Notes under the pieces: model-generated | The model's database searches: none | What the model was told of the DNA's origin: nothing | Seen by the model: only the letters and a program-made list of their open reading frames with translations | From: Candidatus Caldarchaeum subterraneum | GTDB lineage: Archaea; Thermoproteota; Nitrososphaeria_A; Caldarchaeales; Caldarchaeaceae | DNA length: 64,000 bases | NCBI GenBank assembly: GCA_000270325.1 | Contig: BA000048.1 | Span: 515,709-579,708 of the forward strand | Direction: 5' to 3' | Made by a program: the position numbers and the translations under genes | Shown: positions 1-64,000 of the stretch, one piece after another | How the letters are laid out: each line of letters begins with the position of its first letter | Position numbering within the stretch: position 1 is the first letter of the stretch

Positions 1-264
1 CGAGAGAGTTCCCGCCACCCTGTCACCGGGCTTGAGCGCAGAAACATTTTCACCCACCTTCTCAACAACGCCAGCAACCTCGTGACCCGAGACACCGACC
101 GAGGGGAGAGGAACCCAGACATTCTCCCCAGTATAGACCCTCACATCAACAGGGCAGACACCACAAGCCTTTACACGCACAAGAACCGAGTCAGACACAC
201 ATTCGGGAACCGGCACATCCTCCACAGCAACATCAAAGACACCGCGTAAAACAGCGGCCCTCAT
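1..264 (-). CDS. Zn-dependent alcohol dehydrogenase / MDR family, N-terminal part (gene runs off window start)
   Basis: Reverse complement from ATG at 262-264 reads MRAAVLRGVFDVAVEDVPVPE...CGVCPVD...GHEVAGVVEKVGENV...GDRVAG, typical of the Zn-ADH catalytic domain; absent from ORF table because it has no in-window stop. Confidence 0.6.
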   Translation of the reverse strand, partial: MRAAVLRGVFDVAVEDVPVPECVSDSVLVRVKACGVCPVDVRVYTGENVWVPLPSVGVSGHEVAGVVEKVGENVSALKPGDRVAGTLS

Positions 265-321
265 ATAGAAAGGAAAAGCACATCATATATTATGTGTTTG
301 TCCACAGCCTTGTAAACAGGT

Positions 322-693
322 TCACGGACTCGCTTTGCTGGCAACTTCTTTCAGCATCTTTAAAGCCTCCAACAGCATCTCCCGCGTCTCCCTCGAATCA
401 CGTGCAACAACCTCCAGAATCTCCAGACTCCTCTTGCTCTGCTCCGTCAAAACCTCCAAAACCTTCGTAACCCTCTCAACAAAAGCATCCATCCTGCTAA
501 CGAAATCCCTAAACTCCGACCGATAATCCCTAAACTCGCTACGAAAATCTCTGAACTCATTCCGGAAATCATTGAACTCACCTCTGAAATCGCGAAACTC
601 ACCCCTAAAGTCACGGAACTCATTTCTAAAATCTCTGAATTCTCCCCTGTAGTCGCGGAATTCCTCCCAGTATGTGAAGAATATTGCCTGCAT
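322..693 (-). CDS. Heptad-repeat protein (eight imperfect RDFRxEF repeats followed by a predicted helical tail), function unknown
   Basis: ORF table protein ...EFRDYRGEFRDFRNEFRDFRGEFRDFRGEFNDFRNEFRDFRSEFRDYRSEFRDF...; the reading frame stays open upstream to 823. Confidence 0.5.
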   Translation of the reverse strand: MQAIFFTYWEEFRDYRGEFRDFRNEFRDFRGEFRDFRGEFNDFRNEFRDFRSEFRDYRSEFRDFVSRMDAFVERVTKVLEVLTEQSKRSLEILEVVARDSRETREMLLEALKMLKEVASKASP

Positions 694-1003
694 GGCTCCG
701 AAGCCTTCCTGGAGCTCGTCGGCCAGTTTGTTGTAGCGTATTTGGAAGTGTTTGAGGTTTGGCTTGGGCCGTGTCTCGGCTATCTCTATTTTTTTTAATC
801 TTGGCCGGGGGAGGCGGGGTCTTTAAAGCTTCCATGAATCTGTTCAGCGTCTCTTCATCGCCTTGTGCAAAGATTGTAACGGTTCCGTCTTTTTCGTTCC
901 TCACGTAGCCAGCTAGCTCAAGCTCCTGCCCAAGCTCCAGCACATGGCGTCTGTAGCCGACGCGCTGCACTCTTCCCACGACCTTCATCAGGTAGGCCTT
1001 CAA
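626..1003 (-). CDS. acyP: Acylphosphatase with an apparent +1 frameshift in an A8/T8 run (789-796); as written the C-terminus is out of frame
   Basis: N-terminal 70 aa carry both acylphosphatase signatures (VVGRVQRVGYRRHV; GYVRNEKDGTVTIFAQG); the conserved C-terminal part (IEIAETRPKPNLKHFQIRY) is encoded in the adjacent frame immediately after the homopolymer. Confidence 0.7.
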   Translation of the reverse strand: MKAYLMKVVGRVQRVGYRRHVLELGQELELAGYVRNEKDGTVTIFAQGDEETLNRFMEALKTPPPPAKIKKNRDSRDTAQAKPQTLPNTLQQTGRRAPGRLRSHAGNILHILGGIPRLQGRIQRF

Positions 1004-1047
1004 AACCCTTCCCTAATTCGTGACAACGGGGTAAAAAGTGTTTTATG

Positions 1048-1145
1048 CGCCGGGGGTGGGATTTGAACCCACGAGGCCTGTGTGGCCACGGGCTTTCATG
1101 TCTTGTCTCAAGGCCCGCCCCTTATCCTGGCTTGGGTACCCCGGC
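1048..1145 (-). tRNA. tRNA-Ser (anticodon UGA) with a 12-nt intron in the anticodon loop; type II tRNA with long variable arm
   Basis: Manual fold: acceptor GCCGGGG/CCCCGGC, anticodon stem CGGGC/GCCCG, loop CUUGAG-[intron]-A, variable-arm stem GGCC/GGCC, T-arm GTGGG-TTCAAAT-CCCAC, discriminator G; CCA not encoded. Confidence 0.7.
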
Positions 1146-1167
1146 TCCTGTTTATGGTTGTTGTCTG

Positions 1168-1177
1168 TTTTTTATAT
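1168..1177 (-). promoter_or_regulatory. Putative TATA box (ATATAAAAA) about 28 nt upstream of tRNA-Ser
   Basis: A/T-rich box at the spacing expected for an archaeal promoter; it overlaps the stop codon of the neighbouring gene. Confidence 0.3.
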
Positions 1178-2008
1178 GGTTGATGTTTTTGCGAGGTTGA
1201 GGATTGCCAGGGTGTAGGCGAGGGCTTCTTCTGTTCTGATTGTTTTGACTCCTTGGTTGGGTGCTGTGTTGACTGTATGGGTGAAGAGTCTGTTGTACTC
1301 GAGTCCGTGGGCCCGTGCTATTTCGTGGAGGCCTTTGTCGGCGGCTCCGAAGACTACGCATGTTTGGGTGGATTCTTTTAGCCGTTGGGCGACTGTGGCG
1401 TAGACTTGGTTGATTGGTTCGCCGAGGCGGGAGGTGGCTAGCCTGAATGTGTATGGTTTGAGGGCTTCTTCTAGGCTTTTGACGACACGTGTCCTGAACC
1501 CTGTGTAGGTTTCGCCTGATTTTTTGCCGACAACCGAGTACTTGACACGGCCCTCCTTAACCCGGACCCGTAGAGTGACTATCGTGTTTTTGGGGAGCTT
1601 TCGCGGGATTTTCAGCGGCTTTCCCATTCCCGCCTCGAGGAGCGATGTCTGCCCAGAAGCTGTGACAAGTGCTTGTCTGTAGTGTGTTCCCTCTTTTTTC
1701 AACGCGTCTGCCTCGGGGTGGGTCGGTATGTTGAGGGGTGGCAGGAGGCCTGCGTAGCGGAGGCTTGGCTTGAGGGGATATACTCTGGAGCGCAGGTAGG
1801 GGGCTGTGACGAGGTAGTCGAGAAGCTCCTTTATCAGTAGAGCGTTTCGGAGACGCGGTGCCCCGGGCTCGTCGGGGTATAGAACAAGCTCATCGACCCT
1901 GAAGGTGGCGAGAACTCTGCCGACAAACCCTATTTTCATAGTGGCTTCGCGGAAGCTGGGCACCTCCGCCGTGAAGGAATGTGGAAGAAACACTGCGAAT
2001 TTTTTCAT
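1172..2008 (-). CDS. Putative SPOUT-class RNA methyltransferase (DUF171/COG2106-like)
   Basis: 278-aa ORF; C-terminal VVFGAADKGLHEI...NTAPNQGVKTIRTEEAL resembles the SPOUT knot region; assignment from memory of the family, not searched. Confidence 0.45.
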   Translation of the reverse strand: MKKFAVFLPHSFTAEVPSFREATMKIGFVGRVLATFRVDELVLYPDEPGAPRLRNALLIKELLDYLVTAPYLRSRVYPLKPSLRYAGLLPPLNIPTHPEADALKKEGTHYRQALVTASGQTSLLEAGMGKPLKIPRKLPKNTIVTLRVRVKEGRVKYSVVGKKSGETYTGFRTRVVKSLEEALKPYTFRLATSRLGEPINQVYATVAQRLKESTQTCVVFGAADKGLHEIARAHGLEYNRLFTHTVNTAPNQGVKTIRTEEALAYTLAILNLAKTSTI

Positions 2009-2050
2009 GCCCGGGGGCCCGATGCACTGCTTTGCGGCTTGGCTTTAACG

Positions 2051-2491
2051 CTATATGTCGAGGACGAAACGCACCTTGTTTTTCTCCGTGTCTATCTCCA
2101 TGAGTGCGTAGGTTGGTGACTTCACCGCTGTGCCTGTCTGATGTTTTTCCCTGTTGTAGTTTTCTCCCCATAACGTGGCCTCGAGCCTGTATTCTCCGTT
2201 TCTCATGATTTTGTTGACCTTTATCTCGGTGGCGACGATGTTGTCTATCTCGAATTTGTGGAGGAGTTTTTCGAGCCAGTCGTAGAGAAGCTCCATCAGG
2301 TCTTGTCCACGTGCCTCGACTGATAGGGAGACGGTTTTCTCCGAAGCGTTCAGCACTAGTGTTTTGAAGAGGGCCAGTCCAGCTTGCTCAAACGCCTCCT
2401 CCAACGATGAGCCATATGCCTCGATGTAGATGTCGGCCATGTGGGGGAGCTGGTGGAACCCCTTCCGGGACATGCTCATAGTTTCTAACAA
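2051..2491 (-). CDS. Archease
   Basis: N-terminal FHQLPHMADIYIEAYGSSLEEAFEQAGLAL matches the archease signature (YEYLEHTADIKFRAYG...); size about 140 aa. Confidence 0.7.
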   Translation of the reverse strand: MLETMSMSRKGFHQLPHMADIYIEAYGSSLEEAFEQAGLALFKTLVLNASEKTVSLSVEARGQDLMELLYDWLEKLLHKFEIDNIVATEIKVNKIMRNGEYRLEATLWGENYNREKHQTGTAVKSPTYALMEIDTEKNKVRFVLDI

Positions 2492-2533
2492 TGATGGGAC
2501 TTATTAGGCTGCTGATGATAATGGGTTGTCGGG

Positions 2534-2926
2534 ATGGCTCGAAGGGATGAGGTGGAGGTGTTGAGGCGTAGGGGTGTGGAGTTTCTTGAGATGGCTGAGA
2601 AAGCGTTGGCAGACAAGAAGGTTGACTTCATGCTGGAGCAGGCTGCCCAGCTCTACCTCAAGTCCGCTCTTCTCAAACTAGTCGGAGAATATAGCAGGAC
2701 TCATAGCTTGAGGCGTCTGGTGTGGGAGCTGGCCGAGGCTTCGAGAGACGATGAGCTGAGAAAGTTTGGAGAAGAGAGGAGAAGTGTTCTCTCGAGTTTG
2801 GAGGATGTCTATATTATGGCGAGGTATTTTCCGAAGGAATATTCCGAGATGGATGCGGCGGAGTTTTTAGAAGTTGTCCGCGAGCTGTTTAGGCTGGTCG
2901 GCAGGGTGGCGGGTTTCCCAGCATGA
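2534..2926 (+). CDS. HEPN-domain protein (HEPN/MNT module)
   Basis: THSLRRL and C-terminal YIMARYFP motifs; overlaps the following nucleotidyltransferase gene by 4 nt. Confidence 0.65.
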   Translation: MARRDEVEVLRRRGVEFLEMAEKALADKKVDFMLEQAAQLYLKSALLKLVGEYSRTHSLRRLVWELAEASRDDELRKFGEERRSVLSSLEDVYIMARYFPKEYSEMDAAEFLEVVRELFRLVGRVAGFPA

Positions 2927-3258
2927 TAGAGACTGCGCGTAGGAGGGCTGAGATGGTTAGGCGCTGGAGAGAATTTGTCGGGATGTTGGCTGAGGCTGTT
3001 AGAAAGGTTTTGGGGGATGCGGATGTGTATGTGTTTGGCAGCGTTGTCACGGGAGAGTGTGTGGCGTCGAGCGATGTGGATGTCTTGGTTGTCTCGGACA
3101 GGGTTCCCGAGTCGATGCTTGAACGCGGTGCCTTGAAGGTGGAGATTGAAGATGCCGCGGGGCTTCCCGTCTACCACCCCTTCGAGCTTCACTTCGTCAA
3201 GCCCGATGAGGCCATGCACTATTTCAAGAAAATTGGGCGAAACATTTTGAGGGTTTAG
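2923..3258 (+). CDS. Minimal nucleotidyltransferase (MNT) partner of HEPN
   Basis: VFGSVVTGECVASSDVDVLVV = GS...DxD nucleotidyltransferase motif. Confidence 0.7.
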   Translation: MIETARRRAEMVRRWREFVGMLAEAVRKVLGDADVYVFGSVVTGECVASSDVDVLVVSDRVPESMLERGALKVEIEDAAGLPVYHPFELHFVKPDEAMHYFKKIGRNILRV

Positions 3259-4313
3259 TACCACTGGTCTTCTTCGCCGACGACTGTTTGGCTTCTTCTC
3301 CTCATTATGACTGTTGCGGCGACCGCGAGGACGGCTATGCCGGTTACGGTGCCGTAGACTATGAGCTGGGCTGTTTCATGTGATAGGCTGGGTGTGGTGA
3401 TTTCTGTGGTTATGGGGGTTGTGGTGGTTGTCGTGGTCGTTGATGTGGTTGCTTCGTTGATGCTCAGGGTTATGGTGTAGGGGCCTCCTCCGCCCACTCC
3501 GCCTTGGTTAGACACCCTGATGTAGTAGGTTTTCTCAGCTGCGTCCTGTGTTTCCAGGCTCACCGCCGCTTCACCGCTGGTGTTGGTTCTGTTGCTTCTA
3601 AGCCCGTAGCCTGTCTGGTCGAGGATGACGAGTTCATAGATGTTTCCAGGCTGTGTCGTCAGTGTCGCGGTTAATTGTTTCCCTTTTCCAAGCACCGCTG
3701 TGAGGACATATGTGTCTACGTAGTCTAGTCCTTCGCTGGAGTTGGTTAAATAGCCTGAGATGATGGTTGTTTCCCCTGTTCTCAACGCTCCCAGGGGGGT
3801 TGCTTTTTCGAGTTTGTCGGCGGCTTCTCTTCCACCTGTGTCCACTAGCCGCTCGATTCCCAGCGTGATGACGTAGTCGGCTTTGGCGGGTCTCGCTTCT
3901 GAGAATATTCCTATTTTGAAGCAGAGCGTGGTTGAGGTGTTTTCGCCGAAGTTGCTGTGTGCCCAGCTGTAGACGTACTCCAGCGGGCCTCCTGCCTGAA
4001 TGGTCTGCACTCCGCCTATGCGGGAGAACTGGCTGGGCCTTATCTCCCACATCAGCAACGTGTTAAACCCTGTTGACGTGTTTGTGGTAACGGTTACTCT
4101 GAGGACTAGGCGTTCACCGGGTCTCAGGTTCTCGAACCTGTAAAAATCCTCTCTAAGCCGTCCGGCGAGCGTGGCTTCAATGGGTGGAAGCGTGTCCCCG
4201 GCCAGGTTTATCCTTTTGTCTGTTGTGATGCAGGGGTCGCTTGTCTGAGCAGATACAGCTGTGAAGGCGGCTAACAAAACAACGATTGTCAGAAGGGCTG
4301 TTGTTTCACGCAT
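3255..4313 (-). CDS. Cell-surface protein with signal peptide, Thr-rich stalk and C-terminal TM anchor
   Basis: N-terminal MRETTALLTIVVLLAAFTAVSAQ, linker TTSTTTTTTTTPITTEITTP, C-terminal AQLIVYGTVTGIAVLAVAATVIMRRR; many N-x-S/T sequons. Confidence 0.6.
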   Translation of the reverse strand: MRETTALLTIVVLLAAFTAVSAQTSDPCITTDKRINLAGDTLPPIEATLAGRLREDFYRFENLRPGERLVLRVTVTTNTSTGFNTLLMWEIRPSQFSRIGGVQTIQAGGPLEYVYSWAHSNFGENTSTTLCFKIGIFSEARPAKADYVITLGIERLVDTGGREAADKLEKATPLGALRTGETTIISGYLTNSSEGLDYVDTYVLTAVLGKGKQLTATLTTQPGNIYELVILDQTGYGLRSNRTNTSGEAAVSLETQDAAEKTYYIRVSNQGGVGGGGPYTITLSINEATTSTTTTTTTTPITTEITTPSLSHETAQLIVYGTVTGIAVLAVAATVIMRRRSQTVVGEEDQWY

Positions 4314-4447
4314 TCCAGCTGGTTTTTTCCCCAGTTCCTAAAAACGTTTTCCGTTTTGATTTGTGTCGAAAATATCTCCTCTATACTTTGAGCTAGGGTT
4401 TTGACGGATTATAAAAAATTTGAAGGGGGTTTAAAAAAGGTGGGTGT

Positions 4448-7400
4448 TTATTTCTTTGGTGGTGCTGCTGGGTAGATGCCGAGGCGGCGTCCTCTCCAGC
4501 GGATGTATTCGCTGACGATGACGACTACGACGATGACCAGCAGTATGAGGCCGATGATCAGCGCGAGGAACGTGGCGAGGGTCATGGGTACGCCGAACAG
4601 TATGGTGTAGAGGTCGAGGACGATTGTTGCGCTTCTAACGCCTCTAGCTACGTTGGCTGAGTTGCTGAACTGTTCGTAGGATGCTCTTACTGAGTAGTCT
4701 GCGCCCACGACTTTGGAGAAGACCGCCGAACCGCTGGCGTCTGTGGCCGCTGTGGCTATTGTTGTTCCTCCTCTCACCAGCTCAACAATGGCGCCCTGTA
4801 TCGGCTGTCCTGCAGCGCCCTTGACAATTACGGCGATGTCGTATATGCCTGCCTGTATGGTTGCCGATGTCCGGGAGGCGGTGAACCTTACACGGTCTCC
4901 GCCGATAGTTGTGCCATCCTTGGAAACCTCTATCTGGTATTCGTTGTCGAGCGGTACTTGTCCGATGATGACGACGCCTTGGCTGTCTGTTGAGCCTACT
5001 TGTTGTCCGCCGAACCTTATGGCTGCGCCTGCCACGGGTCTACCGTCGAAGTCGACTACTGTCAGGGTTACGTCGTCTACGGGTATGACTATGCTGCCTC
5101 TGCTCTGTAGGCCTGCCGGCGTGTCTCTTACCGCTGCTCTCGCTGTTGTTCCGTATGGGCTGGTCCATTCGACGGTGAAGTCATAGGTTCTGCCGTCGGG
5201 TACGCGGAGGATTGTGAATATGCTGTCGGGTCTTAGCTGTATGTCCTGTTCTCTGACTAGGTTGGGTGAGACGCTTACTCTAGCGCCTGCCACGGGTCTG
5301 CCCTGTCTGTCGACGACGTTGAAGCTGAGGTCTCTGAGTGCGAGGACGACTGTGCCCTCAACGGTTCCGACGTTGGTTCTGCTGACGTCGAAGGTTCTTC
5401 TGCCGACTTCTTCACCGTTTGCGTCGGGCCAGAGGGCGACGATGTCGTAGGAGCTTCTGGCGAGGCGTTTGGCTTCGAAGATGGCTCCTTGTCCACGTAT
5501 GATGAAGTCGTCGGGCAGTGCTAGGCTGGGTGCGCTGAAGACGTATGCTGGGTCGGCTGGTCTCTGTGCGTCGCCGTAGACGAATCTTATCCTGAGGTCG
5601 AAGATGCGTGTGATGACGTCGAAGCTTCTGCCCCAGCCTGCCGGCGGGCAGCTGGCGAGTGCCTCTAGGACTCCTGCGGTGTAGTTGTATGAGCCATCTC
5701 CTGCATGTCTACAGACATCGGCTCGGAACCATCCGTCTCCCGTTGGCCAGGGTCCTGCTTCGGCTGTGTATGCGAAGCCGAGAGGTATGTCTGGTTTCTG
5801 TGTTTCCTGTGTGGTTTCGTCGTCTCTGCTGTCATATGCTATGGGCCATCTGGCGAAGCTGTTGACTGGCCATGTGGGTTCTCCGTTGGCGCCCTGTCCG
5901 AGGTAGAGGACTCTCTGGATGAAGACTCCTCCGGGCTTTCTAATGGGCATGGGCACTATTCTGCCGTCGGGTCCTGCATAGCTCCATGCGGCTGATTTGC
6001 CTGTCTGTGCGTCGATTATCTGGTAGAAGGCTCCGGGCAGTGGCCTCCCGTTGAAGTCGGTGATTCTGGCCGAGACGTTCTGGAACTCGAACATCTTGAT
6101 GAAGGGTCTGTGTGCTCTGTTGTCTGGGTCGTTGCTCACTACCGTGACCGTTGCGGTGCGTGCGACGCCTTCATATGGTCTGCCGTAGCCCATGTACTGT
6201 ATGCCTAGGTCTACGCCAGGCACCTGTAGCTGGTCGCCGACGTGTAGGTTTACGGGCTGTCCTGTGAGTGGGTCGATGGCTTGGCTGACCCAGTTTCTCC
6301 AGTAGTTGCTGGTTGTTCCTCTGTTGGGGTTGTCTGCGCCTGCTTGTCCTGTGCCGTCGTTGTACCATATGCTTGGTGGCGGTGAGACCTCGTCTATGAC
6401 GAGGGTGCTGCCGCCCCATATGACTGTCGAGGGTGTGTCTCCGCTGGTGACCGTTACGAGTCCAACTGGTTTGCCGGAGATGCATATGTTGACTGTCTTG
6501 TCGCCGACTGTGATGGTTCCCGCTGTTGTTACGGCGTCGATGGGTTTCGGTGCGAATGTTGCGCCAAGAGGTGGCACTATTCTACCTTTGACGATGTATC
6601 CTAGGAGCGGCCCGCAATCGTAGCTGCCGAGCTCGTAGTCGCCTACCTGCCAGAAGACGGGGATGTCGACGTCTGTGGCGTTGAGCTTGATGGCGACGAC
6701 TTTGCTGCCTGGTGTTGGTGTGGCTGTCCATGTCCGTGTCAACGCGTAGCCAGGTATCGGCTGGAACTGTCCTGTTCCTGTTGTTCCTCTGTAGAATGTG
6801 ATGTCGAAGGGCGGGTGTCCGAACAGCATCCACGCGTCTGGGAATTGGGCGGGTATTCTCCAGACCAGTTCATAGTGGTCGCGCTGCCATGCTCCGTTGT
6901 TATATTTTGGCGATGATGGGTCGATGGGTAGCTGGTCGCTCCATACGCTGATGCGGTACTGTATTCTGCTGTTTTCCTGGTTGGTGAGATGCGGGTGGCG
7001 TCGATCGTAGCCGGTCGGGACTGGGTTGTATGGCCATCCGTCAATCATTCTGCCGTCTTCATAGCTTGGGTAGGGTATGTCCCATGAGCGTGTTACATCG
7101 TCGTAGACCCATCTGCCGGCTGAAGAGTCGAATACCAGGTCCCAGTCGCTCTTGGTGAAGCGCTCTGATGTCGGTAGCCATGGGAGTGTGAGCTGGCCTG
7201 TTGTCCACTTGGCTGCTCCACGTGTCTCGGGTACGGCTGTGTATGTCCATGTTCTGCGGGCGTGGTCGACTGTTATCCTGCCTGGGAAGACTGTATTGCC
7301 GTCTGTTACGTTGAGCCACCAGATTCTTGCGTAGAGGTCTTTGACGGGTCGGTCTTTGTTGGCGCTTATGGCGAGGACGAATGTCACATCGGCGATGGCT

Positions 7401-10400
7401 ACTTTGTCAACCGAGTAGCCTCTCTTGGTGAGGTTGAAGGCGTCTTTGTAGACGATGCTGCTGTTGAGGTACCAGTAAACAGTCAACGTGTAGTTAACAA
7501 CGTTTGTCCCGAGGATGTTCTCCATGGCTTCCTGTGTCGGGTAGAGGAGTGTGAGGTTGCCGTCACGTCCTGTCTTGTAGAGAACTGAGGAGGAGCGATC
7601 CACTGTACCGCTATCGTCGTAGTATACGTCGAGCTGTACGACTGCGTATGGTATGGGTCTTGCGAGGTCTTCGTCTTTGAGGTTGAGGGTTATGAAGCCT
7701 ACCGGTATGGGTACTGTTACGACTTCTTTCTCGAACACCAGTGTTGTGGGTCTTGTCGGAACCTCGATGTACCTCTTTCCTTTGAATGGTGTTGATATCT
7801 CTTCGACTGCTCCGGCTGCGACCGCTTGCTCCCATCTCCATCTCTGCTGGTTCCAGAGGCCTTCATTGCCTACGACTGTGAAGTTGTGGGTGGGCCACTT
7901 GCCATTGGCTGTTTCGTTGACCGCTGGGTTGAAGAACTCTCTTATGAGGAAGCTGTCTCCTGGCCTAACGTCTCCTCCTGGGCTGGTTAGCGGTCCCTTC
8001 TGCGTTGTCAGCCATCCGCTGCCTGTTAGCCCTGCTTTGTCGTAGAATCTTGCCCATGGCTGTTCGCCTCTGGTGAACTCGAGCGGGTAGACGTAGCTGT
8101 AGAAGGTGAGGTCTTGTTTGCGGTAGGTGCCGTTCCACCAGATGTTGCTGCTGTGCTGGCTGTCTGCTTTGAGCCAAGTGGTTAGGAGGGTGTCTTCGGT
8201 CCATTTGCTGACGAAGAGCGATGAGAAGACTCCGTCTTCGGGTATGAACATCTCCATGTTGACGCCGTTGTCGTTGACTATGTGGTAGGTGGCGTTGCCT
8301 ATGCGGCGTGCTTCGTTGAGGTAGTCGAAGTCGCCGTCGACGATGCGCTGTTTGAAGGTGTGGGCCCATGTCAGCAGGTCTATCCTGACGGGTCCGCATG
8401 TCTTGTAGAGTGTTGCGTTGCCGATTGGGTTGAGGTTGGGGTCGGTGACGAATTCACCGTTCCATGTCATGTAGACTCTGAGGACGACTCTGTCATTGAC
8501 CTGGCCTGCAGGAGTCTTTCTGATGCTCGGTGGGCTGCTGTGGCTTGTCCAGTCAATCTTGATCTCATAGTCGACGGGCACGGTTCTGCCTGGCCACTTG
8601 CTGTTGCCTGGTGTCTGTTGCGTCTCGGGGTCTCCTGTTGTTACTGTTGTTACTGTTATGTTGTAGAGTGCGCTGGGCATCTTGTAGAAGACGTAGCGGA
8701 CGTCTCCGTAGGTCTTGAGGCCGTTTGACCTGGATATGCCGCCGAAGAAGTGGTCGATTCTGTAGCGGAAGAACTGGCTGAATGCGAGGGTTGTGTTGAA
8801 TTTGTCAGTGTTGGTGTCGCCTGTTGGGTCCATGGTTTCGAGGAAGTATAGGCGGCTGCCTGTTAGCGGGTGTACACCGACCCATGTGAGGGTGATGTTG
8901 AGCCTGGGTATCCTGTTGTCTTGGTTGTAGTCCCATGTTGTGAATATGAAGTCGTTGATGAGGGCTGTGAGTTTGATGGGTGAGTCGATGTTGCTGTCGA
9001 CGGTGAATGTTAGGCTTCCGTCGGGGTTGAGCGGCAGTGTGTCGTCGCCTATTCTAGCGTCTGTGAACTTGACCCATACACCCTTCCACCATACGCCGTC
9101 GATTGTGTATTGTCCTCCTGCTAGGTAGCCGAAGTCGAGGGCGCCTGTGCTGTCGAGCTGTGTTACGTAGGGTGTTGCGGGTGATGGTGGCACTACTTTG
9201 ACGAATGCTTCTCTGGAGAGTGGGCTGTTTTCGCAGTCGACGAAGACGAGCTTGACTTTGTAGATGCGGAGGACGAGGTCCTCCATGATGGTGTGGGTTA
9301 GTTTGTCGACGGTGGCTTCTCCGACGGGTGTGCCGTCGAAGGTGACGGTGACCATGTATGCGAGGTCTTCGGGCAGCTGGTAGAATACTGCCCATCCTTC
9401 GCCGTGCTGGTCATAGCTCCACTGTAGGCTGCCTGTGGATGGGAAGAAGTCGGGTATCAGGCTGGCTCCTGTCTTGGTTATTGGTGGTCCGTTGCCGCGC
9501 TGTAGGGTGATGGCTGTGTTGGCGGCTGGAGCCGGGTTGCCGAGGTTGTCAACAAGCCTATAGGCAAGATCGTGAACATTAGCCGTAATGTAGACGAGAC
9601 CCGCTCTTGCCAACGCTATGTCAGGAGCCTTGTGCGGCGCAAGACTCTGCAGTATTACTACCTGTCTCTTTGTGGCGTTGAGTATCGCGAATGTACCTGA
9701 CTGAGGCTGGCCTGAGAAGAGCATTCCTCCGACGAAATCATTGTAGGTGAACGCTGGATCCAATGTCTGTATGTCTGTGTTGTTTGATGATACAAGTGTC
9801 CTGATTGTCTGTGAACCCGGTGGCCCTGGCCATATCTCGACCTCGGCTGCACCGGTCTCGCCGGTAGTAGTTACGTTGAACCTTCTGATGGATGTGCTGT
9901 CTATTACCCCGTCTGGTCCGATGTCCTGCCAACCTGCGAGAGCGTAGGAAATGTTTCCGACTATCGGCTGGTTGGTGGCTGCGTCATGGTATTTGATGCT
10001 AGCTATAACGCCGCTGAAGGTGAAGGGCGTTCTTATGAAGCCGCCATGTGTTGCGTTTTCAACTATGTCTACTCGTAGGTCTACTCCAGGCGGATAGTTG
10101 ACGAATATGTCGAAGGTGCCTGTTAGCGGGTTGTAGTTCTGCAACCGCATTCCTATGGGGGTGTTTGAGGAGATCATCAGTGTAACCGGTCCACGGATTG
10201 GCCTCGGTGTTCCGAGGGGTCCTCGGCTGAGGGTTACGGTGACCTCGTTGTGTATCTTGATGAGGACTGTGTTGTTTCCTAGAACTACGTTCGGGACTAT
10301 CCATCCGTTGTATGTGGTTGTGTTGGTGGCTGCTATGGCGTAGGGGTTGCGTACTCTTACGCTGTCGACGAGGACTGCGGAGCCGCCGTATCCGTTTCTT

Positions 10401-12238
10401 GCTCCGCCTTTCCACTTGACCTGTATCTCGAAGCCGCCCCACCGCGGGTCATCGCTGAGCTGTCTTGTCTTCATGTAGGTGATTTCGGGAATGAGGGCGC
10501 TCCAGTTCATGCCCGCGTTTATCCATGGTCCCTGCCAGCTTCCGCCCCACGCCTGCTCAAAGTATCCGCCTGGTCTCCATGCTGGAGAGACGTCGTCTGC
10601 TGGGTTGAAGAAGTAGCTGGCGTTGAGGCTTCCTCTGAGGCCCCAGTTGGTTCCGTTGGGGAAACGGGCGAATTTGCTGTACTGGCCTAGGTATCCAGGC
10701 CACTTGTGCGGGTCGTTGGTGCAGCCGTCGCTGCCCGTGGTGTGTATGCTGTGGGCCAGGTAGTAGGGTACATCAGCTGATGTCTTGAAGTTGAGGGTGA
10801 CCTCTGCCCCGACCATCTTATCGCCTATCCATGGATGCTGGATGGCAAGGTCAGCGTCCTGCACACAGAACCGAGCATAAAACACCGTGTTATTCTCAAA
10901 GTTCGCTATCGATGGCCCAACGGTCTCAACATTCGCAGTAGTGTCAGTGCCCTCCCATGTTGGCAGCAAGGGCCTAGGTGGGTCTATATACACTGTCTCG
11001 TTAAGTACGAGGCTGAACGGCCCAGCGGGAACACCTGTGATGCCTCCCTGCGTAATCGTTGGGTTGACCGATGGGTTTGATGGATAGGCTCCGAACAGAG
11101 GCCTTATCTTGCCGGTGGCAGGGTCGGTAGCATACTCGGGAGCATTTGGACCACCTGTTTGGTTGTATTCGTTTCCTACGTAGAAGGTCTGGTTGACGAG
11201 TACGGTCTCCCACCAGACACGCTTGGTGGCGTTGAGATGCGGAGCCTCGATAAAACCGTTGTTATCTTCAGGGTCAGGAATACCTCCTTCGAATGGTTCT
11301 CTGGTGCCGAGGTTGATGCTCTGCAGCGGTATTGGGACGAGGCGGTTCTGTGCAAACTTGCCTGAACCCACACCAGCGGAGCGTGGATAGATTTCACGAG
11401 TGTATCTGCTCTGGCCATCATCTCCGGTTATAGCCGCCTGTATCAGTGATTGTGTGGAGCTGGCGTCTGTGTGGTCGGTGTCGTATATGAATATCGTCGC
11501 ATAAGTCAACACATCATTGGTGGCGTACCATGTGTGTTCGTGGAAGAGCTTGAAGATGTAGGCCGCGCGAGCCAACCAAGCCCTCTGAGGATCGTTGTGG
11601 TTAATCTGGAAAGTTATTGGACCGGATGCATAGTTTACGTTGTCCACGGGCCCTGACCCGAGAGGCGGAAAGATGTTCCAGTTAAATGGACCACCGTGGG
11701 TATCTTCTATGCCGTCATCGTTTATAGTGCTGTTGAAAGCTGAGAACCCGAACTTGCTTAGGAAGCTCGGTGTGGGGTTGACTGTTAGCCAGTAGACTAT
11801 GATTCCTCGGAATGGGTTGCCCTCGCCGATACACTCACCCTGATAGCTCTTCGCCTTCACAATAATGGTAACGTTCTCCCAGCCAGCAGGCCACGAAACC
11901 CTGATGAAACCAGTGCCGTTAGGACTGCCCGCTCTAATCGGACCCTCCCAACTATCCAAAGGCGCAGTACTTGCTCCACTTGGGTTCTTGAACTTATACA
12001 GCTCAACACAGACATTCGTCACATTATACCTATCAGCAAAGCCAACACCAGTCGGCTGCACAGGAGGAGCACCAGCTACATAAGGTGCACCATCCCACGA
12101 AGCCGTCACTATTTTGAGCCATGCGGTGTAGTTCGGCTGCGCAAACGCCGGCGTGACAATCGCTGCTCCAAGGAAAGCCGTCGGAAGCGCTAGCAGCAAA
12201 GCTAGCAAAACTGCCTGACTTTTTCCAATCATCAACAC
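4448..12238 (-). CDS. Giant (2596 aa) secreted, membrane-anchored surface protein; S-layer or adhesin candidate
   Basis: Uninterrupted 7.8 kb ORF; N-terminal signal peptide, dense N-x-S/T sequons, C-terminal repeats of the ...DGRPVAGA... type (carboxypeptidase-regulatory-like), C-terminal TM helix plus basic tail. Confidence 0.8.
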   Translation of the reverse strand: MLMIGKSQAVLLALLLALPTAFLGAAIVTPAFAQPNYTAWLKIVTASWDGAPYVAGAPPVQPTGVGFADRYNVTNVCVELYKFKNPSGASTAPLDSWEGPIRAGSPNGTGFIRVSWPAGWENVTIIVKAKSYQGECIGEGNPFRGIIVYWLTVNPTPSFLSKFGFSAFNSTINDDGIEDTHGGPFNWNIFPPLGSGPVDNVNYASGPITFQINHNDPQRAWLARAAYIFKLFHEHTWYATNDVLTYATIFIYDTDHTDASSTQSLIQAAITGDDGQSRYTREIYPRSAGVGSGKFAQNRLVPIPLQSINLGTREPFEGGIPDPEDNNGFIEAPHLNATKRVWWETVLVNQTFYVGNEYNQTGGPNAPEYATDPATGKIRPLFGAYPSNPSVNPTITQGGITGVPAGPFSLVLNETVYIDPPRPLLPTWEGTDTTANVETVGPSIANFENNTVFYARFCVQDADLAIQHPWIGDKMVGAEVTLNFKTSADVPYYLAHSIHTTGSDGCTNDPHKWPGYLGQYSKFARFPNGTNWGLRGSLNASYFFNPADDVSPAWRPGGYFEQAWGGSWQGPWINAGMNWSALIPEITYMKTRQLSDDPRWGGFEIQVKWKGGARNGYGGSAVLVDSVRVRNPYAIAATNTTTYNGWIVPNVVLGNNTVLIKIHNEVTVTLSRGPLGTPRPIRGPVTLMISSNTPIGMRLQNYNPLTGTFDIFVNYPPGVDLRVDIVENATHGGFIRTPFTFSGVIASIKYHDAATNQPIVGNISYALAGWQDIGPDGVIDSTSIRRFNVTTTGETGAAEVEIWPGPPGSQTIRTLVSSNNTDIQTLDPAFTYNDFVGGMLFSGQPQSGTFAILNATKRQVVILQSLAPHKAPDIALARAGLVYITANVHDLAYRLVDNLGNPAPAANTAITLQRGNGPPITKTGASLIPDFFPSTGSLQWSYDQHGEGWAVFYQLPEDLAYMVTVTFDGTPVGEATVDKLTHTIMEDLVLRIYKVKLVFVDCENSPLSREAFVKVVPPSPATPYVTQLDSTGALDFGYLAGGQYTIDGVWWKGVWVKFTDARIGDDTLPLNPDGSLTFTVDSNIDSPIKLTALINDFIFTTWDYNQDNRIPRLNITLTWVGVHPLTGSRLYFLETMDPTGDTNTDKFNTTLAFSQFFRYRIDHFFGGISRSNGLKTYGDVRYVFYKMPSALYNITVTTVTTGDPETQQTPGNSKWPGRTVPVDYEIKIDWTSHSSPPSIRKTPAGQVNDRVVLRVYMTWNGEFVTDPNLNPIGNATLYKTCGPVRIDLLTWAHTFKQRIVDGDFDYLNEARRIGNATYHIVNDNGVNMEMFIPEDGVFSSLFVSKWTEDTLLTTWLKADSQHSSNIWWNGTYRKQDLTFYSYVYPLEFTRGEQPWARFYDKAGLTGSGWLTTQKGPLTSPGGDVRPGDSFLIREFFNPAVNETANGKWPTHNFTVVGNEGLWNQQRWRWEQAVAAGAVEEISTPFKGKRYIEVPTRPTTLVFEKEVVTVPIPVGFITLNLKDEDLARPIPYAVVQLDVYYDDSGTVDRSSSVLYKTGRDGNLTLLYPTQEAMENILGTNVVNYTLTVYWYLNSSIVYKDAFNLTKRGYSVDKVAIADVTFVLAISANKDRPVKDLYARIWWLNVTDGNTVFPGRITVDHARRTWTYTAVPETRGAAKWTTGQLTLPWLPTSERFTKSDWDLVFDSSAGRWVYDDVTRSWDIPYPSYEDGRMIDGWPYNPVPTGYDRRHPHLTNQENSRIQYRISVWSDQLPIDPSSPKYNNGAWQRDHYELVWRIPAQFPDAWMLFGHPPFDITFYRGTTGTGQFQPIPGYALTRTWTATPTPGSKVVAIKLNATDVDIPVFWQVGDYELGSYDCGPLLGYIVKGRIVPPLGATFAPKPIDAVTTAGTITVGDKTVNICISGKPVGLVTVTSGDTPSTVIWGGSTLVIDEVSPPPSIWYNDGTGQAGADNPNRGTTSNYWRNWVSQAIDPLTGQPVNLHVGDQLQVPGVDLGIQYMGYGRPYEGVARTATVTVVSNDPDNRAHRPFIKMFEFQNVSARITDFNGRPLPGAFYQIIDAQTGKSAAWSYAGPDGRIVPMPIRKPGGVFIQRVLYLGQGANGEPTWPVNSFARWPIAYDSRDDETTQETQKPDIPLGFAYTAEAGPWPTGDGWFRADVCRHAGDGSYNYTAGVLEALASCPPAGWGRSFDVITRIFDLRIRFVYGDAQRPADPAYVFSAPSLALPDDFIIRGQGAIFEAKRLARSSYDIVALWPDANGEEVGRRTFDVSRTNVGTVEGTVVLALRDLSFNVVDRQGRPVAGARVSVSPNLVREQDIQLRPDSIFTILRVPDGRTYDFTVEWTSPYGTTARAAVRDTPAGLQSRGSIVIPVDDVTLTVVDFDGRPVAGAAIRFGGQQVGSTDSQGVVIIGQVPLDNEYQIEVSKDGTTIGGDRVRFTASRTSATIQAGIYDIAVIVKGAAGQPIQGAIVELVRGGTTIATAATDASGSAVFSKVVGADYSVRASYEQFSNSANVARGVRSATIVLDLYTILFGVPMTLATFLALIIGLILLVIVVVVIVSEYIRWRGRRLGIYPAAPPKK

Positions 12239-12255
12239 ACCCAGCCCAACAACCG

Positions 12256-12262
12256 CTATATA
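12256..12262 (-). promoter_or_regulatory. Putative TATA box (TTATATA) about 20-27 nt upstream of the giant gene's first two ATG codons
   Basis: Minus-strand read ggttatatagcgg...ATGCTGATG; spacing suggests a leaderless or short-leader transcript. Confidence 0.35.
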
Positions 12263-12289
12263 ACCCGTAACAGTCTAGAACCCCTCCAA

Positions 12290-12620
12290 AACTCTGGACA
12301 ACAACATCCAAAAAATACAAACAACAACACCCCCGTAATACCAAACCCTTAAAAACAAAACCCCAAAAACAGAAAAAACACCAAAAACCCCCAAAAAGCC
12401 AAAAAACAACACATTCTACAAAACTAGAACACACCAAAACACCCGCCAAAACAAACAACCAACGGCCAAACAACCCCACACAAAAAGGCCACGAAAATAT
12501 TTCCACAACCTGTTGTAAAACACCATAATCCTCTTCGCCAACCCTGCCCCTCATCTCTCCAAAGCCCACCTGAGCCACCGACCTCTCAACCCACTAAAGC
12601 CTATTCAACCACTTCTTCAA
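12290..12620. repeat. Low-complexity, strongly strand-asymmetric tract (A+C-rich, nearly G-free on + strand)
   Basis: Runs such as caaaaaatacaaacaacaacaccccc...aaaacaaaaccccaaaaacagaaaaaacaccaaaaacccccaaaaagccaaaaaac; the minus-strand ORF 12033..12578 over it is a compositional artefact. Confidence 0.6.
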
Positions 12621-13004
12621 GAAACATGAATACGTTCAGACATCTCCCGCCGTAAGACCACCTACAAAGCATAAAACTCTCCAACATCGACGTAGACCGT
12701 AGCCCCCCAATCAAGAGCTCCGTCTCAACAATGTCTCGGCTCTCGGACCACCGTGAACCTTCTTAACTAGCCTTACGGCCTACAAAGGGCTTCAAACAAA
12801 CAAAACCACGCTATCCGATTAGGTTAAGGCACTAGAGCTAAGCCTCTAAACATGACCTAGACATGCACGATGCAATACAATACTCTACAGCACTCTGCTT
12901 AGGCATAGACATAATCTCCTTCGTGTTGATTAACTAAAAAAGCCACTTATCATCTCGACATGAGTTCCTCTTTTTTGTAAGAGTGTTGGCTGGCTAACTC
13001 TGCA

Positions 13005-13457
13005 TCATAGCTCTCCCAATAGGGAAACATCCGTAACCACTTTTCCTTTTTGTCTAAGATCTTTATCGGCTGTGACGAGTTTTTCTCCTAATTTTCTTGA
13101 GAGCCAGAGATATGCTGAATCATATATCGTTAACCCCGATGTCACAGCTATTTCAAGCACTTCACTTGCTTCATTCCAGAGAACCGGGACCATATTTATC
13201 CCGAGAGCGCCTATCGATTTTAGAGCGCTGACTCCGTCCTCGAGAGTCAGCACGCTATTCTTTACTGCTTTTGATATTACGGATGCAAGCTCATAAATTA
13301 TTAGCGTGGGCGCATATGCTTTTACCCGGTCAAGGGCAATTGAATTCTTTAAGACTCTGGCCTCTTCCTCCCAAGGCTCGCCAGGTATAAACCATTTTAC
13401 TGCAACGCTCGCATCGATGACAAGTTTTATCTCTTTTCCCTCTCCTCCCTCAGCCAT
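13005..13457 (-). CDS. vapC: PIN-domain toxin (VapC-like)
   Basis: KLVIDASVAVKWF start with conserved Asp, PIN-like length, overlapping upstream antitoxin gene. Confidence 0.7.
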   Translation of the reverse strand: MAEGGEGKEIKLVIDASVAVKWFIPGEPWEEEARVLKNSIALDRVKAYAPTLIIYELASVISKAVKNSVLTLEDGVSALKSIGALGINMVPVLWNEASEVLEIAVTSGLTIYDSAYLWLSRKLGEKLVTADKDLRQKGKVVTDVSLLGEL

Positions 13458-13669
13458 CTAACAATCACCTCCGTCGGCACAACACCAGCCTTGCTTCTGA
13501 TCTCGTCTAGCTTCACAGCCGCCTCCTTTGCAAGCTCCTCCTTCACCTTCGCTTCTATGGCTCCCCGGATATACTCGCTCCAATCAACCTTCACTCGTCG
13601 CATTAATTGCCTAAGCTCTTCTGGAACCTTAACGGAAACATTGACAAGCTTACCCAGACAGCTCACCAA
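13427..13669 (-). CDS. vapB: Ribbon-helix-helix antitoxin (VapB/CopG-like)
   Basis: VNVSVKVPEELRQLMRRVKVDWSEYIRGAIEAKV is a typical RHH fold sequence; overlaps the PIN gene. Confidence 0.55.
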   Translation of the reverse strand: MVSCLGKLVNVSVKVPEELRQLMRRVKVDWSEYIRGAIEAKVKEELAKEAAVKLDEIRSKAGVVPTEVIVRWLREEREKR

Positions 13670-14442
13670 ATCGTAAAACCATTCGGTCTGACATATAAAC
13701 CTTAGACTCGAATCGATCTAAAGCCCTCTGAAGGCTCTAAGAGAGTCTAGAGAGCCTGTTATTATAGTTCTTGATTCTACTGGTGTTAGGCTGGTTCGTG
13801 GCTTGAGAGAAAATATGGTAAGAGGAGGTGCGTCAAGATACACGACGCGAAGACTGGGGAGACACTGGTGCTGAGATGTCTGGGATAAATATACTCCGAC
13901 CATTCCTTCTATGTCCTGAGGTAGCTAAGGTCGTGTTCCCTTATAGTTCTGACTCCCTGCTCCTGCCTAGTTACCCTTAGGTTCAAACCCTTCCAGCTAT
14001 CGTTAGAGAGCTCCAACTCAATGCCGCCAGCCCTAAACCCTATCTTGGACCAATCGCTGCTCCTCCTTAGCACCCTCAGTGTTGCCAAAAAGTCCTCCTA
14101 ATCCATACCTAGAAGCTCACACATCTCCCTGCAAACTCTTTCGATCTCCTCGACCGTAGTCATGAACCCAATCCCTTAACAGTATCCTCGTGGTCTCTCT
14201 CTTAAAATCTTTCAGGAGCATAGATCCAAAAACAATGCAATATTAAACGATGCCCAAACAATCTGGGTATACAACTTAGACGCTCGTTATATCCTCCCTA
14301 AGCCTTGTCAGCTCCTCGTCACATCGTCTAAACACTGGAAAAAGCGAGGCAACTCCTAGCAGATCATACAGCCAAAGGAATTAGGCCACAAGGCAAGTAT
14401 AGTTTAAAACTTATATATGCATGCACATGTATATGCGTAGGT

Positions 14443-14667
14443 ATGACAAAGGTTATTTCGCTCTCGGATGAAGCCTATGCAGCTCTTAAAAGAATAAAGA
14501 GGGAGGGGGAGTCCTTTTCTGATGTAGTATTACGCCTCGTGGGTCAGGCGAAGTATAGGCCCTTGTCAGAGTTTGCAGGTAGATGGGCTGGCGACGACAT
14601 AGACAAAGTGTTTGAAGAAATTCTGCGTGAAAGGGAAAGGGCCGAGTCGAGAGAGGTATCCATTTAG
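14443..14667 (+). CDS. vapB: Antitoxin (VapB-like) of a second VapBC pair
   Basis: 74-aa ORF MTKVISLSDEAYAALKRIKREGESFSDVVLRLV; its stop abuts the start of the following PIN gene. Confidence 0.55.
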   Translation: MTKVISLSDEAYAALKRIKREGESFSDVVLRLVGQAKYRPLSEFAGRWAGDDIDKVFEEILRERERAESREVSI

Positions 14668-15060
14668 ATGGTATGCCTAGATACTGACATAATCGTAGCC
14701 CTGCTCCGCGGGGATAATAAAGCCATAGAAACTATAGAGGAGCTGCAAAGAATGGGTATGCAATTTAAAACTACGATAATAACCGTCTATGAGCTTCTTA
14801 AAGGCGCAGCAATCTCAAGTAAATCATCTGAGAATATCAAGACAGTGAAAGAACTACTTCATAACGTAACCATACTGGGCTTAGACATAGACGCTTGCGG
14901 AAAAGCAGGCTTGATATACAGCGACTTGAGGCGGAGCGGAAAGATGATTAGCGAGTTCGACATATTAATAGCAGCCATAGTCCAACATAACAGAGAAACG
15001 CTAATAACCAGAGACAAACACTTCCAAGAAATCACAACAATCAACATAAGACAATGGTAA
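14668..15060 (+). CDS. vapC: PIN-domain toxin (VapC-like)
   Basis: MVCLDTDIIVALL... conserved Asp near N-terminus, 130 aa, AT-rich context. Confidence 0.7.
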   Translation: MVCLDTDIIVALLRGDNKAIETIEELQRMGMQFKTTIITVYELLKGAAISSKSSENIKTVKELLHNVTILGLDIDACGKAGLIYSDLRRSGKMISEFDILIAAIVQHNRETLITRDKHFQEITTINIRQW

Positions 15061-15408
15061 TCTAGAGATAATGAACGCAAGAGCAACCCTCATAGCAACT
15101 ATTTCAAAGGAAATGCTTTGTAGCTTAACTCTCCGTAATTTACCCTTGTCTCAGTCTCTTTTGATGGTGTTCTTTGGAGTAGTTTGCCCTCTGAGGTCCC
15201 CTATACAGACAAACTGGAGAAAACATCTAACCCATCCTCAACAACACTAAAGACACCGTCTCCTCTCAGAAACTGGAAATAACTCCATGAATTAAGCCAA
15301 AGGCACAGCCTGTTATGGTTTTATACACGGCTTGCCAAGTCGTGGAGTGGGATGATGATGAACGTCCATCTTGAGCCGATGATGGCCGATGGGCAGTCTG
15401 ACCACCTT

Positions 15409-16500
15409 CTACTCAACGGTGGGTATGTCGAGAAGCGTAACCTCGGGTGAGCCGTCGTCGGAGATGCTTGTGAAAACCCTGTCGCTGTGTATGAGTGAGA
15501 GGTAGCTGAAGGTTCGTGAAACAGAGGCCGGTGTTGACCTGTATCCCTCCTCGAGGAGCCGGTATGCGGCGGCGAGGCAGAGAACGTTCAGCTTAACTTT
15601 CCCAAGCGCTCTATGCAGAACACGGTAGGCATCCAGCAGAGCCCGTGACTCGGCCTGCTGCCCCCCAATCCTGAGACCGTGAAACAGCGGAACAAATGCT
15701 GTGAAGAAGGTCTGGTCAACTCTCTCCAAAGGCTTCTCAAACACATCCGACAGCTCGCGGACATTCTTCAGAAACCTCTGCGAAACACTGTAACGAGCCC
15801 GCTTCACCCTCTCGAGAAAACCAACATCCACCAGCCACTCCAGCCGCGGCGGAACAAAGTGCCTATACTTGGCGTAGAGACGGCTCTTAATCCACTCAGC
15901 CTGCGAAGCATACTTCAGCCGCTCCTCCCGAAAACCCGAGGCCTGCTCAAGCTCCCTCTGAACCGATGCACGCCTCCTCTCCGGCATCCTCCTCAACATC
16001 CTCCTAAGAGCCTCGGGATACACCTCCTCCATCACCGCATACATGGCCTCGAGACGGCTGAACTCACGCATCCCAGCCAACCACTTGAGCATCCCAGAGA
16101 AAATGTAGTCTCTGTTCAGCAAGGCGTGGAGAAAGAGCGTCTTCTCAACATCTGTCAACGTCAAAACCTCTGAGAGATTGGCCATCCCCTCACCTGAGAC
16201 ATGCCGCCGCAGAGCCTCCGAAGAATTGAGACAGATATACGCCGCGCCATAGAGGCCTGGCCTTCCCGAAGCCCTGTCATAGAACCCCAGCTGCGCAGCC
16301 AGCTTGACGTAGTTGCGTGCGTTAACCTCGGTCCTGAGCATGCCAGGCATCTCCCCAACATCGTTAACCAAACTCCTGCACGTCTCCAGCAACACCGAGG
16401 CCAAATAGTCAGGTGAACGTGGCGAACCATCCTCGAGGATGCAGGCGATAAGCTTCAGGTAACCTAGTCGACAGACGTCGCCGTGAACCTCCGCTATCAC
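15409..16500 (-). CDS. Hypothetical protein, 363 aa, immediately downstream of and overlapping a methyltransferase gene; candidate restriction/effector partner
   Basis: Long ORF, mostly helical by composition; 4-nt overlap (16497-16500) with the upstream methyltransferase; no recognisable nuclease or ATPase motif. Confidence 0.55.
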   Translation of the reverse strand: MIAEVHGDVCRLGYLKLIACILEDGSPRSPDYLASVLLETCRSLVNDVGEMPGMLRTEVNARNYVKLAAQLGFYDRASGRPGLYGAAYICLNSSEALRRHVSGEGMANLSEVLTLTDVEKTLFLHALLNRDYIFSGMLKWLAGMREFSRLEAMYAVMEEVYPEALRRMLRRMPERRRASVQRELEQASGFREERLKYASQAEWIKSRLYAKYRHFVPPRLEWLVDVGFLERVKRARYSVSQRFLKNVRELSDVFEKPLERVDQTFFTAFVPLFHGLRIGGQQAESRALLDAYRVLHRALGKVKLNVLCLAAAYRLLEEGYRSTPASVSRTFSYLSLIHSDRVFTSISDDGSPEVTLLDIPTVE

Positions 16501-17693
16501 GCTATCCTCACCATCCTCCGTGGCTCACCCTTCGACAAAACAAGAACCTTCTCCCTGTCAACCCCCTGCCAAGACTTGAGATACATCAGATACTTGTGCC
16601 CACGTCTTATGCCGTCGCTTATGATGGCGCGGGCTGTGAAACCGCTTTTCTCAGCAGGCTCGACCAAAAGCTCCGCCAAATCCACCCGACGACCACCCGA
16701 CTTGACATCACCCACAACCAGCACACAGTATCCCCCAGGCTTCAGCATTCTGAAAAACTCATCCAAAACCCTCCCCATAAACTCGACATAACGTTTAACA
16801 GACTGGGTGGCGAAAAGCCGTTTACCGACAACACGGTAATCATGCCCGAGAAACCAGAGCCTCAGCCAGTTATCCCAAGCATAAGTCTGCAGGTTGAGGT
16901 AAGGCGGCGAAGTTACTATGAGGTCGACAGACTCATCCGCTATAGGCAGCGCTGATGCATCCATGTTGAAGGCGGCGCCCCTCGCCTCAGGCAACCCATC
17001 AGCCAAAACAGACTCAGCCTTCCTCAGCAAACAAGCCAAAACATTTCTAACAGGCTTCTTCAACCCATGCTCCGCAACATACCTTCTCATGTAGCGCGGA
17101 GCCATCGAGAAAGAGTGGCTGCATGGAACGCTCAAACTAATCTCGGAAGAACCATGCAGGATACCGAGCATACAGGCCTTCACAAAGTTCGTCACATCGT
17201 CCTCGGAGTCCAGAAGCAGTTCTCTTACGGCCAGTATCTGTTTGAGGGTTTGGGGGTGGTAGAAAGCTCGGACATCTTCGTCGACGTCGTAGACCGAGAC
17301 TGCGTCAGGCCTCATCACTCTCGAAGCCTTCTCAACCCAGCTCCTAACATCTCTGAACATAGCCGGCTTCACCTTCGCACGGGTAACCACATAGGCCTCT
17401 GGAGCAAGGTCGTTTCCCACGCCGACGCGGCCAGTCAAACACGCCTCAAGCGGGGCCGTCCCCTTGCCCGAAAACGGGTCAAGCACAAGGTCGCCGCGCT
17501 CCGAAAACCTCGTTACAACCCAGCGAGCCAACGCCGGCGGAAAAGAGCCCGTCCTCGACATGATGCGGTGAAGCGAGTGACCCCAGCTCCTGCCAAAACC
17601 TTTCCACGAGTCGGAAACCTCGCCGCTGGAAATGTAAGCTATTTCCGTCATCAAAAAACTCGGACCAACCTGCTCCACGCTATAATCATTCAC
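16497..17693 (-). CDS. Amino-methyltransferase (N6-adenine/N4-cytosine DPPY family), motif I before motif IV
   Basis: FPPALARWVVTRFSERGDLVLDPFSGKGTAPLEA (motif X/I) followed about 185 aa later by VDLIVTSPPY (motif IV) and RMLKPGGYCVLVVGD. Confidence 0.7.
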   Translation of the reverse strand: MNDYSVEQVGPSFLMTEIAYISSGEVSDSWKGFGRSWGHSLHRIMSRTGSFPPALARWVVTRFSERGDLVLDPFSGKGTAPLEACLTGRVGVGNDLAPEAYVVTRAKVKPAMFRDVRSWVEKASRVMRPDAVSVYDVDEDVRAFYHPQTLKQILAVRELLLDSEDDVTNFVKACMLGILHGSSEISLSVPCSHSFSMAPRYMRRYVAEHGLKKPVRNVLACLLRKAESVLADGLPEARGAAFNMDASALPIADESVDLIVTSPPYLNLQTYAWDNWLRLWFLGHDYRVVGKRLFATQSVKRYVEFMGRVLDEFFRMLKPGGYCVLVVGDVKSGGRRVDLAELLVEPAEKSGFTARAIISDGIRRGHKYLMYLKSWQGVDREKVLVLSKGEPRRMVRIA

Positions 17694-17874
17694 CGGAAAC
17701 CCCGATGGCCAATTCCCCCGTTACTTCCCCGCCAAATACCAAGGTAATCGCTGGACAATATCACCAGCCAGAAACATGGGAAAACGTGTAGAAGATGAGG
17801 CGAGCCGAGGAAACTATCACTTCCTCAGAGTAAAATACATCCTCAGAGAAGTTTTCTAAGCCGGTGCGTGGTGT

Positions 17875-18447
17875 TTGTCATCCACGGTCCTCGAGTATGA
17901 TGGACGTGCTTTTTACGAGCTTGTTGTGAAAGAGTTCCGCAGACAGCTGCCTCTTATACAGGTTTCGCCCGACACTTGGATAGCGTATTTCGACAGTTTG
18001 GGAGACCGTGAATTCATAGCCTATTGTGCAAAAATCCTCGCCGACCATCTGCGGGACTGCGAGATTCTGGTCACCTCGGAGAGCAAGGGGATACCGCTGG
18101 TTCATGAGATAGCCTCCACACTCGGCCACCCACGCTACATAGTCTGCAGAAAAGAGAGGAAAGCCTTCATGAAAGACCCGATAATCGTCACCTACAGACC
18201 CATTACCTCCGCGAAAGACCTGGAGCTGGTGATAGACGGTAGATACGTGCCCTACATCAAGGGCAAAAAAGTTGGAATAGTCGACGACATCGTCAGCACA
18301 AAAAACACCATGGAAGCTATGGAGAAAATCGTGAACCTAGCAGGCGGCATAGTCACCAAAAAAGCAACAGTCCTCGTCGAAGGCGAACACCACAAAGACG
18401 TCATTTACCTCGGCGTCCTCCCCATATTCAAAAAAACACGACAATAA
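17875..18447 (+). CDS. Phosphoribosyltransferase-fold protein with a variant PRPP motif
   Basis: VGIVDDIVSTKNTMEA resembles the PRPP-binding loop of type I PRTases but lacks the canonical Gly. Confidence 0.5.
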   Translation: MSSTVLEYDGRAFYELVVKEFRRQLPLIQVSPDTWIAYFDSLGDREFIAYCAKILADHLRDCEILVTSESKGIPLVHEIASTLGHPRYIVCRKERKAFMKDPIIVTYRPITSAKDLELVIDGRYVPYIKGKKVGIVDDIVSTKNTMEAMEKIVNLAGGIVTKKATVLVEGEHHKDVIYLGVLPIFKKTRQ

Positions 18448-18450
18448 CAC

Positions 18451-18457
18451 CTATAAA
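18451..18457 (+). promoter_or_regulatory. Putative TATA box (CTATAAA) about 28 nt upstream of tRNA-Gln(CUG)
   Basis: Position and composition only. Confidence 0.3.
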
Positions 18458-18481
18458 CAACCAAAACAAAAAATCATACGC

Positions 18482-18596
18482 AGCCCGGTCGTCTAGCGGC
18501 CAAACCTGGTCAGAAGAGGGCCATGGATCTCGGGCTCTGGATCACTCCTCTGTGAGGAGAACCCCGAGGACGCCGGTTCGAATCCGGCCCGGGCTA
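18482..18596 (+). tRNA. tRNA-Gln (anticodon CUG) with two 21-nt introns, one in the D-arm and one at the anticodon loop
   Basis: Exons align base-for-base with the intron-less tRNA-Gln(UUG) at 37525-37597 (AGCCCGG-UC-GUCU-AGCGGCCAA...GGAU); anticodon stem TCGGG/CCCGA, loop CUCUGG; T-arm GCCGG-TTCGAAT-CCGGC; discriminator A. Confidence 0.65.
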
Positions 18597-18991
18597 TGGC
18601 TTTGTTTCATTTCTAAAGGCCGGGGTTCATGTTGGAGCGAAAGAAGCAACGGCTCGAGGAACACTTAGGAGAAGAAGACTCCTGCCAGCCAGCCAACCCA
18701 TTATAATGGTTTTTAGCCATGAATCGTTTTCCTTTGTGTCCAAAAATTGGCTGATGAGCGATGATGTTCTTCTAGCTTCTGGTAGAGGCTTGCATTTTTC
18801 CTAACCCGTGACCACACACTTGTGTGATAAGCCTCTCGGGTCAAGCTCTTGCCCCCAACACGGACATGAGATCCGTTGAAGAAATCACGCTGCTCGAGCG
18901 GTATGTGGTTGGAGCGGAGACGACTGTCGCTGCATAACTTCGCTGGAATTCTTATATCGTGGGTAATTTATTATTTTGTGGGAAGAATTCC

Positions 18992-19240
18992 ATGAGTGTG
19001 GTCAGTATCGATAAACGTGGGAGGGTTATTCTTCCCAAGGGGATTAGGGAGATGGGTGATAGGGCTGTTGTCATCTCTGCTGGGAGTTTTGCGGTTGTCA
19101 TCCCTATTGCTAAGGAGCCTGCGAGTGTGGCGGAAGGGTGGCTTAAGTCCAAGAGAGGAAGAAAGGAACTTGGGTTGGTTGCGGAGAAGAGAGCAAAAGC
19201 TGACGCTGTTGCGAGAGCTAGAAGGAGAAGACAGCTATGA
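18992..19240 (+). CDS. AbrB/SpoVT-type antitoxin (VapB/MazE-like)
   Basis: MSVVSIDKRGRVILPKGIRE is the swapped-hairpin AbrB signature; start taken at the internal Met of ORF 18959..19240. Confidence 0.6.
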   Translation: MSVVSIDKRGRVILPKGIREMGDRAVVISAGSFAVVIPIAKEPASVAEGWLKSKRGRKELGLVAEKRAKADAVARARRRRQL

Positions 19241-19452
19241 TGATAGAGAGTGATGTTATCTATGCTTATGTTAAGTCGAGTGACTGGCTAAAACCAGCGG
19301 CAAACAAGCTGATGTCTAGAATAACGCGGGGAGAGTTTGGGACAGTGTATTCAAGTAGAGAGATTCTACACGAACTATATTATGTCTCACTGGAAGAGGG
19401 AGTGTCTATTGAGGAATTCATAAGAAGAGCGGCAACAGTTTTTGATGTTTGA
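19237..19452 (+). pseudogene. N-terminal fragment of a PIN-domain toxin (truncated VapC)
   Basis: 71-aa ORF MMIESDVIYAYV... overlaps the antitoxin stop by 4 nt but is only about half PIN length and ends 14 nt before the convergent kdgK gene. Confidence 0.35.
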
Positions 19453-19465
19453 CGGGTTGATGTTT

Positions 19466-20428
19466 CTATTCTTTTGGATGGATGTTTATGTGCTTGATGT
19501 TGGTGTCTATGTCTTCTTCGGTGGGGAGAGCTTCTTCGTCTCCTCTTACTGTTACCACGAGGGTGCCTGCTATGGTTGCTCGTTGGAGTGATTTGTTGAG
19601 GCTTCTGCCTTTCAGGATGGATGTTATGAATGTGCCTGCGAAGGCGTCTCCTGCGCCTATCGGGTCCTCGACATACACAGGGAGAGGGGCAGCGAATGCT
19701 CTGTTGTTTCTATCCGCGGCCAAGGCCCCGCGTTCACCCATTTTGAGCACCACAATATCCACACCCATGTTGAGAAAGGTTTTGATGATCGTGTCTTGGT
19801 CCATGGTTCCCAGCAGTATAGATGCGTCCGTGGGGTCTGTGAAAAGTATGTTGGTCTTCTCTATTATCGGCATCAGGGTTTTGACGGCTCTTTCGTTTGT
19901 TTTCCACAGCACGGGCCTTATGTTTGTGTCGAATGAGATGGTGACATCGTTCGAGACAGCTGCTTCTAAGGCCTTGTATGTGGCGTTTTTCGCTGTTTCG
20001 CTCAGCGCGGGTGTTATGCCTGTCACGTGGAAGACTTTGGCTGACCCGATGTAGTCTGGGTCGATGTCCTCGGGTGATAGTCTGCTTCCCGCTGAGCCTG
20101 TTCGGTAGTAGAACATTTTGCTCCTCGCCGGTATCGGAAAGCCCCGCTGGACAAAGTAAATTCCTGTAGGTGCTTCTGGGTCGATTTTCACATGTGAGAT
20201 GTCCACTCCTTCTCCTCTAACCCAGTTGATGATGCATTTTCCGAATTCGTCATCACCGACCCTTGTGATAAGCCCTGAGTCGAGACCCTGCCTTCTCACG
20301 CAAACGGCAACGGTTGTCTCCGCCCCGGCGACATGCCGCTCGAACAACGTGACATGTCTAAGTGGGCCTCTTGTTACCGCGTTGAGTTGAATTAGTGATT
20401 CGCCGAGAGTCACAACTGTTGGAGACAT
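19466..20428 (-). CDS. kdgK: PfkB-family sugar kinase, probably 2-keto-3-deoxygluconate kinase
   Basis: PfkB signature DPIGAGDAFAGTF; adjacent to a DapA-family aldolase. Confidence 0.65.
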   Translation of the reverse strand: MSPTVVTLGESLIQLNAVTRGPLRHVTLFERHVAGAETTVAVCVRRQGLDSGLITRVGDDEFGKCIINWVRGEGVDISHVKIDPEAPTGIYFVQRGFPIPARSKMFYYRTGSAGSRLSPEDIDPDYIGSAKVFHVTGITPALSETAKNATYKALEAAVSNDVTISFDTNIRPVLWKTNERAVKTLMPIIEKTNILFTDPTDASILLGTMDQDTIIKTFLNMGVDIVVLKMGERGALAADRNNRAFAAPLPVYVEDPIGAGDAFAGTFITSILKGRSLNKSLQRATIAGTLVVTVRGDEEALPTEEDIDTNIKHINIHPKE

Positions 20429-20430
20429 TT

Positions 20431-21318
20431 TTATGCCCTTAGCTCCTGCTCCTTGGGCAGAAGGTTTTCCAGCGTATTTTTCTCTTCGGGTGTTAGGTCG
20501 CGTGTGGGCGGTATGGGGCCGCCGATGTCTATGCCTCTTAGTTTGAGGGCGTAGCGGTTGGACGCCATGTCTGGCCCGATTTTCTTAAGCGCCGCTCTGA
20601 CCTTGTTAAGTATGGTCTGAAGCCTGAGAGCTTCATCCAGCTTACCATTTTTCACACAGTCAAATACTTGTTTGGCGATTTCTGGATAAATTGAGGAGAG
20701 AGAGCTTACGTGAACGCGATATCCTATGATGAAGCTGTAGACCATGAGGTGGTCTCCGCCGGCTCCCAGAAACCTGCTTCCCTTGAATCTTTTGAACACT
20801 TGGAGGAGTGTGTCAGGGTCTCCGCTGCTCTCCTTCAACCCAACCGTCGGCTTGACTGTTTCAAGAATCTTCTGAAGACCTTCTAAGGGGATGCTGTATC
20901 CTTGGCGGCCGGGATTGTTGTAGACCAGCACGGGAACGGAGGAAATGTCTGCGATGGATTGGTAGAAGGATGTGAGTGAGTCGGGGTCGTATCTGTAGTA
21001 GAACGGGGCGACGGCTGAGACGGCGTGTGCACCTATTCTCGAGGCGTGGCGTGTGAGCTGTTTAACCGTATCCATGTCCGAGGCGCCTACATGGATTATA
21101 ACGAGGCCCCGTGAACCCGCGTATTCTACAGCCGCCTCAGCCACCTCCTGCCTAGCCGAGGGCCCGAGTTTAACACCTTCTCCCGTCGTGCCTAGAACGA
21201 AGAACCCGTTTACCCCATGTTTAAGATGGAACTCTATAAGCTCAGCCATCTTCTCTCTGTAAGCCGTTGATGGTGTAAGAAGCGCGGACACTATGCCCTC
21301 GAATTTTTCCAGCTCCAT
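20431..21318 (-). CDS. kdgA: DapA/NAL-family aldolase, probably 2-keto-3-deoxy-(phospho)gluconate aldolase
   Basis: GFFVLGTTGEG motif of the DapA family; operon partner of the PfkB kinase. Confidence 0.65.
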   Translation of the reverse strand: MELEKFEGIVSALLTPSTAYREKMAELIEFHLKHGVNGFFVLGTTGEGVKLGPSARQEVAEAAVEYAGSRGLVIIHVGASDMDTVKQLTRHASRIGAHAVSAVAPFYYRYDPDSLTSFYQSIADISSVPVLVYNNPGRQGYSIPLEGLQKILETVKPTVGLKESSGDPDTLLQVFKRFKGSRFLGAGGDHLMVYSFIIGYRVHVSSLSSIYPEIAKQVFDCVKNGKLDEALRLQTILNKVRAALKKIGPDMASNRYALKLRGIDIGGPIPPTRDLTPEEKNTLENLLPKEQELRA

Positions 21319-21420
21319 TTCGTTCCTATGGGAGATGCGGTGTATATAGGAGTTGCCCCATGCAAGCGTCTGTCAAACACGATTCAGCGCTCGCGAGGGA
21401 TTCGGAATATCATTTAAGTT

Positions 21421-22287
21421 ATGGCTCTGTGTTATTCATATGTTATGAGCTGGGGGAGTCTTCCAACCGAGCCCAAGGTTGAGGGCGAGTTCGTTGTTGA
21501 GCGTCGTGCGGTGAAGCCGGGTCGACGGTTCGAGGGCCTGAATGTGTTTGTGACGGGTGCTGGACGCGGTTTCGGCAGGCTGATTGCTCTGGGGTTTGCG
21601 CGCGAAGGTGGCAACGTGGTTGTTCACTACAACAAGTCAGCCGAATCCGCGCTGCAGACGGCGAAGGAGATTGAGCAGATGGGTGTTAGAGCCTATACTG
21701 TCAAAGCTGATGTTACGAAGTGGGATGAGGTGAAGCAGGCTGTTGAAAAGACTTGGCGAGAGTTCGGGCCCATCGACGTGTTGGTTAACAACGTGGGAGA
21801 CACGGCGCCGGGTCAGATGTCGTGGCGGGAGATAACGGAGGAGAGGATTGACCATGTGCTTGCGGTAGATATCAAGGGAACGTTGTTTATGACGCATGAG
21901 GTTGGGTCTCGGATGCTTGAGCGAAAAAAGGGTGTGATTGTCAACATCTGCTCCAACGTCATCACCACCGGAAGCCCGCGTGCGCCACAGTACGCGGCCT
22001 CCAAATATGGTGTTCTCGGTCTCACCAAATCCTACGCAAACGCTTTCGCGCCCTATGTGAGAGTGAACGCCGTCGCGCCGGGCTACATGGAGACAGAGTC
22101 GCTATTATCGAGGCCCGACTGGACAGCAGGTAGAAGGAAATGGGTTATCGAGCATACTCCTCTCCGCAGGATAGCGAAGCCCGAGGACATCGTGCCTGTT
22201 GTGCTCTTCCTCGCCTCGGATGATTCGATACACATGACAGGAAACGTCGTAATCTGTGACGGCGGATTCAGTATGCCGGGTGCCTAG
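21421..22287 (+). CDS. Short-chain dehydrogenase/reductase (SDR)
   Basis: VFVTGAGRGFGRLIA Rossmann motif, YAASK catalytic motif. Confidence 0.75.
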   Translation: MALCYSYVMSWGSLPTEPKVEGEFVVERRAVKPGRRFEGLNVFVTGAGRGFGRLIALGFAREGGNVVVHYNKSAESALQTAKEIEQMGVRAYTVKADVTKWDEVKQAVEKTWREFGPIDVLVNNVGDTAPGQMSWREITEERIDHVLAVDIKGTLFMTHEVGSRMLERKKGVIVNICSNVITTGSPRAPQYAASKYGVLGLTKSYANAFAPYVRVNAVAPGYMETESLLSRPDWTAGRRKWVIEHTPLRRIAKPEDIVPVVLFLASDDSIHMTGNVVICDGGFSMPGA

Positions 22288-23577
22288 ATGACCGCCACGA
22301 TACAGGATGTTTTAGCGAAGATTGATGTGGAGAAGACGATTAAGCGGACGCTTGACTTGGCTAACATAGAGAGTCCGACGGGTTTCGAGGGCGAGTGTGC
22401 AGAGGCTTATGCGAGGATGATGGAGGAGGTGGGGATGCGTGTCAAGCTTCAGGAGGTTGAGCCGGGTCGTCTCAACGCGGTCGGGGTGCTGCCAGGTAAA
22501 GGCGGCGGCCCATCGCTGATGTTCAACGGACACCTCGACACATCTTTCTCTCCACGCGAACCCGCCGAGATACTTAAAGCGATTTCACCGGTTTACAGGC
22601 TTGAGCCGCCGTGGGCCTATCGAGAAGGTGACTGGCTGTATGGCATGGGCGTTTTCAACATGAAGGGCGCGTTGGCGGCGTATGTCTCGGCTGTCGAGGC
22701 GCTGCAGAACGCTGGTGTGGAGCTGAAGGGCGACATCATGATTGCGGGCGTTGTTGGCGAGATTGAGAAGACACAGGTCGACCAATACAGGGGTGCACAG
22801 TACAGGGGCTATGGCACGGGAACCGCATACCTCGTAACACACGGCGGCGTAACAGATTTCGCCATCCTCGGCGAGCCAACAGGCCTCCGCCTCATGCTGA
22901 CACACTTCGGCTCCGTCTGGGCAAAAATGTATCTCAAAGGCCAGATGGTTCACACAGCCCATTCCACCGGCGTAACCAACCTAATTCTCCGAATGAACAG
23001 GGTGCTGAACGTTTTGGAGGAGTGGATTCCAAAGTATCAGGAGAGGTTCAGCCATCAGGGGGTGAAGCCGACGGTTAACATCGGCTCGATAGAGGGTGGA
23101 TGGCCTTGGAGATGCTCCCGGACACCGTGGTTTTGCAACCTATACGTCGACCTTCGGTATCCGCCGCCATACTCGGCCGTGGACGTTAAAGAGGCTCTCG
23201 AGGAGATGTTGAATGAGGTTGAGAAACGCTATGGCTTCAAGCCGATGCTCGACATCTATGTGAGCGATGCATGGGCCACTGTTCCCGAGGACTCGGCTGT
23301 GGTGAAGGCGATTGACGAGGGGCATAAAGCTGTGTTTGGCACACCTGCGGAGCGCGTTGTTTTTTCATGGTCATCCGACGCAAACGTTTTGACTAGAAAT
23401 GGTGTGGTGGCGGTCAACTACGGACCATCAGGAGGCCCCGGCAAAGAGATGCGTGGAACACTCTACATACCCAACCTCATCGCATGCACCAAAGTCTACA
23501 CCGTCGCCAGCATGAACCTATGCAACATGGACAGGAAAAAGGTAAAACAGCGCTTCACAATAACCTACGGTGAGTAA
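22288..23577 (+). CDS. M20-family metallopeptidase/deacylase (ArgE/DapE-like)
   Basis: NGHLDT metal-binding motif; size 429 aa. Confidence 0.65.
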   Translation: MTATIQDVLAKIDVEKTIKRTLDLANIESPTGFEGECAEAYARMMEEVGMRVKLQEVEPGRLNAVGVLPGKGGGPSLMFNGHLDTSFSPREPAEILKAISPVYRLEPPWAYREGDWLYGMGVFNMKGALAAYVSAVEALQNAGVELKGDIMIAGVVGEIEKTQVDQYRGAQYRGYGTGTAYLVTHGGVTDFAILGEPTGLRLMLTHFGSVWAKMYLKGQMVHTAHSTGVTNLILRMNRVLNVLEEWIPKYQERFSHQGVKPTVNIGSIEGGWPWRCSRTPWFCNLYVDLRYPPPYSAVDVKEALEEMLNEVEKRYGFKPMLDIYVSDAWATVPEDSAVVKAIDEGHKAVFGTPAERVVFSWSSDANVLTRNGVVAVNYGPSGGPGKEMRGTLYIPNLIACTKVYTVASMNLCNMDRKKVKQRFTITYGE

Positions 23578-23579
23578 GC

Positions 23580-25919
23580 ATGATGAGCAAGTATGTGGGT
23601 AAGCCGATTAAGAGAAGAGAGGACCCGATTCTTTTGACAGGCCGTGGCAGATACGTTGACGATATTAAACTCCCCAACATGGTTTACGCAGGGTTTGTCC
23701 GCTCACCCTACGCACACGGCCGCATAGTCTCCATAGATCTTTCAGAGGCGCAGAAGCATCCCGATTTTGTCGCAGCTCTTCTCCCAGAGGAGGCTGCTCC
23801 GCTGCCCAGCTGGATGAAGTATAAAGGTCTCCGCGATGTTCCGAGGTTTTCGCTTGCACGGGGCAAGGTAAGGTTCGTGGGGGAGCCTGTTGTCGGCGTG
23901 GCTGTGAAGGACCGGTACAGCGTTGAGGAGGTTGTGTCGCTGGTTAACGTGGAGATTCAGCCGCTGCCCCCGGTTGTGGATGCTGAGGAGGGCCTCAAAC
24001 CCGGGGCGCCTCTACTCTACGAGGAGTGGGGGGACAACATCATCATGAACTACAGCTTCAAGGCCGGAGATGTGGAGGCGGCTTTTGCCTCAGCAGACCT
24101 TGTTCTACAGAGAAGATATGTGAACCAGAGGTATGCACCGACTCCGATTGAGGGCCGTGGCGTGGTGGCCGACTTCGACAAATCACGTGGAGAGCTGACT
24201 GTGTGGGACTCGACACAGTTTCCGCATGTTCTCCAGACATATCTTTCTCAGGCCCTCAACTATCCCGAGAACAGGATACGGGTGATTGCGCCCGATGTAG
24301 GCGGCGGCTTCGGGCCCAAGTCAAGCGTCTGGCCTGAGGAGGTCTCCACGATACAGCTCGCGATGAAGCTGGGGAGGCCGGTGAAATGGGTGGAGACAAG
24401 GAGCGAGCACATGCTTGTCTGCGGCCACGAGCGGCAGCAGGTCCACTATGTTGAAGCGGCTTTCAAGAGAGATGGTAAGCTTCTCGCCATACGTGACAAG
24501 GTCATCGCAGACATCGGTGTGTATGGTGCTTTCTGGACCGAGACCCAGCCTGTGATGGTTACTATGGCCGCTATCCCCGGCCCCTACCGCTTCGACGCCT
24601 ACCAATACGAAGTTTTCTGCGTGGCAACCAACAAGGCTCCTTATTCGCCGCACAGAGGATTCGGCAGACCTGTGGCCGCGTTTGTTATGGAGAGGTTGAT
24701 GAACGACGCCGCCGCAAACCTCGGCATCGACCCTGTGGAGATACGGCGCAGAAACCTCATACCCGCCGAGGCCATGCCATTCAAAAACATTCACAACATC
24801 GTGTATGACAGCGGCGACTACCCCAAAGCACTCGAAGAAGCCCTCAAGCTGGCGCAATATGATAGGCTGCGGCGCATGCAGGCCGAGGCCCGTAAACAGG
24901 GCCGCTTGATAGGAATAGGCATAGCGATGTATGTCGAATACACTACGCCGAGCAGCGAGAGGCTTGACAAGGGGCTTGGATGGGAGGTGGGCGGATATGA
25001 TTCGGCGACTGTGCGGATTGAGCCTGAGGGCAAGGTTGTTGTCTTGACGGGGACGGCGAGCCAGGGACAGGGCCACTACACCGTGTATGCACAGCTTGCA
25101 GCCGACTACCTCGGAGTAAACATGGATGATGTCACGGTTTTCGAGGGTGACAGCAAGACCTGTCCCTATGGGTTCGGCGCATGGGCGAGCCGCAGCACCG
25201 TCGCCGTCGGAGGAGCCATCATCAAAGCCTGTGAAACACTCCTCGCAAAAGTCAAACACATAGCCGCCCACATGCTGGAAGCCAGCCCCGAAGATATCGA
25301 GGCAAGCGACGGCAAACTCTACGTCAAAGGCTCACCAGACAAATACGTAACCTTCGCAGATGTCGCCAAGATAGCGTGGCGCCAGCCCACCCGTCTCCCA
25401 CCCGACACAGAGCCAGGCCTAGAGGCCACTGCACACTATGAGCCAAAAGCCTTCACCACATGCAGCTACGCCGTCCACATACCCGTGGTTGAAATAGACC
25501 CCGAGACAGGCCAGATGAAGGTGCTTGAGTACCATATCTTCGACGACAGCGGCCGCGTCCTCAACCCACTCACCCTCTACGGCCAGATACACGGCGCTTT
25601 GGCCCACGGCGTCGGCGGCGCAATATACGAGGAGCTTGTGTATGACGAGAATGGGCAGCTGCTTACAAGCACTTTCGCCGACTACCTCATCCCAAGCGCT
25701 GTGGAAATGTTTAACATGAACATAGGGCACATGGAGACACCTTCTCCGCAGCCCGGAGGATTCAAGGGCATGGGCGAGGGAGGAGCCATCGGCGCACCCG
25801 CTGCACTGGCCAACGCCGTCCAAGACGCTCTAGCACATCTCGGAGTAATCGTCGACCAGACACCTCTCAAACCCGAATACATCCGCAACCTGATAGCAAA
25901 AGCCAGAAAACCCGTTTAA
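23580..25919 (+). CDS. Molybdopterin-dependent oxidoreductase large subunit (xanthine dehydrogenase/aldehyde oxidoreductase family)
   Basis: N-terminal KPIKRREDPILLTGRGRYVDD and 779-aa size typical of CoxL/CutA-type subunits; no medium/small subunit genes adjacent. Confidence 0.7.
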   Translation: MMSKYVGKPIKRREDPILLTGRGRYVDDIKLPNMVYAGFVRSPYAHGRIVSIDLSEAQKHPDFVAALLPEEAAPLPSWMKYKGLRDVPRFSLARGKVRFVGEPVVGVAVKDRYSVEEVVSLVNVEIQPLPPVVDAEEGLKPGAPLLYEEWGDNIIMNYSFKAGDVEAAFASADLVLQRRYVNQRYAPTPIEGRGVVADFDKSRGELTVWDSTQFPHVLQTYLSQALNYPENRIRVIAPDVGGGFGPKSSVWPEEVSTIQLAMKLGRPVKWVETRSEHMLVCGHERQQVHYVEAAFKRDGKLLAIRDKVIADIGVYGAFWTETQPVMVTMAAIPGPYRFDAYQYEVFCVATNKAPYSPHRGFGRPVAAFVMERLMNDAAANLGIDPVEIRRRNLIPAEAMPFKNIHNIVYDSGDYPKALEEALKLAQYDRLRRMQAEARKQGRLIGIGIAMYVEYTTPSSERLDKGLGWEVGGYDSATVRIEPEGKVVVLTGTASQGQGHYTVYAQLAADYLGVNMDDVTVFEGDSKTCPYGFGAWASRSTVAVGGAIIKACETLLAKVKHIAAHMLEASPEDIEASDGKLYVKGSPDKYVTFADVAKIAWRQPTRLPPDTEPGLEATAHYEPKAFTTCSYAVHIPVVEIDPETGQMKVLEYHIFDDSGRVLNPLTLYGQIHGALAHGVGGAIYEELVYDENGQLLTSTFADYLIPSAVEMFNMNIGHMETPSPQPGGFKGMGEGGAIGAPAALANAVQDALAHLGVIVDQTPLKPEYIRNLIAKARKPV

Positions 25920-25975
25920 CATCTCTCCTTTTTTCCCTTAAATATTTGCTAGACCGTGTTTGACGCGGGTTCATA

Positions 25976-27166
25976 GTGGAGCGGCTTGAGCAGAAGCTGC
26001 TTGTTCAGAAGATTGAGCGCGGTGTTGTGATTGACCATATAGCCCCGTGCAAAGGTTTCCTCATCTACAGCATCCTCAACCCAGACCCTGGCTCGACAGC
26101 AGTCATAGCGAAAAACGTTCCTTCAACAAAGCTGGGCCGCAAAGACTTGGTTAAGATAGAGGGCGAATACATTACTTCGAGCCTCGTTAACGTCATCGCA
26201 CTCATCTCCCCGACAGCCACCATAAACATCATCGCCGACTGGAGTGTGAAGTCGAAAGAACGTGTAAACCCGCCCAGAGAAGTGGTGGGGGTCATCGACT
26301 GCAGAAACCCGTTATGCAGCTCAAAAGGGCCCAACAGCAGGTTCTACGTCAACCTAAACACCGAAAACCTCGAGCTAACCACCCTGAAATGTGGAAGCTG
26401 CGGATACGTCTACTATTATGAGGATGCTGTGAAGGAGATTTCGCAGCGTGCATCAAGCGGGATACTTGTGTCAAGGACACGTGTTCAGCGTGAGCTGTTG
26501 GACCTGCTTGTCAAGAAAGGCGGCCTCCGCTACCATCAAAAGTTTAGGCTGAAGAGCGGCAGGGTCAGCCCCTACTTCATCAACATGGGTGCTTTGAACG
26601 ACGGCGAGTCACTCTCCAAGCTACGATGGATATTCGCCAGCTACATAGCGCTGCTCCTCAAAGAAAACATCCTCGAAGACTTCGACTTCGTCTTCGGCCC
26701 CGCATACAAAGGCATCAACCTCGCGTCACTCGTCTGCGAAGGTTTGAAAGAATACTATGGAATAAACAAGCGTTTTCTCTATGACAGGAAAGAGGTGAAG
26801 GAATACGGCGACGTTAGGATGGATGGCAGCATCGTTGGTTCCGAGTATTTCCAGCCGGGGCAGAAGATACTGATTGTCGATGACACAGTGACGACTGGGA
26901 GGACGAAGGTGGCGTCGATAAAGAAGCTCGACTCGCTCGGCAGCCACAGAGTTGTCGCGGTCGTGGTCGCCGTCGACAGACAGGAAACATCCGAGGAAGA
27001 GGGGATAAGCGCTGTGGAATATCTTGAAAAGACTCTCGGCGTCAGGGTTCACCCAATTCTCACAGCCTCCAGCATCTATGAGATGATTAAGAGCGGGCTT
27101 TCTCAGGAGGAGCAGGAAGAATGGGTGCGATACTACCGGGACTATGGGGTGGTGAAGCTTTCTTGA
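25976..27166 (+). CDS. Fusion protein: aspartate carbamoyltransferase regulatory-subunit (PyrI) domain + orotate phosphoribosyltransferase (PyrE) domain
   Basis: N-terminal ~150 aa: LLVQKIERGVVIDHI, GRKDLVKIE, CRNPLCS...LKCGSCGY (PyrI Zn domain); C-terminal part: GRVSPYFINMGAL ... ILIVDDTVTTGRTK (PRTase PRPP motif). Confidence 0.7.
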   Translation: MERLEQKLLVQKIERGVVIDHIAPCKGFLIYSILNPDPGSTAVIAKNVPSTKLGRKDLVKIEGEYITSSLVNVIALISPTATINIIADWSVKSKERVNPPREVVGVIDCRNPLCSSKGPNSRFYVNLNTENLELTTLKCGSCGYVYYYEDAVKEISQRASSGILVSRTRVQRELLDLLVKKGGLRYHQKFRLKSGRVSPYFINMGALNDGESLSKLRWIFASYIALLLKENILEDFDFVFGPAYKGINLASLVCEGLKEYYGINKRFLYDRKEVKEYGDVRMDGSIVGSEYFQPGQKILIVDDTVTTGRTKVASIKKLDSLGSHRVVAVVVAVDRQETSEEEGISAVEYLEKTLGVRVHPILTASSIYEMIKSGLSQEEQEEWVRYYRDYGVVKLS

Positions 27167-27951
27167 GCAGCAATCCGCTGGAAAGGTTTCGAAAAGCCTT
27201 GGAGCAGAGAGGCTCGGTCATCTGCCTCGGCCTCGACCCCAACCCGGACCTACATCCCCAAACCACCGAGAAACTACGGTTCTGCCTCAACATGGTTGAC
27301 GCGGTGGAGCCCTACATCGCAGCCGTCAAAGTCAACGAAAACTTTGTCCGAGACTTTTCGCTCGCCGACCATAGAAGACTGACAGAGAAGATACGGGGTG
27401 TAGGCCTTGTCTCCATATATGACTGCAAGATGTGCGACATAGATAACACGGTCAAGGCAGGCATCAAGCTGGTCTCCGAGATGGGATACGACTTCATAAC
27501 CTTCAACCCCGTCATGGGAACACTATCAACAGCCGTGAAACACGGCTCCGCAAACAACGTCGGAATAATAGTGCTCCTGCATCCATCCAACCCCGAGTCC
27601 AGCAAATACTTTAGAGCAAAACTGGACGATGGTAGAAAAGTCTACGAAAAAATTCTCGACGAGTTTGTTGAAAACGATGCCGAAGGCGTTGTCGTCGGGC
27701 TTCATCCAGAGCTGAACGAGGCCGATGTAAGAGCTGTCAGAGAAGTCATAGGCGATGGGAAGATTGTTCTTTTCCCCGGTGTGGGAGCCCAAGGCGGAGA
27801 CCTCGCCACCGCCGTCAAAGCAGGCGGCTCAGCAATCCTCATCAACATCGGACGCTCCATAATCTACTCATCCAACCCCCGACAAGCCGTAATAAACATG
27901 TATAACCGCATACAGGAAATCAGACAAATACATGGGGAAAAACATTTTTAA
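27121..27951 (+). CDS. pyrF: Orotidine-5'-phosphate decarboxylase
   Basis: VICLGLDP and DCKMCDIDNTV (DxKxxDIxNT) motifs; start may be an internal codon because the ORF overlaps the preceding gene by 46 nt. Confidence 0.65.
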   Translation: MGAILPGLWGGEAFLSSNPLERFRKALEQRGSVICLGLDPNPDLHPQTTEKLRFCLNMVDAVEPYIAAVKVNENFVRDFSLADHRRLTEKIRGVGLVSIYDCKMCDIDNTVKAGIKLVSEMGYDFITFNPVMGTLSTAVKHGSANNVGIIVLLHPSNPESSKYFRAKLDDGRKVYEKILDEFVENDAEGVVVGLHPELNEADVRAVREVIGDGKIVLFPGVGAQGGDLATAVKAGGSAILINIGRSIIYSSNPRQAVINMYNRIQEIRQIHGEKHF

Positions 27952-27978
27952 CCAATAAACATCACTGATTGACGTGGA

Positions 27979-29556
27979 ATGACCGAGAAAAAAATAACCT
28001 ATGTATCTCTTTTTGCCGACGAGTCTCTTCACCCCGCTTATGAAAAGGCCCTTAAAACGGTTGAGCAAAATTATCTCGGAAAACACTATCCCATGCTGAT
28101 AGGCGGCCGCGAGGTTTTCTCGGAGAAGGGAGAGTTCGAGACACGAAGCCCGATAGACACCTCTGTTGTCGTAGGCTATTTCCAGAAAGGCGATGCGGGG
28201 CATATGCGGCAGGCCATCGCAGAGGCCAAGAAACGGTTCAGGGAATGGGCTGACACTGATTGGCGTGAAAGAGTGCGTGTGATGCGTAGGGCCGCGCAAC
28301 TGATTGACGAGAGAAAATTTGAGATAGCCGCTGTAATCACCTACGAGGCCGGCAAAAACAGGCTGGAGGCGTTGGCCGAGGCTTGGGAGGCTATCGACGC
28401 GCTCAAGTATTATGCGCAGGTGATGGAGAAGAACAACGGCTATGAGATGGAGATGGGGCCCGGCGGCCCCGGCGAACAGTGTAGAATGGTTGCGAGACCC
28501 TACGGTGTCTGGGTCGTCATCTCACCCTTCAACTTCCCCTTCATGCTCGCCAACGGCATGATGCTCGGCGCCCTGATAACAGGCAACACAGTGGTCTTCA
28601 AGCCAACCAGCGAAACACCCTTGTCCGGGCTAATGCTCTACCGAGTGTTTGTGGACGCTGGAGTGCCTCCCGGCGCAATCAACTACGTCACGGGCCCCGG
28701 CTCCGCCTTCGAGGATGAGATAGTGTCCAACCCGGATGTCGCGGGAATAGCTTTCACAGGCTCAAAAGACGTGGGTATGAGGCTTTACCGCCGATTCACA
28801 TCCTCCCAGCCCTACCCCAAGCCGATTCTGCTCGAGATGGGCAGCAAGAACCCGACGATAGTGACGAAGAACGCGGACATCGGGAAGGCCGTGCTCGGCG
28901 TCGTGCGAGCCGCATTCGGCTACGGCGGCCAGAAATGCTCCGCAACATCACGCGTCTATGTCCAGCGAGAGGTGAAGAACAGGTTCCTCGACGAATTGGT
29001 GAAGGAAACCAGCCGCATCAAAATCGGCGACCCGCGGCTGCGAGAAGTGTTCCTCGGCCCCGTCATAAACAAAAGAGCCGTAGAAAACTTCCGGAGCTAC
29101 ATAGACACGGCGAGGCGCGACGGCGGTGAGATTGTCTACGGCGGCGAAGTGCTGGGCGGCGGCTTGTTCGACAAAGGCTATTACGTCCAGCCCACCATCA
29201 TAGACAAGCTTCCCCGCAGCCACCCCCTGTTCAAGCAAGAGCTCTTCCTCCCCATACTCCTCGTAGCCGAGTTCGACACCCTCGAAGAAGCTTTGAGAGA
29301 AGCCAACAACACCGAATACGGCCTAACCGCTGGCATCTTCTCCGAAGACCCACGCGAAGTCGAATACTTCTTCAACAACATAGAGTTCGGCGTAACCTAC
29401 GCCAACAGAAAAGGCGGAGCAACAACAGGAGCATGGCCGGGGGCGCAGACATTCGTCGGCTGGAAAGCAAGCGGAGCAACCGGTAAAGGAGTCGGCGGCC
29501 CACACTATCTACTGACATTCCTCCGAGAACAAGCACGGACAAACGTAGTCGATTAG
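27979..29556 (+). CDS. Aldehyde dehydrogenase family protein
   Basis: EMGSKNP (catalytic Glu) and GQKCSATSR (catalytic Cys) motifs. Confidence 0.8.
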   Translation: MTEKKITYVSLFADESLHPAYEKALKTVEQNYLGKHYPMLIGGREVFSEKGEFETRSPIDTSVVVGYFQKGDAGHMRQAIAEAKKRFREWADTDWRERVRVMRRAAQLIDERKFEIAAVITYEAGKNRLEALAEAWEAIDALKYYAQVMEKNNGYEMEMGPGGPGEQCRMVARPYGVWVVISPFNFPFMLANGMMLGALITGNTVVFKPTSETPLSGLMLYRVFVDAGVPPGAINYVTGPGSAFEDEIVSNPDVAGIAFTGSKDVGMRLYRRFTSSQPYPKPILLEMGSKNPTIVTKNADIGKAVLGVVRAAFGYGGQKCSATSRVYVQREVKNRFLDELVKETSRIKIGDPRLREVFLGPVINKRAVENFRSYIDTARRDGGEIVYGGEVLGGGLFDKGYYVQPTIIDKLPRSHPLFKQELFLPILLVAEFDTLEEALREANNTEYGLTAGIFSEDPREVEYFFNNIEFGVTYANRKGGATTGAWPGAQTFVGWKASGATGKGVGGPHYLLTFLREQARTNVVD

Positions 29557-29619
29557 ATGATGGTTCTTCGCTCACCCGCGGCGAACACTAGTGGATGAGC
29601 TGGTGGTGGTTTACAGTCT

Positions 29620-30621
29620 ATGGAAAAGTGGCTGGGAATTGGTTTAGGCTATGACCCCTCGATGACCGTCCGAGAAATGACCCTCTACGCGAAGAAGGCT
29701 GAGCAGCTTGGATTTGATATGGTTTTCTTTTCCGAGACGCTGCAGACTTTTCGCGACGCGGTGACCACTCTCACATCCTTCGCTCTCACCGTGGAGAAAC
29801 CTCTTCTCGGATGCACACAGGTGGTTAGACTCAGGTCACCGCTGGTGCTCGCTCAGACCTTCGCAACACTTGACGAACTCTCGGGCGGAAGAGTAGTCCT
29901 CTCACTGGGAGCGTGCACAAAACAGCACATGGCCAAGCACGGCCTCGAGTACGCAGACCCCGCTGAAACCCTCATCGAATACATCACCTTGTTCAAGAAG
30001 CTTTTGACGAATGAGAAAATCACTTATGAGAGCAAGCATTTTCGGCTCAGTGAGTCTGGCCTTGGTTTCAAACCGCTCCGAAGCAACATACCTGTATGGG
30101 TTGCTGCGACAAGCGCAAAAGGCCTCCGCATAGCTGGGGAATATGCTGACGGCGTCCTGCTAAACGCGACAACCTCTGTGGAATACTGTAGAAACGCCGT
30201 CAAAATTGTCCGCAAAGCAGCCGAGGAGAAAGGCAGAGACCCCGACGAGCTTCAGATAGCTGGCTTGATAGTCACGGCTGTTGACGCAGAGAAACCCGCT
30301 GTGGAGTATGTTAGGAGAGAAGTTGCGAGTAAGTTAAGCCCGTTGATGGTTGACTTCGCCATGAAGCCGCGTCTCAAAGTAGGCGAACCATACATCACAC
30401 CACAGCTAATAGAAAAGATGCTCGAAGCATATAACGCTGGAGGATTCGGGAAATTGATGTCCGAGATACCTGTGGAAGTTTTGAAGGGTTTGACCGCCGT
30501 CGGCACAGCTGAGGAGGTTCGCCGGAAAATCGACCAGTACCGCGAGGCAGGCGTCAAATATCCCATAATTAGGCCCGCCGACAAAAGCATCATCGACATG
30601 GTTCTCAACGTTTTCAGGTAA
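29620..30621 (+). CDS. Luciferase-like (LLM-class) flavin/F420-dependent oxidoreductase
   Basis: TIM-barrel LLM-like sequence (GFDMVFFSE..., VVLSLGAC); family call from overall pattern. Confidence 0.55.
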   Translation: MEKWLGIGLGYDPSMTVREMTLYAKKAEQLGFDMVFFSETLQTFRDAVTTLTSFALTVEKPLLGCTQVVRLRSPLVLAQTFATLDELSGGRVVLSLGACTKQHMAKHGLEYADPAETLIEYITLFKKLLTNEKITYESKHFRLSESGLGFKPLRSNIPVWVAATSAKGLRIAGEYADGVLLNATTSVEYCRNAVKIVRKAAEEKGRDPDELQIAGLIVTAVDAEKPAVEYVRREVASKLSPLMVDFAMKPRLKVGEPYITPQLIEKMLEAYNAGGFGKLMSEIPVEVLKGLTAVGTAEEVRRKIDQYREAGVKYPIIRPADKSIIDMVLNVFR

Positions 30622-31902
30622 ATGCTTTTAACTTGGAGTGGGAGGAAAAGTCTCGTGAACATAAAAGCGGTATCAACAACTCTGGTTGTGGCGGTGCTGG
30701 TCATCGCCGTCGTAGCGGGGGTAGGTGTTTACTTAGCTATCCAGCAGCTTTCCGCCCCAACAGTCGCCGAGAAACCACTCGTCATAGGCTTTTCCATATC
30801 CATCTCAGGAGACTTCGCAGTCCCCGGCCGCAAACAACTCGAAGGCATCGAGCTCTGGAAAGACTGGATAAACTCCAAAGGCGGCATATATGTCAAGGAT
30901 CAGAACAAATACTACAAAGTCGAGCTGAAGTATTATGACGATAAATCCAGCAAGGACGAGGTTATACGGCTGTATGAGAAGCTGATAAACGAGGACAAGG
31001 TTGACATCCTCTTGTCACCGTATTCAAGCACTCTCGCGTTAACGGCCGCGGGGATAACTGAGAAATATGGAAGGCTGATGGTTGTGGTGGGCGCAAACTC
31101 TGACACAATCTTCAAACAAGGATACAAGAACATAGTCGGAACCTACACACCTGCAAGCAAGATGCTGACACAGGCGATAGACATTCTTCTCGAGAAGGTG
31201 CAGAATCCGTCGGTCGCCATCATCTTCAAAGATGACGCGTTCGCGAAATCCGTTGCAGAAGGCGCTAAAGCTTACGCGGAGCAGAAAGGAGTCAATGTTG
31301 TGGCTTTCGAGATGTATCCACGCGACGCAAAAGACCTTTCACCCATTCTCACCAAGATTAAGGGCTTGAACGTTGACGCTATCCTAGGAGGAGGCCATTA
31401 CGAGGACGAGGTTCTTCTCGTCAGGCAGGCGAAGGAGCTGGGCATAAACGTGAAGCTGATGAGCCTACTCGTAAGCCCGTCGCTTCCAGCGTTTTATGAC
31501 GCCCTCAAAGAAACATCCGAAGGTATTCTCGCGCCCTCGCACTGGGAGCCTCAGACAAAACCCAAGATAACCTACGGCCCAACAATCGACGAGTTCATGA
31601 CACAGTTTAGACAGAAATGGAACAGCGAGCCATCCTATCACTCGGCAGCAGCTTTCGCCGCAGGCCTCTACATCACAGCAGCCATAGAGAAAGCAGGGAC
31701 TCTCGACAACGCAAAACTCAGAGCAGCGTTCAACGATTTAGATATAACCACTTTCTACGGCCGGTTGAAGATAGACCCTGCTACAGGTAACCAAGTGGGG
31801 CATGAACTTGTCCTTCTACAGTGGCAAGGCGGAAAGAAACAGGTCGTCTGGCCCCGCGAAGTCGCTACAGCTCAACTGATTTTCCCGAAGCCGTCTTGGT
31901 AA
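30622..31902 (+). CDS. ABC transporter substrate-binding protein (branched-chain amino acid / LivJ-like) with N-terminal membrane anchor
   Basis: N-terminal TM segment then periplasmic-binding-protein-like sequence; followed by two permeases. Confidence 0.65.
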   Translation: MLLTWSGRKSLVNIKAVSTTLVVAVLVIAVVAGVGVYLAIQQLSAPTVAEKPLVIGFSISISGDFAVPGRKQLEGIELWKDWINSKGGIYVKDQNKYYKVELKYYDDKSSKDEVIRLYEKLINEDKVDILLSPYSSTLALTAAGITEKYGRLMVVVGANSDTIFKQGYKNIVGTYTPASKMLTQAIDILLEKVQNPSVAIIFKDDAFAKSVAEGAKAYAEQKGVNVVAFEMYPRDAKDLSPILTKIKGLNVDAILGGGHYEDEVLLVRQAKELGINVKLMSLLVSPSLPAFYDALKETSEGILAPSHWEPQTKPKITYGPTIDEFMTQFRQKWNSEPSYHSAAAFAAGLYITAAIEKAGTLDNAKLRAAFNDLDITTFYGRLKIDPATGNQVGHELVLLQWQGGKKQVVWPREVATAQLIFPKPSW

Positions 31903-32757
31903 ATGTTCAACCCCGAAATTTTTTTTCAAGCTCTTGTTAACGGCCTCCTGATGGGGGCGGTCTACGGAATAGCAGCCGTGGGTCTCTCGCTCATATGGGG
32001 GGTTCTAGGAGTAGTCAACCTAGCCCACGGCTCCTTCATCATACTCGCCGCATACATAGCGTATGTCTTCTTCTCCGCCGCTGGTGCTCCGCCACTTCTC
32101 ACAGCACCCATAGCGGTGGCCATGGGCTTTGCCGTGGGATATCTTCTCTACAAAGGCGTCGGAAGAAAAGTGGTCACACTAGACCCATCCACCTCACTCC
32201 TCTTCTTCTTCGGCCTCTCGCTCCTGATCAGCAACTCCATCCTCAACATATGGGGCCCCGACGTAAGGGGAATCCCATGGCTCATCCAAAGCCTTGAATT
32301 AGGGGGAACAAGGATACCCATAGCACGGCTCATAGCCCTCGTCTCAACAATAATCTCCTTCATGCTCCTATACATGCTGCTTCAACACACATACTATGGC
32401 AAAGCCATCAGAGCAGTCGTCGCCAACCGCGTTGGAGCCGCTTCAGTTGGAATAGATGTTGACAACGTCTTCGCCATAAGCATGGGAATAGCACTTGGCG
32501 TCACCTTCTTCTCAGGCACCATGATATCACTGGTCAACCCGTTCACACCGTCCTCCGGCGACGGCTACCTCATGTACTCCTTCGCCTCAGTGGTCCTCGG
32601 CGGAGTCGGGAACATCATAGGAACACTTTTGGCAGGCATATTCATGGGCCTTGTCGAAAGCCTCGTCGGCGTATACTTCAGCCAGAGCATAAGCCCAGCG
32701 GTGGCTTTCATAATACTCGTCATAGTCATCATGGTGCGTTACCGTGGAGGCAGGTAG
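31903..32757 (+). CDS. livH: Branched-chain amino acid ABC transporter permease (LivH-like)
   Basis: Polytopic membrane protein, typical LivH size and position. Confidence 0.7.
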   Translation: MFNPEIFFQALVNGLLMGAVYGIAAVGLSLIWGVLGVVNLAHGSFIILAAYIAYVFFSAAGAPPLLTAPIAVAMGFAVGYLLYKGVGRKVVTLDPSTSLLFFFGLSLLISNSILNIWGPDVRGIPWLIQSLELGGTRIPIARLIALVSTIISFMLLYMLLQHTYYGKAIRAVVANRVGAASVGIDVDNVFAISMGIALGVTFFSGTMISLVNPFTPSSGDGYLMYSFASVVLGGVGNIIGTLLAGIFMGLVESLVGVYFSQSISPAVAFIILVIVIMVRYRGGR

Positions 32758-33691
32758 ACAGCGTCTCAAAATCGGCCTCATACTCTACATACTGCTGCTT
32801 AGCATCGCCTCTTTGCCGCCGCTGACTGGGAACACCGCGTTAATCGCCTACTTCTGGAGCTTCCTACAGATGCTTGCGCTTGTTATGAGCCTAAACTTTA
32901 TCACAGGCTTCACTGGATATGTCAACTTCGGCCACATCGCCTACTATGGAGTAGGCGCCTACACCGTCGCCTACCTCACCACAACAACCCGTGTAGACCC
33001 CTATGTCTTCGTCCCCGCCGCAGCCATCACATCAGCGGCAGTCGCCTATCTAATCGGCCGCCCAATCCTCAGAATACGGGGTCCATACTTCGCCATAACC
33101 ACCCTCGGCCTCGGAGAAGCGGTGCGGGTAATAATAGTGAATATCCCTGCGTTCAACTACAGCGAGGGGCTGCCCATAGCCGCCTACTTCACCTACAACG
33201 TAACCGGCTCATACATAGCCATGTACACCACCGTCGCCACACTCTTCATACTCACCCTCTACCTGAGGAGAACAAGGTTCGGATACATGCTCGAGTCCAT
33301 AAGAGAGGATGAGGATGCGGCCGAATCCATGGGAATCAACACCGCCAAAGCCAAGCTCGCCGCATATGTTCTAAGCTCTGCCTGCGCTGGAGTAATCGGA
33401 GGACTAACCGCGATAACACATGTATACGCGCATCCCGGCTTCTTCTCCATCACACTCAACGTCTCGGTGCTGGCTTCTCTCCTGATGGGGGGCGGAGGCA
33501 CGTTGCTGGGACCGCTCGTGGGAGCCGGCTTATTCTTCTTCATTTCAGATGCTCTGCTCATCCGTTTCCCATATCTCCACCTCGTCATATTCGGTGCAGT
33601 GGTTATGACGGTTACGCTTGCTATGCCGCGGGGGCTAAGCCACCTAATCTACAGATATCCAAAAATCTCGAGAAAAATAGCCGACGCATAG
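32744..33691 (+). CDS. livM: Branched-chain amino acid ABC transporter permease (LivM-like)
   Basis: Polytopic membrane protein, overlaps upstream permease gene. Confidence 0.7.
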   Translation: MEAGRQRLKIGLILYILLLSIASLPPLTGNTALIAYFWSFLQMLALVMSLNFITGFTGYVNFGHIAYYGVGAYTVAYLTTTTRVDPYVFVPAAAITSAAVAYLIGRPILRIRGPYFAITTLGLGEAVRVIIVNIPAFNYSEGLPIAAYFTYNVTGSYIAMYTTVATLFILTLYLRRTRFGYMLESIREDEDAAESMGINTAKAKLAAYVLSSACAGVIGGLTAITHVYAHPGFFSITLNVSVLASLLMGGGGTLLGPLVGAGLFFFISDALLIRFPYLHLVIFGAVVMTVTLAMPRGLSHLIYRYPKISRKIADA

Positions 33692-34387
33692 CTACTCGAA
33701 AAGAAACTCACCGCGTCTAATGTAGTCAACCGAGCCCTCAGCCTTTATTTTCCCCAGCTCCACGTAATAGACATAGTCGGCAATCTCCAGCACTTGGTCA
33801 ACATACTGGTCAACAATCAAAATACCTATGTCTTTTCCCGTGAGTTTGCGGAGCTCCTCATACACCATGTCAGCCATCGCAGGCGAAAGACCTACCGTGG
33901 GCTCGTCTATCAAAAGGTAGCGCGGCTCATTCATCATCGCTTTAGCAAGCTCGAGAAACTTCTGCTCACCACCGCTCATCTTGCCTGCCTTGGTGTAAAG
34001 CCTCTCCCTTAGACGTGGAAACTGGTTCAAAACAGCTTCAACCCTCTCAGTCACAAGCGCCTTGTTACCCCTAAAGAGCCAAGCAGCCAGCTCCAAGTTC
34101 TCCTTCACAGTCATCGAGCCGAAGATACCGCTCTCCTGCGGAATATAGAAAACACCCATCCTAATTCTTTCATGAGGCGCCGTCGAGGTAATCTTTCTAC
34201 CATCGAGCAGTATCTCCCCGCTTTTGGGTTTCAGAAAACCGAAGAGTGTTTTGAGAAGGGTGCTTTTACCAGCTCCATTTGGGCCGATGACCGCGTAAAC
34301 CTTCCCCTGCTCAACTTGGACACTTACGCCGTCGAGGACAAGTATGTCGCCGATGTATGCGACGGAGAGGTTCTCAGCCCGCAGCAT
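33692..34387 (-). CDS. livF: ABC transporter ATP-binding protein (LivF-like)
   Basis: Walker A GPNGAGKST, signature MSGGEQK, Walker B LLIDEP. Confidence 0.8.
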   Translation of the reverse strand: MLRAENLSVAYIGDILVLDGVSVQVEQGKVYAVIGPNGAGKSTLLKTLFGFLKPKSGEILLDGRKITSTAPHERIRMGVFYIPQESGIFGSMTVKENLELAAWLFRGNKALVTERVEAVLNQFPRLRERLYTKAGKMSGGEQKFLELAKAMMNEPRYLLIDEPTVGLSPAMADMVYEELRKLTGKDIGILIVDQYVDQVLEIADYVYYVELGKIKAEGSVDYIRRGEFLFE

Positions 34388-35132
34388 GCCTCTTCACCCC
34401 AAGATAAAGCCTGACCACTTCCTCATTTCTCAGAACCTCATCAGGCGAACCCTCCAAAAGCTTCGACCCCGCCGCCATAAATACAACCCTTTTACAAAGC
34501 CTCCGAATCTCAGCCATGTCATGGCTCACAACCAAAATCGACAGCCCCTGCGTATTCACCCTCTTCAACGCATCGATGAGTATGCTTTTCAGGACAGGGT
34601 TCACGCCCGCGAAAGGTTCGTCGAGAAGAAGCAGCCGTGGCTTAAGCATCATGGCGCGGGCGAACTCGAGAAGCTTTCTCTCGCCACCGCTCAACTGCGA
34701 GCCCAGCAAATCAGCCTTCACATCCAGCTTCACGAGACGAAGACTATCATACGCAGCTTTGCGCAGCTCCTCCACCGACATTTTCAACCACGAGGCTGAC
34801 GCCACCAAGTTGTCTAAAGCAGTCAGGTTACCGAAAACCCTGGGAATCTGGTAAGTCTTGACTATGCCGGCTCGCGCCAGCTCATACACGTTCTTCTCCA
34901 AAATGTTCTCTCCATAGTAATACACTTTTCCAGAATCCGGCCTAATCAGCCCGCATACCACGTTTATGAAAGTGGTTTTACCTGCTCCGTTGGGGCCTAT
35001 CAGCCCGAGAACCTCGCCCTCATACATTTCAAGCGAAAGACCATCCAAAGCCCTTAACTCATCATATCTCTTAACCACCTCAACAGCCCTCAGCACAGCC
35101 TTCGAGCCAGAAACATCAGGCCCCATCGCCAA
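34374..35132 (-). CDS. livG: ABC transporter ATP-binding protein (LivG-like)
   Basis: Walker A GPNGAGKTT, signature LSGGERK, Walker B LLLDEP. Confidence 0.8.
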   Translation of the reverse strand: MAMGPDVSGSKAVLRAVEVVKRYDELRALDGLSLEMYEGEVLGLIGPNGAGKTTFINVVCGLIRPDSGKVYYYGENILEKNVYELARAGIVKTYQIPRVFGNLTALDNLVASASWLKMSVEELRKAAYDSLRLVKLDVKADLLGSQLSGGERKLLEFARAMMLKPRLLLLDEPFAGVNPVLKSILIDALKRVNTQGLSILVVSHDMAEIRRLCKRVVFMAAGSKLLEGSPDEVLRNEEVVRLYLGVKRHAAG

Positions 35133-35276
35133 CCATCAACACCATACAAAATATAAACATGAAAAGCAAACACGGCCGCCGCTGACACGTGCCCACAAAA
35201 ACAAGACAAATTTCGCGCCAATCAGGCTTGTGACCCAGTAGCCTTTTTACATGCCTTTGACCTGTCTCTATGCGGG

Positions 35277-35663
35277 TTGTCGGCAGATGATGCTGAGCTA
35301 ATGAAGGCGCGGGCAATAGCTTTTCTACGCAACGCTGATAGGCTGATGGAGGAACATGAATGGGACTTGGCGATGTTCAACTTAGAACAATATTGTCAAC
35401 TTATGCTGAAGTATAAGCTGCTAGTTCAGCGTGGAATCTATCCCAAGACACATTCTCTTAGAACGCTCATCCGCATTCTCGGCGAAAACAACCCTGGGCT
35501 ACTCACTATGGTTGAGGATAGCTCAAAGCTTCACTATGTCGCGAGGCTTGAGGAAGCCTACATCGTCTCACGGTATATGCCTTACAGGTTTGAGGAGAAG
35601 GAGGTCAGGGATGTTTACCGGTTTGTGGTAGAGGTGTTTAAGCCGTTTGTCGAGAAGCTATGA
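35277..35663 (+). CDS. HEPN-domain protein (second HEPN/MNT module)
   Basis: THSLRTL and YIVSRYMP motifs, paralogous to 2534..2926. Confidence 0.65.
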   Translation: MSADDAELMKARAIAFLRNADRLMEEHEWDLAMFNLEQYCQLMLKYKLLVQRGIYPKTHSLRTLIRILGENNPGLLTMVEDSSKLHYVARLEEAYIVSRYMPYRFEEKEVRDVYRFVVEVFKPFVEKL

Positions 35664-35967
35664 GGAGAGGCTGCTCGAGTACATGAGGCGCTATAGAGAG
35701 GTGGGCGCAGAGGTTAAACGTATCCTCAGGAAAATCGACCCAGACGTTAGAGTGTTTGTCTTCGGCTCGGTTGTCAGAGGCAGATACACGGCCGCGAGCG
35801 ACATAGACATCCTCGTGCTGACGGATGATTTGTCGAAAAAGTATGAGATGATGGTGGAGGTTTACAGAAGTGTTGAGGCTCCCGTGGAGCTTCACATCAC
35901 AACTCCCCAGAAATATCGGAGCTGGTATAGTAGGTTCATACCGTTGGACGAGCTTGTCGAAATTTAG
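35647..35967 (+). CDS. Minimal nucleotidyltransferase (MNT)
   Basis: VFGSVVRGRYTAASDIDILVL = GS...DxD motif; overlaps HEPN gene. Confidence 0.7.
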   Translation: MSRSYEERLLEYMRRYREVGAEVKRILRKIDPDVRVFVFGSVVRGRYTAASDIDILVLTDDLSKKYEMMVEVYRSVEAPVELHITTPQKYRSWYSRFIPLDELVEI

Positions 35968-36305
35968 TGGCAGCGGATGCTTGGGAAACATTTCCTCAGC
36001 TCCTCGAGTTCTTCCACTGATTTTCCCGTGAAAACAAGCTCGACTGTTCTTGATGTTTTTTGGCAGGGGATGGTCAGTGTTATTTTTGTCGCAGGTTTTC
36101 TCGGCAAGCCTCTCTTTACTTGATGTGTTTCGAGGGTGGCTGAGTGTCCGTTGACTTTTACAACCGCCACGTTTCCATGTCTCTGGCTCGTTTGTCGAAG
36201 GCCTTTCTTGACATGGACCTCGAGGTCTATGACTTCTCCGCTCACAAGGTTGACGACATAGTAGGATGATGAGCCGTCTAGAACCCATCCCACGCCGTCG
36301 ACCAC
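35964..36305 (-). CDS. Hypothetical small protein (113 aa)
   Basis: ORF only; convergent 4-nt overlap with the MNT gene; no recognisable motif. Confidence 0.3.
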   Translation of the reverse strand: MVDGVGWVLDGSSSYYVVNLVSGEVIDLEVHVKKGLRQTSQRHGNVAVVKVNGHSATLETHQVKRGLPRKPATKITLTIPCQKTSRTVELVFTGKSVEELEELRKCFPSIRCH

Positions 36306-37036
36306 CGTTGTATAGTTAACGTCGGAGGGCGCGTCCCCTATCTTAACGGCCCACCCCTCGAAAACATAGACAACGATGTAGCGAAAATCTCCCCATTCAC
36401 CGAGACAAAACCCCTATTCACAGACACCGAGTAAGCCCCTGTACACAGACCCTGTCCCCCCGGTTTCCTAAAACATTACCTAAACAAAAAAGTGTAAGGA
36501 TTTTCCGCAGTTATTCTATCCTTGGTGCTTGGTATAGTGTTATCTCCATTATCTCTTATCCTACATCGATAACAACATGGACTGCCTTTCTCAGGGTTTT
36601 TACTGAATAATAGCTTACGCTCATCTTAAGACCACCAAGGATGGCAGGATACGGAACCAATCCAGCTGTCTGTTGGTCAACAGAGCTACGAACCATAGGT
36701 ATTCCATGAGGTGCTTCCCAGTATTTTAGGCGCTTGTTCGTGTCGAGAAGGAAGACCAACCTCACGGCCTTAGAATCGCGAGGAGAATACATGAATCCCA
36801 CATGAGGTTAAATGAATGTGTTCCTTTTCACAGTATGTCCGCCATCTTGCCCTTCCTCCAAGTTTTACCATTACACCTCCTCTAACTCGATGCCCCCTAT
36901 CGCCAATACGAGCGTAGAGAGTATCAACTTCACCATAATGAGCTTCAGCATTCATATTCTAAGCTTTCTTATGGATGGCTTGGTTTTGTGAGGGAAGGTT
37001 TAATATGGAAGCCATTGTTAAGATTCTTGATAAAAT

Positions 37037-37237
37037 ATGGTGATTACCCACGAGGAGGCTAAGATTATAATGGATAAACTTGACAGCATCAGATTGGAGT
37101 TATTAAGGCTTAGGGCTTCCCTTCTCCCAGAAGAAGAGCTCAGCGAGGAGGAGATTAAAGAATTAGAAGAGGCAAAGAAAGAGGTAAGCCAGGGAATGTA
37201 TGTAAAGCTTGAAGAATTGCTGAAAGAATTTGATTAA
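37037..37237 (+). CDS. Putative antitoxin (RelB-like) of a RelBE-type pair
   Basis: 66-aa acidic helical protein directly preceding and abutting a RelE/ParE-like toxin gene. Confidence 0.5.
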   Translation: MVITHEEAKIIMDKLDSIRLELLRLRASLLPEEELSEEEIKELEEAKKEVSQGMYVKLEELLKEFD

Positions 37238-37500
37238 TGTTGTTTCAGGTCATAATATCCAATAGGGCTAGGAAATCGCTTAAAAGTCTAGTCAAGCAGC
37301 ATAGGCGGAGAGTCTTGGAGCTTCTCCTGATCCTAAGAGAAAATCCTGTCCCGACAGATTACTTCGATGTAAAGAAGCTAAAGGGATTAATATACACATA
37401 CAGAGTCAGAATAGGCGACATAAGAATCATTTATGAAGTCTCATGGAACGCAAAGACAATAAAAATCCTATTAATAGAATGGCGAGAACGAGCCTACTAA
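37237..37500 (+). CDS. RelE/ParE-family toxin
   Basis: 87 aa; RARKSLKSL..., YRVRIGDIRIIYEV..., IKILLIEWRERAY are the characteristic RelE/ParE pattern. Confidence 0.6.
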   Translation: MLFQVIISNRARKSLKSLVKQHRRRVLELLLILRENPVPTDYFDVKKLKGLIYTYRVRIGDIRIIYEVSWNAKTIKILLIEWRERAY

Positions 37501-37524
37501 ACTACAGCCAGTAGCTCAGCACAA

Positions 37525-37597
37525 TAGCCCCGGTGGGATTTGAACCCACGTCGCGGGCTCCAAAGGCCCGCATCCTTGGCCGCTAGACGACGGGGCT
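37525..37597 (-). tRNA. tRNA-Gln (anticodon UUG), no intron
   Basis: Acceptor AGCCCCG/CGGGGCT, anticodon stem CGGGC/GCCCG with loop CUUUGGA, T-arm GTGGG-TTCAAAT-CCCAC, discriminator A. Confidence 0.75.
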
Positions 37598-37622
37598 GTT
37601 GTATGTTTTGTTGCTTTGTTTT

Positions 37623-37925
37623 TTAAGTTTGTTGTTTGGTGGGGTGTGAGTAGGTGACTTGGTCTACGCTGTGGACCGCTGCGCCGAGTTGTTTGACGGT
37701 GTTGGCGATTTGCTCGAAGTTGATGTTGTTGCCTTCGACGGTTAGCTTGACTGTTTCGGTGTCGGCGTCTACCTCGATGATGGATACCTCCACTTTCGTC
37801 ACACCCCTGAGCCCTGTCAAAGCCTGAGCAAACTCGACCATACCCGGTTTATGGGGTTTCAGCACATCCAGGACCAGCCGGGTCAGGACCAGCTCATGTT
37901 TATCAGGCATTTTACGTGTATTCAC
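37623..37925 (-). CDS. DUF211-family small archaeal protein
   Basis: RLVLDVLKPHKPGMVEFAQAL...ETVKLTVEGNNINFEQI...HSVDQV resembles the conserved ~95-aa DUF211 pattern (from memory). Confidence 0.55.
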   Translation of the reverse strand: MNTRKMPDKHELVLTRLVLDVLKPHKPGMVEFAQALTGLRGVTKVEVSIIEVDADTETVKLTVEGNNINFEQIANTVKQLGAAVHSVDQVTYSHPTKQQT

Positions 37926-38145
37926 CCGTCTGGGTAAATGGTTGTTGAGCTGGCTTTTTTATGTTGATTTGTTACCTTTAAATAGACTTCTCAAACCCTG
38001 CAAAACCTATGCAGAATTTATTTATAAACGGGTGTAAAAACTTTCCAGACGTGATGAGAGCGGGTATTTCTGACCGGTGATGACAATACCCGTTCTGAAT
38101 AATACTTGTATTTGGGGTAGGATTTTATAGTAATAATTTTGGTGT

Positions 38146-39624
38146 TTGCGCAGGTTGAGAATCGTTGTTGTAGGCGCCGGAGTGGGTGGTCTAGCGGCCG
38201 CCGCTCTGCTGGCGAGAGAAGGTCACGAGGTGACGGTTGCCGAGAAAAACAATAACGTCGGTGGAAGAGCAGGAGTGCTTAGCCGAGATGGGTTTACCTT
38301 CGACATGGGCCCCACATGGTATCTTATGCCGGAGATATTTGACCGCTTCTACAGCCACTTCGGCAAAAAAACCTCCGATTTTTACAATCTTCTGAAGCTT
38401 GACCCCGGGTACCGTGTCTTCTTTGACGACGGGGTCAAAGTGGATATATCGGCTGAGCTTGAGGAGAACATCCGTCTATTCGACGGGCTCGAGCCCAACG
38501 GAGGTGAGAAGCTGCGCAGATTTCTCGCAAAATGCGAAGAACTCTATAACAGCATATCAAAAACCCTATACCTCGACCTCGACTCTCCTTTCAGCTTCCT
38601 CAACCCGGAGATACTTTCCCAAGGAATCAAAATAAACATCTTCGAATCTGTCGAATCCTATGTAAAAAAATGGTTCCAATCAGACAAGGCCCGTAAACTG
38701 CTTCTCTACTCAATCGGGTTCATCGGTACACCGCCCTCCAAAGCACCCGCGTTCTACGCCATACTTAACTACGTCAAACTTGTCCAAGGCGTCTACATGC
38801 CTGAGCATGGTATCAGACAGGTTGTCGACACGTTGTACGGGTTGGCGAAGCAGGAGAATGTAGAGTTTCTCCTCGGACATGAGGTAAGTAAAATCGAGGT
38901 AACAAACTCGAAAGCCGAACGTGTCTACTTGAACGATTCTTCGATGAAGGTGGACGCCGTCGTCGTCAACGCCGACTATGCATTTTTCGAGACGAGGGTT
39001 CTCGAGCCACGTTACCGCACCTACGACGTCGACTACTGGAGCAAACGCATGTTCACACCATCAGCTCTCATCGCATACTTAGGATTAGACAAAAAAGTTG
39101 AAAATATTATTCCGCACAACGTTTTCCTCGAAAAAGACTGGGGTGAAAACTTTTACCAAATATTCGACCCACGTTACGCGAAATGGCCCGAATACGCCTC
39201 CTATTATGTGCATGTTCCCTCGAAGATAGATAAAACAGCAGCACCACCGGGGGGAGAAGCGGTCTTCATATTAATACCGGTCGCAAACGGCATAGAAGAC
39301 GATGACAAAAAACGCGAAACACTCTTCAACAACGTTCTCCGCGACCTCGAGCAGAAAACCGGGGAAAACATCCACGAAAACATCGTATTCAAACAATTGT
39401 TCAGCATAAGAGATTTTTCAGCACGCTACCACGCATACCGTGGCTCGGCGCTTGGTCTCGCCCACACACTTGGACAAACAGCTTTCTGGAGACCTGTGCA
39501 CAGAAGCAAAAAGGTCAAAAACCTCTACTACACCGGTCAGTATACTCATCCAGGAATAGGTGTGCCGATGGTGTTGATATCCGCGGAGATTATCCGTAAC
39601 AAGCTGCGAAAGGAGTTGATGTAG
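38146..39624 (+). CDS. crtI: Phytoene desaturase (CrtI family)
   Basis: N-terminal FAD fold IVVVGAGVGGLAAAALLAREGHEVTVAEKNNNVGGRA; about 490 aa; followed by phytoene synthase. Confidence 0.8.
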   Translation: MRRLRIVVVGAGVGGLAAAALLAREGHEVTVAEKNNNVGGRAGVLSRDGFTFDMGPTWYLMPEIFDRFYSHFGKKTSDFYNLLKLDPGYRVFFDDGVKVDISAELEENIRLFDGLEPNGGEKLRRFLAKCEELYNSISKTLYLDLDSPFSFLNPEILSQGIKINIFESVESYVKKWFQSDKARKLLLYSIGFIGTPPSKAPAFYAILNYVKLVQGVYMPEHGIRQVVDTLYGLAKQENVEFLLGHEVSKIEVTNSKAERVYLNDSSMKVDAVVVNADYAFFETRVLEPRYRTYDVDYWSKRMFTPSALIAYLGLDKKVENIIPHNVFLEKDWGENFYQIFDPRYAKWPEYASYYVHVPSKIDKTAAPPGGEAVFILIPVANGIEDDDKKRETLFNNVLRDLEQKTGENIHENIVFKQLFSIRDFSARYHAYRGSALGLAHTLGQTAFWRPVHRSKKVKNLYYTGQYTHPGIGVPMVLISAEIIRNKLRKELM

Positions 39625-40509
39625 ATGCTTATTCCAAAGCCTCCGCGTGTGCAGAAAACCTTGTTCAACCTATTCCACAAGGGAAGCACAACATACTTTA
39701 ACAGCACCCTCTTCTTCCCCGACAACGTCAAAAAAGACGTGTTCAAACTCTATGCATTCCTACGTAAAGCAGACAATTACGTAGACCTCATTCCACAGGA
39801 TGTGGAAGGATTCTACGCGTTCAAAGAAGAATATGAGCGAGCCGCATCCGGGTATCAATCGTCTGACATTGTCATCAACGAGTTTGTAGAACTCTCCAAC
39901 AGGAAGAAATTTGAGCAGGAATGGATAACCGCCTTCCTCGACGCGATGGAGTCGGACCTCTACCGCAAAACATACTATACACTCGACGAGCTCTGCGTCT
40001 ACATGTATGGCTCCGCCGAGGTCGTCGGCCTATTTATGGCCAAGATTCTTGATTTGCCTGAGGAGTCCTATATCTACGCAAGGTTTCTCGGTCGGGCGAT
40101 GCAGTACATCAACTTCATTAGAGACATTCGGGAGGATTATGAGCTGGGTCGCCAGTATCTACCCTACGAGGAGATGCGTATGCATGGAATTGAAGATTTT
40201 GAGCCGGCGCGTTTCTGCGGAAAACACGAAAGCTTCGCACGGTTCATTCGGTTGCAAATTGAGCGTTACCTCGAGTGGCAGCGGTTTGCTGAGCAGGGCT
40301 ACAAATACATACCGTACCGCTATTTGATACCTATTAAGACGGCGGCGGACATGTACAAGTGGACGGCTAAAATAATTCACAGACATCCGTCGATAGTTTT
40401 TATGCGTAAGGTGAAGCCGAGAAAGCGTAGGGTAGTTTACGGGGCCAACGTCAACTTTGTATTGGCTCTTCGACACAAAATTTTTACCGGGGGGCTGGTA
40501 TGGCCCTAG
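39625..40509 (+). CDS. crtB: Phytoene synthase (squalene/phytoene synthase family)
   Basis: KLYAFLRKADNYVD and YMYGSAEVVG regions typical of CrtB; abuts crtI and overlaps the next gene. Confidence 0.75.
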   Translation: MLIPKPPRVQKTLFNLFHKGSTTYFNSTLFFPDNVKKDVFKLYAFLRKADNYVDLIPQDVEGFYAFKEEYERAASGYQSSDIVINEFVELSNRKKFEQEWITAFLDAMESDLYRKTYYTLDELCVYMYGSAEVVGLFMAKILDLPEESYIYARFLGRAMQYINFIRDIREDYELGRQYLPYEEMRMHGIEDFEPARFCGKHESFARFIRLQIERYLEWQRFAEQGYKYIPYRYLIPIKTAADMYKWTAKIIHRHPSIVFMRKVKPRKRRVVYGANVNFVLALRHKIFTGGLVWP

Positions 40510-41366
40510 AAGCTGTCCAGAAAGTGCTTAAGGTCTCACGCTTTCGTTTCTGGATTTATGTGGCAGGTCCATACGTAGTCGGCTACACACTCGGCGCCAC
40601 AGGATTCAGCGACTTTCTCCGACCCGAGTACTACATCTATCTGATCTATTTCTTCATCCCCGCTAACATATTGGTCTACGGTGTTAATGACTATTTTGAT
40701 GTTGAGACGGATGCGTTGAATCCGAAGAAGAGTTCGAAGGAGCTGCGAATTGTTGGCAGAGATAGGGTTAGGCTGCGGAGGCTGCTTCTCGGTGTGCTTG
40801 GTATAAGCTTTGCATTAATGCTTTTCCAGGATAATGTGGCGCGTATCCTGTTCGGTGGATTTCTGTTTCTCTCGATTTTCTACAGCGCGCCTCCGTTGCG
40901 TTTCAAGAGTAAACCCTTCCTCGACTTCGCCTCGAACTATCTCTACATCATGCCGGGGGTCTTCGGCCACTACATCGCCTCAGGCAGCCTTCCCGATACA
41001 CTCATACTTCTGGCAGGGTTTCTACACATATCCGCTATGCACATCTTCTCAGCAGTTCCCGATATAGAGTTCGACCTAGCAGCAGGAATCAAAACAACCC
41101 CGGTTGTCATCGGCAGAAAAAACGCGCTAATACTGGTGACAGTTTTCTGGGCAGGCCTTGCATATTTAGCAATCATGCTAACGGGATTTCATCCTCTAAG
41201 CTTTTTGGCACTAATCTACCCCATGGTGCCGCTGTCTGTTCTGGTTTTCGGACGCGACATAAACCGTGTCTACTGGTCTCTTCCATACATCAACACATCT
41301 TTGGGCGGGCTTCTCTGGCTAGGACTCGTCAACCACAAGATCATCCCGTTTTTCCCGAATTTTTAG
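40500..41366 (+). CDS. UbiA-family prenyltransferase, possibly a carotenoid (lycopene) elongase
   Basis: NDYFDVETD (NDxxDxxxD) and DIEFD Asp-rich motifs, polytopic membrane protein, translationally coupled to crtB. Confidence 0.6.
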   Translation: MALEAVQKVLKVSRFRFWIYVAGPYVVGYTLGATGFSDFLRPEYYIYLIYFFIPANILVYGVNDYFDVETDALNPKKSSKELRIVGRDRVRLRRLLLGVLGISFALMLFQDNVARILFGGFLFLSIFYSAPPLRFKSKPFLDFASNYLYIMPGVFGHYIASGSLPDTLILLAGFLHISAMHIFSAVPDIEFDLAAGIKTTPVVIGRKNALILVTVFWAGLAYLAIMLTGFHPLSFLALIYPMVPLSVLVFGRDINRVYWSLPYINTSLGGLLWLGLVNHKIIPFFPNF

Positions 41367-41375
41367 AGAACCGTT

Positions 41376-41903
41376 ATGCAGATTTTTAGGCCATATGTTG
41401 ATTGGGCTAGGTCGGCCGCGGTTCTCGACGACCTGCGTCTAGGCAAACAGCGTGTAGAGTCCAAGCAGGTTCTGAACGTTTTTCTACGGAAGGCCGGTAT
41501 TCTCAGAGATGGGTTGCGCGGCTGGCTTAACCATCCGATTGTTCTACTTTACTACAACGACGGCAGGCCCTATGTCGACGACGTGGTGGGAATGTTCATC
41601 GCTTGTGTCAAAGAATGGGTGAGACGGGGAAAACAAAACAGCATAAACCTCGATGACATAAAGCATCTCCTCGACCAGCTAGAGAAAACACCCGGCACGC
41701 CTATTACCCATCTCCACGAAATAGAGTATCGGCGAATTCTTCTACTAAAAAACCCCAGCCATTACATCAAAACCTTCACAGAGGAGGAGGTTAGAGAGGT
41801 GTTGGAGACCGAGCCCGTGAAAATAAGCGGCATAAACTCTTGGTTATTTGATGACATGCGGCGTTACAGGCGGCTTTTGAAGAAAATTAGGGCGAGGCTA
41901 TAG
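41376..41903 (+). CDS. Hypothetical protein; weak resemblance to the pyrimidine-dimer DNA glycosylase (UV endonuclease) family
   Basis: N-terminus MQIFRPYVDWARSAAVLDDLRLGKQRVESKQVL...GWLNHPIV recalls the MxIWRxHP...WRE...NHP pattern; unverified. Confidence 0.3.
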   Translation: MQIFRPYVDWARSAAVLDDLRLGKQRVESKQVLNVFLRKAGILRDGLRGWLNHPIVLLYYNDGRPYVDDVVGMFIACVKEWVRRGKQNSINLDDIKHLLDQLEKTPGTPITHLHEIEYRRILLLKNPSHYIKTFTEEEVREVLETEPVKISGINSWLFDDMRRYRRLLKKIRARL

Positions 41904-42386
41904 CTTGTATCCTATTTTTCTGAGGAATTGTTTGCGGGCCTCGATGTGCTGCTCGGTTTCTATGCCTTTTGGCTTGTGGCCGTCGACTACTCCGAGGACG
42001 CCGCGGCCCTGCTCTGTCTCGGCGACTATTATCTGGAGGGGGTTAGCTGTGGCGGCGAGGATTGTGCATACCTCGGGCACGTCCTTGAGCCGCTGCATGA
42101 TGTTGATGGGGTAGAATCCCTTGATGAAGAGGATGAAGGTGTGGCCGCATCCTATCCTGAGCATGGTTTCGGCGGCGTGTTTCCGCAGCTCCGGGTCAGT
42201 TCCCTCATGGCGGACGAGGCATTCGCCGCTCGCCTCCATGAAAGCGAGGCCAAATTTAGCCCCCGGAACCGTGTTGACAACCGCCTCGTAAATGTCTTCG
42301 ACGGTTTTGATGAAGTGGGAGACGCCGAAGACCACGTTGCAGCCCTCAGGAATCTCGACACCAACAACCTCTATCTTAACGCTCAC
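41898..42386 (-). CDS. Adenosine-specific kinase family protein (COG1839-like)
   Basis: FGVSHFIKTVEDIYEAV, GECLVRHEG, PINIMQRLKDVPEV, GRGVLGVVDG match remembered family pattern. Confidence 0.5.
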   Translation of the reverse strand: MSVKIEVVGVEIPEGCNVVFGVSHFIKTVEDIYEAVVNTVPGAKFGLAFMEASGECLVRHEGTDPELRKHAAETMLRIGCGHTFILFIKGFYPINIMQRLKDVPEVCTILAATANPLQIIVAETEQGRGVLGVVDGHKPKGIETEQHIEARKQFLRKIGYKL

Positions 42387-42418
42387 AACACTCGTTGTCG
42401 CGGCTTGCTTATGTGTTT

Positions 42419-43483
42419 TTAGAGGGTTCTTTCGACGAGGAATGTTGCGAGTTTTTTGAGCTTTGTCTTGGCTGGTGTGTCGGCGAGAAGAGGCTCAACC
42501 CTGCTCCATGCCATGTGAACGCTTCGCCGCATAACCTCCCGAGCATATTTGTCTGCGCCCGATTCTCTGATGAGGTTGATTGCTTCTTTGAGCTCTTGTT
42601 TGTCGGATGTGTGGCTGTGAAGTATCTGTCTGAGTCTTTTCGCTTTTTCGGATGAGAGATGTGTCAGGGCATACACCGTCATAAGGGTGTATTTGCCCTC
42701 GGTTATGTCGCCGCCTATCTCCTTCCCGTATCTCGCCTCGTCGCCGAAGATGTTGAGATAGTCGTCCTGTATCTGGAAAGCTGTTCCAACAGCTTCACCG
42801 AAGCGGCCAAGCTCCTCGAGAAGGTCTCCGCGTCCGGCGTATATGGCTGCAAGCTCGACGGCGAACCTTGACAAAGCACCTGTCTTGAAAGCAGCCATCT
42901 GGAGATAATGCTCCTCGGTGATGTCTGTTACGAGTCCTCGGTGCCATACGATGTCCATGGTTTGGCCGAGGCTGAGCCTTGTCATCGTCTCGACATATTT
43001 CTCGAGAAAGAGTGTGGCCATGTTTTTGGGCAGCTTTTTCGCGGCTAAGTATGCCGGGATGTAGTAGTAGGCGTTGCCTGCGTTGATGGCGATGTCTATG
43101 CCGTAGATGCGGTGGATGCATGGCTCTCCTCTTCTCATGAGGCTTCCGTCCTCTACGTCGTCGACTATCAAGGTGGCGTTGTGGATGATTTCGGGAACAG
43201 CGGCCAAGATGTAGATGCCAGGGTCTCCGCCGCCCAGAGCCTCATAAACTATCACCGTCAAAGCCGGCCGCCATCTCTTGCCTCCTCTCCTGAAAAGCTC
43301 CCAAAACGGTTTAGCCAGCCCCTCGGTAAATGACTCGGGGCTGTAGCGGTAAACAGGCTCACCAAACTCCTTCACGAGAAAACCTGTGTCAAACATTCTG
43401 GGTGTGAGCTTTTCAACAGCCTTCTCCACAGGCTCCACATATTCGGAGAGAATTGACAGAACCTCGTCCTCTAAGCTCATCAC
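42419..43483 (-). CDS. Geranylgeranyl diphosphate synthase (polyprenyl synthase family)
   Basis: First and second Asp-rich motifs LIVDDVEDGSLMRRG and FQIQDDYLNIFGD. Confidence 0.8.
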   Translation of the reverse strand: MMSLEDEVLSILSEYVEPVEKAVEKLTPRMFDTGFLVKEFGEPVYRYSPESFTEGLAKPFWELFRRGGKRWRPALTVIVYEALGGGDPGIYILAAVPEIIHNATLIVDDVEDGSLMRRGEPCIHRIYGIDIAINAGNAYYYIPAYLAAKKLPKNMATLFLEKYVETMTRLSLGQTMDIVWHRGLVTDITEEHYLQMAAFKTGALSRFAVELAAIYAGRGDLLEELGRFGEAVGTAFQIQDDYLNIFGDEARYGKEIGGDITEGKYTLMTVYALTHLSSEKAKRLRQILHSHTSDKQELKEAINLIRESGADKYAREVMRRSVHMAWSRVEPLLADTPAKTKLKKLATFLVERTL

Positions 43484-43518
43484 AGTGACACGGTTTGCGG
43501 AGAATTTAACGGCTCCCG

Positions 43519-44292
43519 CTAAACCTTTACCCCCTGTTTTCTCAGAAAGGCTGAAAGCGCGCTGTAGGATTGTTTGATTTCCTTGTTCGCGCGAAGCTGC
43601 TCGGCGAGGTATTCAAAGTAGGTTCCGGAGAAGTTTGCATATTTTTTGAGATAATTTTCGCTTGAGAGGATTTGGTCTGCGTTCTCGATGTATTTTCGCG
43701 CTTCTTCGCCTGTGACGGGTTTGTAGCCGTCGATGTGGAGAATGTTTTGAAGCGGCCACCGTGGCCTCGGCGGAGGCGTTTCATCTTTTTCACCTATCAA
43801 GAGAAGAATTACGGGAACCACTCCGGTCGGCAGCTTCAGCAGGGCCGATAACCTCTCGCACTCGTATATGCCGCAGTCAAGCAGCAGGCTGCCGTATCCA
43901 AGGGCCTCTGACGCTATGACCATGTTTTCGACAACCAGCCCCAGCTCTAAAACTGACAACAGCGTCTCCGCCGGGTATGTGTCAAGCTTGAGGAAATGCT
44001 CCGGGGAAACGGTTTCCGCGAAAACAGTCAGCTTGTTGAAGTCCAGACATATGAGGAGTACGGCGGAGGCCTGTTTGATGGCCTCCGAGCCGCAGACATC
44101 ATACACGGCTTCAACCAACTGGTCAGACCTAAGCCATATGATTGAATAGGCTTGGAAATAGGATGGAGCCGACTGGCCACTCTCCACGATCATGCCGAGA
44201 ACCTCCTCACTCATCGCCGATTTGCGGAAACGACGAATAGAACGCCGACTAGCCAGAAGCCCTAAAACACTCTGCTCAACCCTTCTCTTCAA
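43519..44292 (-). CDS. Nitroreductase-family protein
   Basis: RRSIRRFRK N-terminal FMN-binding motif; about 250 aa. Confidence 0.55.
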   Translation of the reverse strand: MKRRVEQSVLGLLASRRSIRRFRKSAMSEEVLGMIVESGQSAPSYFQAYSIIWLRSDQLVEAVYDVCGSEAIKQASAVLLICLDFNKLTVFAETVSPEHFLKLDTYPAETLLSVLELGLVVENMVIASEALGYGSLLLDCGIYECERLSALLKLPTGVVPVILLLIGEKDETPPPRPRWPLQNILHIDGYKPVTGEEARKYIENADQILSSENYLKKYANFSGTYFEYLAEQLRANKEIKQSYSALSAFLRKQGVKV

Positions 44293-44328
44293 CAGAAAAT
44301 AAAATGATAAAAAGGGGGTTTTTTGTTT

Positions 44329-45414
44329 TTACGGTAGCTGGGAGACGGGCTTGATTCCCAGCTGCTCCAGTATCTTATCTATTTCTTCACCGTTTTCTTC
44401 GCCGATTCGCTGGTCGACGCTGGTGGGTGTTATCTCGTTGATCTCGACCACTTGCTCGGTTGAGGAGAGGCCGGTGAGTATCAGTGAGACCTGCATCGTG
44501 GAGCTGAAGGTGTCGTCTATCCGCGCACCCCATATCACCAGCCCATCTTCACCCATCAGCTCCGAGATAATCTCCGCCGGCCTCGCCGCTTCCGCCAGCT
44601 GCATGTCCTCCCCTCCGCAGACATGGACTATGGCTCCTGAGAGGTTTTCGTAGGATGCGTCCAGTAGCGGGGACTGGAGAGCGTTAAAGGTGGCTTCCTC
44701 TGCTCTGTTGGGTGTGGAGGAGCGGCCTACTCCAAGTGATGCGAGTTTGCCGCGGCTCACTACTGTTTTGAAGTCTTCGTAGTCGATGTTTATCAACCCG
44801 GGTTTTGCGATGGACTCTGTTATGCTCTGTATCATGTTGCTGATGATTTCGTCGGCGAGGCTGAAGGCTCTTCGCAGGTTGTGCTGTGGATAGAGGTCGA
44901 GGAGCTTGTTGTTATCAACTACAACCGATGTGTTGGTGTAGTTTTTCAGCTCCTCGAGTCCCGCTTGTGCAATTCTTTTCCTCACCATGCCCTCGAATTC
45001 GAATGGGAGAGAGACGACGCCGACAACCGTCGCGCCTTCTTCACGTGCTACGCGCGCTACGACCGGTGCTGCTCCTGTTCCCGTTCCTCCTCCAAGACCC
45101 GCGGCGAGGAAGACGATGTCCGCTCCTTCAAGGGCCCTGCGTATCTCCTCCTCAGATTCTTCGGCGGCTTTTCTTCCACGGACTGGGTCGCCTCCTGCTC
45201 CACGGAGCCGGGTCACCGATTTGCCGAGAAGAATTTTCTTGTCGGCTCTAACCATGTCGAGATGCTGCAGGTCCGTGTTCGCGGCTATGGTGTATACGCC
45301 TGTGAGACCGAGGGCGTTGAGCCTGTTGACGGTGTTGCAGCCGGCTCCGCCTACTCCGATTAGCTTGATTCTTATCTCCTCTGTGGTCTGGACAAAGTCT
45401 TCCACGCTACTCAC
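44329..45414 (-). CDS. ftsZ: FtsZ/tubulin-superfamily GTPase (FtsZ-like)
   Basis: IKLIGVGGAGCNTVNRL and tubulin signature GLGGGTGTGAAPVVA. Confidence 0.8.
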   Translation of the reverse strand: MSSVEDFVQTTEEIRIKLIGVGGAGCNTVNRLNALGLTGVYTIAANTDLQHLDMVRADKKILLGKSVTRLRGAGGDPVRGRKAAEESEEEIRRALEGADIVFLAAGLGGGTGTGAAPVVARVAREEGATVVGVVSLPFEFEGMVRKRIAQAGLEELKNYTNTSVVVDNNKLLDLYPQHNLRRAFSLADEIISNMIQSITESIAKPGLINIDYEDFKTVVSRGKLASLGVGRSSTPNRAEEATFNALQSPLLDASYENLSGAIVHVCGGEDMQLAEAARPAEIISELMGEDGLVIWGARIDDTFSSTMQVSLILTGLSSTEQVVEINEITPTSVDQRIGEENGEEIDKILEQLGIKPVSQLP

Positions 45415-45553
45415 TTATCTGGACCTCCGTGCGGATGAAGTCTCTTAGGGCCATGCGTATGGCCTCGGCTCGGTTGGGATACAGCCTGCGTTTCACCAGC
45501 TCGTCGATGGCTTGTAGATATGGCTCGGGCAGATGCACCGTTACAACCTTCAT
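45407..45553 (-). CDS. Small ribbon-helix-helix (CopG-like) DNA-binding protein immediately upstream of ftsZ
   Basis: MKVVTVHLPEPYLQAIDELVKRRLYPNRAEAIRMALRDFI; start taken at the internal Met of ORF 45407..45715; 8-nt overlap with ftsZ. Confidence 0.55.
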   Translation of the reverse strand: MKVVTVHLPEPYLQAIDELVKRRLYPNRAEAIRMALRDFIRTEVQISE

Positions 45554-45747
45554 TTCCCACCCATCACCTCCATTTGCTCCGTGCTGATGACTGAGGTAGT
45601 TATAACTAAAGGTAATACGCACGTATGTATCAACACGCGTTTCTGAAGCCATTTTTGGCCAACTCATATGCAAAAAGTTACAATTTCTAGAAGTTAGAAA
45701 CCATAAAATAATCATTTGATGAGCATGTTGTCGGACGGCGTATCAAC

Positions 45748-46116
45748 ATGGTTGATGAGATGCATTACGAAGAATTTCGAAAAACACTCGAAAACCTTGT
45801 AGCAGAAGCAGTCGAAGATGTTGTTGTTCTTGTGGAGGGCGCGCGGGATGAGAAGGCGCTCCGCCTCGCTGGTGTTCGTGCAAAAATAGTGTATGTTAGC
45901 AGGTTTCGTGAAGCGGTGGAGATGATGCCGAGGCCGCGTAAAATCATTCTGCTTCTCGATTTTGACAGCGAGGGGATGAAGACTGTGAAGAGAGTTTCTC
46001 GGCTGCTGAGGCAAATGGGTTACGAGGTTGACGAAAGCTATCACAGGCGGCTACGTGTGCTCAAGCGCTTCGGCATCACAACCGTCGAGGCGTTGGCGAA
46101 ACTCCTCGAGGTTTAG
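45748..46116 (+). CDS. Small Toprim-domain protein (COG1658-like)
   Basis: VVLVEGARDEKAL and ILLLDFDSEG resemble Toprim Glu and DxD elements. Confidence 0.5.
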   Translation: MVDEMHYEEFRKTLENLVAEAVEDVVVLVEGARDEKALRLAGVRAKIVYVSRFREAVEMMPRPRKIILLLDFDSEGMKTVKRVSRLLRQMGYEVDESYHRRLRVLKRFGITTVEALAKLLEV

Positions 46117-48158
46117 CCCTCCTCGGGCAACAAGTCAGAAAACCCTCCAGCAACCCTTATCACGGTGTATTTCTCCTCGAGCAGCCGCTCGTAAACATCC
46201 CTACCAAGGCCAAACTCTCTGCAGAAACTTTGGAGAGCGTCGCTGAGCAGCTTCAAGTCTGTTTCGCCGAGTCTGCGATAGGACACAAGATGTTCTCTGT
46301 AGTATTTTGAGGTGTAGAGTTTTGATATGCGTTTGAAGGGCTCGGGTGGAAGGTTTTCGCGGAGGTCTTGGATGGTAATTTTCTTTAGCGTGGAGAGTTT
46401 TGTGTATGTTTGTTGGTCTATTTGGCCTTCGAGCAGGAGGCCTCGGAGATATCTTTTGACGTCTTCTCTAGGAGGCTGGAGCCCTATCCGCCATCTGTCG
46501 ACACGTCCCCTGATGTAGATGACGCCGCCGACCATTCCCGTTGCCACACATCGTCCGACCAAGCATTCGTCGCTGTCAAAGCTGTCCACACCGAGAACTG
46601 CGACAACTCCGCCGGCCATGTATTCGCCGAGATAATCATCAACCCTCCCGCCAATTATGAGGTAGGGCTTGTGTTCACGGAATTCACGCATCTGGATAGC
46701 CACTCTGTTGCCCGCGCTCCCCCGGACAAAGATTTCACCGGCTTGGAAAGCCTGCGCCAAAACATCTCCCGCGTTCCCATGTATGATTACGCGGCCGCCA
46801 ACCATCGCGTCGGCTACATCGTCTTCAGCGTTCCCGTAAACGGTTATGACTCCGCCTCTGTTGAAGTTGGCTAAACAGTTTCCCGCTGTGCCGTAGATGT
46901 TGAGAAATCGTCCCGGAGGCACGTTGACGCCGAGATATCTGTGGCCGTTGACGTTGACAACATCCACTTTCTCCGCGCCTTTTGCGAAAAGCTCGGCAAC
47001 TATTTTGTTGACGCGTCGGTAGTCGAGGCCCGCAGCGTCGACAACCCTGCTGGGATATGGGGGCTTTTCTATTCTTGGCTGATAAAGGGTGATGTTCTCT
47101 CTTCCCGAGACGATTATGCCTTTCTTTAGCGAGGCGAGGAAAATTCCGCCGGGCTTGACGGGCCAAACAACCGCTTCAGGAGAGTTCTGCCTTATCTCCG
47201 CCTCCTCGCTCGCCACATATATTCTCTCTTCGTCGTAGCCGACTACAAGGGGCCTGAATTTTGACCTGTCAGCCAAAGCGAGCATGTAGATGTCTTCGCC
47301 GTCGCAGTATCCTGCTACCACGCTGAATGGGCCGTCGAGGCCTGCTCCCCGCCATCGGACATATTCATCCACCTTGTCGAGGTCGTCTTCAAAACCGCTG
47401 ACGAGCAGCTGAGCCGCATGCAGAATTGGGAGACGCTGTATGTTGGTGAGGTAGTCGAGGAGATAGGCTATGAGCTCGCTGTCTGTGCCGACGAAGCTTC
47501 TGTAGCCGCGGAACCTGATGAACTCCATGTTTGCCCCGAAGCTGCTGATATCTCCGTTGTGCGCTATGGCCCATTCCTGGCTCGCGAATGGATGAGACCA
47601 TATGGGGTAAACGCCTGGCGAGTTGGTTGGCTGCCGAGTATGAGCTATCCACATATCCGCCTCAAGGTTTTTCTCCGTCAAGCCATACATCTGTGAGACA
47701 TCGAGGGGGTATCCGACGCCTTTGAAGACCTCGACAAACCTGCCCCATGAATAAACTCTTCCACGCATGCCCGCGTTCCAGAGCTCGTAGTTAATGCTGT
47801 CGACAAGTTTCCTCAACGTTTCCTCGGATGTCTCCACGTAGGCGCTCCACGATGCGAACCTGCTTGCAGGAAGGCTGTCGAACCCCAGCTCGTAGAAACC
47901 TCCGTTAACACGTGTCTTGAGAATCTTCTTAACATGTGAGAGGGTGGTTTCCGAGTCTATGAATATCTTGAGCCTGTGCATGCCGTTGTTGCCGTCGAGG
48001 CTGTAGGCGGCGAAGCCTGCCCCAAGCCTGCTGCCCCTATACCTGACACATTCTATCGATGAAACAGCTTCCTCCACCGACACTTTCTCCGCGTCCTGTT
48101 TACGGAGGATGCCGAGTATTCCACATGCTGATATCTCTCGCCGCGGCTCCATGCTCAT
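46113..48158 (-). CDS. Glutamate-synthase-like protein: class II (Ntn) glutamine amidotransferase domain fused to GXGXG domain
   Basis: [18 protein letters not shown] (Cys after an 11-residue propeptide), AHNGDI; C-terminal repeated GxGxG-type beta-helix segments (VYGNAEDDVADAMVGGRVIIHGNAGDVL...). Start moved from 48386 to the internal Met at 48158. Confidence 0.6.
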   Translation of the reverse strand: MSMEPRREISACGILGILRKQDAEKVSVEEAVSSIECVRYRGSRLGAGFAAYSLDGNNGMHRLKIFIDSETTLSHVKKILKTRVNGGFYELGFDSLPASRFASWSAYVETSEETLRKLVDSINYELWNAGMRGRVYSWGRFVEVFKGVGYPLDVSQMYGLTEKNLEADMWIAHTRQPTNSPGVYPIWSHPFASQEWAIAHNGDISSFGANMEFIRFRGYRSFVGTDSELIAYLLDYLTNIQRLPILHAAQLLVSGFEDDLDKVDEYVRWRGAGLDGPFSVVAGYCDGEDIYMLALADRSKFRPLVVGYDEERIYVASEEAEIRQNSPEAVVWPVKPGGIFLASLKKGIIVSGRENITLYQPRIEKPPYPSRVVDAAGLDYRRVNKIVAELFAKGAEKVDVVNVNGHRYLGVNVPPGRFLNIYGTAGNCLANFNRGGVITVYGNAEDDVADAMVGGRVIIHGNAGDVLAQAFQAGEIFVRGSAGNRVAIQMREFREHKPYLIIGGRVDDYLGEYMAGGVVAVLGVDSFDSDECLVGRCVATGMVGGVIYIRGRVDRWRIGLQPPREDVKRYLRGLLLEGQIDQQTYTKLSTLKKITIQDLRENLPPEPFKRISKLYTSKYYREHLVSYRRLGETDLKLLSDALQSFCREFGLGRDVYERLLEEKYTVIRVAGGFSDLLPEEG

Positions 48159-49105
48159 CCCTCGCCAGCCATCTTCACACCGAGCAAGGCCCTCACCTCT
48201 CTGCCCAGCTCTATGGCCCGCAGCAGCTCCCTGTTGCCCACCAAGGTGTTGAAGACGCTGGAGACACCGGCCGCTCCGGCCAGCAGCTTTATCTCCCTCT
48301 GAAGGCCGAGGAGAAGGTTCTCCATCTTCTCCTGAACGATGGAAACGGTTTGGGTCTTCACGGGCTCGAGTGCTTCTTCGACGCATGCGGAGAGTAGCAC
48401 GGCGTCGGCTCCCAAGGCGACGAGCTTGAACACGTCATCAGCGCCTCTCACACTCCATCCACCTGCGACAAGGCCCACTGTGTTGCGTACACCGTGTCGA
48501 CGGAGCTCACGGTCGAGAAGCGCGACAACAACCTCGAGTTCGGCGTCTCCACCCAAATCCTCGTCAACAACCACTCCAGAAACATGCTCCAGAACAGGCG
48601 GGAGCCATGAGAAGTCTGTCGAGGAACCTACATGGGCGAAAAAGGGCCCACCCACATCACTCACACGCGTCGGCTCAGCAAAGTAGCCAGCGAAAACTCC
48701 TCTATATGCAGGGTCTACAACAAGGGCCTCACCGTAATTCTCCAACTCCGCTGGGTTTTCCAGCATCATCAAAACACCCATACAGTAGCAGGCGCGGACA
48801 ACGCCTTCTATGAAAACGCGGGGCAGATGGGCGCCGAGCTTCACGGCAACAGGCATCGATAGCCTGAGCCTCCCTCCGCGGAGATAGACATGTGTTTCAA
48901 CAGGTTCGCGGTAGGGGTCGATGCTCGGCCTCGTCACCTGCGCGCCGTCTATGACTATGTGGTCGCGTATGAAGAATGGCGCATCCACGTATGGAGGAGC
49001 TGTGCTGCCCATGCTTACTATCGGTGGCTCAGCCGGCTGCCTGCCGATAACACCAGCCATCTCCCGAAGATGCTTTACACGGTCCTCTGTCCATCCTCTA
49101 AGCAA
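48155..49105 (-). CDS. Glutamate-synthase-related TIM-barrel protein (divergent)
   Basis: 316 aa, [15 protein letters not shown] resembles the FMN-domain paralog downstream; lies between two glutamate-synthase domain genes. Confidence 0.4.
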
Positions 49106-50333
49106 GCGGCTTCACCCCCATGACGCTTAGCTGGCTCGGCTCGACGCCGCGGGACACGAGCAAATCTCTCCGTCCACATAGTTCTCCGACGCTTTTCACG
49201 CCGACCTTGTCGAGGATGAGCTTCAGCTCCTCTGTCCATCCGTTCACCATGTTCACAACCCATTTGGTCGCCGTGTCAAGGGAAAGAAGCTTAACGGGGT
49301 TGTCGTCGATTTTGTTGGTTAACACGGCGGGGCAGAAGCCGAGGTGGCACTTATGCACCATGATACAGCCCATCGCAATCAACGAAGCTGTGCCAAGCGA
49401 GACAAGGTCCGCGCCCAGCGCTATCAGCTTCGCGGTGTCCTCCGCGCTGCTCACACGACCAGCAGCAACCACGGAGAACCCTTCACGCAAACCCTCGCGT
49501 CTAAGCATCTCATCAACCACGGGAACAGCTATCTCGACAGGCAGCCCAACATTATTCCTCACAACCGCGGGCGCCGCACCCGTCCCCGCACCCTGACCAT
49601 CCAAGATAATTCCATCCGCACCCATCCGCGCAACACCGCAGGCGATGTAGCCGATGTAGTTCGTCACACCGACCTTGACGAAAACAGGCTTGCCAGTGGC
49701 TTCCTTCAGAGCCATAATCCGTTGGCCAAGGTCCTCGATGGAGTAGATGTCATGGTGGGGTGCTGGAGAGATGGCGTCGACGCCCACGGGTATGCGCCGT
49801 GTCTCGGAGATGAGGCGCGACACCTTTACTCCCGGAAGGTGGCCTCCTATGCCAGGCTTCGCACCCTGCCCAATCTTGATAACAATACCCAGCCCCGTCA
49901 TCAACACGTCGATGTCGACGCCGAAGCGTGCAGAAGCCCACTGCACAGTAATTCTCCTACATTTTCTCACCTCGGGGTGAAGACCTCCTTCACCCGTGCC
50001 CGTGAGTATCCCCGTCAAATCCGCTGCACGGGCGAGGGCTATGTTGGGGACGCCGCTGAGGGCTCCGAAGCTCATGTCGCCGAGGTAGATGGGTGTGGTG
50101 AGGGTTATCTCCCCGCCGGCCATGGAAACGGATGCATCGACACCCGCTACCTGTTTAACAGTCTCCCTTTCATCGTCTTCAAGCTCGGCCTTGAACACCA
50201 GCCTGTCGAGGAGACGGCGTGAAGAATGCTTGGCCCTGTCCCACACCCAAACAGGCTCACCGAACCGGGCCAGCTGCCTGATATGCTCAATCCTCGTCCT
50301 GTTCCAGAACTCGGGCCCCTCCTGCCTCGGCAC
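49098..50333 (-). CDS. Glutamate synthase FMN-binding (GltB-type) domain protein
   Basis: [18 protein letters not shown] and [18 protein letters not shown] signature motifs. Confidence 0.7.
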
Positions 50334-50508
50334 AGGCAGGTAATCAGCGACGAGCTTCGCCGTCCATCCATCACCCCGTTGTGGTTATCTTCTGACAAAA
50401 AAGCGATATTTAACCATGAAAACCGTCAAAAAGACGGCATTATACGAAAAACATTAACAAAAAACCAGTCCACAAACAGCAAAATAGAGCAGCCGATCTT
50501 CTAGCCGC

Positions 50509-51336
50509 ATGGTAGACCTCTTGACCGTTTTAGCCATCTCGTTTCTAGCGGGGCTGGTGGGCTCCATCACAGGGCTGGGAGGAGCCAGCATAACCACGCC
50601 TCTCCTAACCTTGGCCGGTGTACCGATAAAATACGCCATCGCAGCCGGCATCGTCTCCATCATAGCCACCTCAAGCGGCGCCGCTGCTTCATATGTCCGC
50701 GGCGGATTATCCAACGTGAAGGCTGCGATGTTTCTCGAGATGTTCACGGTAGTGGGAGCGATAATCGGCGCCATCATAACAATCTACGTCTCGGCGCGGC
50801 TTCTCTACTTTCTCTTCGCAGGGTTTCTTCTCACATCCTTCATCGGCATCAGGCGGCACCTAGGTGAAGAGCTTCCGACAAACGTGAACCAAGACAGGGC
50901 TGCTCGATGGCTGAGTCTGGAGGGCGTCTACTACGACCACGCGCTGGGCAGAGAAGTTTCCTACAAGCTTACGCGGCCTCTTGCAGCTGGAGGCGGAATG
51001 TTTATCGCCGGCGTCGCGGCTGGGATGCTTGGCATAGGTGCCGGAGCCTTCAAAGTAGCAGTCCACGAGCTAATCATGCGGATGCCGTCAAAAGTCTCAT
51101 CAGCCACCAGCACCTTCATAATAGGCATGACAGCATTAGCGGGGGCCAGCGTATACTTCAGCTCGGGGCTACTGTACCTGACTCTAGCCGCGCCGATGGT
51201 TCTCGGCACAACTTTGGGAGCAGTCGTGGGCTCCCGTATCCTCGGCCACATCAGCAACAGAGTGACGCGGCTGTTTTTCTTGGCTGTTGTTTTTGTTCTC
51301 TTTCTGCAGATGCTTCTGCGGGGGCTGCTGGCTTGA
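50509..51336 (+). CDS. TauE/SafE (DUF81) family membrane transporter
   Basis: Polytopic membrane protein with two Gly-rich repeats (SITGLGGASITTPLL; GMLGIGAGAF). Confidence 0.65.
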   Translation: MVDLLTVLAISFLAGLVGSITGLGGASITTPLLTLAGVPIKYAIAAGIVSIIATSSGAAASYVRGGLSNVKAAMFLEMFTVVGAIIGAIITIYVSARLLYFLFAGFLLTSFIGIRRHLGEELPTNVNQDRAARWLSLEGVYYDHALGREVSYKLTRPLAAGGGMFIAGVAAGMLGIGAGAFKVAVHELIMRMPSKVSSATSTFIIGMTALAGASVYFSSGLLYLTLAAPMVLGTTLGAVVGSRILGHISNRVTRLFFLAVVFVLFLQMLLRGLLA

Positions 51337-51359
51337 GCCGTTACGAGAAACTGGATGTG

Positions 51360-51689
51360 ATGATTAGCTGGATACTTGTCGCCGGCGTCGCCGCCAGCCT
51401 AGCCGTGACAACATGGGCCCTCGCCTCATATTATTTGAGCAACGGCCCTGCCTTGGCTCTCAGCGACGAATACCGAGTATCGTCCAAGAGCTTCTTCGAC
51501 TATCTGCTTCACATACATAAGGGAGGCGTGGCAGGCGCCATGGCGGTAGGCGTAGCCGCGCTCATGCTAACACCCTACATCAGAGCACTCGCCTCACTAA
51601 TCTACTTCATAGCCAAACGCGACATCAAATACATCCTAATAACAGCCTTCGTCTTCACCATATTGACAATAAGCCTCCTAACCAGTTGA
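51360..51689 (+). CDS. Small membrane protein (DUF1634-like) downstream of TauE
   Basis: C-terminal 109 aa of ORF 50907..51689 from the first ATG past the TauE stop; hydrophobic segments. Confidence 0.45.
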   Translation: MISWILVAGVAASLAVTTWALASYYLSNGPALALSDEYRVSSKSFFDYLLHIHKGGVAGAMAVGVAALMLTPYIRALASLIYFIAKRDIKYILITAFVFTILTISLLTS

Positions 51690-51725
51690 GCAAGAGCGCT
51701 TGGAAAAGCATGCAAAGCTCTGACG

Positions 51726-52583
51726 ATGTTGAGGTTTATTAGCTCGGCGAAGACTTTCAAACACATGGCGGAGCGCCGTAGAACTCTCCTGAAAGCTACG
51801 CTGGGCTCCTCGCTTCTCGTCACTCTCGCGCCTTTCCTCTCATGGGGAGGTTTCCTGTTCAGGCCCGAGGCAACATCTGGGCAGATTAGGCAGAGGCTTA
51901 TCAACCTGAAAGATTTCCCCGTCAACTCCAAGCTAACTTTCCCGTTTCCCGCGACAGGCGACCCAACCGTAGACTCAGACCCCTTCAGACAATACATACT
52001 CGTTCACCTCCCATCGGGAGACCTGAAAGCATACAGCAAAGTCTGCGTACATCTCTGGTGCCTCTACGACTACTTTCCCGATAAACGGCAGTTCCAGTGC
52101 CCGTGCCACGGAAGCATATACAACCCAGACACAGGCGTTGCGATTAGAGGGCCAGCAGCGCTACAACCCTACCCCACCAACTCACTGCCCGAGCTCAACC
52201 TCGAGGTTGACCCCGACGGCACCATATATGCGACGGGGCTGAGAGGCAGGATAGGATATGGCCGCGAATGGAGAGCCGAAGCGGCGTGGATACAGCAGAA
52301 ACAATCAAGCTCACCCAACACACCTGTAACAGGCTACGTCGTCTTCAGAGACCCGCTCCCACCCGATGACACGCTCTCACTAATCCGCGGCGTCGACGCA
52401 AAGATCGTCAAATGGTACGGCTACTTCGACAAATCCCCGACCGAGCGCGAATGGCTAACCGGAGAGGGAGAGCAAAACATCACCACCGCAACAGCGGTAT
52501 ACGGCCTAGACGCGTCGGCAACACCCTCCTCACATCTCAAACTTCTCGAAAACCCGAAGATCATAATCATCCTCCCCCGATAA
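51726..52583 (+). CDS. Rieske [2Fe-2S] domain protein with Tat-type signal
   Basis: RRRTLLKATLGSS twin-arginine motif; Rieske boxes CVHLWC and CPCHGS. Confidence 0.65.
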   Translation: MLRFISSAKTFKHMAERRRTLLKATLGSSLLVTLAPFLSWGGFLFRPEATSGQIRQRLINLKDFPVNSKLTFPFPATGDPTVDSDPFRQYILVHLPSGDLKAYSKVCVHLWCLYDYFPDKRQFQCPCHGSIYNPDTGVAIRGPAALQPYPTNSLPELNLEVDPDGTIYATGLRGRIGYGREWRAEAAWIQQKQSSSPNTPVTGYVVFRDPLPPDDTLSLIRGVDAKIVKWYGYFDKSPTEREWLTGEGEQNITTATAVYGLDASATPSSHLKLLENPKIIIILPR

Positions 52584-52616
52584 AACACAAATACCGAGAA
52601 CAAGCTCTTCAACACA

Positions 52617-52701
52617 GCGGGGGTCGCCAAGCCTGGTCAACGGCGCAGGACTGAGGCTCCTGTCCCGAAGGGGTTCGTGGGTTCAAATCCCACCCCCCGC
52701 A
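52617..52701 (+). tRNA. tRNA-Leu (anticodon GAG), type II, no intron
   Basis: Acceptor GCGGGGG/CCCCCGC, anticodon stem CAGGA/TCCTG with loop CUGAGGC, 14-nt variable arm, T-arm GTGGG-TTCAAAT-CCCAC, discriminator A. Confidence 0.75.
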
Positions 52702-53330
52702 TGTGCGACAACACAATTCCATAGCATGTTCACACCTTCCCTTTTCCCTCTTTTGATGGGGAGAATGTCGAGGTTGGCTCTTAAGAGCGCGTCAACGGGA
52801 TGCGTTCCATTTGCTATGTTGCAGAGGAGGGCTACAGCCAGCTGGCTACCATACCTGTATTTAGGCACCTTGATGCTCAGAAGACTCAGCGTCTCATCTA
52901 GCTCACGCTGCCTGCTCTCAGGCCTTCTGGCGAAATTCACGTCTTCTTGCTGGAAAATCCACGCCAAAGCATAGAGAATGTACTCCAAATCATATCCGGG
53001 AAGACCTTCAACAGCATGTCTAAACCTCTCCACAACAGTTGCGATGTTCGCACCTTGCCAAACCTCCACGATAGCTTTTAGGACCTGCATGGCCTTCTCC
53101 TTGTCGGCGCATAGTTTACCGTAGAAATCTATGGCGAAGTGGGCGTGCTTAGGTGTGTATGACCGTATTCGTGGCTCAAGCTGGTAAACAGTTCTCACTT
53201 TGAAATCGCGTTTGGATTTACTGTCTTCGGTTTTGAGCAGTATCCATCCGTTGCTGAGCCTGACTACCTCGAGTATTCTCCGTCTGTTCCTGCCCCTGCC
53301 AAAATATTCGCCAACCGATAGCATGGTCAA
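52683..53330 (-). CDS. Hypothetical protein, 215 aa, overlapping the downstream end of a methyltransferase gene; its 3' end overlaps tRNA-Leu by 19 nt
   Basis: ORF; 4-nt overlap (53327-53330) with the methyltransferase; no recognisable catalytic motif. Confidence 0.5.
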   Translation of the reverse strand: MTMLSVGEYFGRGRNRRRILEVVRLSNGWILLKTEDSKSKRDFKVRTVYQLEPRIRSYTPKHAHFAIDFYGKLCADKEKAMQVLKAIVEVWQGANIATVVERFRHAVEGLPGYDLEYILYALAWIFQQEDVNFARRPESRQRELDETLSLLSIKVPKYRYGSQLAVALLCNIANGTHPVDALLRANLDILPIKRGKREGVNMLWNCVVAHAGGGI

Positions 53331-54304
53331 ATCTGCGTTAACCAGCCGCTCAACGACAATCTGCCCCGTTCTTCCTCGTTTTCCGGCTTTCTGAAGATGT
53401 ATAGATGTTCATGGGCTATTTTGTGGAAGCCATATTGTTCAAAATTTTTTCCACTCCATTTTTCACGCGTCGTCTTCATTTTGTGCTGCAGCTTGATTAT
53501 ATCCTCTGCTAGAACAAAGCCAGCTTGCAAGAATTTCAGCATCACGTAAGTGGAGATAGGCACGTAGTGTTTGTGTTTTCTCGTGTCGCCGATGAGTATT
53601 GCACAGTATCGTCCTGGTTTCAGAACACGGTAGGATTCACGGGCTATCTGCATCATTTTTCCCAAATAGTCCTCTAGCTTTCTGTATGCTGAAAGATCGC
53701 CTTCAGGTCTTTTCCGTGAATATGGGATGATGTTCCAATAGGGTGGATGTGTGGCGATCAAGTCTACACTCTCATCTTCTATGATGTTGAGTTTTGCCGC
53801 ATCGCCGTGATACACTTTTATCACCGGTTCCTGTTGTTCATCCAGTGGATGGAATTCAAAATTGAGCCGGTCCAGCGTGAGTATACATGCTTCATAATTG
53901 ATGTCGACGCCTATCGCGTTTCTCCCCAAGAGTGTCGCCTCGACCAGCGTGGTTCCCGAGCCAACCATCTGGTCAAGCACAAGCTCCCCCGGTTTAGTGT
54001 ATTTTAGAATCAGGTTTCTCGGAACATAGGGGCTCCAGTTTCCCCTGTAGTCGCCGGAGTGTGTGGCCCAGTCGCCGCGGTCCGGAAAACTCCACACAGT
54101 TGTGGCCTCGAGGTTGTATGATGCCGGTGGGCTGTATGAGTTGATTTTATGTGGTTTGCCTATCTCTATCCTGACATCTTCTACCTCGACATAGCCTTTC
54201 TCAGCCACATAGCGGCGATAATCCTCCCAAGTGACGGGCCTCATGCTAGTCAACACAAACTGTGAAGACCCTGTGTCCAACAGCGTCCCGAACATTCTGC
54301 TCAC
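53327..54304 (-). CDS. Amino-methyltransferase (DPPY family), paralog of 16497..17693
   Basis: NWSPYVPRNLILKYTKPGELVLDQMVGSGTTLVEA (motif X/I) followed about 75 aa later by VDLIATHPPY (motif IV) and RVLKPGRYCAILIGD. Confidence 0.7.
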   Translation of the reverse strand: MSRMFGTLLDTGSSQFVLTSMRPVTWEDYRRYVAEKGYVEVEDVRIEIGKPHKINSYSPPASYNLEATTVWSFPDRGDWATHSGDYRGNWSPYVPRNLILKYTKPGELVLDQMVGSGTTLVEATLLGRNAIGVDINYEACILTLDRLNFEFHPLDEQQEPVIKVYHGDAAKLNIIEDESVDLIATHPPYWNIIPYSRKRPEGDLSAYRKLEDYLGKMMQIARESYRVLKPGRYCAILIGDTRKHKHYVPISTYVMLKFLQAGFVLAEDIIKLQHKMKTTREKWSGKNFEQYGFHKIAHEHLYIFRKPENEEERGRLSLSGWLTQI

Positions 54305-54365
54305 GCCAACCTCTTAAGCCTTTACCGAAAATAGCTCAACTCATAAGATGTCTTGAACACATGGC

Positions 54366-54686
54366 TCATGGGTTGAAGGCATATTTCTCCTCAAGGATGC
54401 GGTATAGGTTTTCATCGCATATGAAGGTGAATGTTGGGACGCCTTCGATTTTTATTTTCCCGTCTATGATGAGCGTGGGTACGGAGCGTATTTGATACTT
54501 TTTCACAAGCTCTTCGACGGCGTAGAAGTTTTTGGAGAGGTCGTGTATGGTGAAGCTGCAGCCGGCGCATTTGCCAAGCTCAATCATGGCGCGTGTTTTT
54601 CGGCAGAGGGGGCAGTTTGAGATGAACAGCTCAAGCCGGTGAGGCACGTGGGGTAGCCTATGTGATGAGATTTTAGCGTTGTGCAC
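54366..54686 (-). CDS. Thioredoxin/glutaredoxin-like protein
   Basis: CPLC redox motif and cis-Pro context (SVPTLII); start uncertain. Confidence 0.45.
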   Translation of the reverse strand: MHNAKISSHRLPHVPHRLELFISNCPLCRKTRAMIELGKCAGCSFTIHDLSKNFYAVEELVKKYQIRSVPTLIIDGKIKIEGVPTFTFICDENLYRILEEKYAFNP

Positions 54687-55302
54687 GCTCTCCTAGTTTT
54701 GTGAGGATTTTTTGCCAGTCGAGTCTTGTTATTATGTAGATGAGTGTCATGGCTGCTGCGGCTGATGCTGCTGCGAGTAGGATTGTTTGGAGGGGGTTGA
54801 GCTGGCCTGCTGTGCATTCGATTATTGTGCATGCGAGTGTGCTCCAGTAGAGGGCTGTGTAGGCTGCGATGGTTGTGATGAGAAGTTTGCCTGCGAAGAC
54901 TGTGGGGAGGAAGAGTTTGCTGCTGTAGTTGGCTATGGCGAGGAGGATGTAGATGATGTCGTCGGGGAGGGGTGTGGCGGCTGCGGCGAGGACGGCGAAC
55001 CAGCCGTGACGTGCCACAAGCCGTTCGAGAGGCTGAATCCTTCTTCTTGTCTCGTCGCTTATCAGCACACGGCCGCCTTTGAAGAACCTGAAGAGAACAA
55101 GCTTCGCCGACGCCGCTCCAGCCGCGCTCGCCAACGCCGTGGGAAGAGGGTCAAGCCTTCCAGCCATCACGGCGATGATGATGGGAGGGATGTAGGGGCC
55201 TGAGACAAACGGGAGGAGGCTTCCGAGGAAACTGGCTGCCAACACACCGATGTAGCCATACGCCGTTAACCCCTCCCAGAAAGCCTGCGAGAAAATATCC
55301 AT
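54673..55302 (-). CDS. DedA/SNARE-associated (VTT-domain) membrane protein
   Basis: From internal Met MDIFSQAFWEGL... of ORF 54673..56049; hydrophobic, DedA-like; the upstream 250 codons of the ORF are low-complexity and antisense to the glycerate kinase gene. Confidence 0.6.
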   Translation of the reverse strand: MDIFSQAFWEGLTAYGYIGVLAASFLGSLLPFVSGPYIPPIIIAVMAGRLDPLPTALASAAGAASAKLVLFRFFKGGRVLISDETRRRIQPLERLVARHGWFAVLAAAATPLPDDIIYILLAIANYSSKLFLPTVFAGKLLITTIAAYTALYWSTLACTIIECTAGQLNPLQTILLAAASAAAAMTLIYIITRLDWQKILTKLGERAQR

Positions 55303-55360
55303 CACCGTTTTCTTTTTCGGGTTTGCTTTAACTCTTTTTACAGTCGTTAAGTTTGTAGGG

Positions 55361-56713
55361 ATGTGTGGTGGATGTTTTTTGTTGCGTGTGGTGGGGCTGC
55401 GTGGTGTGGGTGATGTTGCGGCAGGGTTGAGGAGCGGGTTGGCCGCTGTTGAGCCGGGTGCTTTGATTCGTCGAGTGGTGAAGCGGCGTGGTGGATGTCT
55501 GCAAATAGGGGGTAAGGTGGTTGAGCTGAGACGATTCCGCGACTTTGTCATAGTTGGCGGGGGGAAGGCTGCGGAGGGAATGGCCGCTGAGATGCTGCGG
55601 CTTCTCGACGGCTTAGACGTCAGAGGCGTGGTTGTTGTTCCACGTGGATACAGGCTGAGACGGCGTCTCAAACCTCTCGAGGTTCTATACGGAGGCCACC
55701 CGCTGCCAGACAGTATGAGCGAGGAGGCTGGGCGGCTGATACTCGAGATGGCTTCATCATGCAGCGGCGACTCGCTTGCTTTTGTTCTTGTCTCGGGTGG
55801 TTTTTCGGCGTTGGCCGCCGTGCCAGCTGAAGGTGTTTCGCTGCAGGACAAGGTTGAGGCAACCTCTGCGCTTCTGAGGGCCGGCGCCTCGATAGATGAG
55901 TTGAACACTGTGCGGAAGCATCTCTCAGCCTTCAAAGGTGGATGGCTTGCGAAAAGCCTCCGCTGCAGGGCCTTCTCCCTCATACTCTCCGATGTTGTCG
56001 GCGACCGTGTCGACGTGATTGGCTCGGGGCCCACTGCACCTGATCCCACAACCTTCCGGGACGCCCTCGATGTTTTGAGGAGGCGGGGTGTGGAGGTGTC
56101 TGAGAATGTTTGGCGACGGCTGCGTCGGGGTGCTGAGGGGATTTATCCTGAGACGCCTAAGCAGGGTGACCCGTGTTTTAGACGTGTTGTGAACGTGGTT
56201 GTCGGCGGCTGTGTCGACTCGGTGAAGGCCGCCGCTTTGGAGATGCGGCGAAGAGGTTACAGTGTTGTTGCGTTGACGAGCGGTGTTGTGGGGGAGGCGA
56301 GGACTGTGGCGAACCTTTTCGCCGCGGTGGCCCGTGATGTGGTGAGGCATGGTGTTCCCCATGCTCCGCCTTTTGCTCTGGTTGCAGGGGGTGAGACAAC
56401 CGTGACAGTGCGAGGACGTGGTAGAGGAGGCCGCAACCAGGAGCTGGTTTTGGCCACCCTGCATCTCTTACGTGATGTTCCGAGGTTTGTTTTCGCATCG
56501 ATTGGCACAGATGGGGTGGACGGCGTAACCGATGCCGCGGGAGCGGTCGCGACTCCTCAGACTCTCAGAAACGCGGCTAAGGAGGGGCTTGACCCTCTGC
56601 CGTTTCTCGAGGACAACGACTCCTACACGTTTTTCAGCAGGGTTGGTGGACTTGTTTTGACGGGGCCCACTGGCACAAACGTGGGCGATTTGATGATTCT
56701 CGCCATCAGGTAG
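55361..56713 (+). CDS. Glycerate kinase (MOFRL family)
   Basis: VIVGGGKAAEGMA, GGETTVTVRGRGRGGRNQE and SIGTDGVDG motifs; true start may be a downstream GTG/TTG. Confidence 0.7.
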   Translation: MCGGCFLLRVVGLRGVGDVAAGLRSGLAAVEPGALIRRVVKRRGGCLQIGGKVVELRRFRDFVIVGGGKAAEGMAAEMLRLLDGLDVRGVVVVPRGYRLRRRLKPLEVLYGGHPLPDSMSEEAGRLILEMASSCSGDSLAFVLVSGGFSALAAVPAEGVSLQDKVEATSALLRAGASIDELNTVRKHLSAFKGGWLAKSLRCRAFSLILSDVVGDRVDVIGSGPTAPDPTTFRDALDVLRRRGVEVSENVWRRLRRGAEGIYPETPKQGDPCFRRVVNVVVGGCVDSVKAAALEMRRRGYSVVALTSGVVGEARTVANLFAAVARDVVRHGVPHAPPFALVAGGETTVTVRGRGRGGRNQELVLATLHLLRDVPRFVFASIGTDGVDGVTDAAGAVATPQTLRNAAKEGLDPLPFLEDNDSYTFFSRVGGLVLTGPTGTNVGDLMILAIR

Positions 56714-57743
56714 AGAAGACCCATGAGAGGTCTGGCCTGTGTTTTCTTTCGCCGACTTTTTCGTGGAGGTAGTGGGCTATGAGAGGTAGTGCGATTGTTG
56801 CGTCGCAGAAGCACTGGACACCTACTCCCTCGGATGTCTCCTTCCCCCAGCTCTTGCCCTCCTCAAGTGTTGCGCCTGATAAGCCGCCCCAGTGTGGGTT
56901 GTCGGTGGTTATCTGGACGGCGTAGCGATGAGGCCGCGTCGTAAGCGCGTCTCCTTTCTCGAGAATGTCGACAGCGACGGCTGACAACTGGATAAAGTCT
57001 TTGGGAACTCCTCCGCCGATGAAGACTGCTGCGCTGTCGCGGTGCCTGCCTCGTATGCGGACGAGTTGTTCATAGTCTTTGAAGTGGTCGAGGACGAGTC
57101 TGTAGCCGGGTTTGCGGTGTCTGTTGATAATGTAGGCGACGCCGTATCCGCTGTCTTCGATGGCTGGGCTGAAGACGGGCACTCCTGCTCTGTATGCGGC
57201 TTGGACTATTCCGTGTATGTTGCGTTGGTCTAGCCATTTGCCGAAGAGGTGGAGGAACTCGGCTGAGGAAATGGGGTTCATGTTGTCGAGTGTCAGCATA
57301 AAGTCGGCAAGCATTCCCTCCATCTTGATGTAGTCTTCTTCCTTGACGAAGACATCGTGGAACCTGTAGATGCGGAGACGGCGGAGGAGGTCGTCGTCGA
57401 TGTATGATGTGCCGATGTAGTAGTTGTAGCCCATGGCGGCTATGAGATCTTCCGAGATGTTGGCCCCTGTAGACACAACAACGTCCACGAACCTTTTCTC
57501 GATGAGCCATTTGACTATTTTCCACTGACCCGTTGTGCTGAGGGAGCCTGCATATCCAAGCATGATGACTGTGTCCTTTGCTTGTGCGGCTTTCGCCCAT
57601 GTTTCGGCTGCGAGAGCGAGGTTTCTTCCCTGAAACCCTGTTAGCTTCATTTGGTCGAGGAGCTGGGCGATGGTTTTTTCGCCGACCTCGACTGCTTGGA
57701 GCGGTGTGCGTAGCAGTTGATCTATCTGTATCTCGTGCTGCAT
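56706..57743 (-). CDS. Deoxyhypusine synthase
   Basis: 345 aa with DHS-like NAD-binding pattern (VVSTGANISEDL..., FIGGGVPKDF). Confidence 0.65.
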   Translation of the reverse strand: MQHEIQIDQLLRTPLQAVEVGEKTIAQLLDQMKLTGFQGRNLALAAETWAKAAQAKDTVIMLGYAGSLSTTGQWKIVKWLIEKRFVDVVVSTGANISEDLIAAMGYNYYIGTSYIDDDLLRRLRIYRFHDVFVKEEDYIKMEGMLADFMLTLDNMNPISSAEFLHLFGKWLDQRNIHGIVQAAYRAGVPVFSPAIEDSGYGVAYIINRHRKPGYRLVLDHFKDYEQLVRIRGRHRDSAAVFIGGGVPKDFIQLSAVAVDILEKGDALTTRPHRYAVQITTDNPHWGGLSGATLEEGKSWGKETSEGVGVQCFCDATIALPLIAHYLHEKVGERKHRPDLSWVFST

Positions 57744-57765
57744 GTTTGTTTTGTTGTTTGGTTTG

Positions 57766-58320
57766 TTAAAGCTTTTGTGTTTTTTGGCGTGCGAGTGCGA
57801 CTGCTTTGTCAGCGGCTGCTTCGGGGTCGTTGATGTAGTGGGCTGCGTTGATTTTTCGGTGGTCGAGGTGTCCGTCGGGATGCATCTGTGCGAGGATGTC
57901 TGATGGATAGCCTGTCTCGGTTAGGATGATGAGTGGGATGCGGTAGATGTATGCGAGGTGTGCTTCGATGATTGTTCCCGAGCCGCCGCCGAGGATGACG
58001 AAGCTGTCGCTGCTTCTGACGAGGCCTATGCTTCTTGCCTGGTAGGTTTGTCCGCTGCGGAAGACGATGGTGTTGTAGGGGTTGTATCGTGGATGGGTTT
58101 TGTCGATGAACTCGTCCTCGTATGGGATGACGCCCACCGTTATCCCACCTCTTCGCACAAACTCTTCACACACCACACGCATCAAGCCGCCGTCACCACC
58201 CGTCAGCAAAACAACCTCATCCCTGTAAACACCCAGTCGCGCGGCAAACCTCCGCGCCTTCTCAACAGCACCCGGCAAAGGCTCACGGTCACTCGAACAA
58301 CCCACACCAATCTGCAGCAT
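57766..58320 (-). CDS. LOG/TIGR00725-like Rossmann-fold protein
   Basis: VLLTGGDGGLM and ILGGGSGTIIEA Gly-rich motifs. Confidence 0.45.
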   Translation of the reverse strand: MLQIGVGCSSDREPLPGAVEKARRFAARLGVYRDEVVLLTGGDGGLMRVVCEEFVRRGGITVGVIPYEDEFIDKTHPRYNPYNTIVFRSGQTYQARSIGLVRSSDSFVILGGGSGTIIEAHLAYIYRIPLIILTETGYPSDILAQMHPDGHLDHRKINAAHYINDPEAAADKAVALARQKTQKL

Positions 58321-58421
58321 AGCCCACTAGCCAACAACCACCCTATTAAACCATAGACACGTCAAACCAAGAATTCTTGGAAAAAGGTAAAGCTTATTGG
58401 TGAAATTTTTCTCTTGTTTTC

Positions 58422-58568
58422 GTGGGCTGGAGAGCTTCTGAGCCTTGTCCTTTCTGCGGTATCAGGGTTCAGCCCATCAAGACCTTTCACGGGTCAAAGA
58501 AGTGTCCGCTCTGTGGGGGAGAATGGTTTGAGTCAGGTGGCTTTGCTCCGAAGACAACCATGTGGTGA
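58422..58568 (+). CDS. Putative small zinc-ribbon protein (48 aa, GTG start), not in ORF table
   Basis: Reading frame VGWRASEPCPFCGIRVQPIKTFHGSKKCPLCGGEWFESGGFAPKTTMW* contains two CPxCG knuckles 18 residues apart. Confidence 0.3.
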   Translation: MGWRASEPCPFCGIRVQPIKTFHGSKKCPLCGGEWFESGGFAPKTTMW

Positions 58569-58597
58569 AAAAAGGGATAGTTAAAGTGTATTGCCGT

Positions 58598-58626
58598 GGG
58601 TCTGTGATTTTTCCCGTCAAAGCTGT
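58598..58626. repeat. 29-nt direct repeat copy 1 (gggtctgtgatttttcccgtcaaagctgt), intergenic, just 3' of reverse gyrase
   Basis: 28/29 identity with 62489-62517; flanking gcttgcgag also shared. Confidence 0.8.
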
Positions 58627-58654
58627 AAGTGTTGAACCCTGTTGCTTGCGAGCT

Positions 58655-61600
58655 TTATGCAGCTCTTGCAGGTGTTTTCGAGATTTGTAAAGTTTCTCTG
58701 TACAGTTCTTTTAGAACTTCTTGGTAGCTGACCTTACCAGACTCGATACTCTCCATGAGCTCCTCCAGCCTCCTCGTCAACGCCTCGGAGACAAACGAGC
58801 CAAAATTCGACACGAGATATCCATAGATTGTCTTACCCAGTTTTGTCGCCAGAACTCTTCCATTATCGTTGAAAATGTATCGTCTCTTGTAGAGGAGGTT
58901 GAGGACCTGTGCGTAGGTGCTCGGCCTGCCTATGCCTCGTTCCCTCATCAAGGCGATTATGTCACCTTCGCGGAAAAACGGCACCGCCTGCATGCTCTTG
59001 ATCTGGAGGTTCAGCACCCTGTGGACACCCGGTTCAAGCGCCTTCACCGTCTTGATGACTTGGTAGAGGTGGAGGAACCCTGGCTCAATAACATCTACAA
59101 TCCTCTCTATATCATAGGTTTTCCCGAGAATCATCAACTTGCATATCTGTCTCTGCACCAGCGCGTCCTTCATCTGACTAGCCATGAAACGTCTAAACAC
59201 AAGGTCGTAGAGCATAAACTCTCTATCACCTATTCGCATCGGCACTCTAATCAAACCCGACTGGAGATAAAGCTCGAGCTGCTTTCTCGAGAGCGGTTTC
59301 GTCGGCCTGATGCATTCATGTGCACCTGGTTCGCCATGATGCCTCGCCACAAAAAGCCCTGGAAAGTTCTCTTCAAGATAATTTCGAGCCACCGATAACC
59401 CTGTCGACGAGACATACGTCGACCCCGTTCTATGATAAGTTATCAGACCTGACTCGAAGAGGGTCTGGGCAGCATCCATCGCCTCCGCAGCACTCAGCCT
59501 GAGAAAAATCGATGCATCCCTTAGGAGAGAATCGGTCGTATAGGGCTTGACAGCAGGTACAACCGTCTCAACATACTTTACATCAGCCACCTCCACATTC
59601 AACACGCCCTCGGCATAGAGTCTCTTGACAACGTCAACATCCTCAATGCTGTCTAGCATGAGCTCGGAGCCGTCTTCAAACGTCATGCTTGCGACTAGTC
59701 TCTTCTTCTTAGCCTCTTCCATCCTTTGGATTATCCAGCCGAGGACAGGGGTTTGGACACGGCCTGCCGAGAGATGTTTTTCTCCGAAAAACTCCCAGAG
59801 ACGTCTGCTCAGCTCAAAGCCAACCCACCTATCCTCAATCCTTCTCACAACCTGTGCCTCGACAAGCGGCAGCGAAATACTGCGAGGAGACTTGAACGCA
59901 TCCCGCAAAGCCTTCCTCGTAATCTCATGAAGCTCAAGCCTCTCAATCCGCTTGTTAAACGGCCAAATACTCACATAGAGGTCGTAGCCAATCTTCTCAC
60001 CCTCCGTATCAGGGTCGGTTGCAATAAAGACACGGTCAAACTCGAGCGCCAGTTTACGGAGAGACTCGATTATGGATAGCTTGGTAAAGTATTTATCGGA
60101 GCGGCAGTTGGGACATACTTCGCTGTCCGTAAACTGCTCTCCACACTTAGAGCATCTCCTAATATCCACATACATCGGCACAAACTCTCCATCATGGACC
60201 CAGACACCATGGAACCCCTGGCTCGTCGTAATGTCCACCAAATGCCCCTGACAAGCGGTGAGACACGCGACATATCCCTCGCCAACCGACTCGTAAACAG
60301 TCAGTCCATCAACAACTCGTCTAGCAGGTTTTCCGAAGAAATAGGCCAGTGTACGGGCCTTCGTAGGCGACTCGACAACAATCAGCGACGAGCTCAAAAT
60401 ATCTAAGGACTCTAGTCTAGCCGACCCTGTTCTAATCTCTCGCAGAAACTGTCTATCTCTATCACATTGCTTAAACTCCTCCCTGGCTTGCTCCAAGGTG
60501 TATTCTTGGAACGTTTCTTCATAAATGGTTTCGAGGGCTCTCGAGATGCCTCTAAAAGCTTTCTCGTCATCTACTATGAGGATGGATATTCCACGGGTTA
60601 TGCCTCCCGCATACATCCTCGACGAGCGGCCCGACGCCTGTATATATCCATCGATGTCGGGAAGAATGATAGAGACACCGTTCTCGTCTACACGTAATCT
60701 CATGTCTAGGTTCTCTGCGACACGTCTCAGCTCCTCTTCACCGATGTATGTTTTTAGAAGTTGATGAGCTCTCGTGACAGCTGAGTAGACGTATCCCGCA
60801 AATCCTTCGGGCTGTCTAGAGGATTCAAGCCCCTCTCTGACAATCTCCAACACCTCCCTATCGGTGGGGACACATTTCTTCAACATGCCGGTGACCTGTA
60901 CTAGTTCGGACTCGTTCTTCTCCCTAAGTATCGAGTACAGGTTTCTGAGGAGGCTGAGCAGCATAGAGGGCCTGTGCTCTCGCCAAGACACGTTAAGCTC
61001 ACGCCTGGGAACACCGGCGAAAATTACGTATCTTATCCGCTCCGGTAAGTCTATGCCTCTGGCTAGAGGGCTTCTCCTGCTAGCGACACCGACCAAGACA
61101 TCATACTCGCCCAACTCAAACCGACCAAGCATCTTCGCATCCATCCTCTCGTAAGCATATGCGCTAATACCCTGGCTGTTCAGAAATTTTGCCAGCTCTT
61201 TAGCGGACTCGACGCCCGCTGTCTGCGGCACAAAAATCAGACATCCGCCGCCATGTGTCTTCACCAGCTCAGCAACCTGCTCCCACATGTTCTTGCTTGG
61301 ACGCAGATACATGTTGGAGATGTTTCTGACAAACTCTATTGAGCCTCCGGGCTCAAAGTTTAGAAGGCGTCTGAACAGTTGGATTCTCTTGGTTCTCCGG
61401 CCCTTCGCAGTGGCTCCGGCTACAAGCAATATAGAGTCGGGCTTCGCAATTTCTCTAGAAGCATGCTCCCCTGCCTCATTCTTCTCAGACCTACGCGAGA
61501 CTAGGCTTAATTGTCTCTCTATCTCTTCTTCATCAAACCCCATTAAGAGAAGAACCTTGTCGATGTTCCTCGCCGACTTGAGGAAAGAGTCTACATCATC

Positions 61601-62182
61601 AACAAAAATGAAGGAGAACTTTTTTCCTCTCAGAAGCTCGAAACGTGTGTTGAGGAAACGGTCTGTAGTAACCAGAATGTTAAACTCCTCATCCCTTATC
61701 TTCTGCAGCATCTCTTCCGCCTCGCTCTTTTTCATGCCGGAAAAGTATCCAGCGATTTTTGGTGCTTTTTCTCCATGTTTGGCCGCCATCGATAAGGCTC
61801 TTTCATGGATTTGTTGTGCAAGGAGGCTTGTGGGGACGATTATGTAGGATTTTTTCCCCTTGGACGCTTGGTAAATGGCCATCGCTATGAAGAAGGTTGT
61901 CTTCCCCGTTCCCGTCGGAGAAACTATTGAGAAGCTTCTTCCAAGGAATGTTCTTCTAATCCATGTCCGCTGCAGAGACCATGGAGGGGAGCCAACGACT
62001 CTGCTGAAAAAATCCGCAAACTCTCTATATCTTTCCTCAAGCTCCAAAGCCTTTGTATATTTTCCCGGCTTAAGCCTGCCATCCTGCGAAACACATCTGC
62101 TACAAACTCCGTTACCAATAAGCTCCTCATCGGTTATTGCCCCTCCACAGTTTGGGCAGAGAGATGCATAGATCGACTTCAA
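58655..62182 (-). CDS. rgy: Reverse gyrase
   Basis: 1175 aa: N-terminal Zn finger CPNCGG...CSRC, helicase Walker A PTGTGKTT, topoisomerase IA Toprim IVESPTKARTL, second Zn finger CSKCGE...CPNC. Confidence 0.9.
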   Translation of the reverse strand: MKSIYASLCPNCGGAITDEELIGNGVCSRCVSQDGRLKPGKYTKALELEERYREFADFFSRVVGSPPWSLQRTWIRRTFLGRSFSIVSPTGTGKTTFFIAMAIYQASKGKKSYIIVPTSLLAQQIHERALSMAAKHGEKAPKIAGYFSGMKKSEAEEMLQKIRDEEFNILVTTDRFLNTRFELLRGKKFSFIFVDDVDSFLKSARNIDKVLLLMGFDEEEIERQLSLVSRRSEKNEAGEHASREIAKPDSILLVAGATAKGRRTKRIQLFRRLLNFEPGGSIEFVRNISNMYLRPSKNMWEQVAELVKTHGGGCLIFVPQTAGVESAKELAKFLNSQGISAYAYERMDAKMLGRFELGEYDVLVGVASRRSPLARGIDLPERIRYVIFAGVPRRELNVSWREHRPSMLLSLLRNLYSILREKNESELVQVTGMLKKCVPTDREVLEIVREGLESSRQPEGFAGYVYSAVTRAHQLLKTYIGEEELRRVAENLDMRLRVDENGVSIILPDIDGYIQASGRSSRMYAGGITRGISILIVDDEKAFRGISRALETIYEETFQEYTLEQAREEFKQCDRDRQFLREIRTGSARLESLDILSSSLIVVESPTKARTLAYFFGKPARRVVDGLTVYESVGEGYVACLTACQGHLVDITTSQGFHGVWVHDGEFVPMYVDIRRCSKCGEQFTDSEVCPNCRSDKYFTKLSIIESLRKLALEFDRVFIATDPDTEGEKIGYDLYVSIWPFNKRIERLELHEITRKALRDAFKSPRSISLPLVEAQVVRRIEDRWVGFELSRRLWEFFGEKHLSAGRVQTPVLGWIIQRMEEAKKKRLVASMTFEDGSELMLDSIEDVDVVKRLYAEGVLNVEVADVKYVETVVPAVKPYTTDSLLRDASIFLRLSAAEAMDAAQTLFESGLITYHRTGSTYVSSTGLSVARNYLEENFPGLFVARHHGEPGAHECIRPTKPLSRKQLELYLQSGLIRVPMRIGDREFMLYDLVFRRFMASQMKDALVQRQICKLMILGKTYDIERIVDVIEPGFLHLYQVIKTVKALEPGVHRVLNLQIKSMQAVPFFREGDIIALMRERGIGRPSTYAQVLNLLYKRRYIFNDNGRVLATKLGKTIYGYLVSNFGSFVSEALTRRLEELMESIESGKVSYQEVLKELYRETLQISKTPARAA

Positions 62183-62460
62183 CGCTAAGAAGCATCTACT
62201 CCCGCCTCAACTTATATTGTTTCCAGATGTGAGTGAGGCTTGTTAGGCTTGTTGTGGTTGAGCCATGTTTAAAAACATTTCTGGCTTCTGTGTTTCCTAG
62301 ATGTTGTTTGGTGGCTGCCTGCCAGCCAACCATCCCCCAATTTTTCCCGTTTGTTATGTTGTTTTTCTTTCGCCTTACGCTCTTTCTCTTTTATGCAAAC
62401 TCGTCGATTGATGGGAGTCTATGATAGTTTTCGCCTCGCCGCTCCTAATCCATGAGGTTA

Positions 62461-63888
62461 TTAAAGGTCCTGCAGTGGAAACTGTCTCGGGTCTGTTATT
62501 TTTCCCGTCAAAGCTGTGGCCGCTGCGACGAGAGGGCTTGCGAGATGCGTCCGTCCTCCGACGCCTTGCCTGTTCTCGAAGTTGCGGTTGCTTGTCGAGA
62601 GACATCTCTCGCCGGGCCTCAGCCTGTCCTCGTTCATGGCGATGCACATGCTGCATCCGCTGTTCCGCCACTCAAACCCTGCCTCCATGAATATCCTATG
62701 CAGCCCCATTCTTTCAGCTCTCCGCTTTGTCAGCTGCGAACCCGGCACCACAAGAACCCTGACACCCTCGGCCTTCTTCCTACCTTTCACAAGCCTCGCC
62801 ACATCAATCAAGTCGCTCAACCTGGCGTTGGTGCATGAGCCGATGAACACCGTGTCCACCTTGATGTCCGAAACCTTCATCCCAGGCTTTAGCCCCATAT
62901 ACTGCAGAGCCCGTTCAACGGCTTTTCTATCGGATGGGTCGTCAAAGTCATCGGGCGACGGCACGTTCTCCGTTACTCCGACTGTCATGGCGGGGTTGGT
63001 GCCCCACGTGACCTGTGGCTCGATGCGGGACACGTCAAACTCATGGACCGTGTCATATTTTGCGCCCGGGTCTGTTTTCAGCGTCCGCCAATACTCCATC
63101 GCCTCATCCCATTCACGGCCCTTCGGGCTATAGGGCGCGTCCTTGAGAAAGTTGAAGACTTTTTCATCGGGTTCTATGATGGCTGTCCGCGCCCCGCCCT
63201 CTATGGACATGTTGGTCAACGTCATCCTCTCCTCGACGCCGATGCTTCTGACATAGTCGCCTGTGAACTCGACGACGTGTCCTATGCACCCCCCTGTGCC
63301 GAGCTTCCTGATGATGTAGAGGATAACATCCTTCGCTGTCACGTTTTCGCCGAGTTTACCCATCAGCCTAATGTTCATCTGCTTCGGCTTCTTCAGCCAA
63401 AGCGTCTGCGTGGCAAAAACATGTTCCCCCTCGCTTGTCCCGATTCCGAAGGCGAGGGCCCCGAATGCGCCATGGGTGGATGTGTGGCTGTCGCCGCAGA
63501 CAAGCGTGATGCCAGGGATGGTGAAGCCCAGCTCAGGCCCAATAACGTGGACGATGCCCTGAAACGGGCTAAAGTAGTCGAACAAGGTGATGCCGAACTC
63601 TCGTGCGTTGCGGCTGAGCGCCTGCATCTGCGCCGCCGACATAGGGTCTCTCACAGGCTCCAATCTATCGCCTGTTGGAACGTTGTGGTCCATCACCGCG
63701 AAAGTCAGGTCGGGCCTCCGCACTCTACGGCCCGCGGCCCTCAACCCCTCGAAGGCAAGCGGCGAAGTAACCTCATGTGTCAGATGACGGTCTATGTAGA
63801 GAAGCGTCTGCCCATCCTCTCTCTCCGCGAGAGCATGGCTGTTCCAAATCTTCTCAAACACCGTGTAGCCCATGCCTCTCCAAAACAC
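62461..63888 (-). CDS. leuC: 3-isopropylmalate dehydratase / homoaconitase large subunit (aconitase family)
   Basis: YIDRHLTHEVTSP, VCGDSHTSTHGA, FIGSCTNARLSDL motifs of aconitase-family large subunits. Confidence 0.8.
   Translation of the reverse strand: MFWRGMGYTVFEKIWNSHALAEREDGQTLLYIDRHLTHEVTSPLAFEGLRAAGRRVRRPDLTFAVMDHNVPTGDRLEPVRDPMSAAQMQALSRNAREFGITLFDYFSPFQGIVHVIGPELGFTIPGITLVCGDSHTSTHGAFGALAFGIGTSEGEHVFATQTLWLKKPKQMNIRLMGKLGENVTAKDVILYIIRKLGTGGCIGHVVEFTGDYVRSIGVEERMTLTNMSIEGGARTAIIEPDEKVFNFLKDAPYSPKGREWDEAMEYWRTLKTDPGAKYDTVHEFDVSRIEPQVTWGTNPAMTVGVTENVPSPDDFDDPSDRKAVERALQYMGLKPGMKVSDIKVDTVFIGSCTNARLSDLIDVARLVKGRKKAEGVRVLVVPGSQLTKRRAERMGLHRIFMEAGFEWRNSGCSMCIAMNEDRLRPGERCLSTSNRNFENRQGVGGRTHLASPLVAAATALTGKITDPRQFPLQDL
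62489..62517. repeat. 29-nt direct repeat copy 2, inside the 3' end of leuC (encodes TALTGKITD)
   Basis: See copy 1. Confidence 0.8.
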
Positions 63889-64000
63889 CGCAAAACCCTG
63901 TGTAAAAAAGGTTCGCCACTATAGCCGTTGCCACATAAGCTTGACAACCATCAAATCCTGCGCAGGGACCTCCACACGCCACACTGTCTCCACACCTTTT

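Follow-up and report, generated by a model that had tools for sequence, protein, structure and literature searches.

A conserved gene block between two variable VapBC islets in the chromosome of Candidatus Caldarchaeum subterraneum

VapC toxins are PIN-domain RNases. Each is kept inactive by its cognate VapB antitoxin, which is more labile than the toxin and doubles as a repressor of the operon. Small islets at fixed positions are the ordinary way in which such toxin-antitoxin (TA) cassettes populate thermophile genomes. In the variable VapBC islets of thermophilic archaea, the PIN toxin gene is preceded by an overlapping or abutting small antitoxin gene (RHH, PF02697 or AbrB), unrelated copies are clustered, composition is atypical, strains vary, and pseudogenisation is frequent. 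The locus described here is alike in each of these respects, and its cassettes are themselves ordinary. It differs in that two fixed slots flank a conserved block and in that relatives carry other cargo in those slots. Integrative elements associated with tRNA genes (pNOB8- and SSV-type) provide a second comparison. As in such elements, one of the two islets (islet B) directly adjoins a tRNA gene, its first base following at the discriminator base of tRNA-Gln(CUG), and deeper relatives carry genes of head-tailed viruses at the same flank. Unlike them, the locus has no integrase, no partitioned int and no tRNA 3'-end repeat in the window (the whole 64-kb stretch of DNA analysed here) or in the related loci examined, and islet B, at 0.9 kb, is far smaller than any integrative element.

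A preliminary description had presented positions 13005-19452 of the window as a single AT-rich, horizontally acquired island of 6.5 kb. Every gene that it listed was found, and the features of the region are as follows.

12457-15310, no strand: islet A, strain-variable and low in GC, between the upstream region of a giant surface-protein gene and the core block
13005-13457, minus: vapC1, PIN-domain toxin of 150 aa (Pfam PIN, 1.4e-11), apparently intact
13427-13669, minus: vapB1 antitoxin (NCBIfam NF050799, VapB of Sulfolobales type, 4e-14; 52.9 bits, under the 60-bit curated cutoff)
13909-14163, minus: orphan 84-aa ORF, inactivated by a TAG at 14098-14100
14443-14667, plus: vapB2 antitoxin (Pfam VAPB_antitox PF02697, 5.9e-21)
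14668-15060, plus: vapC2, PIN-domain toxin of 130 aa (Pfam PIN, 5.5e-15), apparently intact
15346-15403, plus: candidate gene for a C/D-box sRNA, preceded by a TTTTATA element and marking the left end of the core block
15409-16500, minus: 363-aa methyltransferase partner, a predicted tandem winged-helix protein; clade core gene
16497-17693, minus: N6/N4-type DNA methyltransferase of 398 aa (Pfam N6_N4_Mtase, 1.3e-16; 61.7 bits against a cutoff of 26.7); clade core gene
17875-18447, plus: adenine-phosphoribosyltransferase-like housekeeping gene (NCBIfam PRK07322, 1.9e-55; 187 bits against a cutoff of 143)
18482-18596, plus: tRNA-Gln(CUG) with two introns (aligned intronless orthologs; ARAGORN -i), the right end of the core block
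18597-19465, no strand: islet B, variable, from the tRNA-Gln 3' end to the kdgK stop codon
18875-18937, plus: possible N-terminal relic of a pfkB-family sugar kinase (six-frame reading; tblastn of KdgK residues 23-45, 13/23 identical, E 0.007)
18959-19240, plus: vapB3, AbrB/MazE-type antitoxin gene with weak family matches below the curated cutoffs
19237-19452, plus: vapC3 remnant, truncated PIN toxin gene of 71 aa, matching residues 1-68 of a 138-aa PIN protein of L006 (94%)

Both slots are covered by three close relatives (L006, L015 and L007), of which L006 and L015 have nearly the same sequence. Inspection of the alignments reveals that related genomes differ from the window solely at 12457-15310 and 18597-19465. 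The core block between these positions (15311-18596) aligns at 92.7% to L006 and L015 and at 87.3% to L007 with the same gene order. Half of the interval is thus kept in order in close relatives at 87-93% nucleotide identity, and this half holds the methyltransferase-partner module, the phosphoribosyltransferase gene and the tRNA-Gln that had been counted as part of the island. The left border of the variable DNA lies at ~12457, ~550 bp to the left of the start given previously.

Composition was compared with that of same-size windows and of the genes of the 64-kb window. As a whole, 13005-19452 has a GC content of 0.497, at the 15th percentile of same-size windows (window mean, 0.525). Islet A (GC 0.451) falls in the lowest 0.5% and islet B (0.467) in the lowest 7%, while the core block is typical at 0.540, such that the AT-richness described earlier belongs to the two islets and not to the 3.3 kb between them. 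GC3 follows the same division. The TA genes have values of 0.375-0.49, except vapB1 (0.58), which places the cassettes 2-4 standard deviations under the 42 genes of the window (0.612 +/- 0.056), and the core genes have values of 0.61-0.68. Conserved order combined with typical codon usage, which the preliminary description itself had named as speaking against an island, is what the core block displays. Small TA genes could in part have such low GC3 by nature, whatever their origin, and the value of vapB1 is typical.

Islet A is 99-100% identical among contigs of the same population. It has no homology in L006, L015 and L007; in its place lie 1.3 kb of different DNA in L006 and in L015, and 0.7 kb in L007. 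No remnant of its cargo is detectable in these three or in L016-L018. It contains two VapBC pairs on opposite strands, as previously described, and both appear intact from their sequences. In the minus-strand pair, vapB1, which also has a weak Pfam RHH_3 match, overlaps vapC1 (GC3 0.391) by 31 nt across the vapC1 start. In the plus-strand pair, the TAG of vapB2 directly abuts the ATG of vapC2 (GC 0.407, GC3 0.45). The two toxins score 45.5 (VapC1) and 56.5 bits (VapC2) against the Pfam PIN cutoff of 23.6, and the four acidic positions of the PIN catalytic site can be read directly in both; those of VapC1 lie at IDAS, YELAS, YDSAY and TADKD. Against the NCBIfam VapC models, vapC2 reaches 2e-18, under the cutoff. 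Relatives of VapC2 are patchily scattered over unrelated archaeal and bacterial lineages, and its best non-self match is 80% identical, versus 91-97% for neighbouring core proteins in L006/L015. Between the two pairs lies the ORF rightly described before as decayed, in which a TGG codon has recently become TAG; the TGG is kept, and the ORF is intact, in the sibling contigs L099 and L100. This ORF has no Pfam match, and a search of 5.8 billion proteins returned no homolog but itself.

The window, L006 and L015 have islet B in common (~92% identity), and it is therefore older than their split. It is missing from L007 (18597 to about 19465-19490), where ~20 nt separate the tRNA end from the kdgK stop. 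L006 and L015 carry 404 bp more than the window, which has a deletion at 19436/19437 with CA(G) microhomology at the junction. This deletion accounts for the truncated PIN gene noted previously behind the third antitoxin. The vapB3 product is 93% identical to its L006/L015 ortholog, which precedes an intact PIN gene whose full-length 138-aa product matches Pfam PIN at 1.4e-8. In the window, vapB3 overlaps the vapC3 remnant by 4 nt, and the C-terminal half of the PIN domain is gone, so the remnant is not an intact PIN toxin. Thus, two cassettes look intact, and the third is dead through a 404-bp microhomology deletion.

Homology to the relatives restarts at 15311, just before the candidate sRNA gene. 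Its C, D', C' and D boxes are directly readable and conserved in L015 and L007, and its match to sR20 in Rfam is weak (20.6 bits, E 0.9). Beyond close relatives, the cluster of partner, methyltransferase and phosphoribosyltransferase genes recurs over Caldarchaeales metagenome contigs, with identities of 61-97% for the phosphoribosyltransferase (57-97% over 35 Caldarchaeales loci), 53-97% for the methyltransferase and 36-91% for the partner that drop together with distance. On these comparisons, the core block reads as vertically inherited in the Caldarchaeum lineage. The tRNA-Gln at its right end, previously noted as intron-bearing, has the anticodon CUG and two introns of ~21 nt each, located in the D-loop and the anticodon loop by alignment with the intronless L025 and L026. 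The cloverleaf and anticodon are canonical once the inserts are removed, and ARAGORN -i calls Gln(ctg) across exactly 115 nt. The gene was missed by Rfam at the gathering threshold, and the Ser(GGA) call by ARAGORN with default settings (18503-18596) is an artefact. The minimum-free-energy fold has a relaxed helix-bulge-helix around the anticodon-loop intron, with no textbook bulge-helix-bulge. A multi-intron tRNA with anticodon CUG has been reported for the Caldarchaeum genome (PMC3293823). In every lineage checked, tRNA-Gln(CUG) lies near the phosphoribosyltransferase gene, mostly directly after it.

The two slots hold other cargo elsewhere. At slot A, L006 carries a gene for a 346-aa coiled-coil protein that is frameshifted in L007, and L016 and L018 carry pairs of HEPN (5e-35) and nucleotidyltransferase genes (HEPN-MNT). 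At slot B, a coiled-coil gene follows the tRNA in L016, and phage cement (8e-13) and capsid genes follow it in L035, with homologous ORFs in the same place in L030 and L036. These observations show both positions to be recurrent sites of insertion or replacement, and the 3' flank of tRNA-Gln(CUG) seems to have long served as a hot spot in Caldarchaeales. Islets A and B vary independently of each other, with conserved DNA in between, so the interval is not present or absent as one unit. Consistent with the preliminary description, no integrase, transposase or recombinase was detected by six-frame reading or by Pfam searches of all main ORFs and of nine small ORFs that lie in intergenic stretches or extend into them, and neither six-frame reading nor tblastx against related loci revealed a recombinase remnant. 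Searches with the 3' end of tRNA-Gln (14-29 nt, mismatches allowed) found a single copy in the window, with no direct repeat at the borders or elsewhere, and likewise a single copy per locus in 12 related loci. No att, target-site or other border repeats were found.

Taken together, the interval is most probably a mosaic in which a vertically inherited core block lies between two recurrent insertion hot spots with variously decayed VapBC cassettes. One accessory or defence island of ~6.5 kb, acquired horizontally as a whole and comprising the methyltransferase module, the phosphoribosyltransferase and the tRNA, would explain why several defence- or addiction-type genes occur together and why mean GC is slightly under that of the window. 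This reading is very improbable, since the central 3.3 kb is kept in order and sequence in all relatives, the protein cluster is conserved across the order, atypical composition is limited to the islets rather than spread over the whole candidate element, integrase and att repeats are lacking, and the interval's mean GC is not extreme. Horizontal acquisition is supported for the TA cassettes, which the closest related genomes lack or replace with other DNA, which are low in GC3, and among which VapC2 is taxonomically scattered; it does not extend to the interval as a whole. A different history would involve no recent transfer, with an ancestor that had many cassettes at both slots and lineages that kept different subsets. 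The decay seen in the truncated PIN gene, the frameshifted coiled-coil gene of L007 and the nonsense mutation of the orphan ORF fits such differential loss, as does the age of islet B. Against it stand the lack of detectable islet A remnants in L006, L015, L007 and L016-L018, the low GC3 of the cassettes relative to host genes, and the closest relatives of VapC2, which are taxonomically scattered and far less similar than those of its core neighbours. Accordingly, we regard differential loss as unlikely.

For the mosaic of core block and hot spots, cassettes would arrive at and leave slots A and B, and insertion here or loss there would both fit. Most likely, entry occurred by recombination via the conserved flanks, or the islets formed by erosion of elements once integrated at the tRNA-Gln 3' end. 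From what is known of the family, loss of a cassette would free the toxin, such that the DNA could stabilise itself in the population without an integrase.

The methyltransferase-partner module is present as previously described, its two genes overlapping by 4 nt. The methyltransferase (GC3 0.62) contains the SAM-binding motif I DPFSGKGT and the motif IV TSPPY, its PDB sequence matches are modification methylases, and its residues 36-358 match PDLC03325, a PADLOC model for type II MTases, nearly end to end (8.9e-50). For the partner, searches of PADLOC, Pfam and NCBIfam returned no match. Its AlphaFold2 model (mean pLDDT 91) consists nearly entirely of helices and winged-helix hairpins, and all of its best structural matches are DNA-binding or recognition domains. 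The predicted fold is similar to that of type IIS recognition domains, and no nuclease fold or motif is present in the model. Homologs of the partner are confined to the Caldarchaeales clade, with more distant relatives in other archaea and in bacteria, and the family comprises 245 clusters at 50% identity, none of which carries a Pfam domain among those tested. Distant archaeal relatives have an orthologous methyltransferase (50% identity) and a gene for a PLD-family nuclease nearby or, on another contig, directly follow an Hjc-like nuclease gene; bacterial relatives lie within SspBCD phosphorothioation defence loci. Based on the model and these neighbourhoods, the partner is predicted to be a tandem winged-helix protein and represents an undescribed family with links elsewhere to DNA-modification systems.

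Whether this pair is an active restriction-modification system, with the partner as endonuclease and the core block as a fixed defence module, depends on how these likenesses are weighed. As in type II/IIS systems (the recognition domains of FokI, N.BspD6I and BpuJI), a predicted tandem winged-helix protein is tightly linked to a methyltransferase with SAM-binding and SPPY motifs. The near end-to-end type II match, the gene overlap and the nuclease and phosphorothioation neighbours of distant relatives point in the same direction. Opposing this are the structural matches of the partner to DNA-binding and not nuclease domains, the lack of a family match, and the lack of an adjacent nuclease gene in the Caldarchaeales flanks of eight loci (L016, L018, L030, L032, L035, L036, L042 and L045). 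The pair also adjoins the phosphoribosyltransferase gene in nearly every sufficiently long Caldarchaeales locus, with identities falling in step, and vertical inheritance at a fixed position is unlike typical restriction-modification systems. An active defence system is thus unlikely. Compared with SspB/DUF4007 and BrxA-type accessory proteins, the partner has no sequence-level relation to SspB, and archaeal partner proteins accompany a methyltransferase rather than phosphorothioation machinery. Tentatively, the methyltransferase and its partner may constitute an undescribed two-component DNA-modification module that is fixed and vertically inherited in the Caldarchaeales chromosome.

For annotation, these results indicate that a run of defence-looking genes and a modest GC dip do not justify an island call without synteny evidence. 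Half of the interval is core genome, and the real variable units are two islets of less than 3 kb at fixed positions. At the flank of tRNA-Gln(CUG), some lineages have provirus genes, others have TA cassettes or no insert, and Caldarchaeum has sugar-acid genes; this flank could help to find viruses and mobile elements of uncultured Caldarchaeales. The interval is mostly ordinary, apart from the uncharacterised partner protein of the DNA methylase. The methyltransferase-partner pair is the sole element that could repay experiments, since it ties an undescribed family to DNA modification in archaea and bacteria. Were the two-component reading true, the partner family would serve DNA-modification systems in general as the subunit that reads a sequence or a modification. 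Its Caldarchaeales form would then be a nuclease-less, domesticated derivative that, for example, directs N4-cytosine or N6-adenine methylation, or reads it, in the service of chromosome functions and not of defence.

Every gene named in the preliminary description of this region was recovered, including two VapBC toxin-antitoxin (TA) pairs on opposite strands:

13005-13457, minus strand: PIN gene (vapC1), paired with vapB1
13427-13669, minus strand: VapB-like gene (vapB1), paired with vapC1
14443-14667, plus strand: PF02697 VapB gene (vapB2), paired with vapC2
14668-15060, plus strand: PIN gene (vapC2)
15409-16500, minus strand: 363-aa partner gene, no family match
16497-17693, minus strand: N6/N4 DNA methyltransferase gene, overlapping the partner gene by 4 nt
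17875-18447, plus strand: phosphoribosyltransferase gene, above cutoff for the NCBIfam PRK07322 adenine phosphoribosyltransferase subfamily
18959-19240, plus strand: AbrB-like antitoxin gene, followed by a PIN fragment
19237-19452, plus strand: 71-aa PIN fragment

The C. subterraneum genome paper makes no mention of toxins, restriction or islands. The KdgK protein encoded in the right-hand flank has relatives at 96% identity on L006, a 'Candidatus Caldarchaeum subterraneum' MAG contig, and at 90% on L007, a Nitrososphaerota MAG contig, with exact copies in the read-set assemblies DRR000358 and DRR10136x, which places the window in the Caldiarchaeum subterraneum lineage (Aigarchaeota/Caldarchaeales).

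The best-supported reading of the region is a mosaic, in which two small addiction-cassette islets occupy fixed hot spots on either side of a core block. The 6.5-kb stretch had been described as more AT-rich than its flanks, but as a whole it is unremarkable, with a GC of 0.497 versus 0.525 for the window (15th percentile among same-size windows). The dip is present only in 12457-15310 (islet A; GC 0.451, lowest 0.5% of same-size windows) and 18597-19465 (islet B; GC 0.467, lowest 7%), and the block between them, 15311-18596, has a GC of 0.540. GC at third codon positions (GC3) is 0.375-0.49 for the TA genes except vapB1 (0.58), and 0.68, 0.62 and 0.61 for the partner, methyltransferase and phosphoribosyltransferase genes, respectively, where the reference is 0.612 +/- 0.056 (42 genes in the window that encode 150 aa or more). 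A second low-GC zone lies at 35000-42000 (0.45-0.49 per kb) around tRNA-Gln(UUG) (37525-37597, minus strand); within it, a 216-aa gene at 35638-36288 matches nothing in Pfam and has a GC3 of only 0.45.

Comparison by blastn with L006, L007 and a third close-relative contig, L015, reveals no counterpart of islet A in any of the three. Its slot is occupied in L006 and L015 by 1.3 kb of DNA with the gene for a coiled-coil protein of 346 aa, present as a frameshifted version in L007, and neither this gene nor the HEPN/MNT genes of relatives left a trace in the non-coding stretches of the window. Contigs from the same population match the window at 99-100% across both VapBC pairs. The closest non-self relative of VapC2 is 80% identical, in contrast to the 91-97% identity of the adjoining core proteins in L006 and L015; its next relatives, at 50-68%, are labelled Nitrosocaldus, Nitrososphaerota and Brockarchaeota, and one 47% match is found in a bacterium. 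An 84-aa orphan ORF is open (TGG) in two same-population contigs and carries TAG in the window. It was not identified by Pfam, matches only itself among 5.8 billion proteins, and may not be a real gene. Its sequence at 14122-14139 forms an 18-nt inverted near-identity (17/18) with 14568-14585, which lies 428 nt away within vapB2; the chance expectation for the 8 kb region is ~0.03 pairs of this kind. The match could represent antisense pairing or a recombination scar.

Homology to the relatives restarts exactly at the promoter-like TTTTATA (~15316-15322) of a candidate C/D-box sRNA (15346-15403, plus strand), which therefore marks the right border of islet A. Boxes C (AUGAUGA), D' (UGAG), C' (UGAUGG) and D (CUGA) of this candidate, together with both guide regions, are kept in L015 and L007; Rfam gives it only a weak sR20 match (20.6 bits, E 0.9). 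On the other side of islet A, an A/C-rich tract at 12239-12456 with a 9-10-nt period (AAAAC(A/C)CC-like units, GC 0.40) immediately precedes the GTG start codon of the gene for the 2596-aa surface protein (4448-12238, minus strand). The tract is kept in L006, L007 and L015 and could serve as a leader or a promoter. In its N-terminal part, the surface-protein gene is only 58-63% identical to relatives in amino acids and 73-80% in nucleotides, versus 87-93% in nucleotides for neighbouring genes, which indicates that hypervariability extends leftward beyond islet A.

Islet B varies as well. Window positions 18597-19490 are missing from L007, where ~20 nt separate the tRNA discriminator base from the kdgK stop codon. 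In L006 and L015 the islet is present with 404 extra bp that complete a 138-aa PIN protein (Pfam 1.4e-8), and microhomology of 2-3 nt marks the junction of the corresponding deletion in the window. A short frame at 18875-18937 (plus strand), which shortly precedes the AbrB-type antitoxin gene, runs opposite to kdgK and is kept in L006 and L015, resembles KdgK residues 23-45 (13/23 identical, tblastn E 0.007); it may be what is left of a second pfkB kinase gene.

The block between the islets was proposed to belong to one acquired island, yet it is conserved in relatives and only the flanking segments are variable. Positions 15311-18596 (to 19437 in L006 and L015) align at 92.7% with L006 and L015 and at 87.3% with L007, the same levels as on the kdgK side. 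When metagenomes were scanned with the phosphoribosyltransferase as query, 35 Caldarchaeales loci were returned, and in nearly every locus of sufficient extent the methyltransferase and partner genes adjoin the phosphoribosyltransferase gene. Identities drop in parallel (phosphoribosyltransferase 61-97%, methyltransferase 53-97%, partner 36-91%), and tRNA-Gln(CUG) is found near the phosphoribosyltransferase gene, usually directly after it, in every lineage checked. This conserved linkage argues that the block is core, vertically inherited genome. The preliminary observation is thus confirmed in part, and the island interpretation is partly supported, for the variable, low-GC TA islets but not for the methyltransferase pair, the phosphoribosyltransferase gene or the tRNA.

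Cargo at both edges of the block differs across lineages, which indicates that both positions are recurrent hot spots of insertion and replacement. Beyond the partner gene, Caldarchaeales loci L016 and L018 carry HEPN (5e-35) and nucleotidyltransferase TA pairs and coiled-coil genes, and L030, L035 and L036 proceed directly to a housekeeping-looking 403-aa gene. After tRNA-Gln(CUG) comes a coiled-coil gene in L016; in L022 and L024 the SDR gene follows at once, without kdgK or kdgA, and L035 has genes of a head-tailed virus (Phage_cement_2 8e-13, Phage_capsid 4.6e-5, PHROG major head protein 7.8e-8). The cement/decoration and HK97-type major capsid genes were tested in L035; ORFs homologous to them occupy this position in L030 and L036.

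Such virus genes or their homologous ORFs, along with a winged-helix regulator, lie immediately 3' of tRNA-Gln(CUG) in L030, L031, L035 and L036 (e.g. L035 8648-12609), on large cellular contigs of 295-558 kb. They are probably a provirus or provirus remnant; no att repeat was found within the 8 kb available. In the sister lineages L020, L022, L023 and L024, the phosphoribosyltransferase gene is followed directly by the SDR gene, and the kdgK-kdgA pair is absent in comparison with window 18597-21318 (the intervening tRNA-Gln was confirmed in L022 and L023). Over a longer timescale, the sugar-acid genes are thus themselves part of the variable tRNA-proximal region.

The intron-bearing tRNA-Gln was borne out. 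Alignment with intronless orthologs after the same phosphoribosyltransferase gene in two other Caldarchaeales contigs (L025, L026) places two ~21-nt inserts in the D-loop and anticodon loop of tRNA-Gln(CUG), 18482-18596, and ARAGORN with intron search returned Gln(ctg) of exactly 115 nt at the same position. Rfam missed the gene at its gathering threshold, and the default ARAGORN call, tRNA-Ser(GGA) at 18503-18596, was rejected on the basis of the ortholog alignment. This two-intron tRNA is already known: an anticodon-CUG tRNA is among three multi-intron tRNAs listed for this genome (PMC3293823).

Signatures of mobility were sought throughout the interval. In agreement with the preliminary description, Pfam revealed no integrase or transposase family in any main ORF, nor among nine small ORFs that lie within intergenic stretches or overlap them. 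Direct repeats of the tRNA-Gln 3' end had been suggested as border marks; a search for 14-29 nt of it, with mismatches allowed, in the window and 12 related loci recovered only the tRNA itself. A general search for direct and inverted repeats yielded only short matches, probably due to chance; one of them, a 23-nt imperfect inverted pair at 12907/19365, has its second arm in conserved PIN coding sequence. No target-site duplication was found at the slot junctions. We favour either recombination through the conserved flanks or erosion of elements formerly integrated beside the tRNA as the route by which the islets would have entered. In VapBC systems, a labile antitoxin neutralises a PIN RNase and also co-represses its transcription, leading to post-segregational stabilisation. 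By analogy, the cassettes of the window would act by this mechanism; judging by sequence, two look intact and the third is dead. The TA islets are of a known kind and ordinary within it.

Elsewhere in the window there appears to be a better candidate than the 15409-17693 pair for an acquired restriction-modification module beside a tRNA gene. The second methyltransferase module is located at 52683-54304 (minus strand), next to tRNA-Leu(GAG) (52617-52701, plus strand); 48155-50333 was rejected for this role, as its genes encode glutamate synthase subunits. The module comprises a 325-aa DNA methyltransferase (PADLOC MTase_II 1.6e-72) and a 215-aa partner, unrelated to the 363-aa partner and lacking a family match, whose gene runs with its stop codon into the 3' end of tRNA-Leu. 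The local values are 0.47 for GC and 0.555 for GC3.

The methyltransferase of the core block matches a type II MTase model of PADLOC over nearly its full length (8.9e-50) and contains the motifs DPFSGKGT and TSPPY. Its 363-aa partner, searched as a single sequence and as a profile, matched no entry of Pfam, NCBIfam, PADLOC or PHROGs, and PDB sequences gave no credible hit. Its 101 homolog clusters are all annotated as hypothetical and almost all labelled Caldarchaeum, Caldarchaeales, Aigarchaeota or the enclosing phylum. A confident AlphaFold2 model built with 45 sequences (mean pLDDT 91) depicts helices and winged-helix hairpins, for which Foldseek found no PDB match at E < 0.1. No nuclease gene adjoins the pair in the Caldarchaeales loci whose flanks were examined, and we regard the pair as a restriction-modification-like module without evident nuclease that behaves as core genome. 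Its predicted role may lie in restricting DNA, in targeting methylation or in reading methylation.

A profile search extended the partner family to 245 clusters, including ~540-aa bacterial proteins with the domain at the C-terminus; the ten members tested contain no credible Pfam domain. In two bacteria, the family member directly follows SspD in an SspB-SspC-SspD cluster, in loci L104 (SspB 5e-103, SspD 7.5e-92) and L103 (with a PAPS-reductase-like gene). A third locus, L105, on a contig that starts shortly before the family member, has in common with L104 a PbeC-like ATPase/SNF2 module on the downstream side. The bacterial relatives head a conserved three-gene module (~375-560, 370 and 300 aa) at L104 6001-9696, L105 191-3295 and L103 3175-5720, directly downstream of an SspD or SspD-like gene in L104 and L103 and adjoining the ATPase/SNF2 module in L104 and L105. 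PADLOC returned no match for genes 1 (bacterial relative P0125) and 3, and a weak BrxD match for gene 2 (7.7e-06). Identification as SspFGH was unsupported: according to the SspFGH paper, SspF has a Walker A motif and SspH an FtsK-like region, and neither was seen in these proteins.

Within the region, real novelty potential is confined to the family of the methyltransferase partner. In more distant archaeal loci (L108, L109; e.g. L108 5001-9130), a member lies 1.8 kb from a methyltransferase 50% identical to that of the window, with a PLD-family (PLDc_2) nuclease gene between them, and another (L107 832-2342) directly follows an Hjc-like nuclease gene. These linkages hint that the family serves as the recognition subunit of split restriction enzymes.

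Follow-up and report, generated by a model that had tools for sequence, protein, structure and literature searches.

The segment at positions 18482-18596 (+) of the window, the window being the whole stretch of 64,000 nt that was analysed, is a real gene for tRNA-Gln(CUG) carrying two introns, and it was already described in 2011 for Candidatus Caldarchaeum subterraneum. The gene is almost certainly functional, and it is highly probable that both introns are excised via bulge-helix-bulge (BHB) motifs by an (alpha-beta)2 splicing endonuclease. The exon and intron boundaries, the cloverleaf formed after removal of the inserts, the BHB folds at both introns, their covariation and the apparent fixation of both introns across the genus were all directly observed.

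BAJ50423.1, BAJ50424.1 and BAJ50426.1, three proteins from the 1,680,938-bp composite genome of Ca. Caldiarchaeum subterraneum, each had an identical counterpart encoded in the window. In the genome paper of this organism (Nunoura et al. 2011, Nucleic Acids Res 39:3204, PMC3082918), introns were reported in 13 of 46 tRNAs, at canonical as well as D-, V- and T-arm positions and with BHB motifs; tRNA-Gln CUG was one of three multi-intron tRNAs, and the splicing endonuclease was heterotetrameric. A later paper of the same group misprinted the gene as tRNA-Glu[CUG] (PMC3293823). The first-pass annotation had viewed multi-intron tRNAs with non-canonical introns as a trait of certain crenarchaeal/TACK lineages, which agrees with the host being a TACK archaeon and with the literature, where such tRNAs are well documented and are modelled by default in tRNAscan-SE 2.0 (PMC8450103, PMC4033280). 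A kinase gene near tRNA-Gln(CUG) was also present in Logan assemblies of Japanese runs, on contigs that end before the tRNA.

Gene ends, exons and flanking sequences

The gene spans 115 nt, or 73 nt once spliced, and does not encode CCA. Its letters divide into exon 1 (AGCCCGGTCGTCTAGCGGCCAA), intron 1 (ACCTGGTCAGAAGAGGGCCAT), exon 2 (GGATCTCGGGCTCTGG), intron 2 (ATCACTCCTCTGTGAGGAGAA) and exon 3 (CCCCGAGGACGCCGGTTCGAATCCGGCCCGGGCTA). The two ends pair as a perfect 7-bp acceptor stem, the 3′ strand of which is preceded by a perfect T arm (GCCGG TTCGAAT CCGGC). The ends were recovered by an independent acceptor/T-arm scan, and ARAGORN run with the -i option returned the same ends and a ctg anticodon, but with a single forced 22-nt intron and a distorted fold.

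Exon 1 (18482-18503, +) comprises the 5′ acceptor strand, nt 8-9, the 5′ strand of the D stem and the D-loop sequence AGCGGCCAA. The first intron (18504-18524, +; 21 nt) is non-canonical; the BHB cut rule and the tRNA-Gln(UUG) paralog locate it between nt 21 and nt 22 of the D-loop. Exon 2 (18525-18540, +), parsed by hand and from the spliced product, supplies the 3′ strand of the D stem, nt 26, the 5′ strand of the anticodon stem and nt 32-37, including the anticodon CTG at 18537-18539 (+). It is followed at the canonical 37/38 position by the second intron (18541-18561, +; 21 nt), which was placed by a strict hBHBh′ motif. Exon 3 (18562-18596, +) consists of nt 38 (C), the 3′ strand of the anticodon stem, the variable loop GGAC, the T arm, the 3′ acceptor strand and the discriminator A73.

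Spliced at these cuts, the product is predicted to read ...GCGGCCAA/GGAUCUCGGGCUCUGG/CCCCGAGG... across the joins. Removal of the inserts leaves a canonical cloverleaf whose anticodon loop has 7 nt and in which all pairs of the acceptor stem (7/7), anticodon stem (5/5) and T stem (5/5) are formed, and the 73-mer was called tRNA-Gln(ctg) by ARAGORN. The identity as tRNA-Gln was evident from the YUG anticodon within the 7-nt loop and from exons homologous to archaeal tRNA-Gln; A1-U72, A73 and the D-arm sequence GTCTAGCGGCCAAGGAT are common to the CUG gene, its UUG paralog and 110 homologues among the matches listed. The gene also has the features of a multi-intron tRNA, with two 21-nt inserts separated by a 16-nt exon, each having its own BHB motif and one lying outside 37/38. 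The first-pass annotation, which had proposed a tRNA-Gln(CUG) with one 21-nt intron separating the D-loop from the 3′ D-stem strand and another in the anticodon loop, was borne out by the base-by-base parse of the boundaries, by the ARAGORN call on the spliced 73-mer and by the positions 21/22 and 37/38.

The intron-less paralog tRNA-Gln(UUG) at 37525-37597 (-), detected by ARAGORN and by the Rfam tRNA model (60.2 bits), served as the exon reference. The spliced CUG 73-mer was identical to it at 56/73 positions. A base-for-base match of the exons through acceptor, D-stem and D-loop had been claimed earlier; this held for the first 26 nt with the sole exception of nt 6, which is G in one gene and C in the other and is compensated on the 3′ strand.

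A TATA-like box, TATAAA, was read from the sequence at 18452-18457 (+), its centre lying ~27 nt before the start of the mature tRNA, and is a putative promoter on the basis of the known archaeal promoter layout. Downstream of the gene, the T-rich stretch GCTTTGTTTCATTTCT (18599-18616, +) is likely to be an archaeal terminator. A/T-rich TATA-like boxes were also seen at ~37619-37627 (-) for tRNA-Gln(UUG) and at ~1167-1176 (-) for tRNA-Ser(UGA). The centres of the three boxes lie 26-28 nt upstream of the respective mature 5′ ends, a spacing which suggests that the 5′ leaders are very short or absent.

Just upstream of tRNA-Gln(CUG), the 12-16 kb region of the window has a reduced G+C content (0.465-0.478). 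The 14.6-17.7 kb region encodes a PIN-domain protein (14668-15060, +), a 363-aa protein with no Pfam match (15409-16500, -) and an N6/N4 DNA methylase (16497-17693, -), the start of the 363-aa gene overlapping the stop of the methylase gene by 4 nt. These genes could represent a restriction-modification or toxin cluster, or an element integrated near the tRNA.

By the acceptor/T-arm scan, the window has no more than four credible tRNA genes; besides the two tRNA-Gln genes, these are tRNA-Ser(UGA) (1048-1145, -) and tRNA-Leu(GAG) (52617-52701, +). At its gathering threshold, Rfam reported only tRNA-Gln(UUG) and tRNA-Leu(GAG) in the window; it gave no tRNA at 18482-18596, and both intron-containing tRNAs were missed. 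Default ARAGORN returned a false tRNA-Ser(gga) at 18503-18596. The tRNA-Gln(CUG) gene is therefore a clean case of a tRNA missed or mislabelled by routine tools, and the only CAG-specific tRNA of the genome would go unannotated if no intron-aware finder for archaeal tRNAs were used. With a lowered threshold, ARAGORN also proposed two intron-containing genes, tRNA-Ile(gat) (49840-49951, -) and tRNA-Cys(gca) (55936-56042, +); in each, several stem pairs are mismatched and the acceptor/T-arm scan is failed, and the two are likely false positives.

For tRNA-Ser(UGA), the single 12-nt anticodon-loop intron noted in the first-pass annotation was confirmed, on the minus strand, a detail which had been left unstated. 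By the BHB rule this intron is ACAAGACATGAA (12 nt), and ARAGORN placed it two bases earlier because the junction has repeated A/G bases. The central helix is CUUG/CAUG with a U-U mismatch. The loop has only 5 nt, leaving no space for an intron-side helix, and the motif is therefore of the bulge-helix-loop type.

Folding of the two exon-intron junctions

The canonical archaeal motif has a 4-bp central helix that includes the first two anticodon bases, and its splice sites lie in the flanking 3-nt bulges (PMC4090602); each cut was therefore placed after the second bulge nucleotide. For intron 2, the central helix pairs CUCU (C32-U35; 18535-18538, +) with GGAG (18556-18559, +). The bulges are GGA (18539-18541, +) and AAC (18560-18562, +), the intron-side helix is UCAC (18542-18545, +) with GUGA (18552-18555, +), giving 4 bp, and the exon-side helix is the 5-bp anticodon stem, UCGGG/CCCGA. 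This is a strict hBHBh′ motif, with cuts at 18540/18541 and 18561/18562 that correspond to 37/38.

In an alignment of 54 distinct homologues, the 37/38 motif was 98.1% paired, with double changes at 8 pairs, and nt 34 covaried with its intron partner (C-G in 30 genes, U-A in 14 and U-G in 10). None of 500 shuffles matched the observed score, and the true register beat every slid register. For this alignment and the one used for intron 1, pairs were counted in fixed-register segments cut from each gene, so that there was no alignment bias beyond the choice of register. The BHB cut rule assigns C38 (18562) to the Caldarchaeales CUG isoacceptors, hence C at both loop positions 32 and 38; A38 is present in the majority of UUG isoacceptors and in every intron-less tRNA-Gln gene seen.

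The motif of intron 1 is a relaxed BHB. Its central helix pairs GGCC (18498-18501, +), which includes G18 and G19, with GGCC (18519-18522, +). The 5′ bulge is AAA (18502-18504, +), cut after 18503, and reads AAA, AAT, AAG or AAC in nearly all homologues; the 3′ bulge, read directly, is AUG (18523-18525, +), with its cut between 18524 and 18525. Since G18525 has the further option of a U13-G22 wobble that closes the D stem, the 3′-bulge side is relaxed. The exon side consists of an internal loop adjoining the D stem, with no clean 3-nt bulge. The intron-side helix is weak here (C-G, C-G and U-A with a bulged A) and well formed in homologues. Only cuts at 18503/18504 and 18524/18525 reproduce the sequence of the intron-less UUG paralog, AGCGGCCAA joined to GGAT. 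Both junctions thus fold as BHB, the point on which the first-pass annotation had staked its reading, strictly at 37/38 and with GGCC/GGCC and the AAA bulge in the D-loop.

When folded locally, the D region gave the D stem, the GGCC/GGCC helix and internal loops. In the minimum free energy (MFE) fold of the whole precursor (RNAfold), the D-loop GGCCA was instead paired with UGGUC of the intron, at -51.2 kcal/mol versus -43.5 for the BHB-competent fold. As the MFE fold preferred this rival hairpin, the D-loop motif was judged on comparative evidence and not on energy. In an alignment of 90 distinct homologues, the D-loop motif was 88.5% paired and its central helix 87% paired. The third pair of the central helix was C-G in 56 genes, U-A in 17 and U-G in 5, and each of the three pairs in the intron-side helix showed double changes. 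As with the 37/38 motif, 0/500 shuffles matched the observed values, and the true register beat slides of 1-3 columns.

Distribution of the introns and the conserved tip of intron 1

GTDB species representatives were scanned for tRNA-Gln genes in which the D-loop GGYC and GGA are separated by 8 or more extra nt. At least 110 genes with an insert at the D-loop site were parsed cleanly. Among the matches listed, those from the Caldarchaeales (Aigarchaeota) belonged to Caldarchaeum, Calditenuis, Geocrenenecus, Pelearchaeum, Terraquivivens, Wolframiiraptor and Benthortus, and those from outside this order to Pyrobaculum, Thermoproteus and the Woese-, Micr-, Aenigmat- and Nanoarchaeia. Across the Caldarchaeales, Thermoproteales and several DPANN lineages, the tRNA-Gln D-loop intron at 21/22 is thus very widespread. 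In 92 of the 110 genes listed, four D-loop bases paired 4/4 with the four bases before the last two intron nucleotides. The recurrence in at least 110 genes, together with the covarying helices, excludes chance as the source of the two-intron layout. A single bacterial match, from a Fermentibacterales MAG, had no tRNA features nearby and was discarded as a chance match to the degenerate pattern.

JGI metagenomes were scanned for Caldarchaeum-type CUG genes with a pattern that permitted 0-30 nt at each site. Both introns were present in 18/18 loci, with lengths of 18-27 nt and 16-29 nt, and an intron-less CUG allele of this type was found in 0/18. Both tRNA-Gln(CUG) introns therefore appear to be fixed in Caldarchaeum, as judged from the sampled loci, and this fixation bears on the question of ancient origin versus repeated spread.

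The UUG gene at 37525-37597 (-) is intron-less here. In many other Caldarchaeales, a UUG gene contains introns at both the D-loop and 37/38 sites (six listed loci and others, from Calditenuis, Geocrenenecus, Pelearchaeum and Wolframiiraptor). This suggests that the Caldarchaeum UUG gene either lost its introns or was replaced by a processed copy. In about 17 DPANN-type loci, the 3′ end of the D-loop insert (e.g. ACAA-AA-GGAT) and the GGYC of the D-loop did not pair in the register applied; in these, the intron probably lies a few nucleotides away or a different helix is formed.

The tip of intron 1 carries the conserved motif CUGGUCAGA (18506-18514, +), identified by comparison of homologues, nearly invariant throughout the Caldarchaeales and written CUGGYCAGA in general form. 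Its core, GGYCRGR, was found at this tip in 62 of the 110 genes listed, all of which were of the Caldarchaeales type and also had the 37/38 intron. The variants were CTGGTCAGA (31 genes), CTGGCCAGA (16 genes), CTGGTCGGA (5 genes) and other, rarer forms (10 genes). The motif occurs in both tRNA-Gln isoacceptors, CUG and UUG. Among the matches listed, it was absent from the same-site introns of Thermoproteales and DPANN, and it was lost in a few Caldarchaeum lineages (five loci). In 0.9 Mb of loci, no copy was found in other tRNA-like contexts, and the only matches were chance ones in coding regions. The intron 2 loops of the same 62 genes, which serve as an internal control, were unconserved.

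The stem beneath the motif ranged from ~1 to 8 bp in the 62 genes and changed freely in sequence. The variation in length speaks against a fixed tertiary contact. A repeat of the D-loop GGCCA is contained in the motif, which can pair with the D-loop as in the MFE fold, and the 3′ half of the motif is complementary to the anticodon-loop UCUGG. Since CUGGYCAGA is kept in both isoacceptors while the stem varies, a role beyond presentation of the splice site was considered next to simple inheritance of the sequence, and is an improbable reading. Candidates would be a folding switch or a stand-in for the D-loop GG while the real GG is locked in the BHB helix, a site for a processing factor, or an intron-derived small RNA that might be stable and possibly circular.

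Alternative readings, splicing route and known systems

The D-loop insert might also be removed without a single BHB, through separate relaxed half-motifs or by refolding with CUGGYCAGA, possibly after intron 2 has been excised. The MFE fold, in which the UGGUC of the motif is paired with the D-loop GGCCA and no central helix is formed, is consistent with such a route, as are the conservation of CUGGYCAGA, for which a BHB has no need, and the ordered removal that some archaeal introns require according to the tRNAscan-SE 2.0 paper (PMC8450103). However, the replacement of C-G by U-A in the central helix of 17 genes is direct evidence for pairing of the D-loop with the 3′ end of the intron, the same-site introns of Thermoproteales and DPANN are plain hairpins lacking the motif, and some Caldarchaeum lineages keep the intron after motif loss. 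This route is therefore unlikely. Less likely still is that one or both junctions are one nucleotide off, for example with intron 2 at 18542-18562, giving A38 rather than C38. Such cuts would keep a valid 7-nt anticodon loop, A38 would match the intron-less tRNA-Gln genes, the second intron starts with A in nearly all homologues, and the A runs at intron 1 leave its 5′ cut undefined by sequence alone. Against this, the shifted cuts would land at the bulge/helix boundary, contrary to BHB geometry (PMC4090602), and at intron 1 only the cuts given above yield the D-loop sequence of the paralog.

The failure of Rfam and default ARAGORN to recognise the gene might point to a decaying tRNA pseudogene whose inserts are never removed. 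The stems are nevertheless perfect after removal, the BHB geometry is maintained with compensatory changes across an order-level clade, none of the 18 metagenome loci held an intron-less CUG allele, and a TATA-like box lies at the expected distance. Furthermore, tRNA-Gln CUG is counted, and needed, in the set of 46 tRNAs that jointly cover all 61 sense codons (PMC3082918). A pseudogene is thus very improbable. The tRNA-Ser(GGA) at 18503-18596 reported by default ARAGORN has practically no chance of being correct: it starts inside the D-loop and ignores the perfect 7-bp acceptor stem from 18482, and it arises only when introns are not modelled. It was refuted by the -i option, which gives Gln(ctg) at 18482-18596, by the tRNA-Gln exons shared by all homologues and by the call on the spliced 73-mer.

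For the preferred reading, a functional gene with two BHB introns, the following route is proposed. A precursor of ~115 nt would be transcribed, probably from the TATAAA at 18452-18457, and would end at the T-rich stretch after 18596. Each exon-intron region is predicted to fold as a BHB, with a 4-bp helix and two 3-nt bulges on opposite strands, and the endonuclease would cut after the second nucleotide of each bulge in both motifs. The enzyme would be of the heterotetrameric (alpha-beta)2 type, which is tolerant of relaxed motifs at non-canonical positions; non-canonical or relaxed motifs can also be cut by endonucleases of the epsilon2 type. An RNA ligase would then join the three exons to give the 73-nt tRNA reading CAG codons.

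As a discovery the gene carries little weight, since it was named in the 2011 genome paper, its class is well studied and its layout is common in related archaea. The tRNA-Gln CUG of Nunoura et al. 2011 is the same gene from the same genome, with no difference in substance; the text of that paper (PMC3082918) is without its intron coordinates or motif details, both of which were worked out here. Within the same genome, tRNA-Thr(GGU) is also interrupted twice, at 24/25 and 45/46 (Sugahara et al. 2012, PMC3293823), with one intron in the D arm. Unlike tRNA-Gln(CUG), for which both introns were present in 18/18 loci sampled, it is a polymorphic gene, of which alleles with one intron, alleles with two and a fragment occur in the population.

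Multi-intron tRNAs of the Thermoproteales, such as the tRNA-Pro(UGG) of Pyrobaculum islandicum (Sugahara et al. 2007, 2008, cited in PMC4090602), which is interrupted at 25/26, 37/38 and 56/57, likewise combine canonical and non-canonical BHB-type introns in one gene, in a lineage with the (alpha-beta)2 endonuclease. The tRNA-Gln genes of Pyrobaculum and Thermoproteus share the same D-loop site (eight loci). However, among the matches listed, the Thermoproteales tRNA-Gln genes have the D-loop intron only, without the 37/38 intron and without the CUGGYCAGA loop.

Hirata et al. 2011 (PMC3241643) showed that the (alpha-beta)2 endonuclease on its own cleaves the D-loop intron of Aeropyrum pernix pre-tRNA-Thr2(UGU) in vitro. 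That intron is likewise non-canonical and lies within a BHB, and the likeness is drawn at the level of the D-loop; it differs in being the single intron of a different tRNA from a different phylum. By this analogy, the A. pernix tRNA-Thr is the best experimental precedent for the splicing route proposed for tRNA-Gln(CUG).

Follow-up and report, generated by a model that had tools for sequence, protein, structure and literature searches.

The genome of Candidatus Caldarchaeum subterraneum carries a gene in which a module resembling PyrI, the regulatory chain of aspartate carbamoyltransferase (ATCase), is fused to a complete orotate phosphoribosyltransferase (OPRTase, PyrE). The fusion is genuine and old, and it occurs widely across several groups of archaea. 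As a tentative reading, to which we give slightly less than an even chance, the product is a nucleotide-regulated OPRTase, with the regulation acting inside the same protein. The window, by which we mean the whole 64 kb stretch of DNA that was analyzed, contains the gene as a single unbroken open reading frame (ORF) in the ORF listing, with a GTG start and a product of 396 amino acids. The protein begins with a PyrI allosteric domain and a zinc domain with four cysteines; a short conserved linker then leads to an OPRTase of the E. coli/yeast type (Table 1). It is 100% identical to BAJ50428.1 (UniRef100_E6N5R2; Ca. Caldiarchaeum subterraneum).

Table 1. Features of the fusion gene and its surroundings. 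Positions are those of the window; residues are those of the fusion protein.
Feature	Position	Strand	Extent and basis
TATA-box-like element TTAAATAT	25938..25945	+	about 31–38 nt upstream of the GTG; read from the sequence
Whole fusion gene	25976..27166	+	396 codons plus TGA; PyrI-like sensor and OPRTase
PyrI allosteric (nucleotide-binding) domain	26000..26275	+	residues 9–100; PF01948, conservation, alignment A1
PyrI zinc domain	26276..26416	+	residues 101–147; alignment, fold match
Linker	26417..26473	+	residues 148–166; AF2 model, alignment A1
Complete OPRTase (PyrE) domain	26474..27163	+	residues 167–396; TIGR00336, 2PRY, 1ORO, residue mapping
pyrF (OMP decarboxylase, subfamily 2)	27121..27951	+	TIGR02127, 117.4 bits against a cut-off of 110.6

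The search for the same fusion in related genomes, which the sequence-only reading of this DNA had proposed, returned 82 clusters of full-length homologous proteins with identities from 97% down to 43%. Among the best 80 of 216 GTDB matches, 68 loci are full length, which corresponds to at least 68 species-level genomes. The lineages with the fusion are the Caldarchaeales, Bathyarchaeia, Geothermarchaeales, and some Nitrososphaerales, and the hosts are mostly thermophiles and archaea of anaerobic sediments. A neighbor-joining (NJ) tree of the PyrE domain that carries no support values does not gather the fused proteins into one clean clade. No other fusion partner of PyrI was seen among the best 150 of 1130 representative PyrI-domain matches, where the only protein of fusion length was P0082 (409 aa). 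We found no paper describing the PyrI–PyrE architecture in the literature searched and no curated family for it.

The domain matches of the fusion protein are far above chance. In Pfam, PyrI (PF01948) matches residues 9–97 with 91.9 bits (E 3e-26; cut-off 25), PyrI_C (PF02748) matches residues 102–149 with 16.7 bits, which is under its cut-off of 23.4, and Pribosyltran matches residues 234–350. The NCBIfam model for pyrE (TIGR00336) scores 115.8 bits at residues 182–365, above its cut-off of 106.8. The model for the ATCase regulatory chain (TIGR00240, ATCase_reg) scores 118.1 at residues 6–143 against a cut-off of 148.55, so that the equivalog level is not reached; NF002063 scores 82.8 on the fused PyrI domain against a cut-off of 171. 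The fold match obtained with Foldseek covers both domains of 1PG5_B (151 columns, TM 0.75) and of 4KH0_B. The PF01948 score, the four zinc cysteines, and the match to 1PG5_B bear out the claim of the sequence-only reading that the N terminus is an ATCase regulatory chain. Its second claim, a stop-free run into a complete PyrE, also holds, with one ORF, a TIGR00336 score above cut-off, and a match to 2PRY over nearly the full length.

The OPRTase half is complete. Residues 170–392 align to residues 8–224 of 226 of the yeast enzyme (2PRY) in a PDB sequence search. Foldseek superposes the domain on yeast OPRTase with a TM score of 0.86 normalized to the target (rmsd 2.5), and the type I phosphoribosyltransferase (PRTase) fold with its hood is present at full length. 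Residues were mapped onto the E. coli PyrE sequence. K193, R196, F201, Y244, K245, and R271 correspond there to K26, R29, F34, Y72, K73, and R99; K272, E273, K275, D302, D303, and R335 correspond to K100, E101, K103, D124, D125, and R156. The PRPP-binding motif, the flexible-loop Lys/Arg residues, and the orotate-site residues are all present, and most are invariant in alignment A1, which holds 46 homologues. The domain is predicted to be fully functional (orotate + PRPP → OMP + PPi). Stand-alone PyrE relatives in other archaea (50–57% identity) begin at the equivalent of residues 164–167.

The nucleotide pocket of the allosteric domain is preserved. The equivalents of E. coli V9, I12, D19, H20, K56, K60, T82, N84, V91, and K94, which line the CTP/ATP pocket in structures of E. 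coli ATCase, each reach a conservation of at least 80%, among fused and stand-alone domains alike. The fused set carries further constraints of its own. The segment of residues 61–68 is fusion-specific, with a motif E-G-x-Y-x-T-S at residues 62–68, and K92 is likewise particular to the fused proteins.

In the zinc domain, the four cysteines (C109, C114, C139, and C142) are invariant across the 46 homologues. N111 is at least 90% conserved and lies inside the motif C-x-N-[PL]-x-C, much as in stand-alone archaeal PyrI. The domain is otherwise derived. Fused zinc domains have an insertion of 4–5 residues ahead of the second CxxC, the equivalent of Y140 is a serine, and the E119-type loop is missing in the Caldarchaeales clade. 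E119 and Y140 are 92% and 97% conserved in stand-alone zinc domains, whereas the fused set keeps them weakly or not at all; their equivalents are lost in the window's clade, and the window protein has neither.

The linker consists of a helix (residues 148–161) predicted by AF2, followed by a conserved G-x-L-V-S in which L164 and S166 are at least 90% conserved. The AF2 model (pTM 0.78, mean pLDDT 84) has two domains and a helical linker. It suggests a defined inter-domain arrangement rather than beads on a string, although this is a weak point. An internal start at V165, which would yield a free PyrE, does not hold up, since 45 of 79 loci have GTC at this codon and no more than 12 have GTG.

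In archaeal promoters, the TATA box precedes the start of transcription by about 26 nt. The position of the TTAAATAT element suggests that the fusion gene is transcribed from a promoter of its own, into an mRNA with a short leader or none. At its 3′ end, the gene overlaps with pyrF by 46 nt if pyrF starts at ATG 27121, or by 4 nt (TTGA) if it starts at TTG 27163; the latter is the annotated start in a 97%-identical MAG. The overlapping pyrF that had been noted from the letters of the DNA is thus confirmed with either start, its TIGR02127 score being above cut-off. The two genes are probably co-transcribed and translationally coupled. A PRTase gene at 17875..18447 was considered as a second pyrE and rejected; it matches the adenine-PRTase subfamily NF005592 (187 bits against a cut-off of 143).

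The fused PyrI domains form a clade in 88 of 100 NJ bootstraps, and the stand-alone PyrI proteins that share a genome with them fall outside it. Two genomes are particularly informative, one from the Geothermarchaeales (L088) and one from the Nitrososphaeria (L096, found separately from the set of 91 related loci). In both, an operon of pyrD, a pyrK-like gene, pyrF, and the fusion gene is convergent to pyrB, which is followed by a stand-alone pyrI (156 and 161 aa, respectively). The canonical pyrI is translationally coupled to pyrB, and the distance from fusion to pyrB is just 0.5–1.5 kb. The stand-alone PyrI of L088 passes TIGR00240 (152.5 against 148.55), as opposed to 118.1 for the fused domain in the window. 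Because a canonical pyrB–pyrI operon adjoins it, the fused PyrI of these two genomes is a paralogue and not the sole ATCase regulatory chain. Of the 91 related loci, L088 alone has the fusion within 10 kb of a pyrB, and this pyrB has its own pyrI.

The situation in the order of the window may differ. Four clusters with an Aigarchaeota-type pyrB (P0192, P0183, P0160, and L103) have no pyrI within 1.7–10 kb, up to the contig ends, so that in the order of the window the fused protein may supply the sole PyrI. Overall, pyrI is near pyrB in 33 of 90 PyrB loci, mostly Bathyarchaeia-like. A tblastn search of the 64 kb window with the PyrB of E. coli gave just a chance match of 20 residues (E = 7); the same query found pyrB of L088 at E 3e-75. 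The absence of pyrB from the window, pointed out by the sequence-only reading, is therefore upheld. It says less than that reading assumed, because related archaea often encode pyrB and pyrI at separate sites. No pyrB on the Caldarchaeum contigs of 1.68 Mb, 1.50 Mb, and 0.70 Mb appeared among the top 120 homologues of a Geothermarchaeales PyrB query, and the matches listed by a metagenome scan for pyrB or a stand-alone pyrI of C. subterraneum were mostly distant PyrB. Neighboring accession numbers tied no PyrB to a fusion protein from the same MAG. The literature search on pyrB in Aigarchaeota gave a general statement only. For one locus, L182 (GC 50.6%), tetranucleotide correlation gave no assignment to Caldarchaeum (r 0.60, compared with 0.71–0.96 among Caldarchaeum loci).

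We favor regulation within the protein because the fusion is conserved, because the fused PyrI forms a separate clade, and because it coexists with canonical pyrBI in two genomes. The sensor is read as intact since all ten pocket positions are conserved. The enzyme is read as intact since TIGR00336 is above cut-off, the TM score is 0.86, and the catalytic and PRPP-motif residues are present. The surface that would couple them is read as remodeled, given that E119 and Y140 are lost or weak, and that E-G-x-Y-x-T-S, K92, the insertion, and G-x-L-V-S are particular to the fused set. In this ancient fusion, a diverged PyrI paralogue is joined via a short linker to the N terminus of OPRTase, and the product is probably expressed together with pyrF. 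In the mechanism we propose, the PyrI-like module would still bind nucleoside triphosphates as its ATCase counterpart does, whether CTP, UTP, or ATP. The signal would travel within the same polypeptide or dimer, through the remodeled zinc domain and the linker, to the OPRTase. The PRPP-consuming fifth step of pyrimidine synthesis would then be under direct end-product control, possibly also by purines, independently of ATCase; we infer the direction of the effect on OPRTase activity. Several points speak against this. OPRTase is not a classical allosteric control point, and the zinc domain, for which we know of no role but attachment to the ATCase catalytic chain, is retained with all four cysteines and N111. 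The fused domains of a Bathyarchaeia/Geothermarchaeales subclade, described below, and the four pyrB clusters without a nearby pyrI also weigh against it. The sequence-only reading had offered two interpretations, nucleotide-responsive regulation of OPRTase or an artefact or lost stop codon. The conserved pocket and the paralogue beside pyrBI lead us to prefer the former, as an inference; the latter, as an artefact, is refuted.

Alternatively, the fused PyrI may dock through its zinc domain on PyrB trimers and tether OPRTase to ATCase in a metabolon. We regard this as unlikely, but as the most serious competitor. The fused PyrI would be the sole or an alternative regulatory chain, OPRTase domains would be part of the ATCase holoenzyme, and a single nucleotide-responsive complex would house steps 2 and 5 of pyrimidine synthesis. 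The retained zinc domain, with its invariant cysteines and with N111 in its motif, is consistent with docking. So are the fused domains of a Bathyarchaeia/Geothermarchaeales subclade, which mostly retain the E119-type loop and Y140; from these residues, binding of PyrB by the domains of this subclade is quite possible. The four pyrB clusters that lack a nearby pyrI, and the proximity of fusion and pyrB in L088 and L096, point in the same direction. In the latter two genomes, however, where the genome context is complete, pyrI is coupled to pyrB and the fusion is not needed as a regulatory chain. It is precisely at the zinc-domain positions most strongly conserved in free PyrI that the fused clade has diverged, and the window protein has lost both; the fused domain is also under the PyrI equivalog cut-off. 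Moreover, the C terminus of the zinc domain continues directly as a helix and then a domain of 230 aa, and these may collide with the catalytic chain, judging from E. coli ATCase. A literature search on the ATCase interface found nothing. In a more elaborate and still more doubtful version, PyrI–PyrE would be a bridging subunit, with the zinc domains on PyrB trimers and the OPRTase domains dimerizing. This would build an ATCase–OPRTase super-complex, perhaps replacing the free regulatory chain in Aigarchaeota. Such a super-complex would couple the committed step with the PRPP-consuming step under nucleotide regulation.

It is improbable that the PyrI-like module has no regulatory sensing role and is an oligomerization or thermostabilizing appendage, or a slowly decaying relic. 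PyrI allosteric domains form dimers in ATCase, the family is largely found in thermophiles and anaerobic sediment archaea, and the PyrI_C profile is below threshold in the window protein, all of which would fit a structural role. Against it, lineages that otherwise differ by more than 50% have kept the pocket residues to the same degree as genuine PyrI, and a relic would have lost them. The clade-specific conserved motifs and the conserved linker also argue against it. In addition, the domain is trimmed in no sampled lineage, save for a deletion allele that also removes pyrE and pyrF.

An artefact of assembly or sequencing, or a recent strain-specific stop loss between adjacent pyrI and pyrE, is scarcely credible, since the unbroken ORF recurs in independent assemblies, in fosmid-derived genomes, and in MAGs of several orders, down to 43% identity. 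The missed stop, frameshift, or local stop loss suspected earlier is countered by the recurrence of this ORF, with its conserved linker; at least 68 genomes at the species level have it, and it makes up over 80 protein clusters. Separate pyrI and pyrE genes with a stop codon at the junction had been named as the decisive observation in relatives. Only one relative (JGI 3300066320, L010/L011) is called as two genes, but its split is a +1 frameshift within the zinc domain rather than a stop codon where the two domains meet, with the second CxxC read in the "pyrE" frame, and its assembly has other split genes too. We rejected P0122, from this locus, as evidence for two genes, and also P0124 (L183/L184), a 1,469-bp deletion allele in which the zinc domain, pyrE, and most of pyrF are gone. 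Several proteins of about 240–250 aa that appear to be stand-alone PyrE (P0089, P0099, and P0116) start within the linker, nest among fused Bathyarchaeia, and look like truncated calls.

The N-terminal half resembles the PyrI of E. coli, Sulfolobus acidocaldarius (1PG5 chain B), and Methanocaldococcus jannaschii (2YWW) in having an allosteric and a Cys4 zinc domain (TM 0.71–0.77), with 32–36% identity and shared nucleotide-pocket residues and zinc ligands. ATCase PyrI, however, is a separate chain of some 150 aa whose gene usually adjoins pyrB. The fused domain is part of a 396-aa protein, belongs to a separate clade below the TIGR00240 and PF02748 cut-offs, and has a remodeled zinc surface. 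A stand-alone PyrE of the E. coli/yeast type (about 213–240 aa) is in its entirety equivalent to residues ~167–396 of the fusion (TM 0.86 to yeast Ura5p) and lacks the N-terminal regulatory module of 166 residues. We know of no OPRTase with a dedicated nucleotide-sensing domain that has been solved or described. Foldseek found no PDB chain that covers both halves, the best query-normalized TM score being 0.49.

Other proteins likewise join neighbors of the pathway in one polypeptide, namely PyrB–PyrI (NF009916/PRK13376), the PyrF–PyrE UMP synthase (NF004034; eukaryotic UMPS), and CAD. Unlike these, the present fusion combines the regulatory chain of step 2 with the enzyme of step 5. The models of the known fusions align only over the single shared domain (NF009916, 26.5 against 800; NF004034, 42.2 against 656). 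The adjoining pyrF recalls the pairing in PyrF–PyrE UMP synthase. For the mechanism we favor, ligand sensors fused to or associated with enzymes, such as ACT domains and the PRTase-fold regulator PyrR, provide a functional analogy. Their folds and history differ, and the sensor of the fusion is generally known so far only as a detachable subunit of ATCase.

To our knowledge, PyrI, a textbook allosteric subunit, has been described at work only on ATCase. Here, a conserved lineage of PyrI-like modules is permanently attached to another enzyme of the same pathway. This lineage covers the Bathyarchaeia and three orders of the Nitrososphaeria, and at least two genomes have it beside a normal PyrB–PyrI pair. 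Should the module regulate OPRTase, no earlier OPRTase would have had a nucleotide sensor of its own, and the PyrI module would be movable to another enzyme. If it docks on PyrB, there would be a new ATCase–OPRTase complex. Annotation pipelines label the fusion proteins either "orotate phosphoribosyltransferase" or "ATCase regulatory subunit", and this can lead to miscounts of pyrI or pyrE in pathway reconstructions of uncultured archaea.

A PyrI-type regulatory chain of aspartate carbamoyltransferase (ATCase) and a PyrE-type orotate phosphoribosyltransferase (OPRTase) share one stop-free ORF, as the sequence-only reading had proposed, and the end of this ORF does overlap pyrF. One half clearly belongs to the PyrI fold family, the other to the PyrE family. 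In addition to the two PyrI domains, the phosphoribosyltransferase domain was matched by Pfam. The NCBIfam pyrE model scored 115.8 bits over residues 182–365 (cut-off 106.8). The ATCase regulatory-subunit model scored 118.1 bits over residues 6–143, below its equivalog cut-off of 148.55. A PDB sequence search aligned residues 5–145 with archaeal and E. coli PyrI chains, and residues 170–392 with nearly the entire yeast and E. coli OPRTases. Stand-alone archaeal relatives of the same PyrE subfamily start at the equivalent of residues 164–167. BAJ50428.1/BAJ47631.1 (UniRef100_E6N5R2) of Ca. Caldiarchaeum subterraneum has exactly the sequence of this protein (100% identity). An element, TTAAATAT, located 31–38 nt upstream of the GTG codon, looks like an archaeal TATA box, from which a leaderless or short-leader mRNA would arise.

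Features of the fusion gene (residue numbers of its product) and of the surrounding window (nucleotide positions)
Feature	Position	Strand	Details
Fusion gene	25976..27166	+	Single unbroken ORF, GTG start, 396 codons, TGA stop
PyrI allosteric domain	residues 9-97 (Pfam); 9-100 (anatomy)		Pfam, 91.9 bits
PyrI_C zinc domain	residues 102-149 (Pfam); 101-147 (anatomy)		Weak Pfam match, 16.7 bits, below the 23.4 cut-off
Linker	residues 148-166		Predicted helix 148-161 (AlphaFold model)
OPRTase	residues 167-396		
pyrF	27121 or 27163 to 27951		Downstream of fusion, overlap 46 or 4 nt
Molybdenum-hydroxylase large subunit	23580-25919	+	779 aa, directly upstream of fusion
Giant ORF	4448-12238	-	2,595 aa; CarboxypepD_reg/Ig-like at ~2460-2530, faint DUF7382 at 2388-2406; other ~2,400 residues without Pfam match
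tRNA-Ser(GGA)	18503-18596	+	94 nt; ARAGORN call, Rfam tRNA model below gathering score
tRNA-Gln	37525-37597		ARAGORN and Rfam
tRNA-Leu	52617-52701		ARAGORN and Rfam
Isoprenoid/carotenoid-like cluster	38146-43483		Amine-oxidase-type desaturase, squalene/phytoene synthase, UbiA prenyltransferase, polyprenyl synthetase
Pyrimidine-dimer DNA glycosylase	41376-41903		Within the isoprenoid/carotenoid-like cluster
GXGXG + class-II amidotransferase gene	46113-48386	-	756 aa
Glu_synthase FMN domain gene	49098-50333	-	410 aa
Reverse gyrase	58655-62182	-	Helicase, Toprim and topoisomerase IA domains, reverse-gyrase zinc finger

The sequence-only reading had also considered a missed stop or sequencing error at the junction, with separate pyrI and pyrE genes expected in relatives. 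The opposite was found. Among 5.8 billion proteins searched, 82 clusters (359–438 aa) span both halves, with identity falling from 97% to 43%. A scan with one genome per GTDB species gave 216 related loci, and 68 of the best 80 carry both domains: eight Caldarchaeum-type genomes, other Aigarchaeota, Geothermarchaeales, one Nitrososphaerales MAG, and about 55 Bathyarchaeia, including closed chromosomes. In a 46-member alignment the zinc cysteines and OPRTase catalytic residues are invariant. The linker motif G-x-L-V-S is conserved, with L164 and S166 kept in at least 90% of members. The sole relative called as two genes (L010/L011) was rejected as a case of separate pyrI and pyrE, because it is divided by a +1 frameshift within the zinc domain in an assembly with further broken genes, and so represents the fusion in damaged form. 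Recurrence across several archaeal groups with a conserved linker, and a frameshift as the cause of the lone split, exclude an artefact for practical purposes. Full or partial copies are also filed in GTDB under Krumholzibacteriaceae, Patescibacteria, and Desulfaltia MAGs (L027, L030, and L076). These are most likely mis-binned Bathyarchaeia contigs, since they resemble Bathyarchaeia copies and are 48–52% identical to the window protein.

The enzyme half should be active, as suggested by its conserved and mostly invariant residues. Positions K26, R29, F34, Y72, K73, R99, K100, E101, K103, D124, D125, and R156 of E. coli OPRTase are all conserved in the fusion, and most are invariant across the 46-member alignment; the mapping agrees with the 1ORO match. 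The fusion is the only pyrE-like gene within the window. A phosphoribosyltransferase gene at 17875..18447 was rejected as a second pyrE; its product is of the adenine-phosphoribosyltransferase type.

The PyrI half is a paralogue of canonical PyrI. The whole pathway neighbourhood is readable in two genomes, L088 (Geothermarchaeales) and L096. The latter, a MAG of Nitrososphaeria, was reached via its PyrB, which shares 74% identity with the PyrB of L088. In both, an operon of pyrD, a pyrK-like gene, pyrF, and the fusion runs convergently towards pyrB, after which comes a stand-alone pyrI (156 or 161 aa). The stand-alone PyrI of L088 scores 152.5 bits, above the equivalog cut-off that the window's fused domain does not reach. 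Neighbour-joining on the PyrI region groups the fused domains into a single clade with support from 88 of 100 bootstraps, apart from stand-alone PyrI of the same genomes; the pattern points to one ancient event of duplication and fusion, after which the gene was inherited vertically.

We compared 39 stand-alone PyrI with 46 fused sequences. Residues V9, I12, D19, H20, K56, K60, T82, N84, V91, and K94 of E. coli PyrI, which line its CTP/ATP pocket, are each conserved to 80% or more in the stand-alone as well as the fused set, as are the four cysteines and N111. E119 (92% in stand-alone PyrI) is a gap or variable in the fused set, and Y140, at 97% in stand-alone PyrI, falls there to 43%. In the Caldarchaeales subclade, to which the window protein belongs, the E119 loop is deleted and Y140 is replaced by Ser; members of the Bathyarchaeia/Geothermarchaeales subclade mostly keep both residues. 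The fused set also has constraints of its own (E-G-x-Y-x-T-S at 62–68, K92, A45), a one- to two-residue deletion near 38, and a 4–5-residue insertion before the second CxxC. Judged from these alignments, with the pocket conserved while E119 and Y140 are not conserved across the fused set, selection acts on the sensor pocket as it does in ATCase, and the surface normally facing the catalytic chain is reshaped.

The reported absence of pyrB held over the full 64-kb window, with a query shown to work on L088. Of the fusion loci read, only two have pyrB 10 kb away or less, namely L088 and L096. A PyrI-like neighbour is present at 33 of 90 PyrB loci, and Bathyarchaeia-type pyrB often has a free pyrI adjoining (L098 and many metagenome loci). 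None of the four Aigarchaeota-type PyrB clusters (P0192 from Ca. Geocrenenecus, P0183, P0160, and L103) has pyrI beside pyrB within 1.7–10 kb, as far as the contigs reach. In three of the four, pyrB is near, paired with, or divergent from the dihydroorotase gene pyrC. This arrangement (L092–L095, L099–L101, L103, L182) differs from that in Bathyarchaeia and Geothermarchaeales, where pyrB and pyrI are paired. The search did not find pyrB of C. subterraneum itself: the PyrB matches listed include none on long Caldarchaeum contigs. Free pyrI unlinked to pyrB also occurs: hot-spring archaeal contigs L008/L009 carry a stand-alone two-domain pyrI (6001–6477, 158 aa) with no pyrB within 6 kb, an orphan regulatory-chain gene.

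An AlphaFold model built from 46 homologues has a mean pLDDT of 84 and a pTM of 0.78. It resembles yeast OPRTase (TM 0.86) and also both domains of ATCase regulatory chains (TM 0.71–0.77); a PDB fold search found no solved chain spanning both fusion halves. We tentatively favour a nucleotide-regulated OPRTase, because the fused module coexists with canonical pyrBI, forms a separate clade, and has an intact pocket and an altered zinc-domain surface, and because the pTM of the two-domain model is fairly high. The PyrI-like module would bind pyrimidine triphosphates, perhaps purine triphosphates too, and the remodelled zinc domain and conserved linker would carry the signal that modulates the attached OPRTase. 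In the main rival reading, rather unlikely in our estimate, the module would have kept its docking on PyrB, with OPRTase tethered to ATCase as a result. It draws on the retained zinc domain, which is more canonical in the Bathyarchaeia/Geothermarchaeales subclade, and on Aigarchaeota pyrB genes that lack an adjoining pyrI. Regulation and docking may even both hold, each in its own lineages. A module with only a structural role, or a relic, is improbable, fitting poorly with the conserved nucleotide pocket.

The fused half differs from the ATCase regulatory subunit in its sub-equivalog score, in not being a free subunit, and in lacking linkage to pyrB; for these reasons it is "PyrI-like" rather than "the" regulatory subunit. 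The protein matches neither the PyrB-PyrI nor the PyrF-PyrE/UMPS pyrimidine fusions, and NCBIfam holds no model for a PyrI-PyrE architecture. Public annotations read OPRTase or ATCase regulatory subunit, and "conserved hypothetical" in the original genome. The fusion is a real, conserved architecture, with no experimental study found in the literature searched. A full-text search, mostly of journals without subscription, found no paper mentioning a PyrI-PyrE fusion, although an earlier remark is possible, and only a general statement on pyrB in Aigarchaeota. Among the best 150 of 1130 representatives with PyrI-domain matches, only one has the fusion length and none has another fusion partner; from these matches, PyrE fusion seems to be the sole redeployment of the PyrI module. 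This is surprising for readers who know PyrI solely as an ATCase subunit, and it offers two sharply differing hypotheses that are cheaply testable.

Two metagenome contigs (L183:4001-4560 and L184:397-960; JGI 3300066320 and 3300071268) carry, relative to L010, a 1,469-bp deletion allele in a Caldarchaeum-related population. PyrI residue ~97 is joined to the C-terminal part of pyrF; pyrE is gone, as are the zinc domain and the greater part of pyrF. This is a natural pyrEF-null variant, presumably auxotrophic for uracil, and it occurs together with the full-length (frameshifted) allele in 3300066320. The molybdenum-hydroxylase large subunit of the window has no adjacent FAD or Fe-S subunits; the NCBIfam model that fits it best, glyceraldehyde dehydrogenase alpha, gives 719.5 bits against a cut-off of 790. 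Complete clusters of this type adjoin pyrC/pyrB in other Aigarchaeota (L092:1318-3675; L099:4132-6486), so the neighbourhood recurs. Reverse gyrase, a hallmark of thermophiles, is also encoded in the window, and glutamate-synthase-like functions lie on two separate genes.

Follow-up and report, generated by a model that had tools for sequence, protein, structure and literature searches.

The operon and its surroundings

The 64-kb window, the whole stretch of Candidatus Caldarchaeum subterraneum DNA that was analysed, contains one intact four-gene operon made up of crtI/D, crtB, lyeJ-like UbiA and pyrimidine-dimer glycosylase genes. The operon and the features that bear on it are as follows.

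38126-38132, + strand: TATA-like box TTTATAG, 5' of crtI, read in the sequence; putative promoter element
38146-39624, + strand: CrtI-family desaturase ORF, 492 aa, likely start at 38155 (Pfam Amino_oxidase, E 4e-37)
39625-40509, + strand: crtB-like synthase, 294 aa (Pfam SQS_PSY, E 1.6e-49)
40500-41366, + strand: UbiA prenyltransferase, 288 aa (Pfam UbiA, E 2.2e-26)
41376-41903, + strand: pyrimidine-dimer DNA glycosylase homologue, T4 endonuclease V family (PF03013, E 7.9e-12)
41898-42386, - strand: 'adenosine specific kinase' ORF (PF04008)
42419-43483, - strand: polyprenyl synthase, 354 aa (Pfam polyprenyl_synt, E 8.8e-68)
58655-62182, - strand: reverse gyrase

A preliminary description of this DNA had recognized the desaturase, synthase, UbiA and polyprenyl synthase ORFs, all with the coordinates found here, and had described the first three as translationally coupled. 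The junctions bear this out: the ATG of crtB directly abuts the TAG stop codon of crtI, and crtB and the UbiA gene overlap by 10 nt (ATGGCCCTAG). The glycosylase homologue starts 9 nt past the UbiA gene. The description also placed a GGPP synthase gene convergently and just downstream; the gene is convergent but not immediately downstream, two ORFs having been missed at 41376-41903 (+) and 41898-42386 (-). Reverse gyrase is encoded within the same window, as had been noted, and together with the identity of the organism it supports a thermophilic host; the UbiA protein is 100% identical to an NCBI protein of Ca. Caldarchaeum subterraneum.

The likely start codon of crtI is the TTG at 38155, which aligns with the ATG of its orthologues and sits 23-29 nt past the TATA-like box. 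The TT-TAT core of this box is invariant in six sequences of the Caldarchaeum lineage (alignment A2), and this putative promoter element implies a leaderless or near-leaderless transcript. All four operon genes are under purifying selection, with dN/dS values of 0.07-0.11 (0.07-0.10 for the glycosylase gene).

Conservation of the crtI-crtB-UbiA cassette

Our survey covered 80 related loci from GTDB species genomes, 15 from Caldarchaeales and 65 non-Aigarchaeal. The order crtI-crtB-UbiA is collinear in 74 of the 80, and the remaining six contigs stop inside the cassette. Five family representatives are SQS_PSY-UbiA fusion proteins, with their domains in the order of the genes here. The nearest relatives of the Caldarchaeum cassette are those of methanogens and other anaerobic archaea (L016-L080), whose hosts include Methanobacterium oryzae, Methanoculleus sediminis, M. 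nereidis, Methanosalsum natronophilum and Methanocalculus, as well as Methanosuratincola, Methanomassiliicoccales, Methanofastidiosa and Hadarchaeota. These cassettes share gene order and strand with that of Caldarchaeum, and their proteins are 46-53% (CrtI), 47-61% (CrtB) and 53-63% (UbiA) identical to its own. They differ in that about half carry cruF, none carries the glycosylase gene and most hosts are mesophilic and strictly anaerobic. The cassette is widespread in strictly anaerobic methanogens and is not confined to thermophiles. Carotenoids are unreported for most of its hosts, which are strict anaerobes (review PMC9410494).

We identified cruF by PF04240 and TIGR03460 (174 bits against a cut-off of 154.7). 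It adjoins 34 of the 65 non-Aigarchaeal cassettes, including about half of the methanogen ones, which implies a full bacterioruberin gene set at those 34 loci. It is missing at the cassettes of Caldarchaeales, Methanomassiliicoccales and further lineages: neither the 64-kb window nor any of the 15 Caldarchaeales loci contains a CruF-like match, and no Aigarchaeal sequence occurs among 45 database matches to CruF.

Adjacency of the polyprenyl synthase gene to the cassette is limited to close relatives of Caldarchaeum (L001, L002, L004, L005, L008 and L012), and we therefore place the gene outside the module. Its best solved relatives are the archaeal GGPP synthases 1wy0 and 5jfq, and its score falls below the cut-off of every NCBIfam equivalog. 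The first Asp-rich motif is preceded by IIHNATLIVDDVED, with a non-aromatic residue at position -5. The protein is probably a short-chain trans-prenyl diphosphate synthase of the GGPP-synthase-like kind that supplies the substrate of the cassette.

Enzyme assignments and competing readings

For comparison with haloarchaeal bacterioruberin clusters we used those on plasmids of Halarchaeum sp. CBA1220 (L081) and Halocatena salina (L082). The top NCBIfam match of the Caldarchaeum desaturase is NF058655 ('CrtID, bifunctional phytoene/3,4-desaturase'), at 603.3 bits against a cut-off of 640, in a full-length alignment of residues 6-483 to positions 1-477 of the 478 in the model. It falls slightly below this cut-off, whereas the haloarchaeal cluster desaturases pass at 750-754 bits; methanogen orthologues score 666-702 bits. 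The next equivalog after CrtID reaches just 209 bits, and the more general TIGR02734 (crtI_fam) gives 429 bits. The desaturase is 40% identical to the Halarchaeum cluster CrtI over its full length.

The synthase has an SQS_PSY domain in which both Asp-rich motifs are readable, and it shares 31% identity with the Halarchaeum cluster CrtB. HpnD heads its NCBIfam matches at 110 bits; phytoene synthase models follow among the next ones, and every model stays below its cut-off. This ranking could suggest an HpnCDE-type squalene pathway, in which SQS_PSY enzymes act together with the FAD-dependent HpnE. We regard that pathway as highly improbable here: the HpnD score is far below its cut-off of 278.6, and haloarchaeal cluster crtB products rank similarly, with HpnD at the top and likewise no phytoene synthase equivalog passed. 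Furthermore, the squalene pathway needs two SQS_PSY genes where the locus has one, and the desaturase reaches just 51.6 bits on the HpnE model (cut-off 283), over the N-terminal FAD motif only. We place the synthase in the phytoene synthase family, as a head-to-head prenyl diphosphate synthase that may use GGPP and so give a C40 product.

A different possibility is that the cassette produces a membrane regulator: a head-to-head isoprenoid, colourless or weakly desaturated, in the form of a C30-C40 hydrocarbon or diol. The CrtI homologue would then either carry out limited desaturation or act as a hydratase. Such a product would account for the cassette in strict anaerobes, and the cassette is indeed commonest in strictly anaerobic methanogens, where carotenoids are unreported. 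The solved structures closest to the synthase are C30 CrtM enzymes, and a CrtI-family homologue of Methanosarcina is reported to function in the synthesis of hydroxyarchaeol rather than of carotenoids (cited in PMC10821996; PMC9128505). Against this stand the gap between 603 bits on CrtID and at most 209 on the next equivalog, the similar below-cut-off ranking of haloarchaeal crtB, the UV-repair genes appended to the cassette in Aigarchaeota and the linkage to cruF in methanogens. We consider a colourless or weakly desaturated product unlikely.

The UbiA protein scores 335.9 bits on NF009516 (= PRK12875; labelled 'lycopene elongase/hydratase' by JGI), above the cut-off of 205, and the prenyltransferases of the Halarchaeum and Halocatena clusters score 397-426 bits on the same model. 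Its next-best models give about 111 bits. UbiA-family membership by itself is also compatible with a DGGGP synthase or quinone prenyltransferase that neighbours the crt genes by chance, and among solved structures the closest are AfUbiA (4tq3) and a DGGGP synthase (6m31), though with weak E-values. The protein reaches, however, only 33-39 bits with the DGGGP synthase models, whose cut-offs are 269-353, and 18-31 bits with those for UbiA, MenA and MqnP; with chlorophyll synthase included, the DGGGP synthase, UbiA and MenA models span about 19-50 bits, against cut-offs of at least 180. Conservation of the gene order across 74 of 80 loci, together with the existence of SQS_PSY-UbiA fusions, also argues against a chance neighbour. 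Sequence family and genomic context together refute this identity, to which we assign next to no probability, and the lycopene-elongase type proposed in the preliminary description is supported.

Whether the protein would actually elongate lycopene is a finer question. It could instead be solely a 1,2-hydratase, or prenylate another acceptor, in which case the carotenoid formed would be C40 or modified in some other way. Several observations favour such a reading or weaken the case for elongation. Identity to the haloarchaeal lyeJ-position genes is just 33-37%. The UbiA clade is tight, with a score gap to every other representative (484 bits against at most 319), and on the clade's profile there are about 100 uncharacterised representatives at the 50%-identity level outscoring the haloarchaeal representative. 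In a neighbour-joining tree, Caldarchaeales and methanogen/anaerobe sequences form one clade with 100% bootstrap, and the deep nodes are without resolution. The specificity of NF009516 is imperfect, as a Haloferax larsenii paralogue outside carotenoid clusters scores 223 bits, and cruF is missing at the cassettes of several lineages, including Caldarchaeales and Methanomassiliicoccales.

On the other side, the two Asp-rich motifs of UbiA, N63-D64-x2-D67-x3-D71 and D188-x3-D192 (NDxxDxxxD and DxxxD), are invariant (alignment A1) and are predicted to bind prenyl diphosphate and Mg. The protein also aligns over its full length with the Halarchaeum lyeJ-position gene product (37% identity), with motifs in common. 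In addition, methanogen UbiA orthologues adjoin cruF, and CruF has been assigned no substrates other than the C5 side chains that C50 carotenoids carry. We see a C40 or otherwise modified product as a real but minor possibility, and propose that UbiA is a predicted LyeJ-type lycopene elongase/1,2-hydratase, adding a C5 unit at C-2 and water at C-1.

Predicted C50 pathway and the DNA-repair link

The haloarchaeal bacterioruberin genes, crtD(crtI)-lyeJ-cruF and crtB, have been characterised in Haloarcula japonica (Yang et al., 2015, cited by PMC8305020 and PMC9258230). The two clusters compared here share with the Caldarchaeum operon the same three enzyme families and matches to the NF058655 and NF009516 models, and their genes are likewise adjacent and co-oriented. 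In both systems, one CrtI-family desaturase is apparently expected to perform the phytoene and the 3,4-desaturations. The systems differ in protein sequence (31-40% identity), in CrtB length (294 aa in Caldarchaeum versus 338-348 aa), in the desaturase score, which in Caldarchaeum is slightly too low for the CrtID cut-off, and in gene order. Whereas the Halarchaeum cluster reads crtB-crtI-PT-cruF and that of Halocatena crtI-PT-cruF-crtB, the Caldarchaeum order is crtI-crtB-PT, without cruF at the locus. The Caldarchaeum host is also a thermophilic non-halophile, with a putative DNA-repair gene inside the operon. Gene for gene, the operon matches the core enzymes of the haloarchaeal red C50 pigment and is a predicted member of that pathway; the earlier reading of crtI-crtB-UbiA as a haloarchaeal-like C50 elongation set gains support from the NF009516 and CrtID matches.

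UbiA-family elongation of lycopene also occurs in actinobacterial C50 clusters of the decaprenoxanthin type, in which CrtEb, encoded with crtB and crtI, adds C5 units to lycopene. Such lycopene elongase clusters were treated by Klassen, 2010 (PMC2889829). The CrtEb-like protein on a plasmid of Arthrobacter sp. StoSoilB13 (L083) is 27% identical to the Caldarchaeum UbiA and belongs to a different NCBIfam model, scoring 469 bits on PRK13105 but just 132 bits on NF009516. By reading, its frame extends about 110 residues upstream with the look of a CrtYe/Yf-type cyclase, none of which was seen in Caldarchaeum.

Based on orthology, we propose with moderate confidence that the operon probably encodes a C50 carotenoid pathway of the bisanhydrobacterioruberin type. 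CrtB would join two GGPP head-to-head to form phytoene, which the CrtI/D desaturase would convert to lycopene. At each lycopene end, the LyeJ-type UbiA would then attach a DMAPP-derived C5 unit to C-2 and hydrate C-1, leading through C45 to C50, and the same CrtI/D desaturase would introduce the 3,4 double bonds. Because no CruF was found in the window or at the Caldarchaeales loci, the predicted product is an acyclic C50 diol resembling bisanhydrobacterioruberin and stopping short of bacterioruberin. The most likely role of the pigment would be that of an antioxidant or photoprotectant in the membrane, and its enzymes would be expressed together with one that repairs pyrimidine dimers caused by UV.

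The pathway itself is known, and the operon of this hot-spring archaeon, with a putative UV-damage repair gene attached, would be a new member of it. The glycosylase homologue scores 45.8 bits on PF03013 (gathering score 23) and has no sequence match among solved structures; homologues in Caldarchaeum, Thermoproteus, Pyrobaculum and Vulcanisaeta are annotated as 'pyrimidine dimer DNA glycosylase'. Its position after UbiA is kept in seven relatives (L001-L005, L008 and L012), and the gene is absent from all of the methanogen and other-anaerobe cassettes (L016-L080). In one further relative (L011) a class II photolyase takes the place of the glycosylase after UbiA, a replacement that leads us to suggest a photoprotective role. 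Carotenoid genes are also clustered with DNA photolyase, UvsE and heliorhodopsin genes in Thermoprofundales subgroup E (PMC9585477). These archaea, likewise non-halophilic, have gene sets predicted for bacterioruberin or zeaxanthin in physical linkage with repair of light-damaged DNA, but they belong to the Thermoplasmatota lineage, differ in gene set and order, and have a rhodopsin where none was seen in Caldarchaeum. The Halocatena cluster, too, has a pyrimidine-dimer glycosylase gene nearby.

Layout of the operon

The reading frames of the carotenoid locus and those immediately downstream are as follows.

38146-39624 (+), CrtI-type desaturase, 492 aa (Pfam Amino_oxidase, E 4e-37)
39625-40509 (+), crtB-like synthase, 294 aa (Pfam SQS_PSY, E 1.6e-49)
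40500-41366 (+), UbiA prenyltransferase, 288 aa (Pfam UbiA, E 2.2e-26)
41376-41903 (+), fourth operon gene, 175 aa, beginning 9 nt past UbiA (Pfam PF03013)
41898-42386 (-), adenosine-kinase-like ORF (PF04008)
42419-43483 (-), polyprenyl synthase, 354 aa (Pfam polyprenyl_synt, E 8.8e-68)

The Pfam matches of the desaturase, synthase, UbiA protein and polyprenyl synthase are far beyond chance, and the ORF list places all four at exactly the coordinates at which a preliminary description had put them. The translational coupling of crtI, crtB and UbiA proposed there is also borne out by the window sequence: the crtB ATG directly abuts the crtI stop codon TAG, with AGGAG a few bases before it, and the UbiA gene overlaps crtB by 10 nt. 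The true start of crtI is probably the TTG at 38155, because this codon is aligned with an ATG in three relatives in the upstream alignment. It is located 23-29 nt past a conserved TATA-like TTTATAG, a spacing that would imply a leaderless crtI mRNA. The promoter and terminator scan was uninformative, its consensus being bacterial and the host an archaeon. Comparison of the window with its two closest relatives gives dN/dS values of 0.07-0.11 for all four operon genes, which shows that the operon is under purifying selection and is no relic.

Family assignment of the enzymes

Two NCBIfam models carry the assignment, NF009516 (PRK12875; cut-off 205 bits) and NF058655 ("CrtID, bifunctional phytoene desaturase/3,4-desaturase"; cut-off 640). 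The window UbiA scores 335.9 bits on NF009516, and ~111 bits on the next-best models, PRK13595 and PRK13105. Chlorophyll synthase models give ~50 bits, DGGGP synthase models 33-39 bits and UbiA/MenA/MqnP models 18-31 bits. The protein thus does not cluster with DGGGP synthases or quinone prenyltransferases, the grouping that would have spoken against the elongation reading of the preliminary description. We gauged the meaning of NF009516 on two haloarchaeal plasmid bacterioruberin clusters, those of Halarchaeum sp. CBA1220 (gene order crtB-crtI-prenyltransferase-cruF) and Halocatena salina (crtI-prenyltransferase-cruF-crtB). Their prenyltransferases, which occupy the position of lyeJ (the lycopene elongase/1,2-hydratase gene), score 397-426 bits on this model, and the desaturases of the two clusters reach 750-754 bits on NF058655. 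Identity of the window proteins to those of Halarchaeum is 40% for CrtI, 31% for CrtB and 37% for LyeJ, in end-to-end alignments with common motifs. In contrast to the window UbiA, the CrtEb-like elongase of an Arthrobacter plasmid is assigned to a different NCBIfam model, PRK13105 (469 bits). NF009516 also admits, at 223 bits, a paralogue from Haloferax larsenii that belongs to no carotenoid cluster, so the specificity of the model is good but imperfect; this paralogue lends some weight to a role of the window UbiA other than C5 elongation of lycopene, which we consider unlikely.

In a bootstrapped neighbour-joining tree of 155 sequences (the window, its relatives, 50%-identity representatives, haloarchaeal lyeJ, Arthrobacter CrtEb and Haloferax paralogues), the clade of Aigarchaeota and methanogens is the only one supported (100% bootstrap); deep nodes have ~0% support and the outgroups fall inside, so that the tree gives no clade placement relative to LyeJ.

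The window desaturase matches CrtID over its full length at 603 bits, below the cut-off of 640, with CrtD the next equivalog at 209. The window synthase has HpnD as its top NCBIfam match and reaches no cut-off. Because the haloarchaeal cluster crtB proteins have a similar, likewise sub-cut-off, order of matches, this pattern is uninformative and does not count against a phytoene synthase. HpnCDE-type squalene synthesis appears very improbable, and a window UbiA acting as DGGGP synthase or quinone prenyltransferase is barely credible; both were rejected on the family scores, the conserved gene order and the existence of proteins in which SQS_PSY and UbiA domains are fused.

The cassette across archaea and its predicted product

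A search with the UbiA alignment, using one genome per GTDB species, returned 123 relatives, and 80 of their loci were examined. The genes crtI, crtB and UbiA have the same order and strand in 74 of the 80; in the other six the contigs end within the cassette. Caldarchaeales account for 15 of the loci. Other hosts are Methanobacteriaceae (cultured Methanobacterium oryzae, strains ACI-7 and MBAC-LM, and a Methanothermobacter MAG), Methanosarcinaceae (Methanolobus, Methanosalsum natronophilum), Methanomicrobiales (Methanoculleus, Methanocalculus, Methanogenium), Methanomassiliicoccales, Methanofastidiosa, Methanosuratincola, Hadarchaeota and assorted Thermoplasmata MAGs. The relatives' proteins are 46-63% identical to those of the window; methanogen desaturases exceed the CrtID cut-off (666-702 bits), and the UbiA proteins of the methanogens reach 349-365 bits on NF009516. 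In two methanogen loci, a second CrtI-family gene lies shortly past UbiA, with 49% identity to the window CrtI in one (L035, 7077-8468 (+)) and 29% in the other (L077, 6906-7535 (+)).

A wider UbiA search, against a library clustered at 50% identity, found 316 representatives at E ≤ 1e-30. The Aigarchaeota and methanogen group is a single representative (484 bits), and the next scores 319 bits. Five of the best 150 representatives (P0156, P0175, P0211, P0256 and P0245; 471-630 aa) are fusions of an N-terminal SQS_PSY domain to a C-terminal UbiA domain, one of them from Candidatus Doudnabacteria, a CPR bacterium. As Rosetta-stone proteins, they link the two families, and their domains follow one another as the overlapping genes crtB and UbiA do in the window.

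The proposed mechanism is modelled on the haloarchaeal pathway (Yang et al. 2015, as related in PMC8305020, PMC9258230 and PMC13358004). By orthology, from which every substrate and product of the window enzymes is predicted, CrtB would convert GGPP to phytoene, and a single CrtI/D enzyme would take phytoene to lycopene. The LyeJ-type enzyme would then add a C5 unit and water at each lycopene end, after which CrtI/D would install the 3,4 double bonds. Of the 65 non-Aigarchaeal loci, 34 have a PF04240 gene beside the cassette (for example at 6837-7586 in L040, 6823-7575 in L022 and 6870-7634 in L061). The one compared with NCBIfam models scores 174 bits on TIGR03460 (CruF, the C50 side-chain hydratase; cut-off 154.7), and these 34 loci would thus encode the full predicted bacterioruberin set. 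Cultured Methanobacterium, Methanoculleus, Methanocalculus and Methanosalsum strains are among the strict anaerobes with both crtI-crtB-lyeJ and cruF. The 64-kb window and the 15 Caldarchaeales loci yielded no CruF-like gene, nor did the examined loci of Methanomassiliicoccales, Methanofastidiosa and Hadarchaeota, and a database search with a Methanosuratincola CruF gave no Aigarchaeal homologue among 45 matches. Since CruF is missing from the window set, the expected product would be bisanhydrobacterioruberin-like.

The abundance of the cassette in strict anaerobes could also fit a product that is a non-pigment isoprenoid regulator of membranes, and a Methanosarcina CrtI homologue is reported to make hydroxyarchaeol (PMC10821996, PMC9128505). 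We regard this alternative to a C50 pigment as quite improbable.

Linked putative repair genes and the wider window

The fourth operon gene matches the PF03013 pyrimidine-dimer DNA glycosylase family with a bit score of 45.8, above the gathering score of 23. Its family, which carries the pyrimidine-dimer glycosylase annotation, occurs in the thermophilic archaea Caldarchaeum, Nitrososphaeria, Thermoproteus, Pyrobaculum and Vulcanisaeta, and a PF03013 gene follows UbiA in the window and in seven relatives. Neither a search of solved structures nor BLASTP against the Halocatena glycosylase gave a significant match for the fourth gene. In Aigarchaeota archaeon SKYB10 (L011), a class II photolyase gene (6909-8294 (+); PF00875; TIGR00591, 430 bits, full-length) lies directly past UbiA, in the slot held by the glycosylase homologue in the Caldarchaeum lineage. 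Two different predicted enzymes of UV pyrimidine-dimer repair are therefore joined to the same cassette. In the Halocatena cluster a pyrimidine-dimer glycosylase gene is ~2 kb away, and bacterioruberin gene sets with a similar linkage of carotenoid and light-damage repair genes are reported for Thermoprofundales (PMC9585477). Together, these associations point to photoprotection or protection from oxidative stress as the likely role of the cassette.

The description of a GGPP synthase just downstream on the opposite strand stands as to position and orientation, with the fourth operon gene and the adenosine-kinase-like ORF intervening; its membership of the carotenoid locus fares less well. The adenosine-kinase-like gene, polyprenyl synthase, nitroreductase and FtsZ genes flank the cassette only in close Caldarchaeum relatives, so the polyprenyl synthase is a local neighbour outside the module. 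The FtsZ gene lies at 44329-45414 (-), and this neighbourhood is retained in close relatives. The polyprenyl synthase is predicted to be GGPP-synthase-like, with 1wy0 and 5jfq as its best solved relatives, and falls below every equivalog cut-off. The context of its first Asp-rich motif, IIHNATLIVDDVED, resembles that of type III GGPP synthases.

We tentatively propose that bacterioruberin-type C50 synthesis is not a haloarchaeal speciality but is widespread in archaea, where thermophilic Aigarchaeota and many lineages of strictly anaerobic methanogens would owe it to a single, tightly conserved crtI-crtB-lyeJ(-cruF) cassette, and that in Aigarchaeota it was twice joined to pyrimidine-dimer repair (glycosylase or photolyase) as a light- and UV-protection operon. 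Archaeal carotenoids are chemically documented only in haloarchaea and a few Sulfolobales (PMC6770870), and a 2022 review gives those of methanogens as unknown (PMC9410494). Our literature search turned up no publication on carotenoids of Caldarchaeum or Aigarchaeota, and none describing the three-gene cassette or its link to pyrimidine-dimer repair. The Ca. Caldarchaeum subterraneum genome is public and its genes auto-annotated, and many orthologues bear the JGI label "lycopene elongase/hydratase". The cassette is thus an orthology-based prediction in a public genome, and the advance is incremental, because methanogen CrtB and CrtI sequences were already present in the carotenoid trees of Klassen 2010 (PMC2889829). 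If active, the cassette would place C45/C50 pigments in hot-spring Aigarchaeota and strict anaerobes, call for reconsidering bacterioruberin-type pigments as halophile markers, and offer thermostable LyeJ, CrtI and CrtB enzymes; in thermophiles, a polar polyene spanning the membrane could be considered as a stabiliser of that membrane or as an antioxidant. The pigment prediction is directly testable in those methanogens with the cassette that are in culture. The thermophile setting suggested earlier is real, given the identity of the host (the window UbiA matches with 100% identity an NCBI protein from a 1,680,938-bp contig of Ca. Caldarchaeum subterraneum) and an ORF at 58655-62182 (-) with the reverse gyrase domain set (reverse-gyrase zinc finger, DEAD helicase, Toprim and topoisomerase IA).

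Shortly upstream of crtI, at 38051-38098 (+), lies an element resembling a C/D-box sRNA in canonical archaeal layout: GTGATGA (C), GAGCGGGTATTT, CTGA (D'), CCG, GTGATGA (C'), CAATACCCGTT, CTGA (D). Its boxes and guide cores show no variation across seven Caldarchaeales loci (L001-L005, L008 and L012), in which the D'-C' spacer is variable and the surrounding intergenic DNA unconserved. Comparison with Rfam gives alignments over the full length, though below threshold, with archaeal C/D families, among them sR2 (22.4 bits, E 0.004), snoPyro_CD and sR9. The window contains no rRNA. Because the two guides are mutually complementary over 8-10 nt, they may be directed at the two strands of a single rRNA helix; alternatively, the element may be a hairpin.

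Elsewhere, a giant ORF of 2596 aa at 4448-12238 (-), whose sole Pfam match is one C-terminal CarboxypepD_reg domain, may encode a surface or adhesin-like protein. At 46113-50333 (-) lies a split glutamate synthase region of archaeal type: GXGXG/GATase_2 domains occur at 46113-48386, and the Glu_synthase domain occurs at 49098-50333. Two small overlapping ORFs, at 35277-35663 (+) and 35647-35967 (+), may form a HEPN/MNT-type toxin-antitoxin system, a candidacy suggested by a GS...DxD nucleotidyltransferase-like motif (FGSVVRGRYTAASDIDILV) read directly from the sequence of the second.
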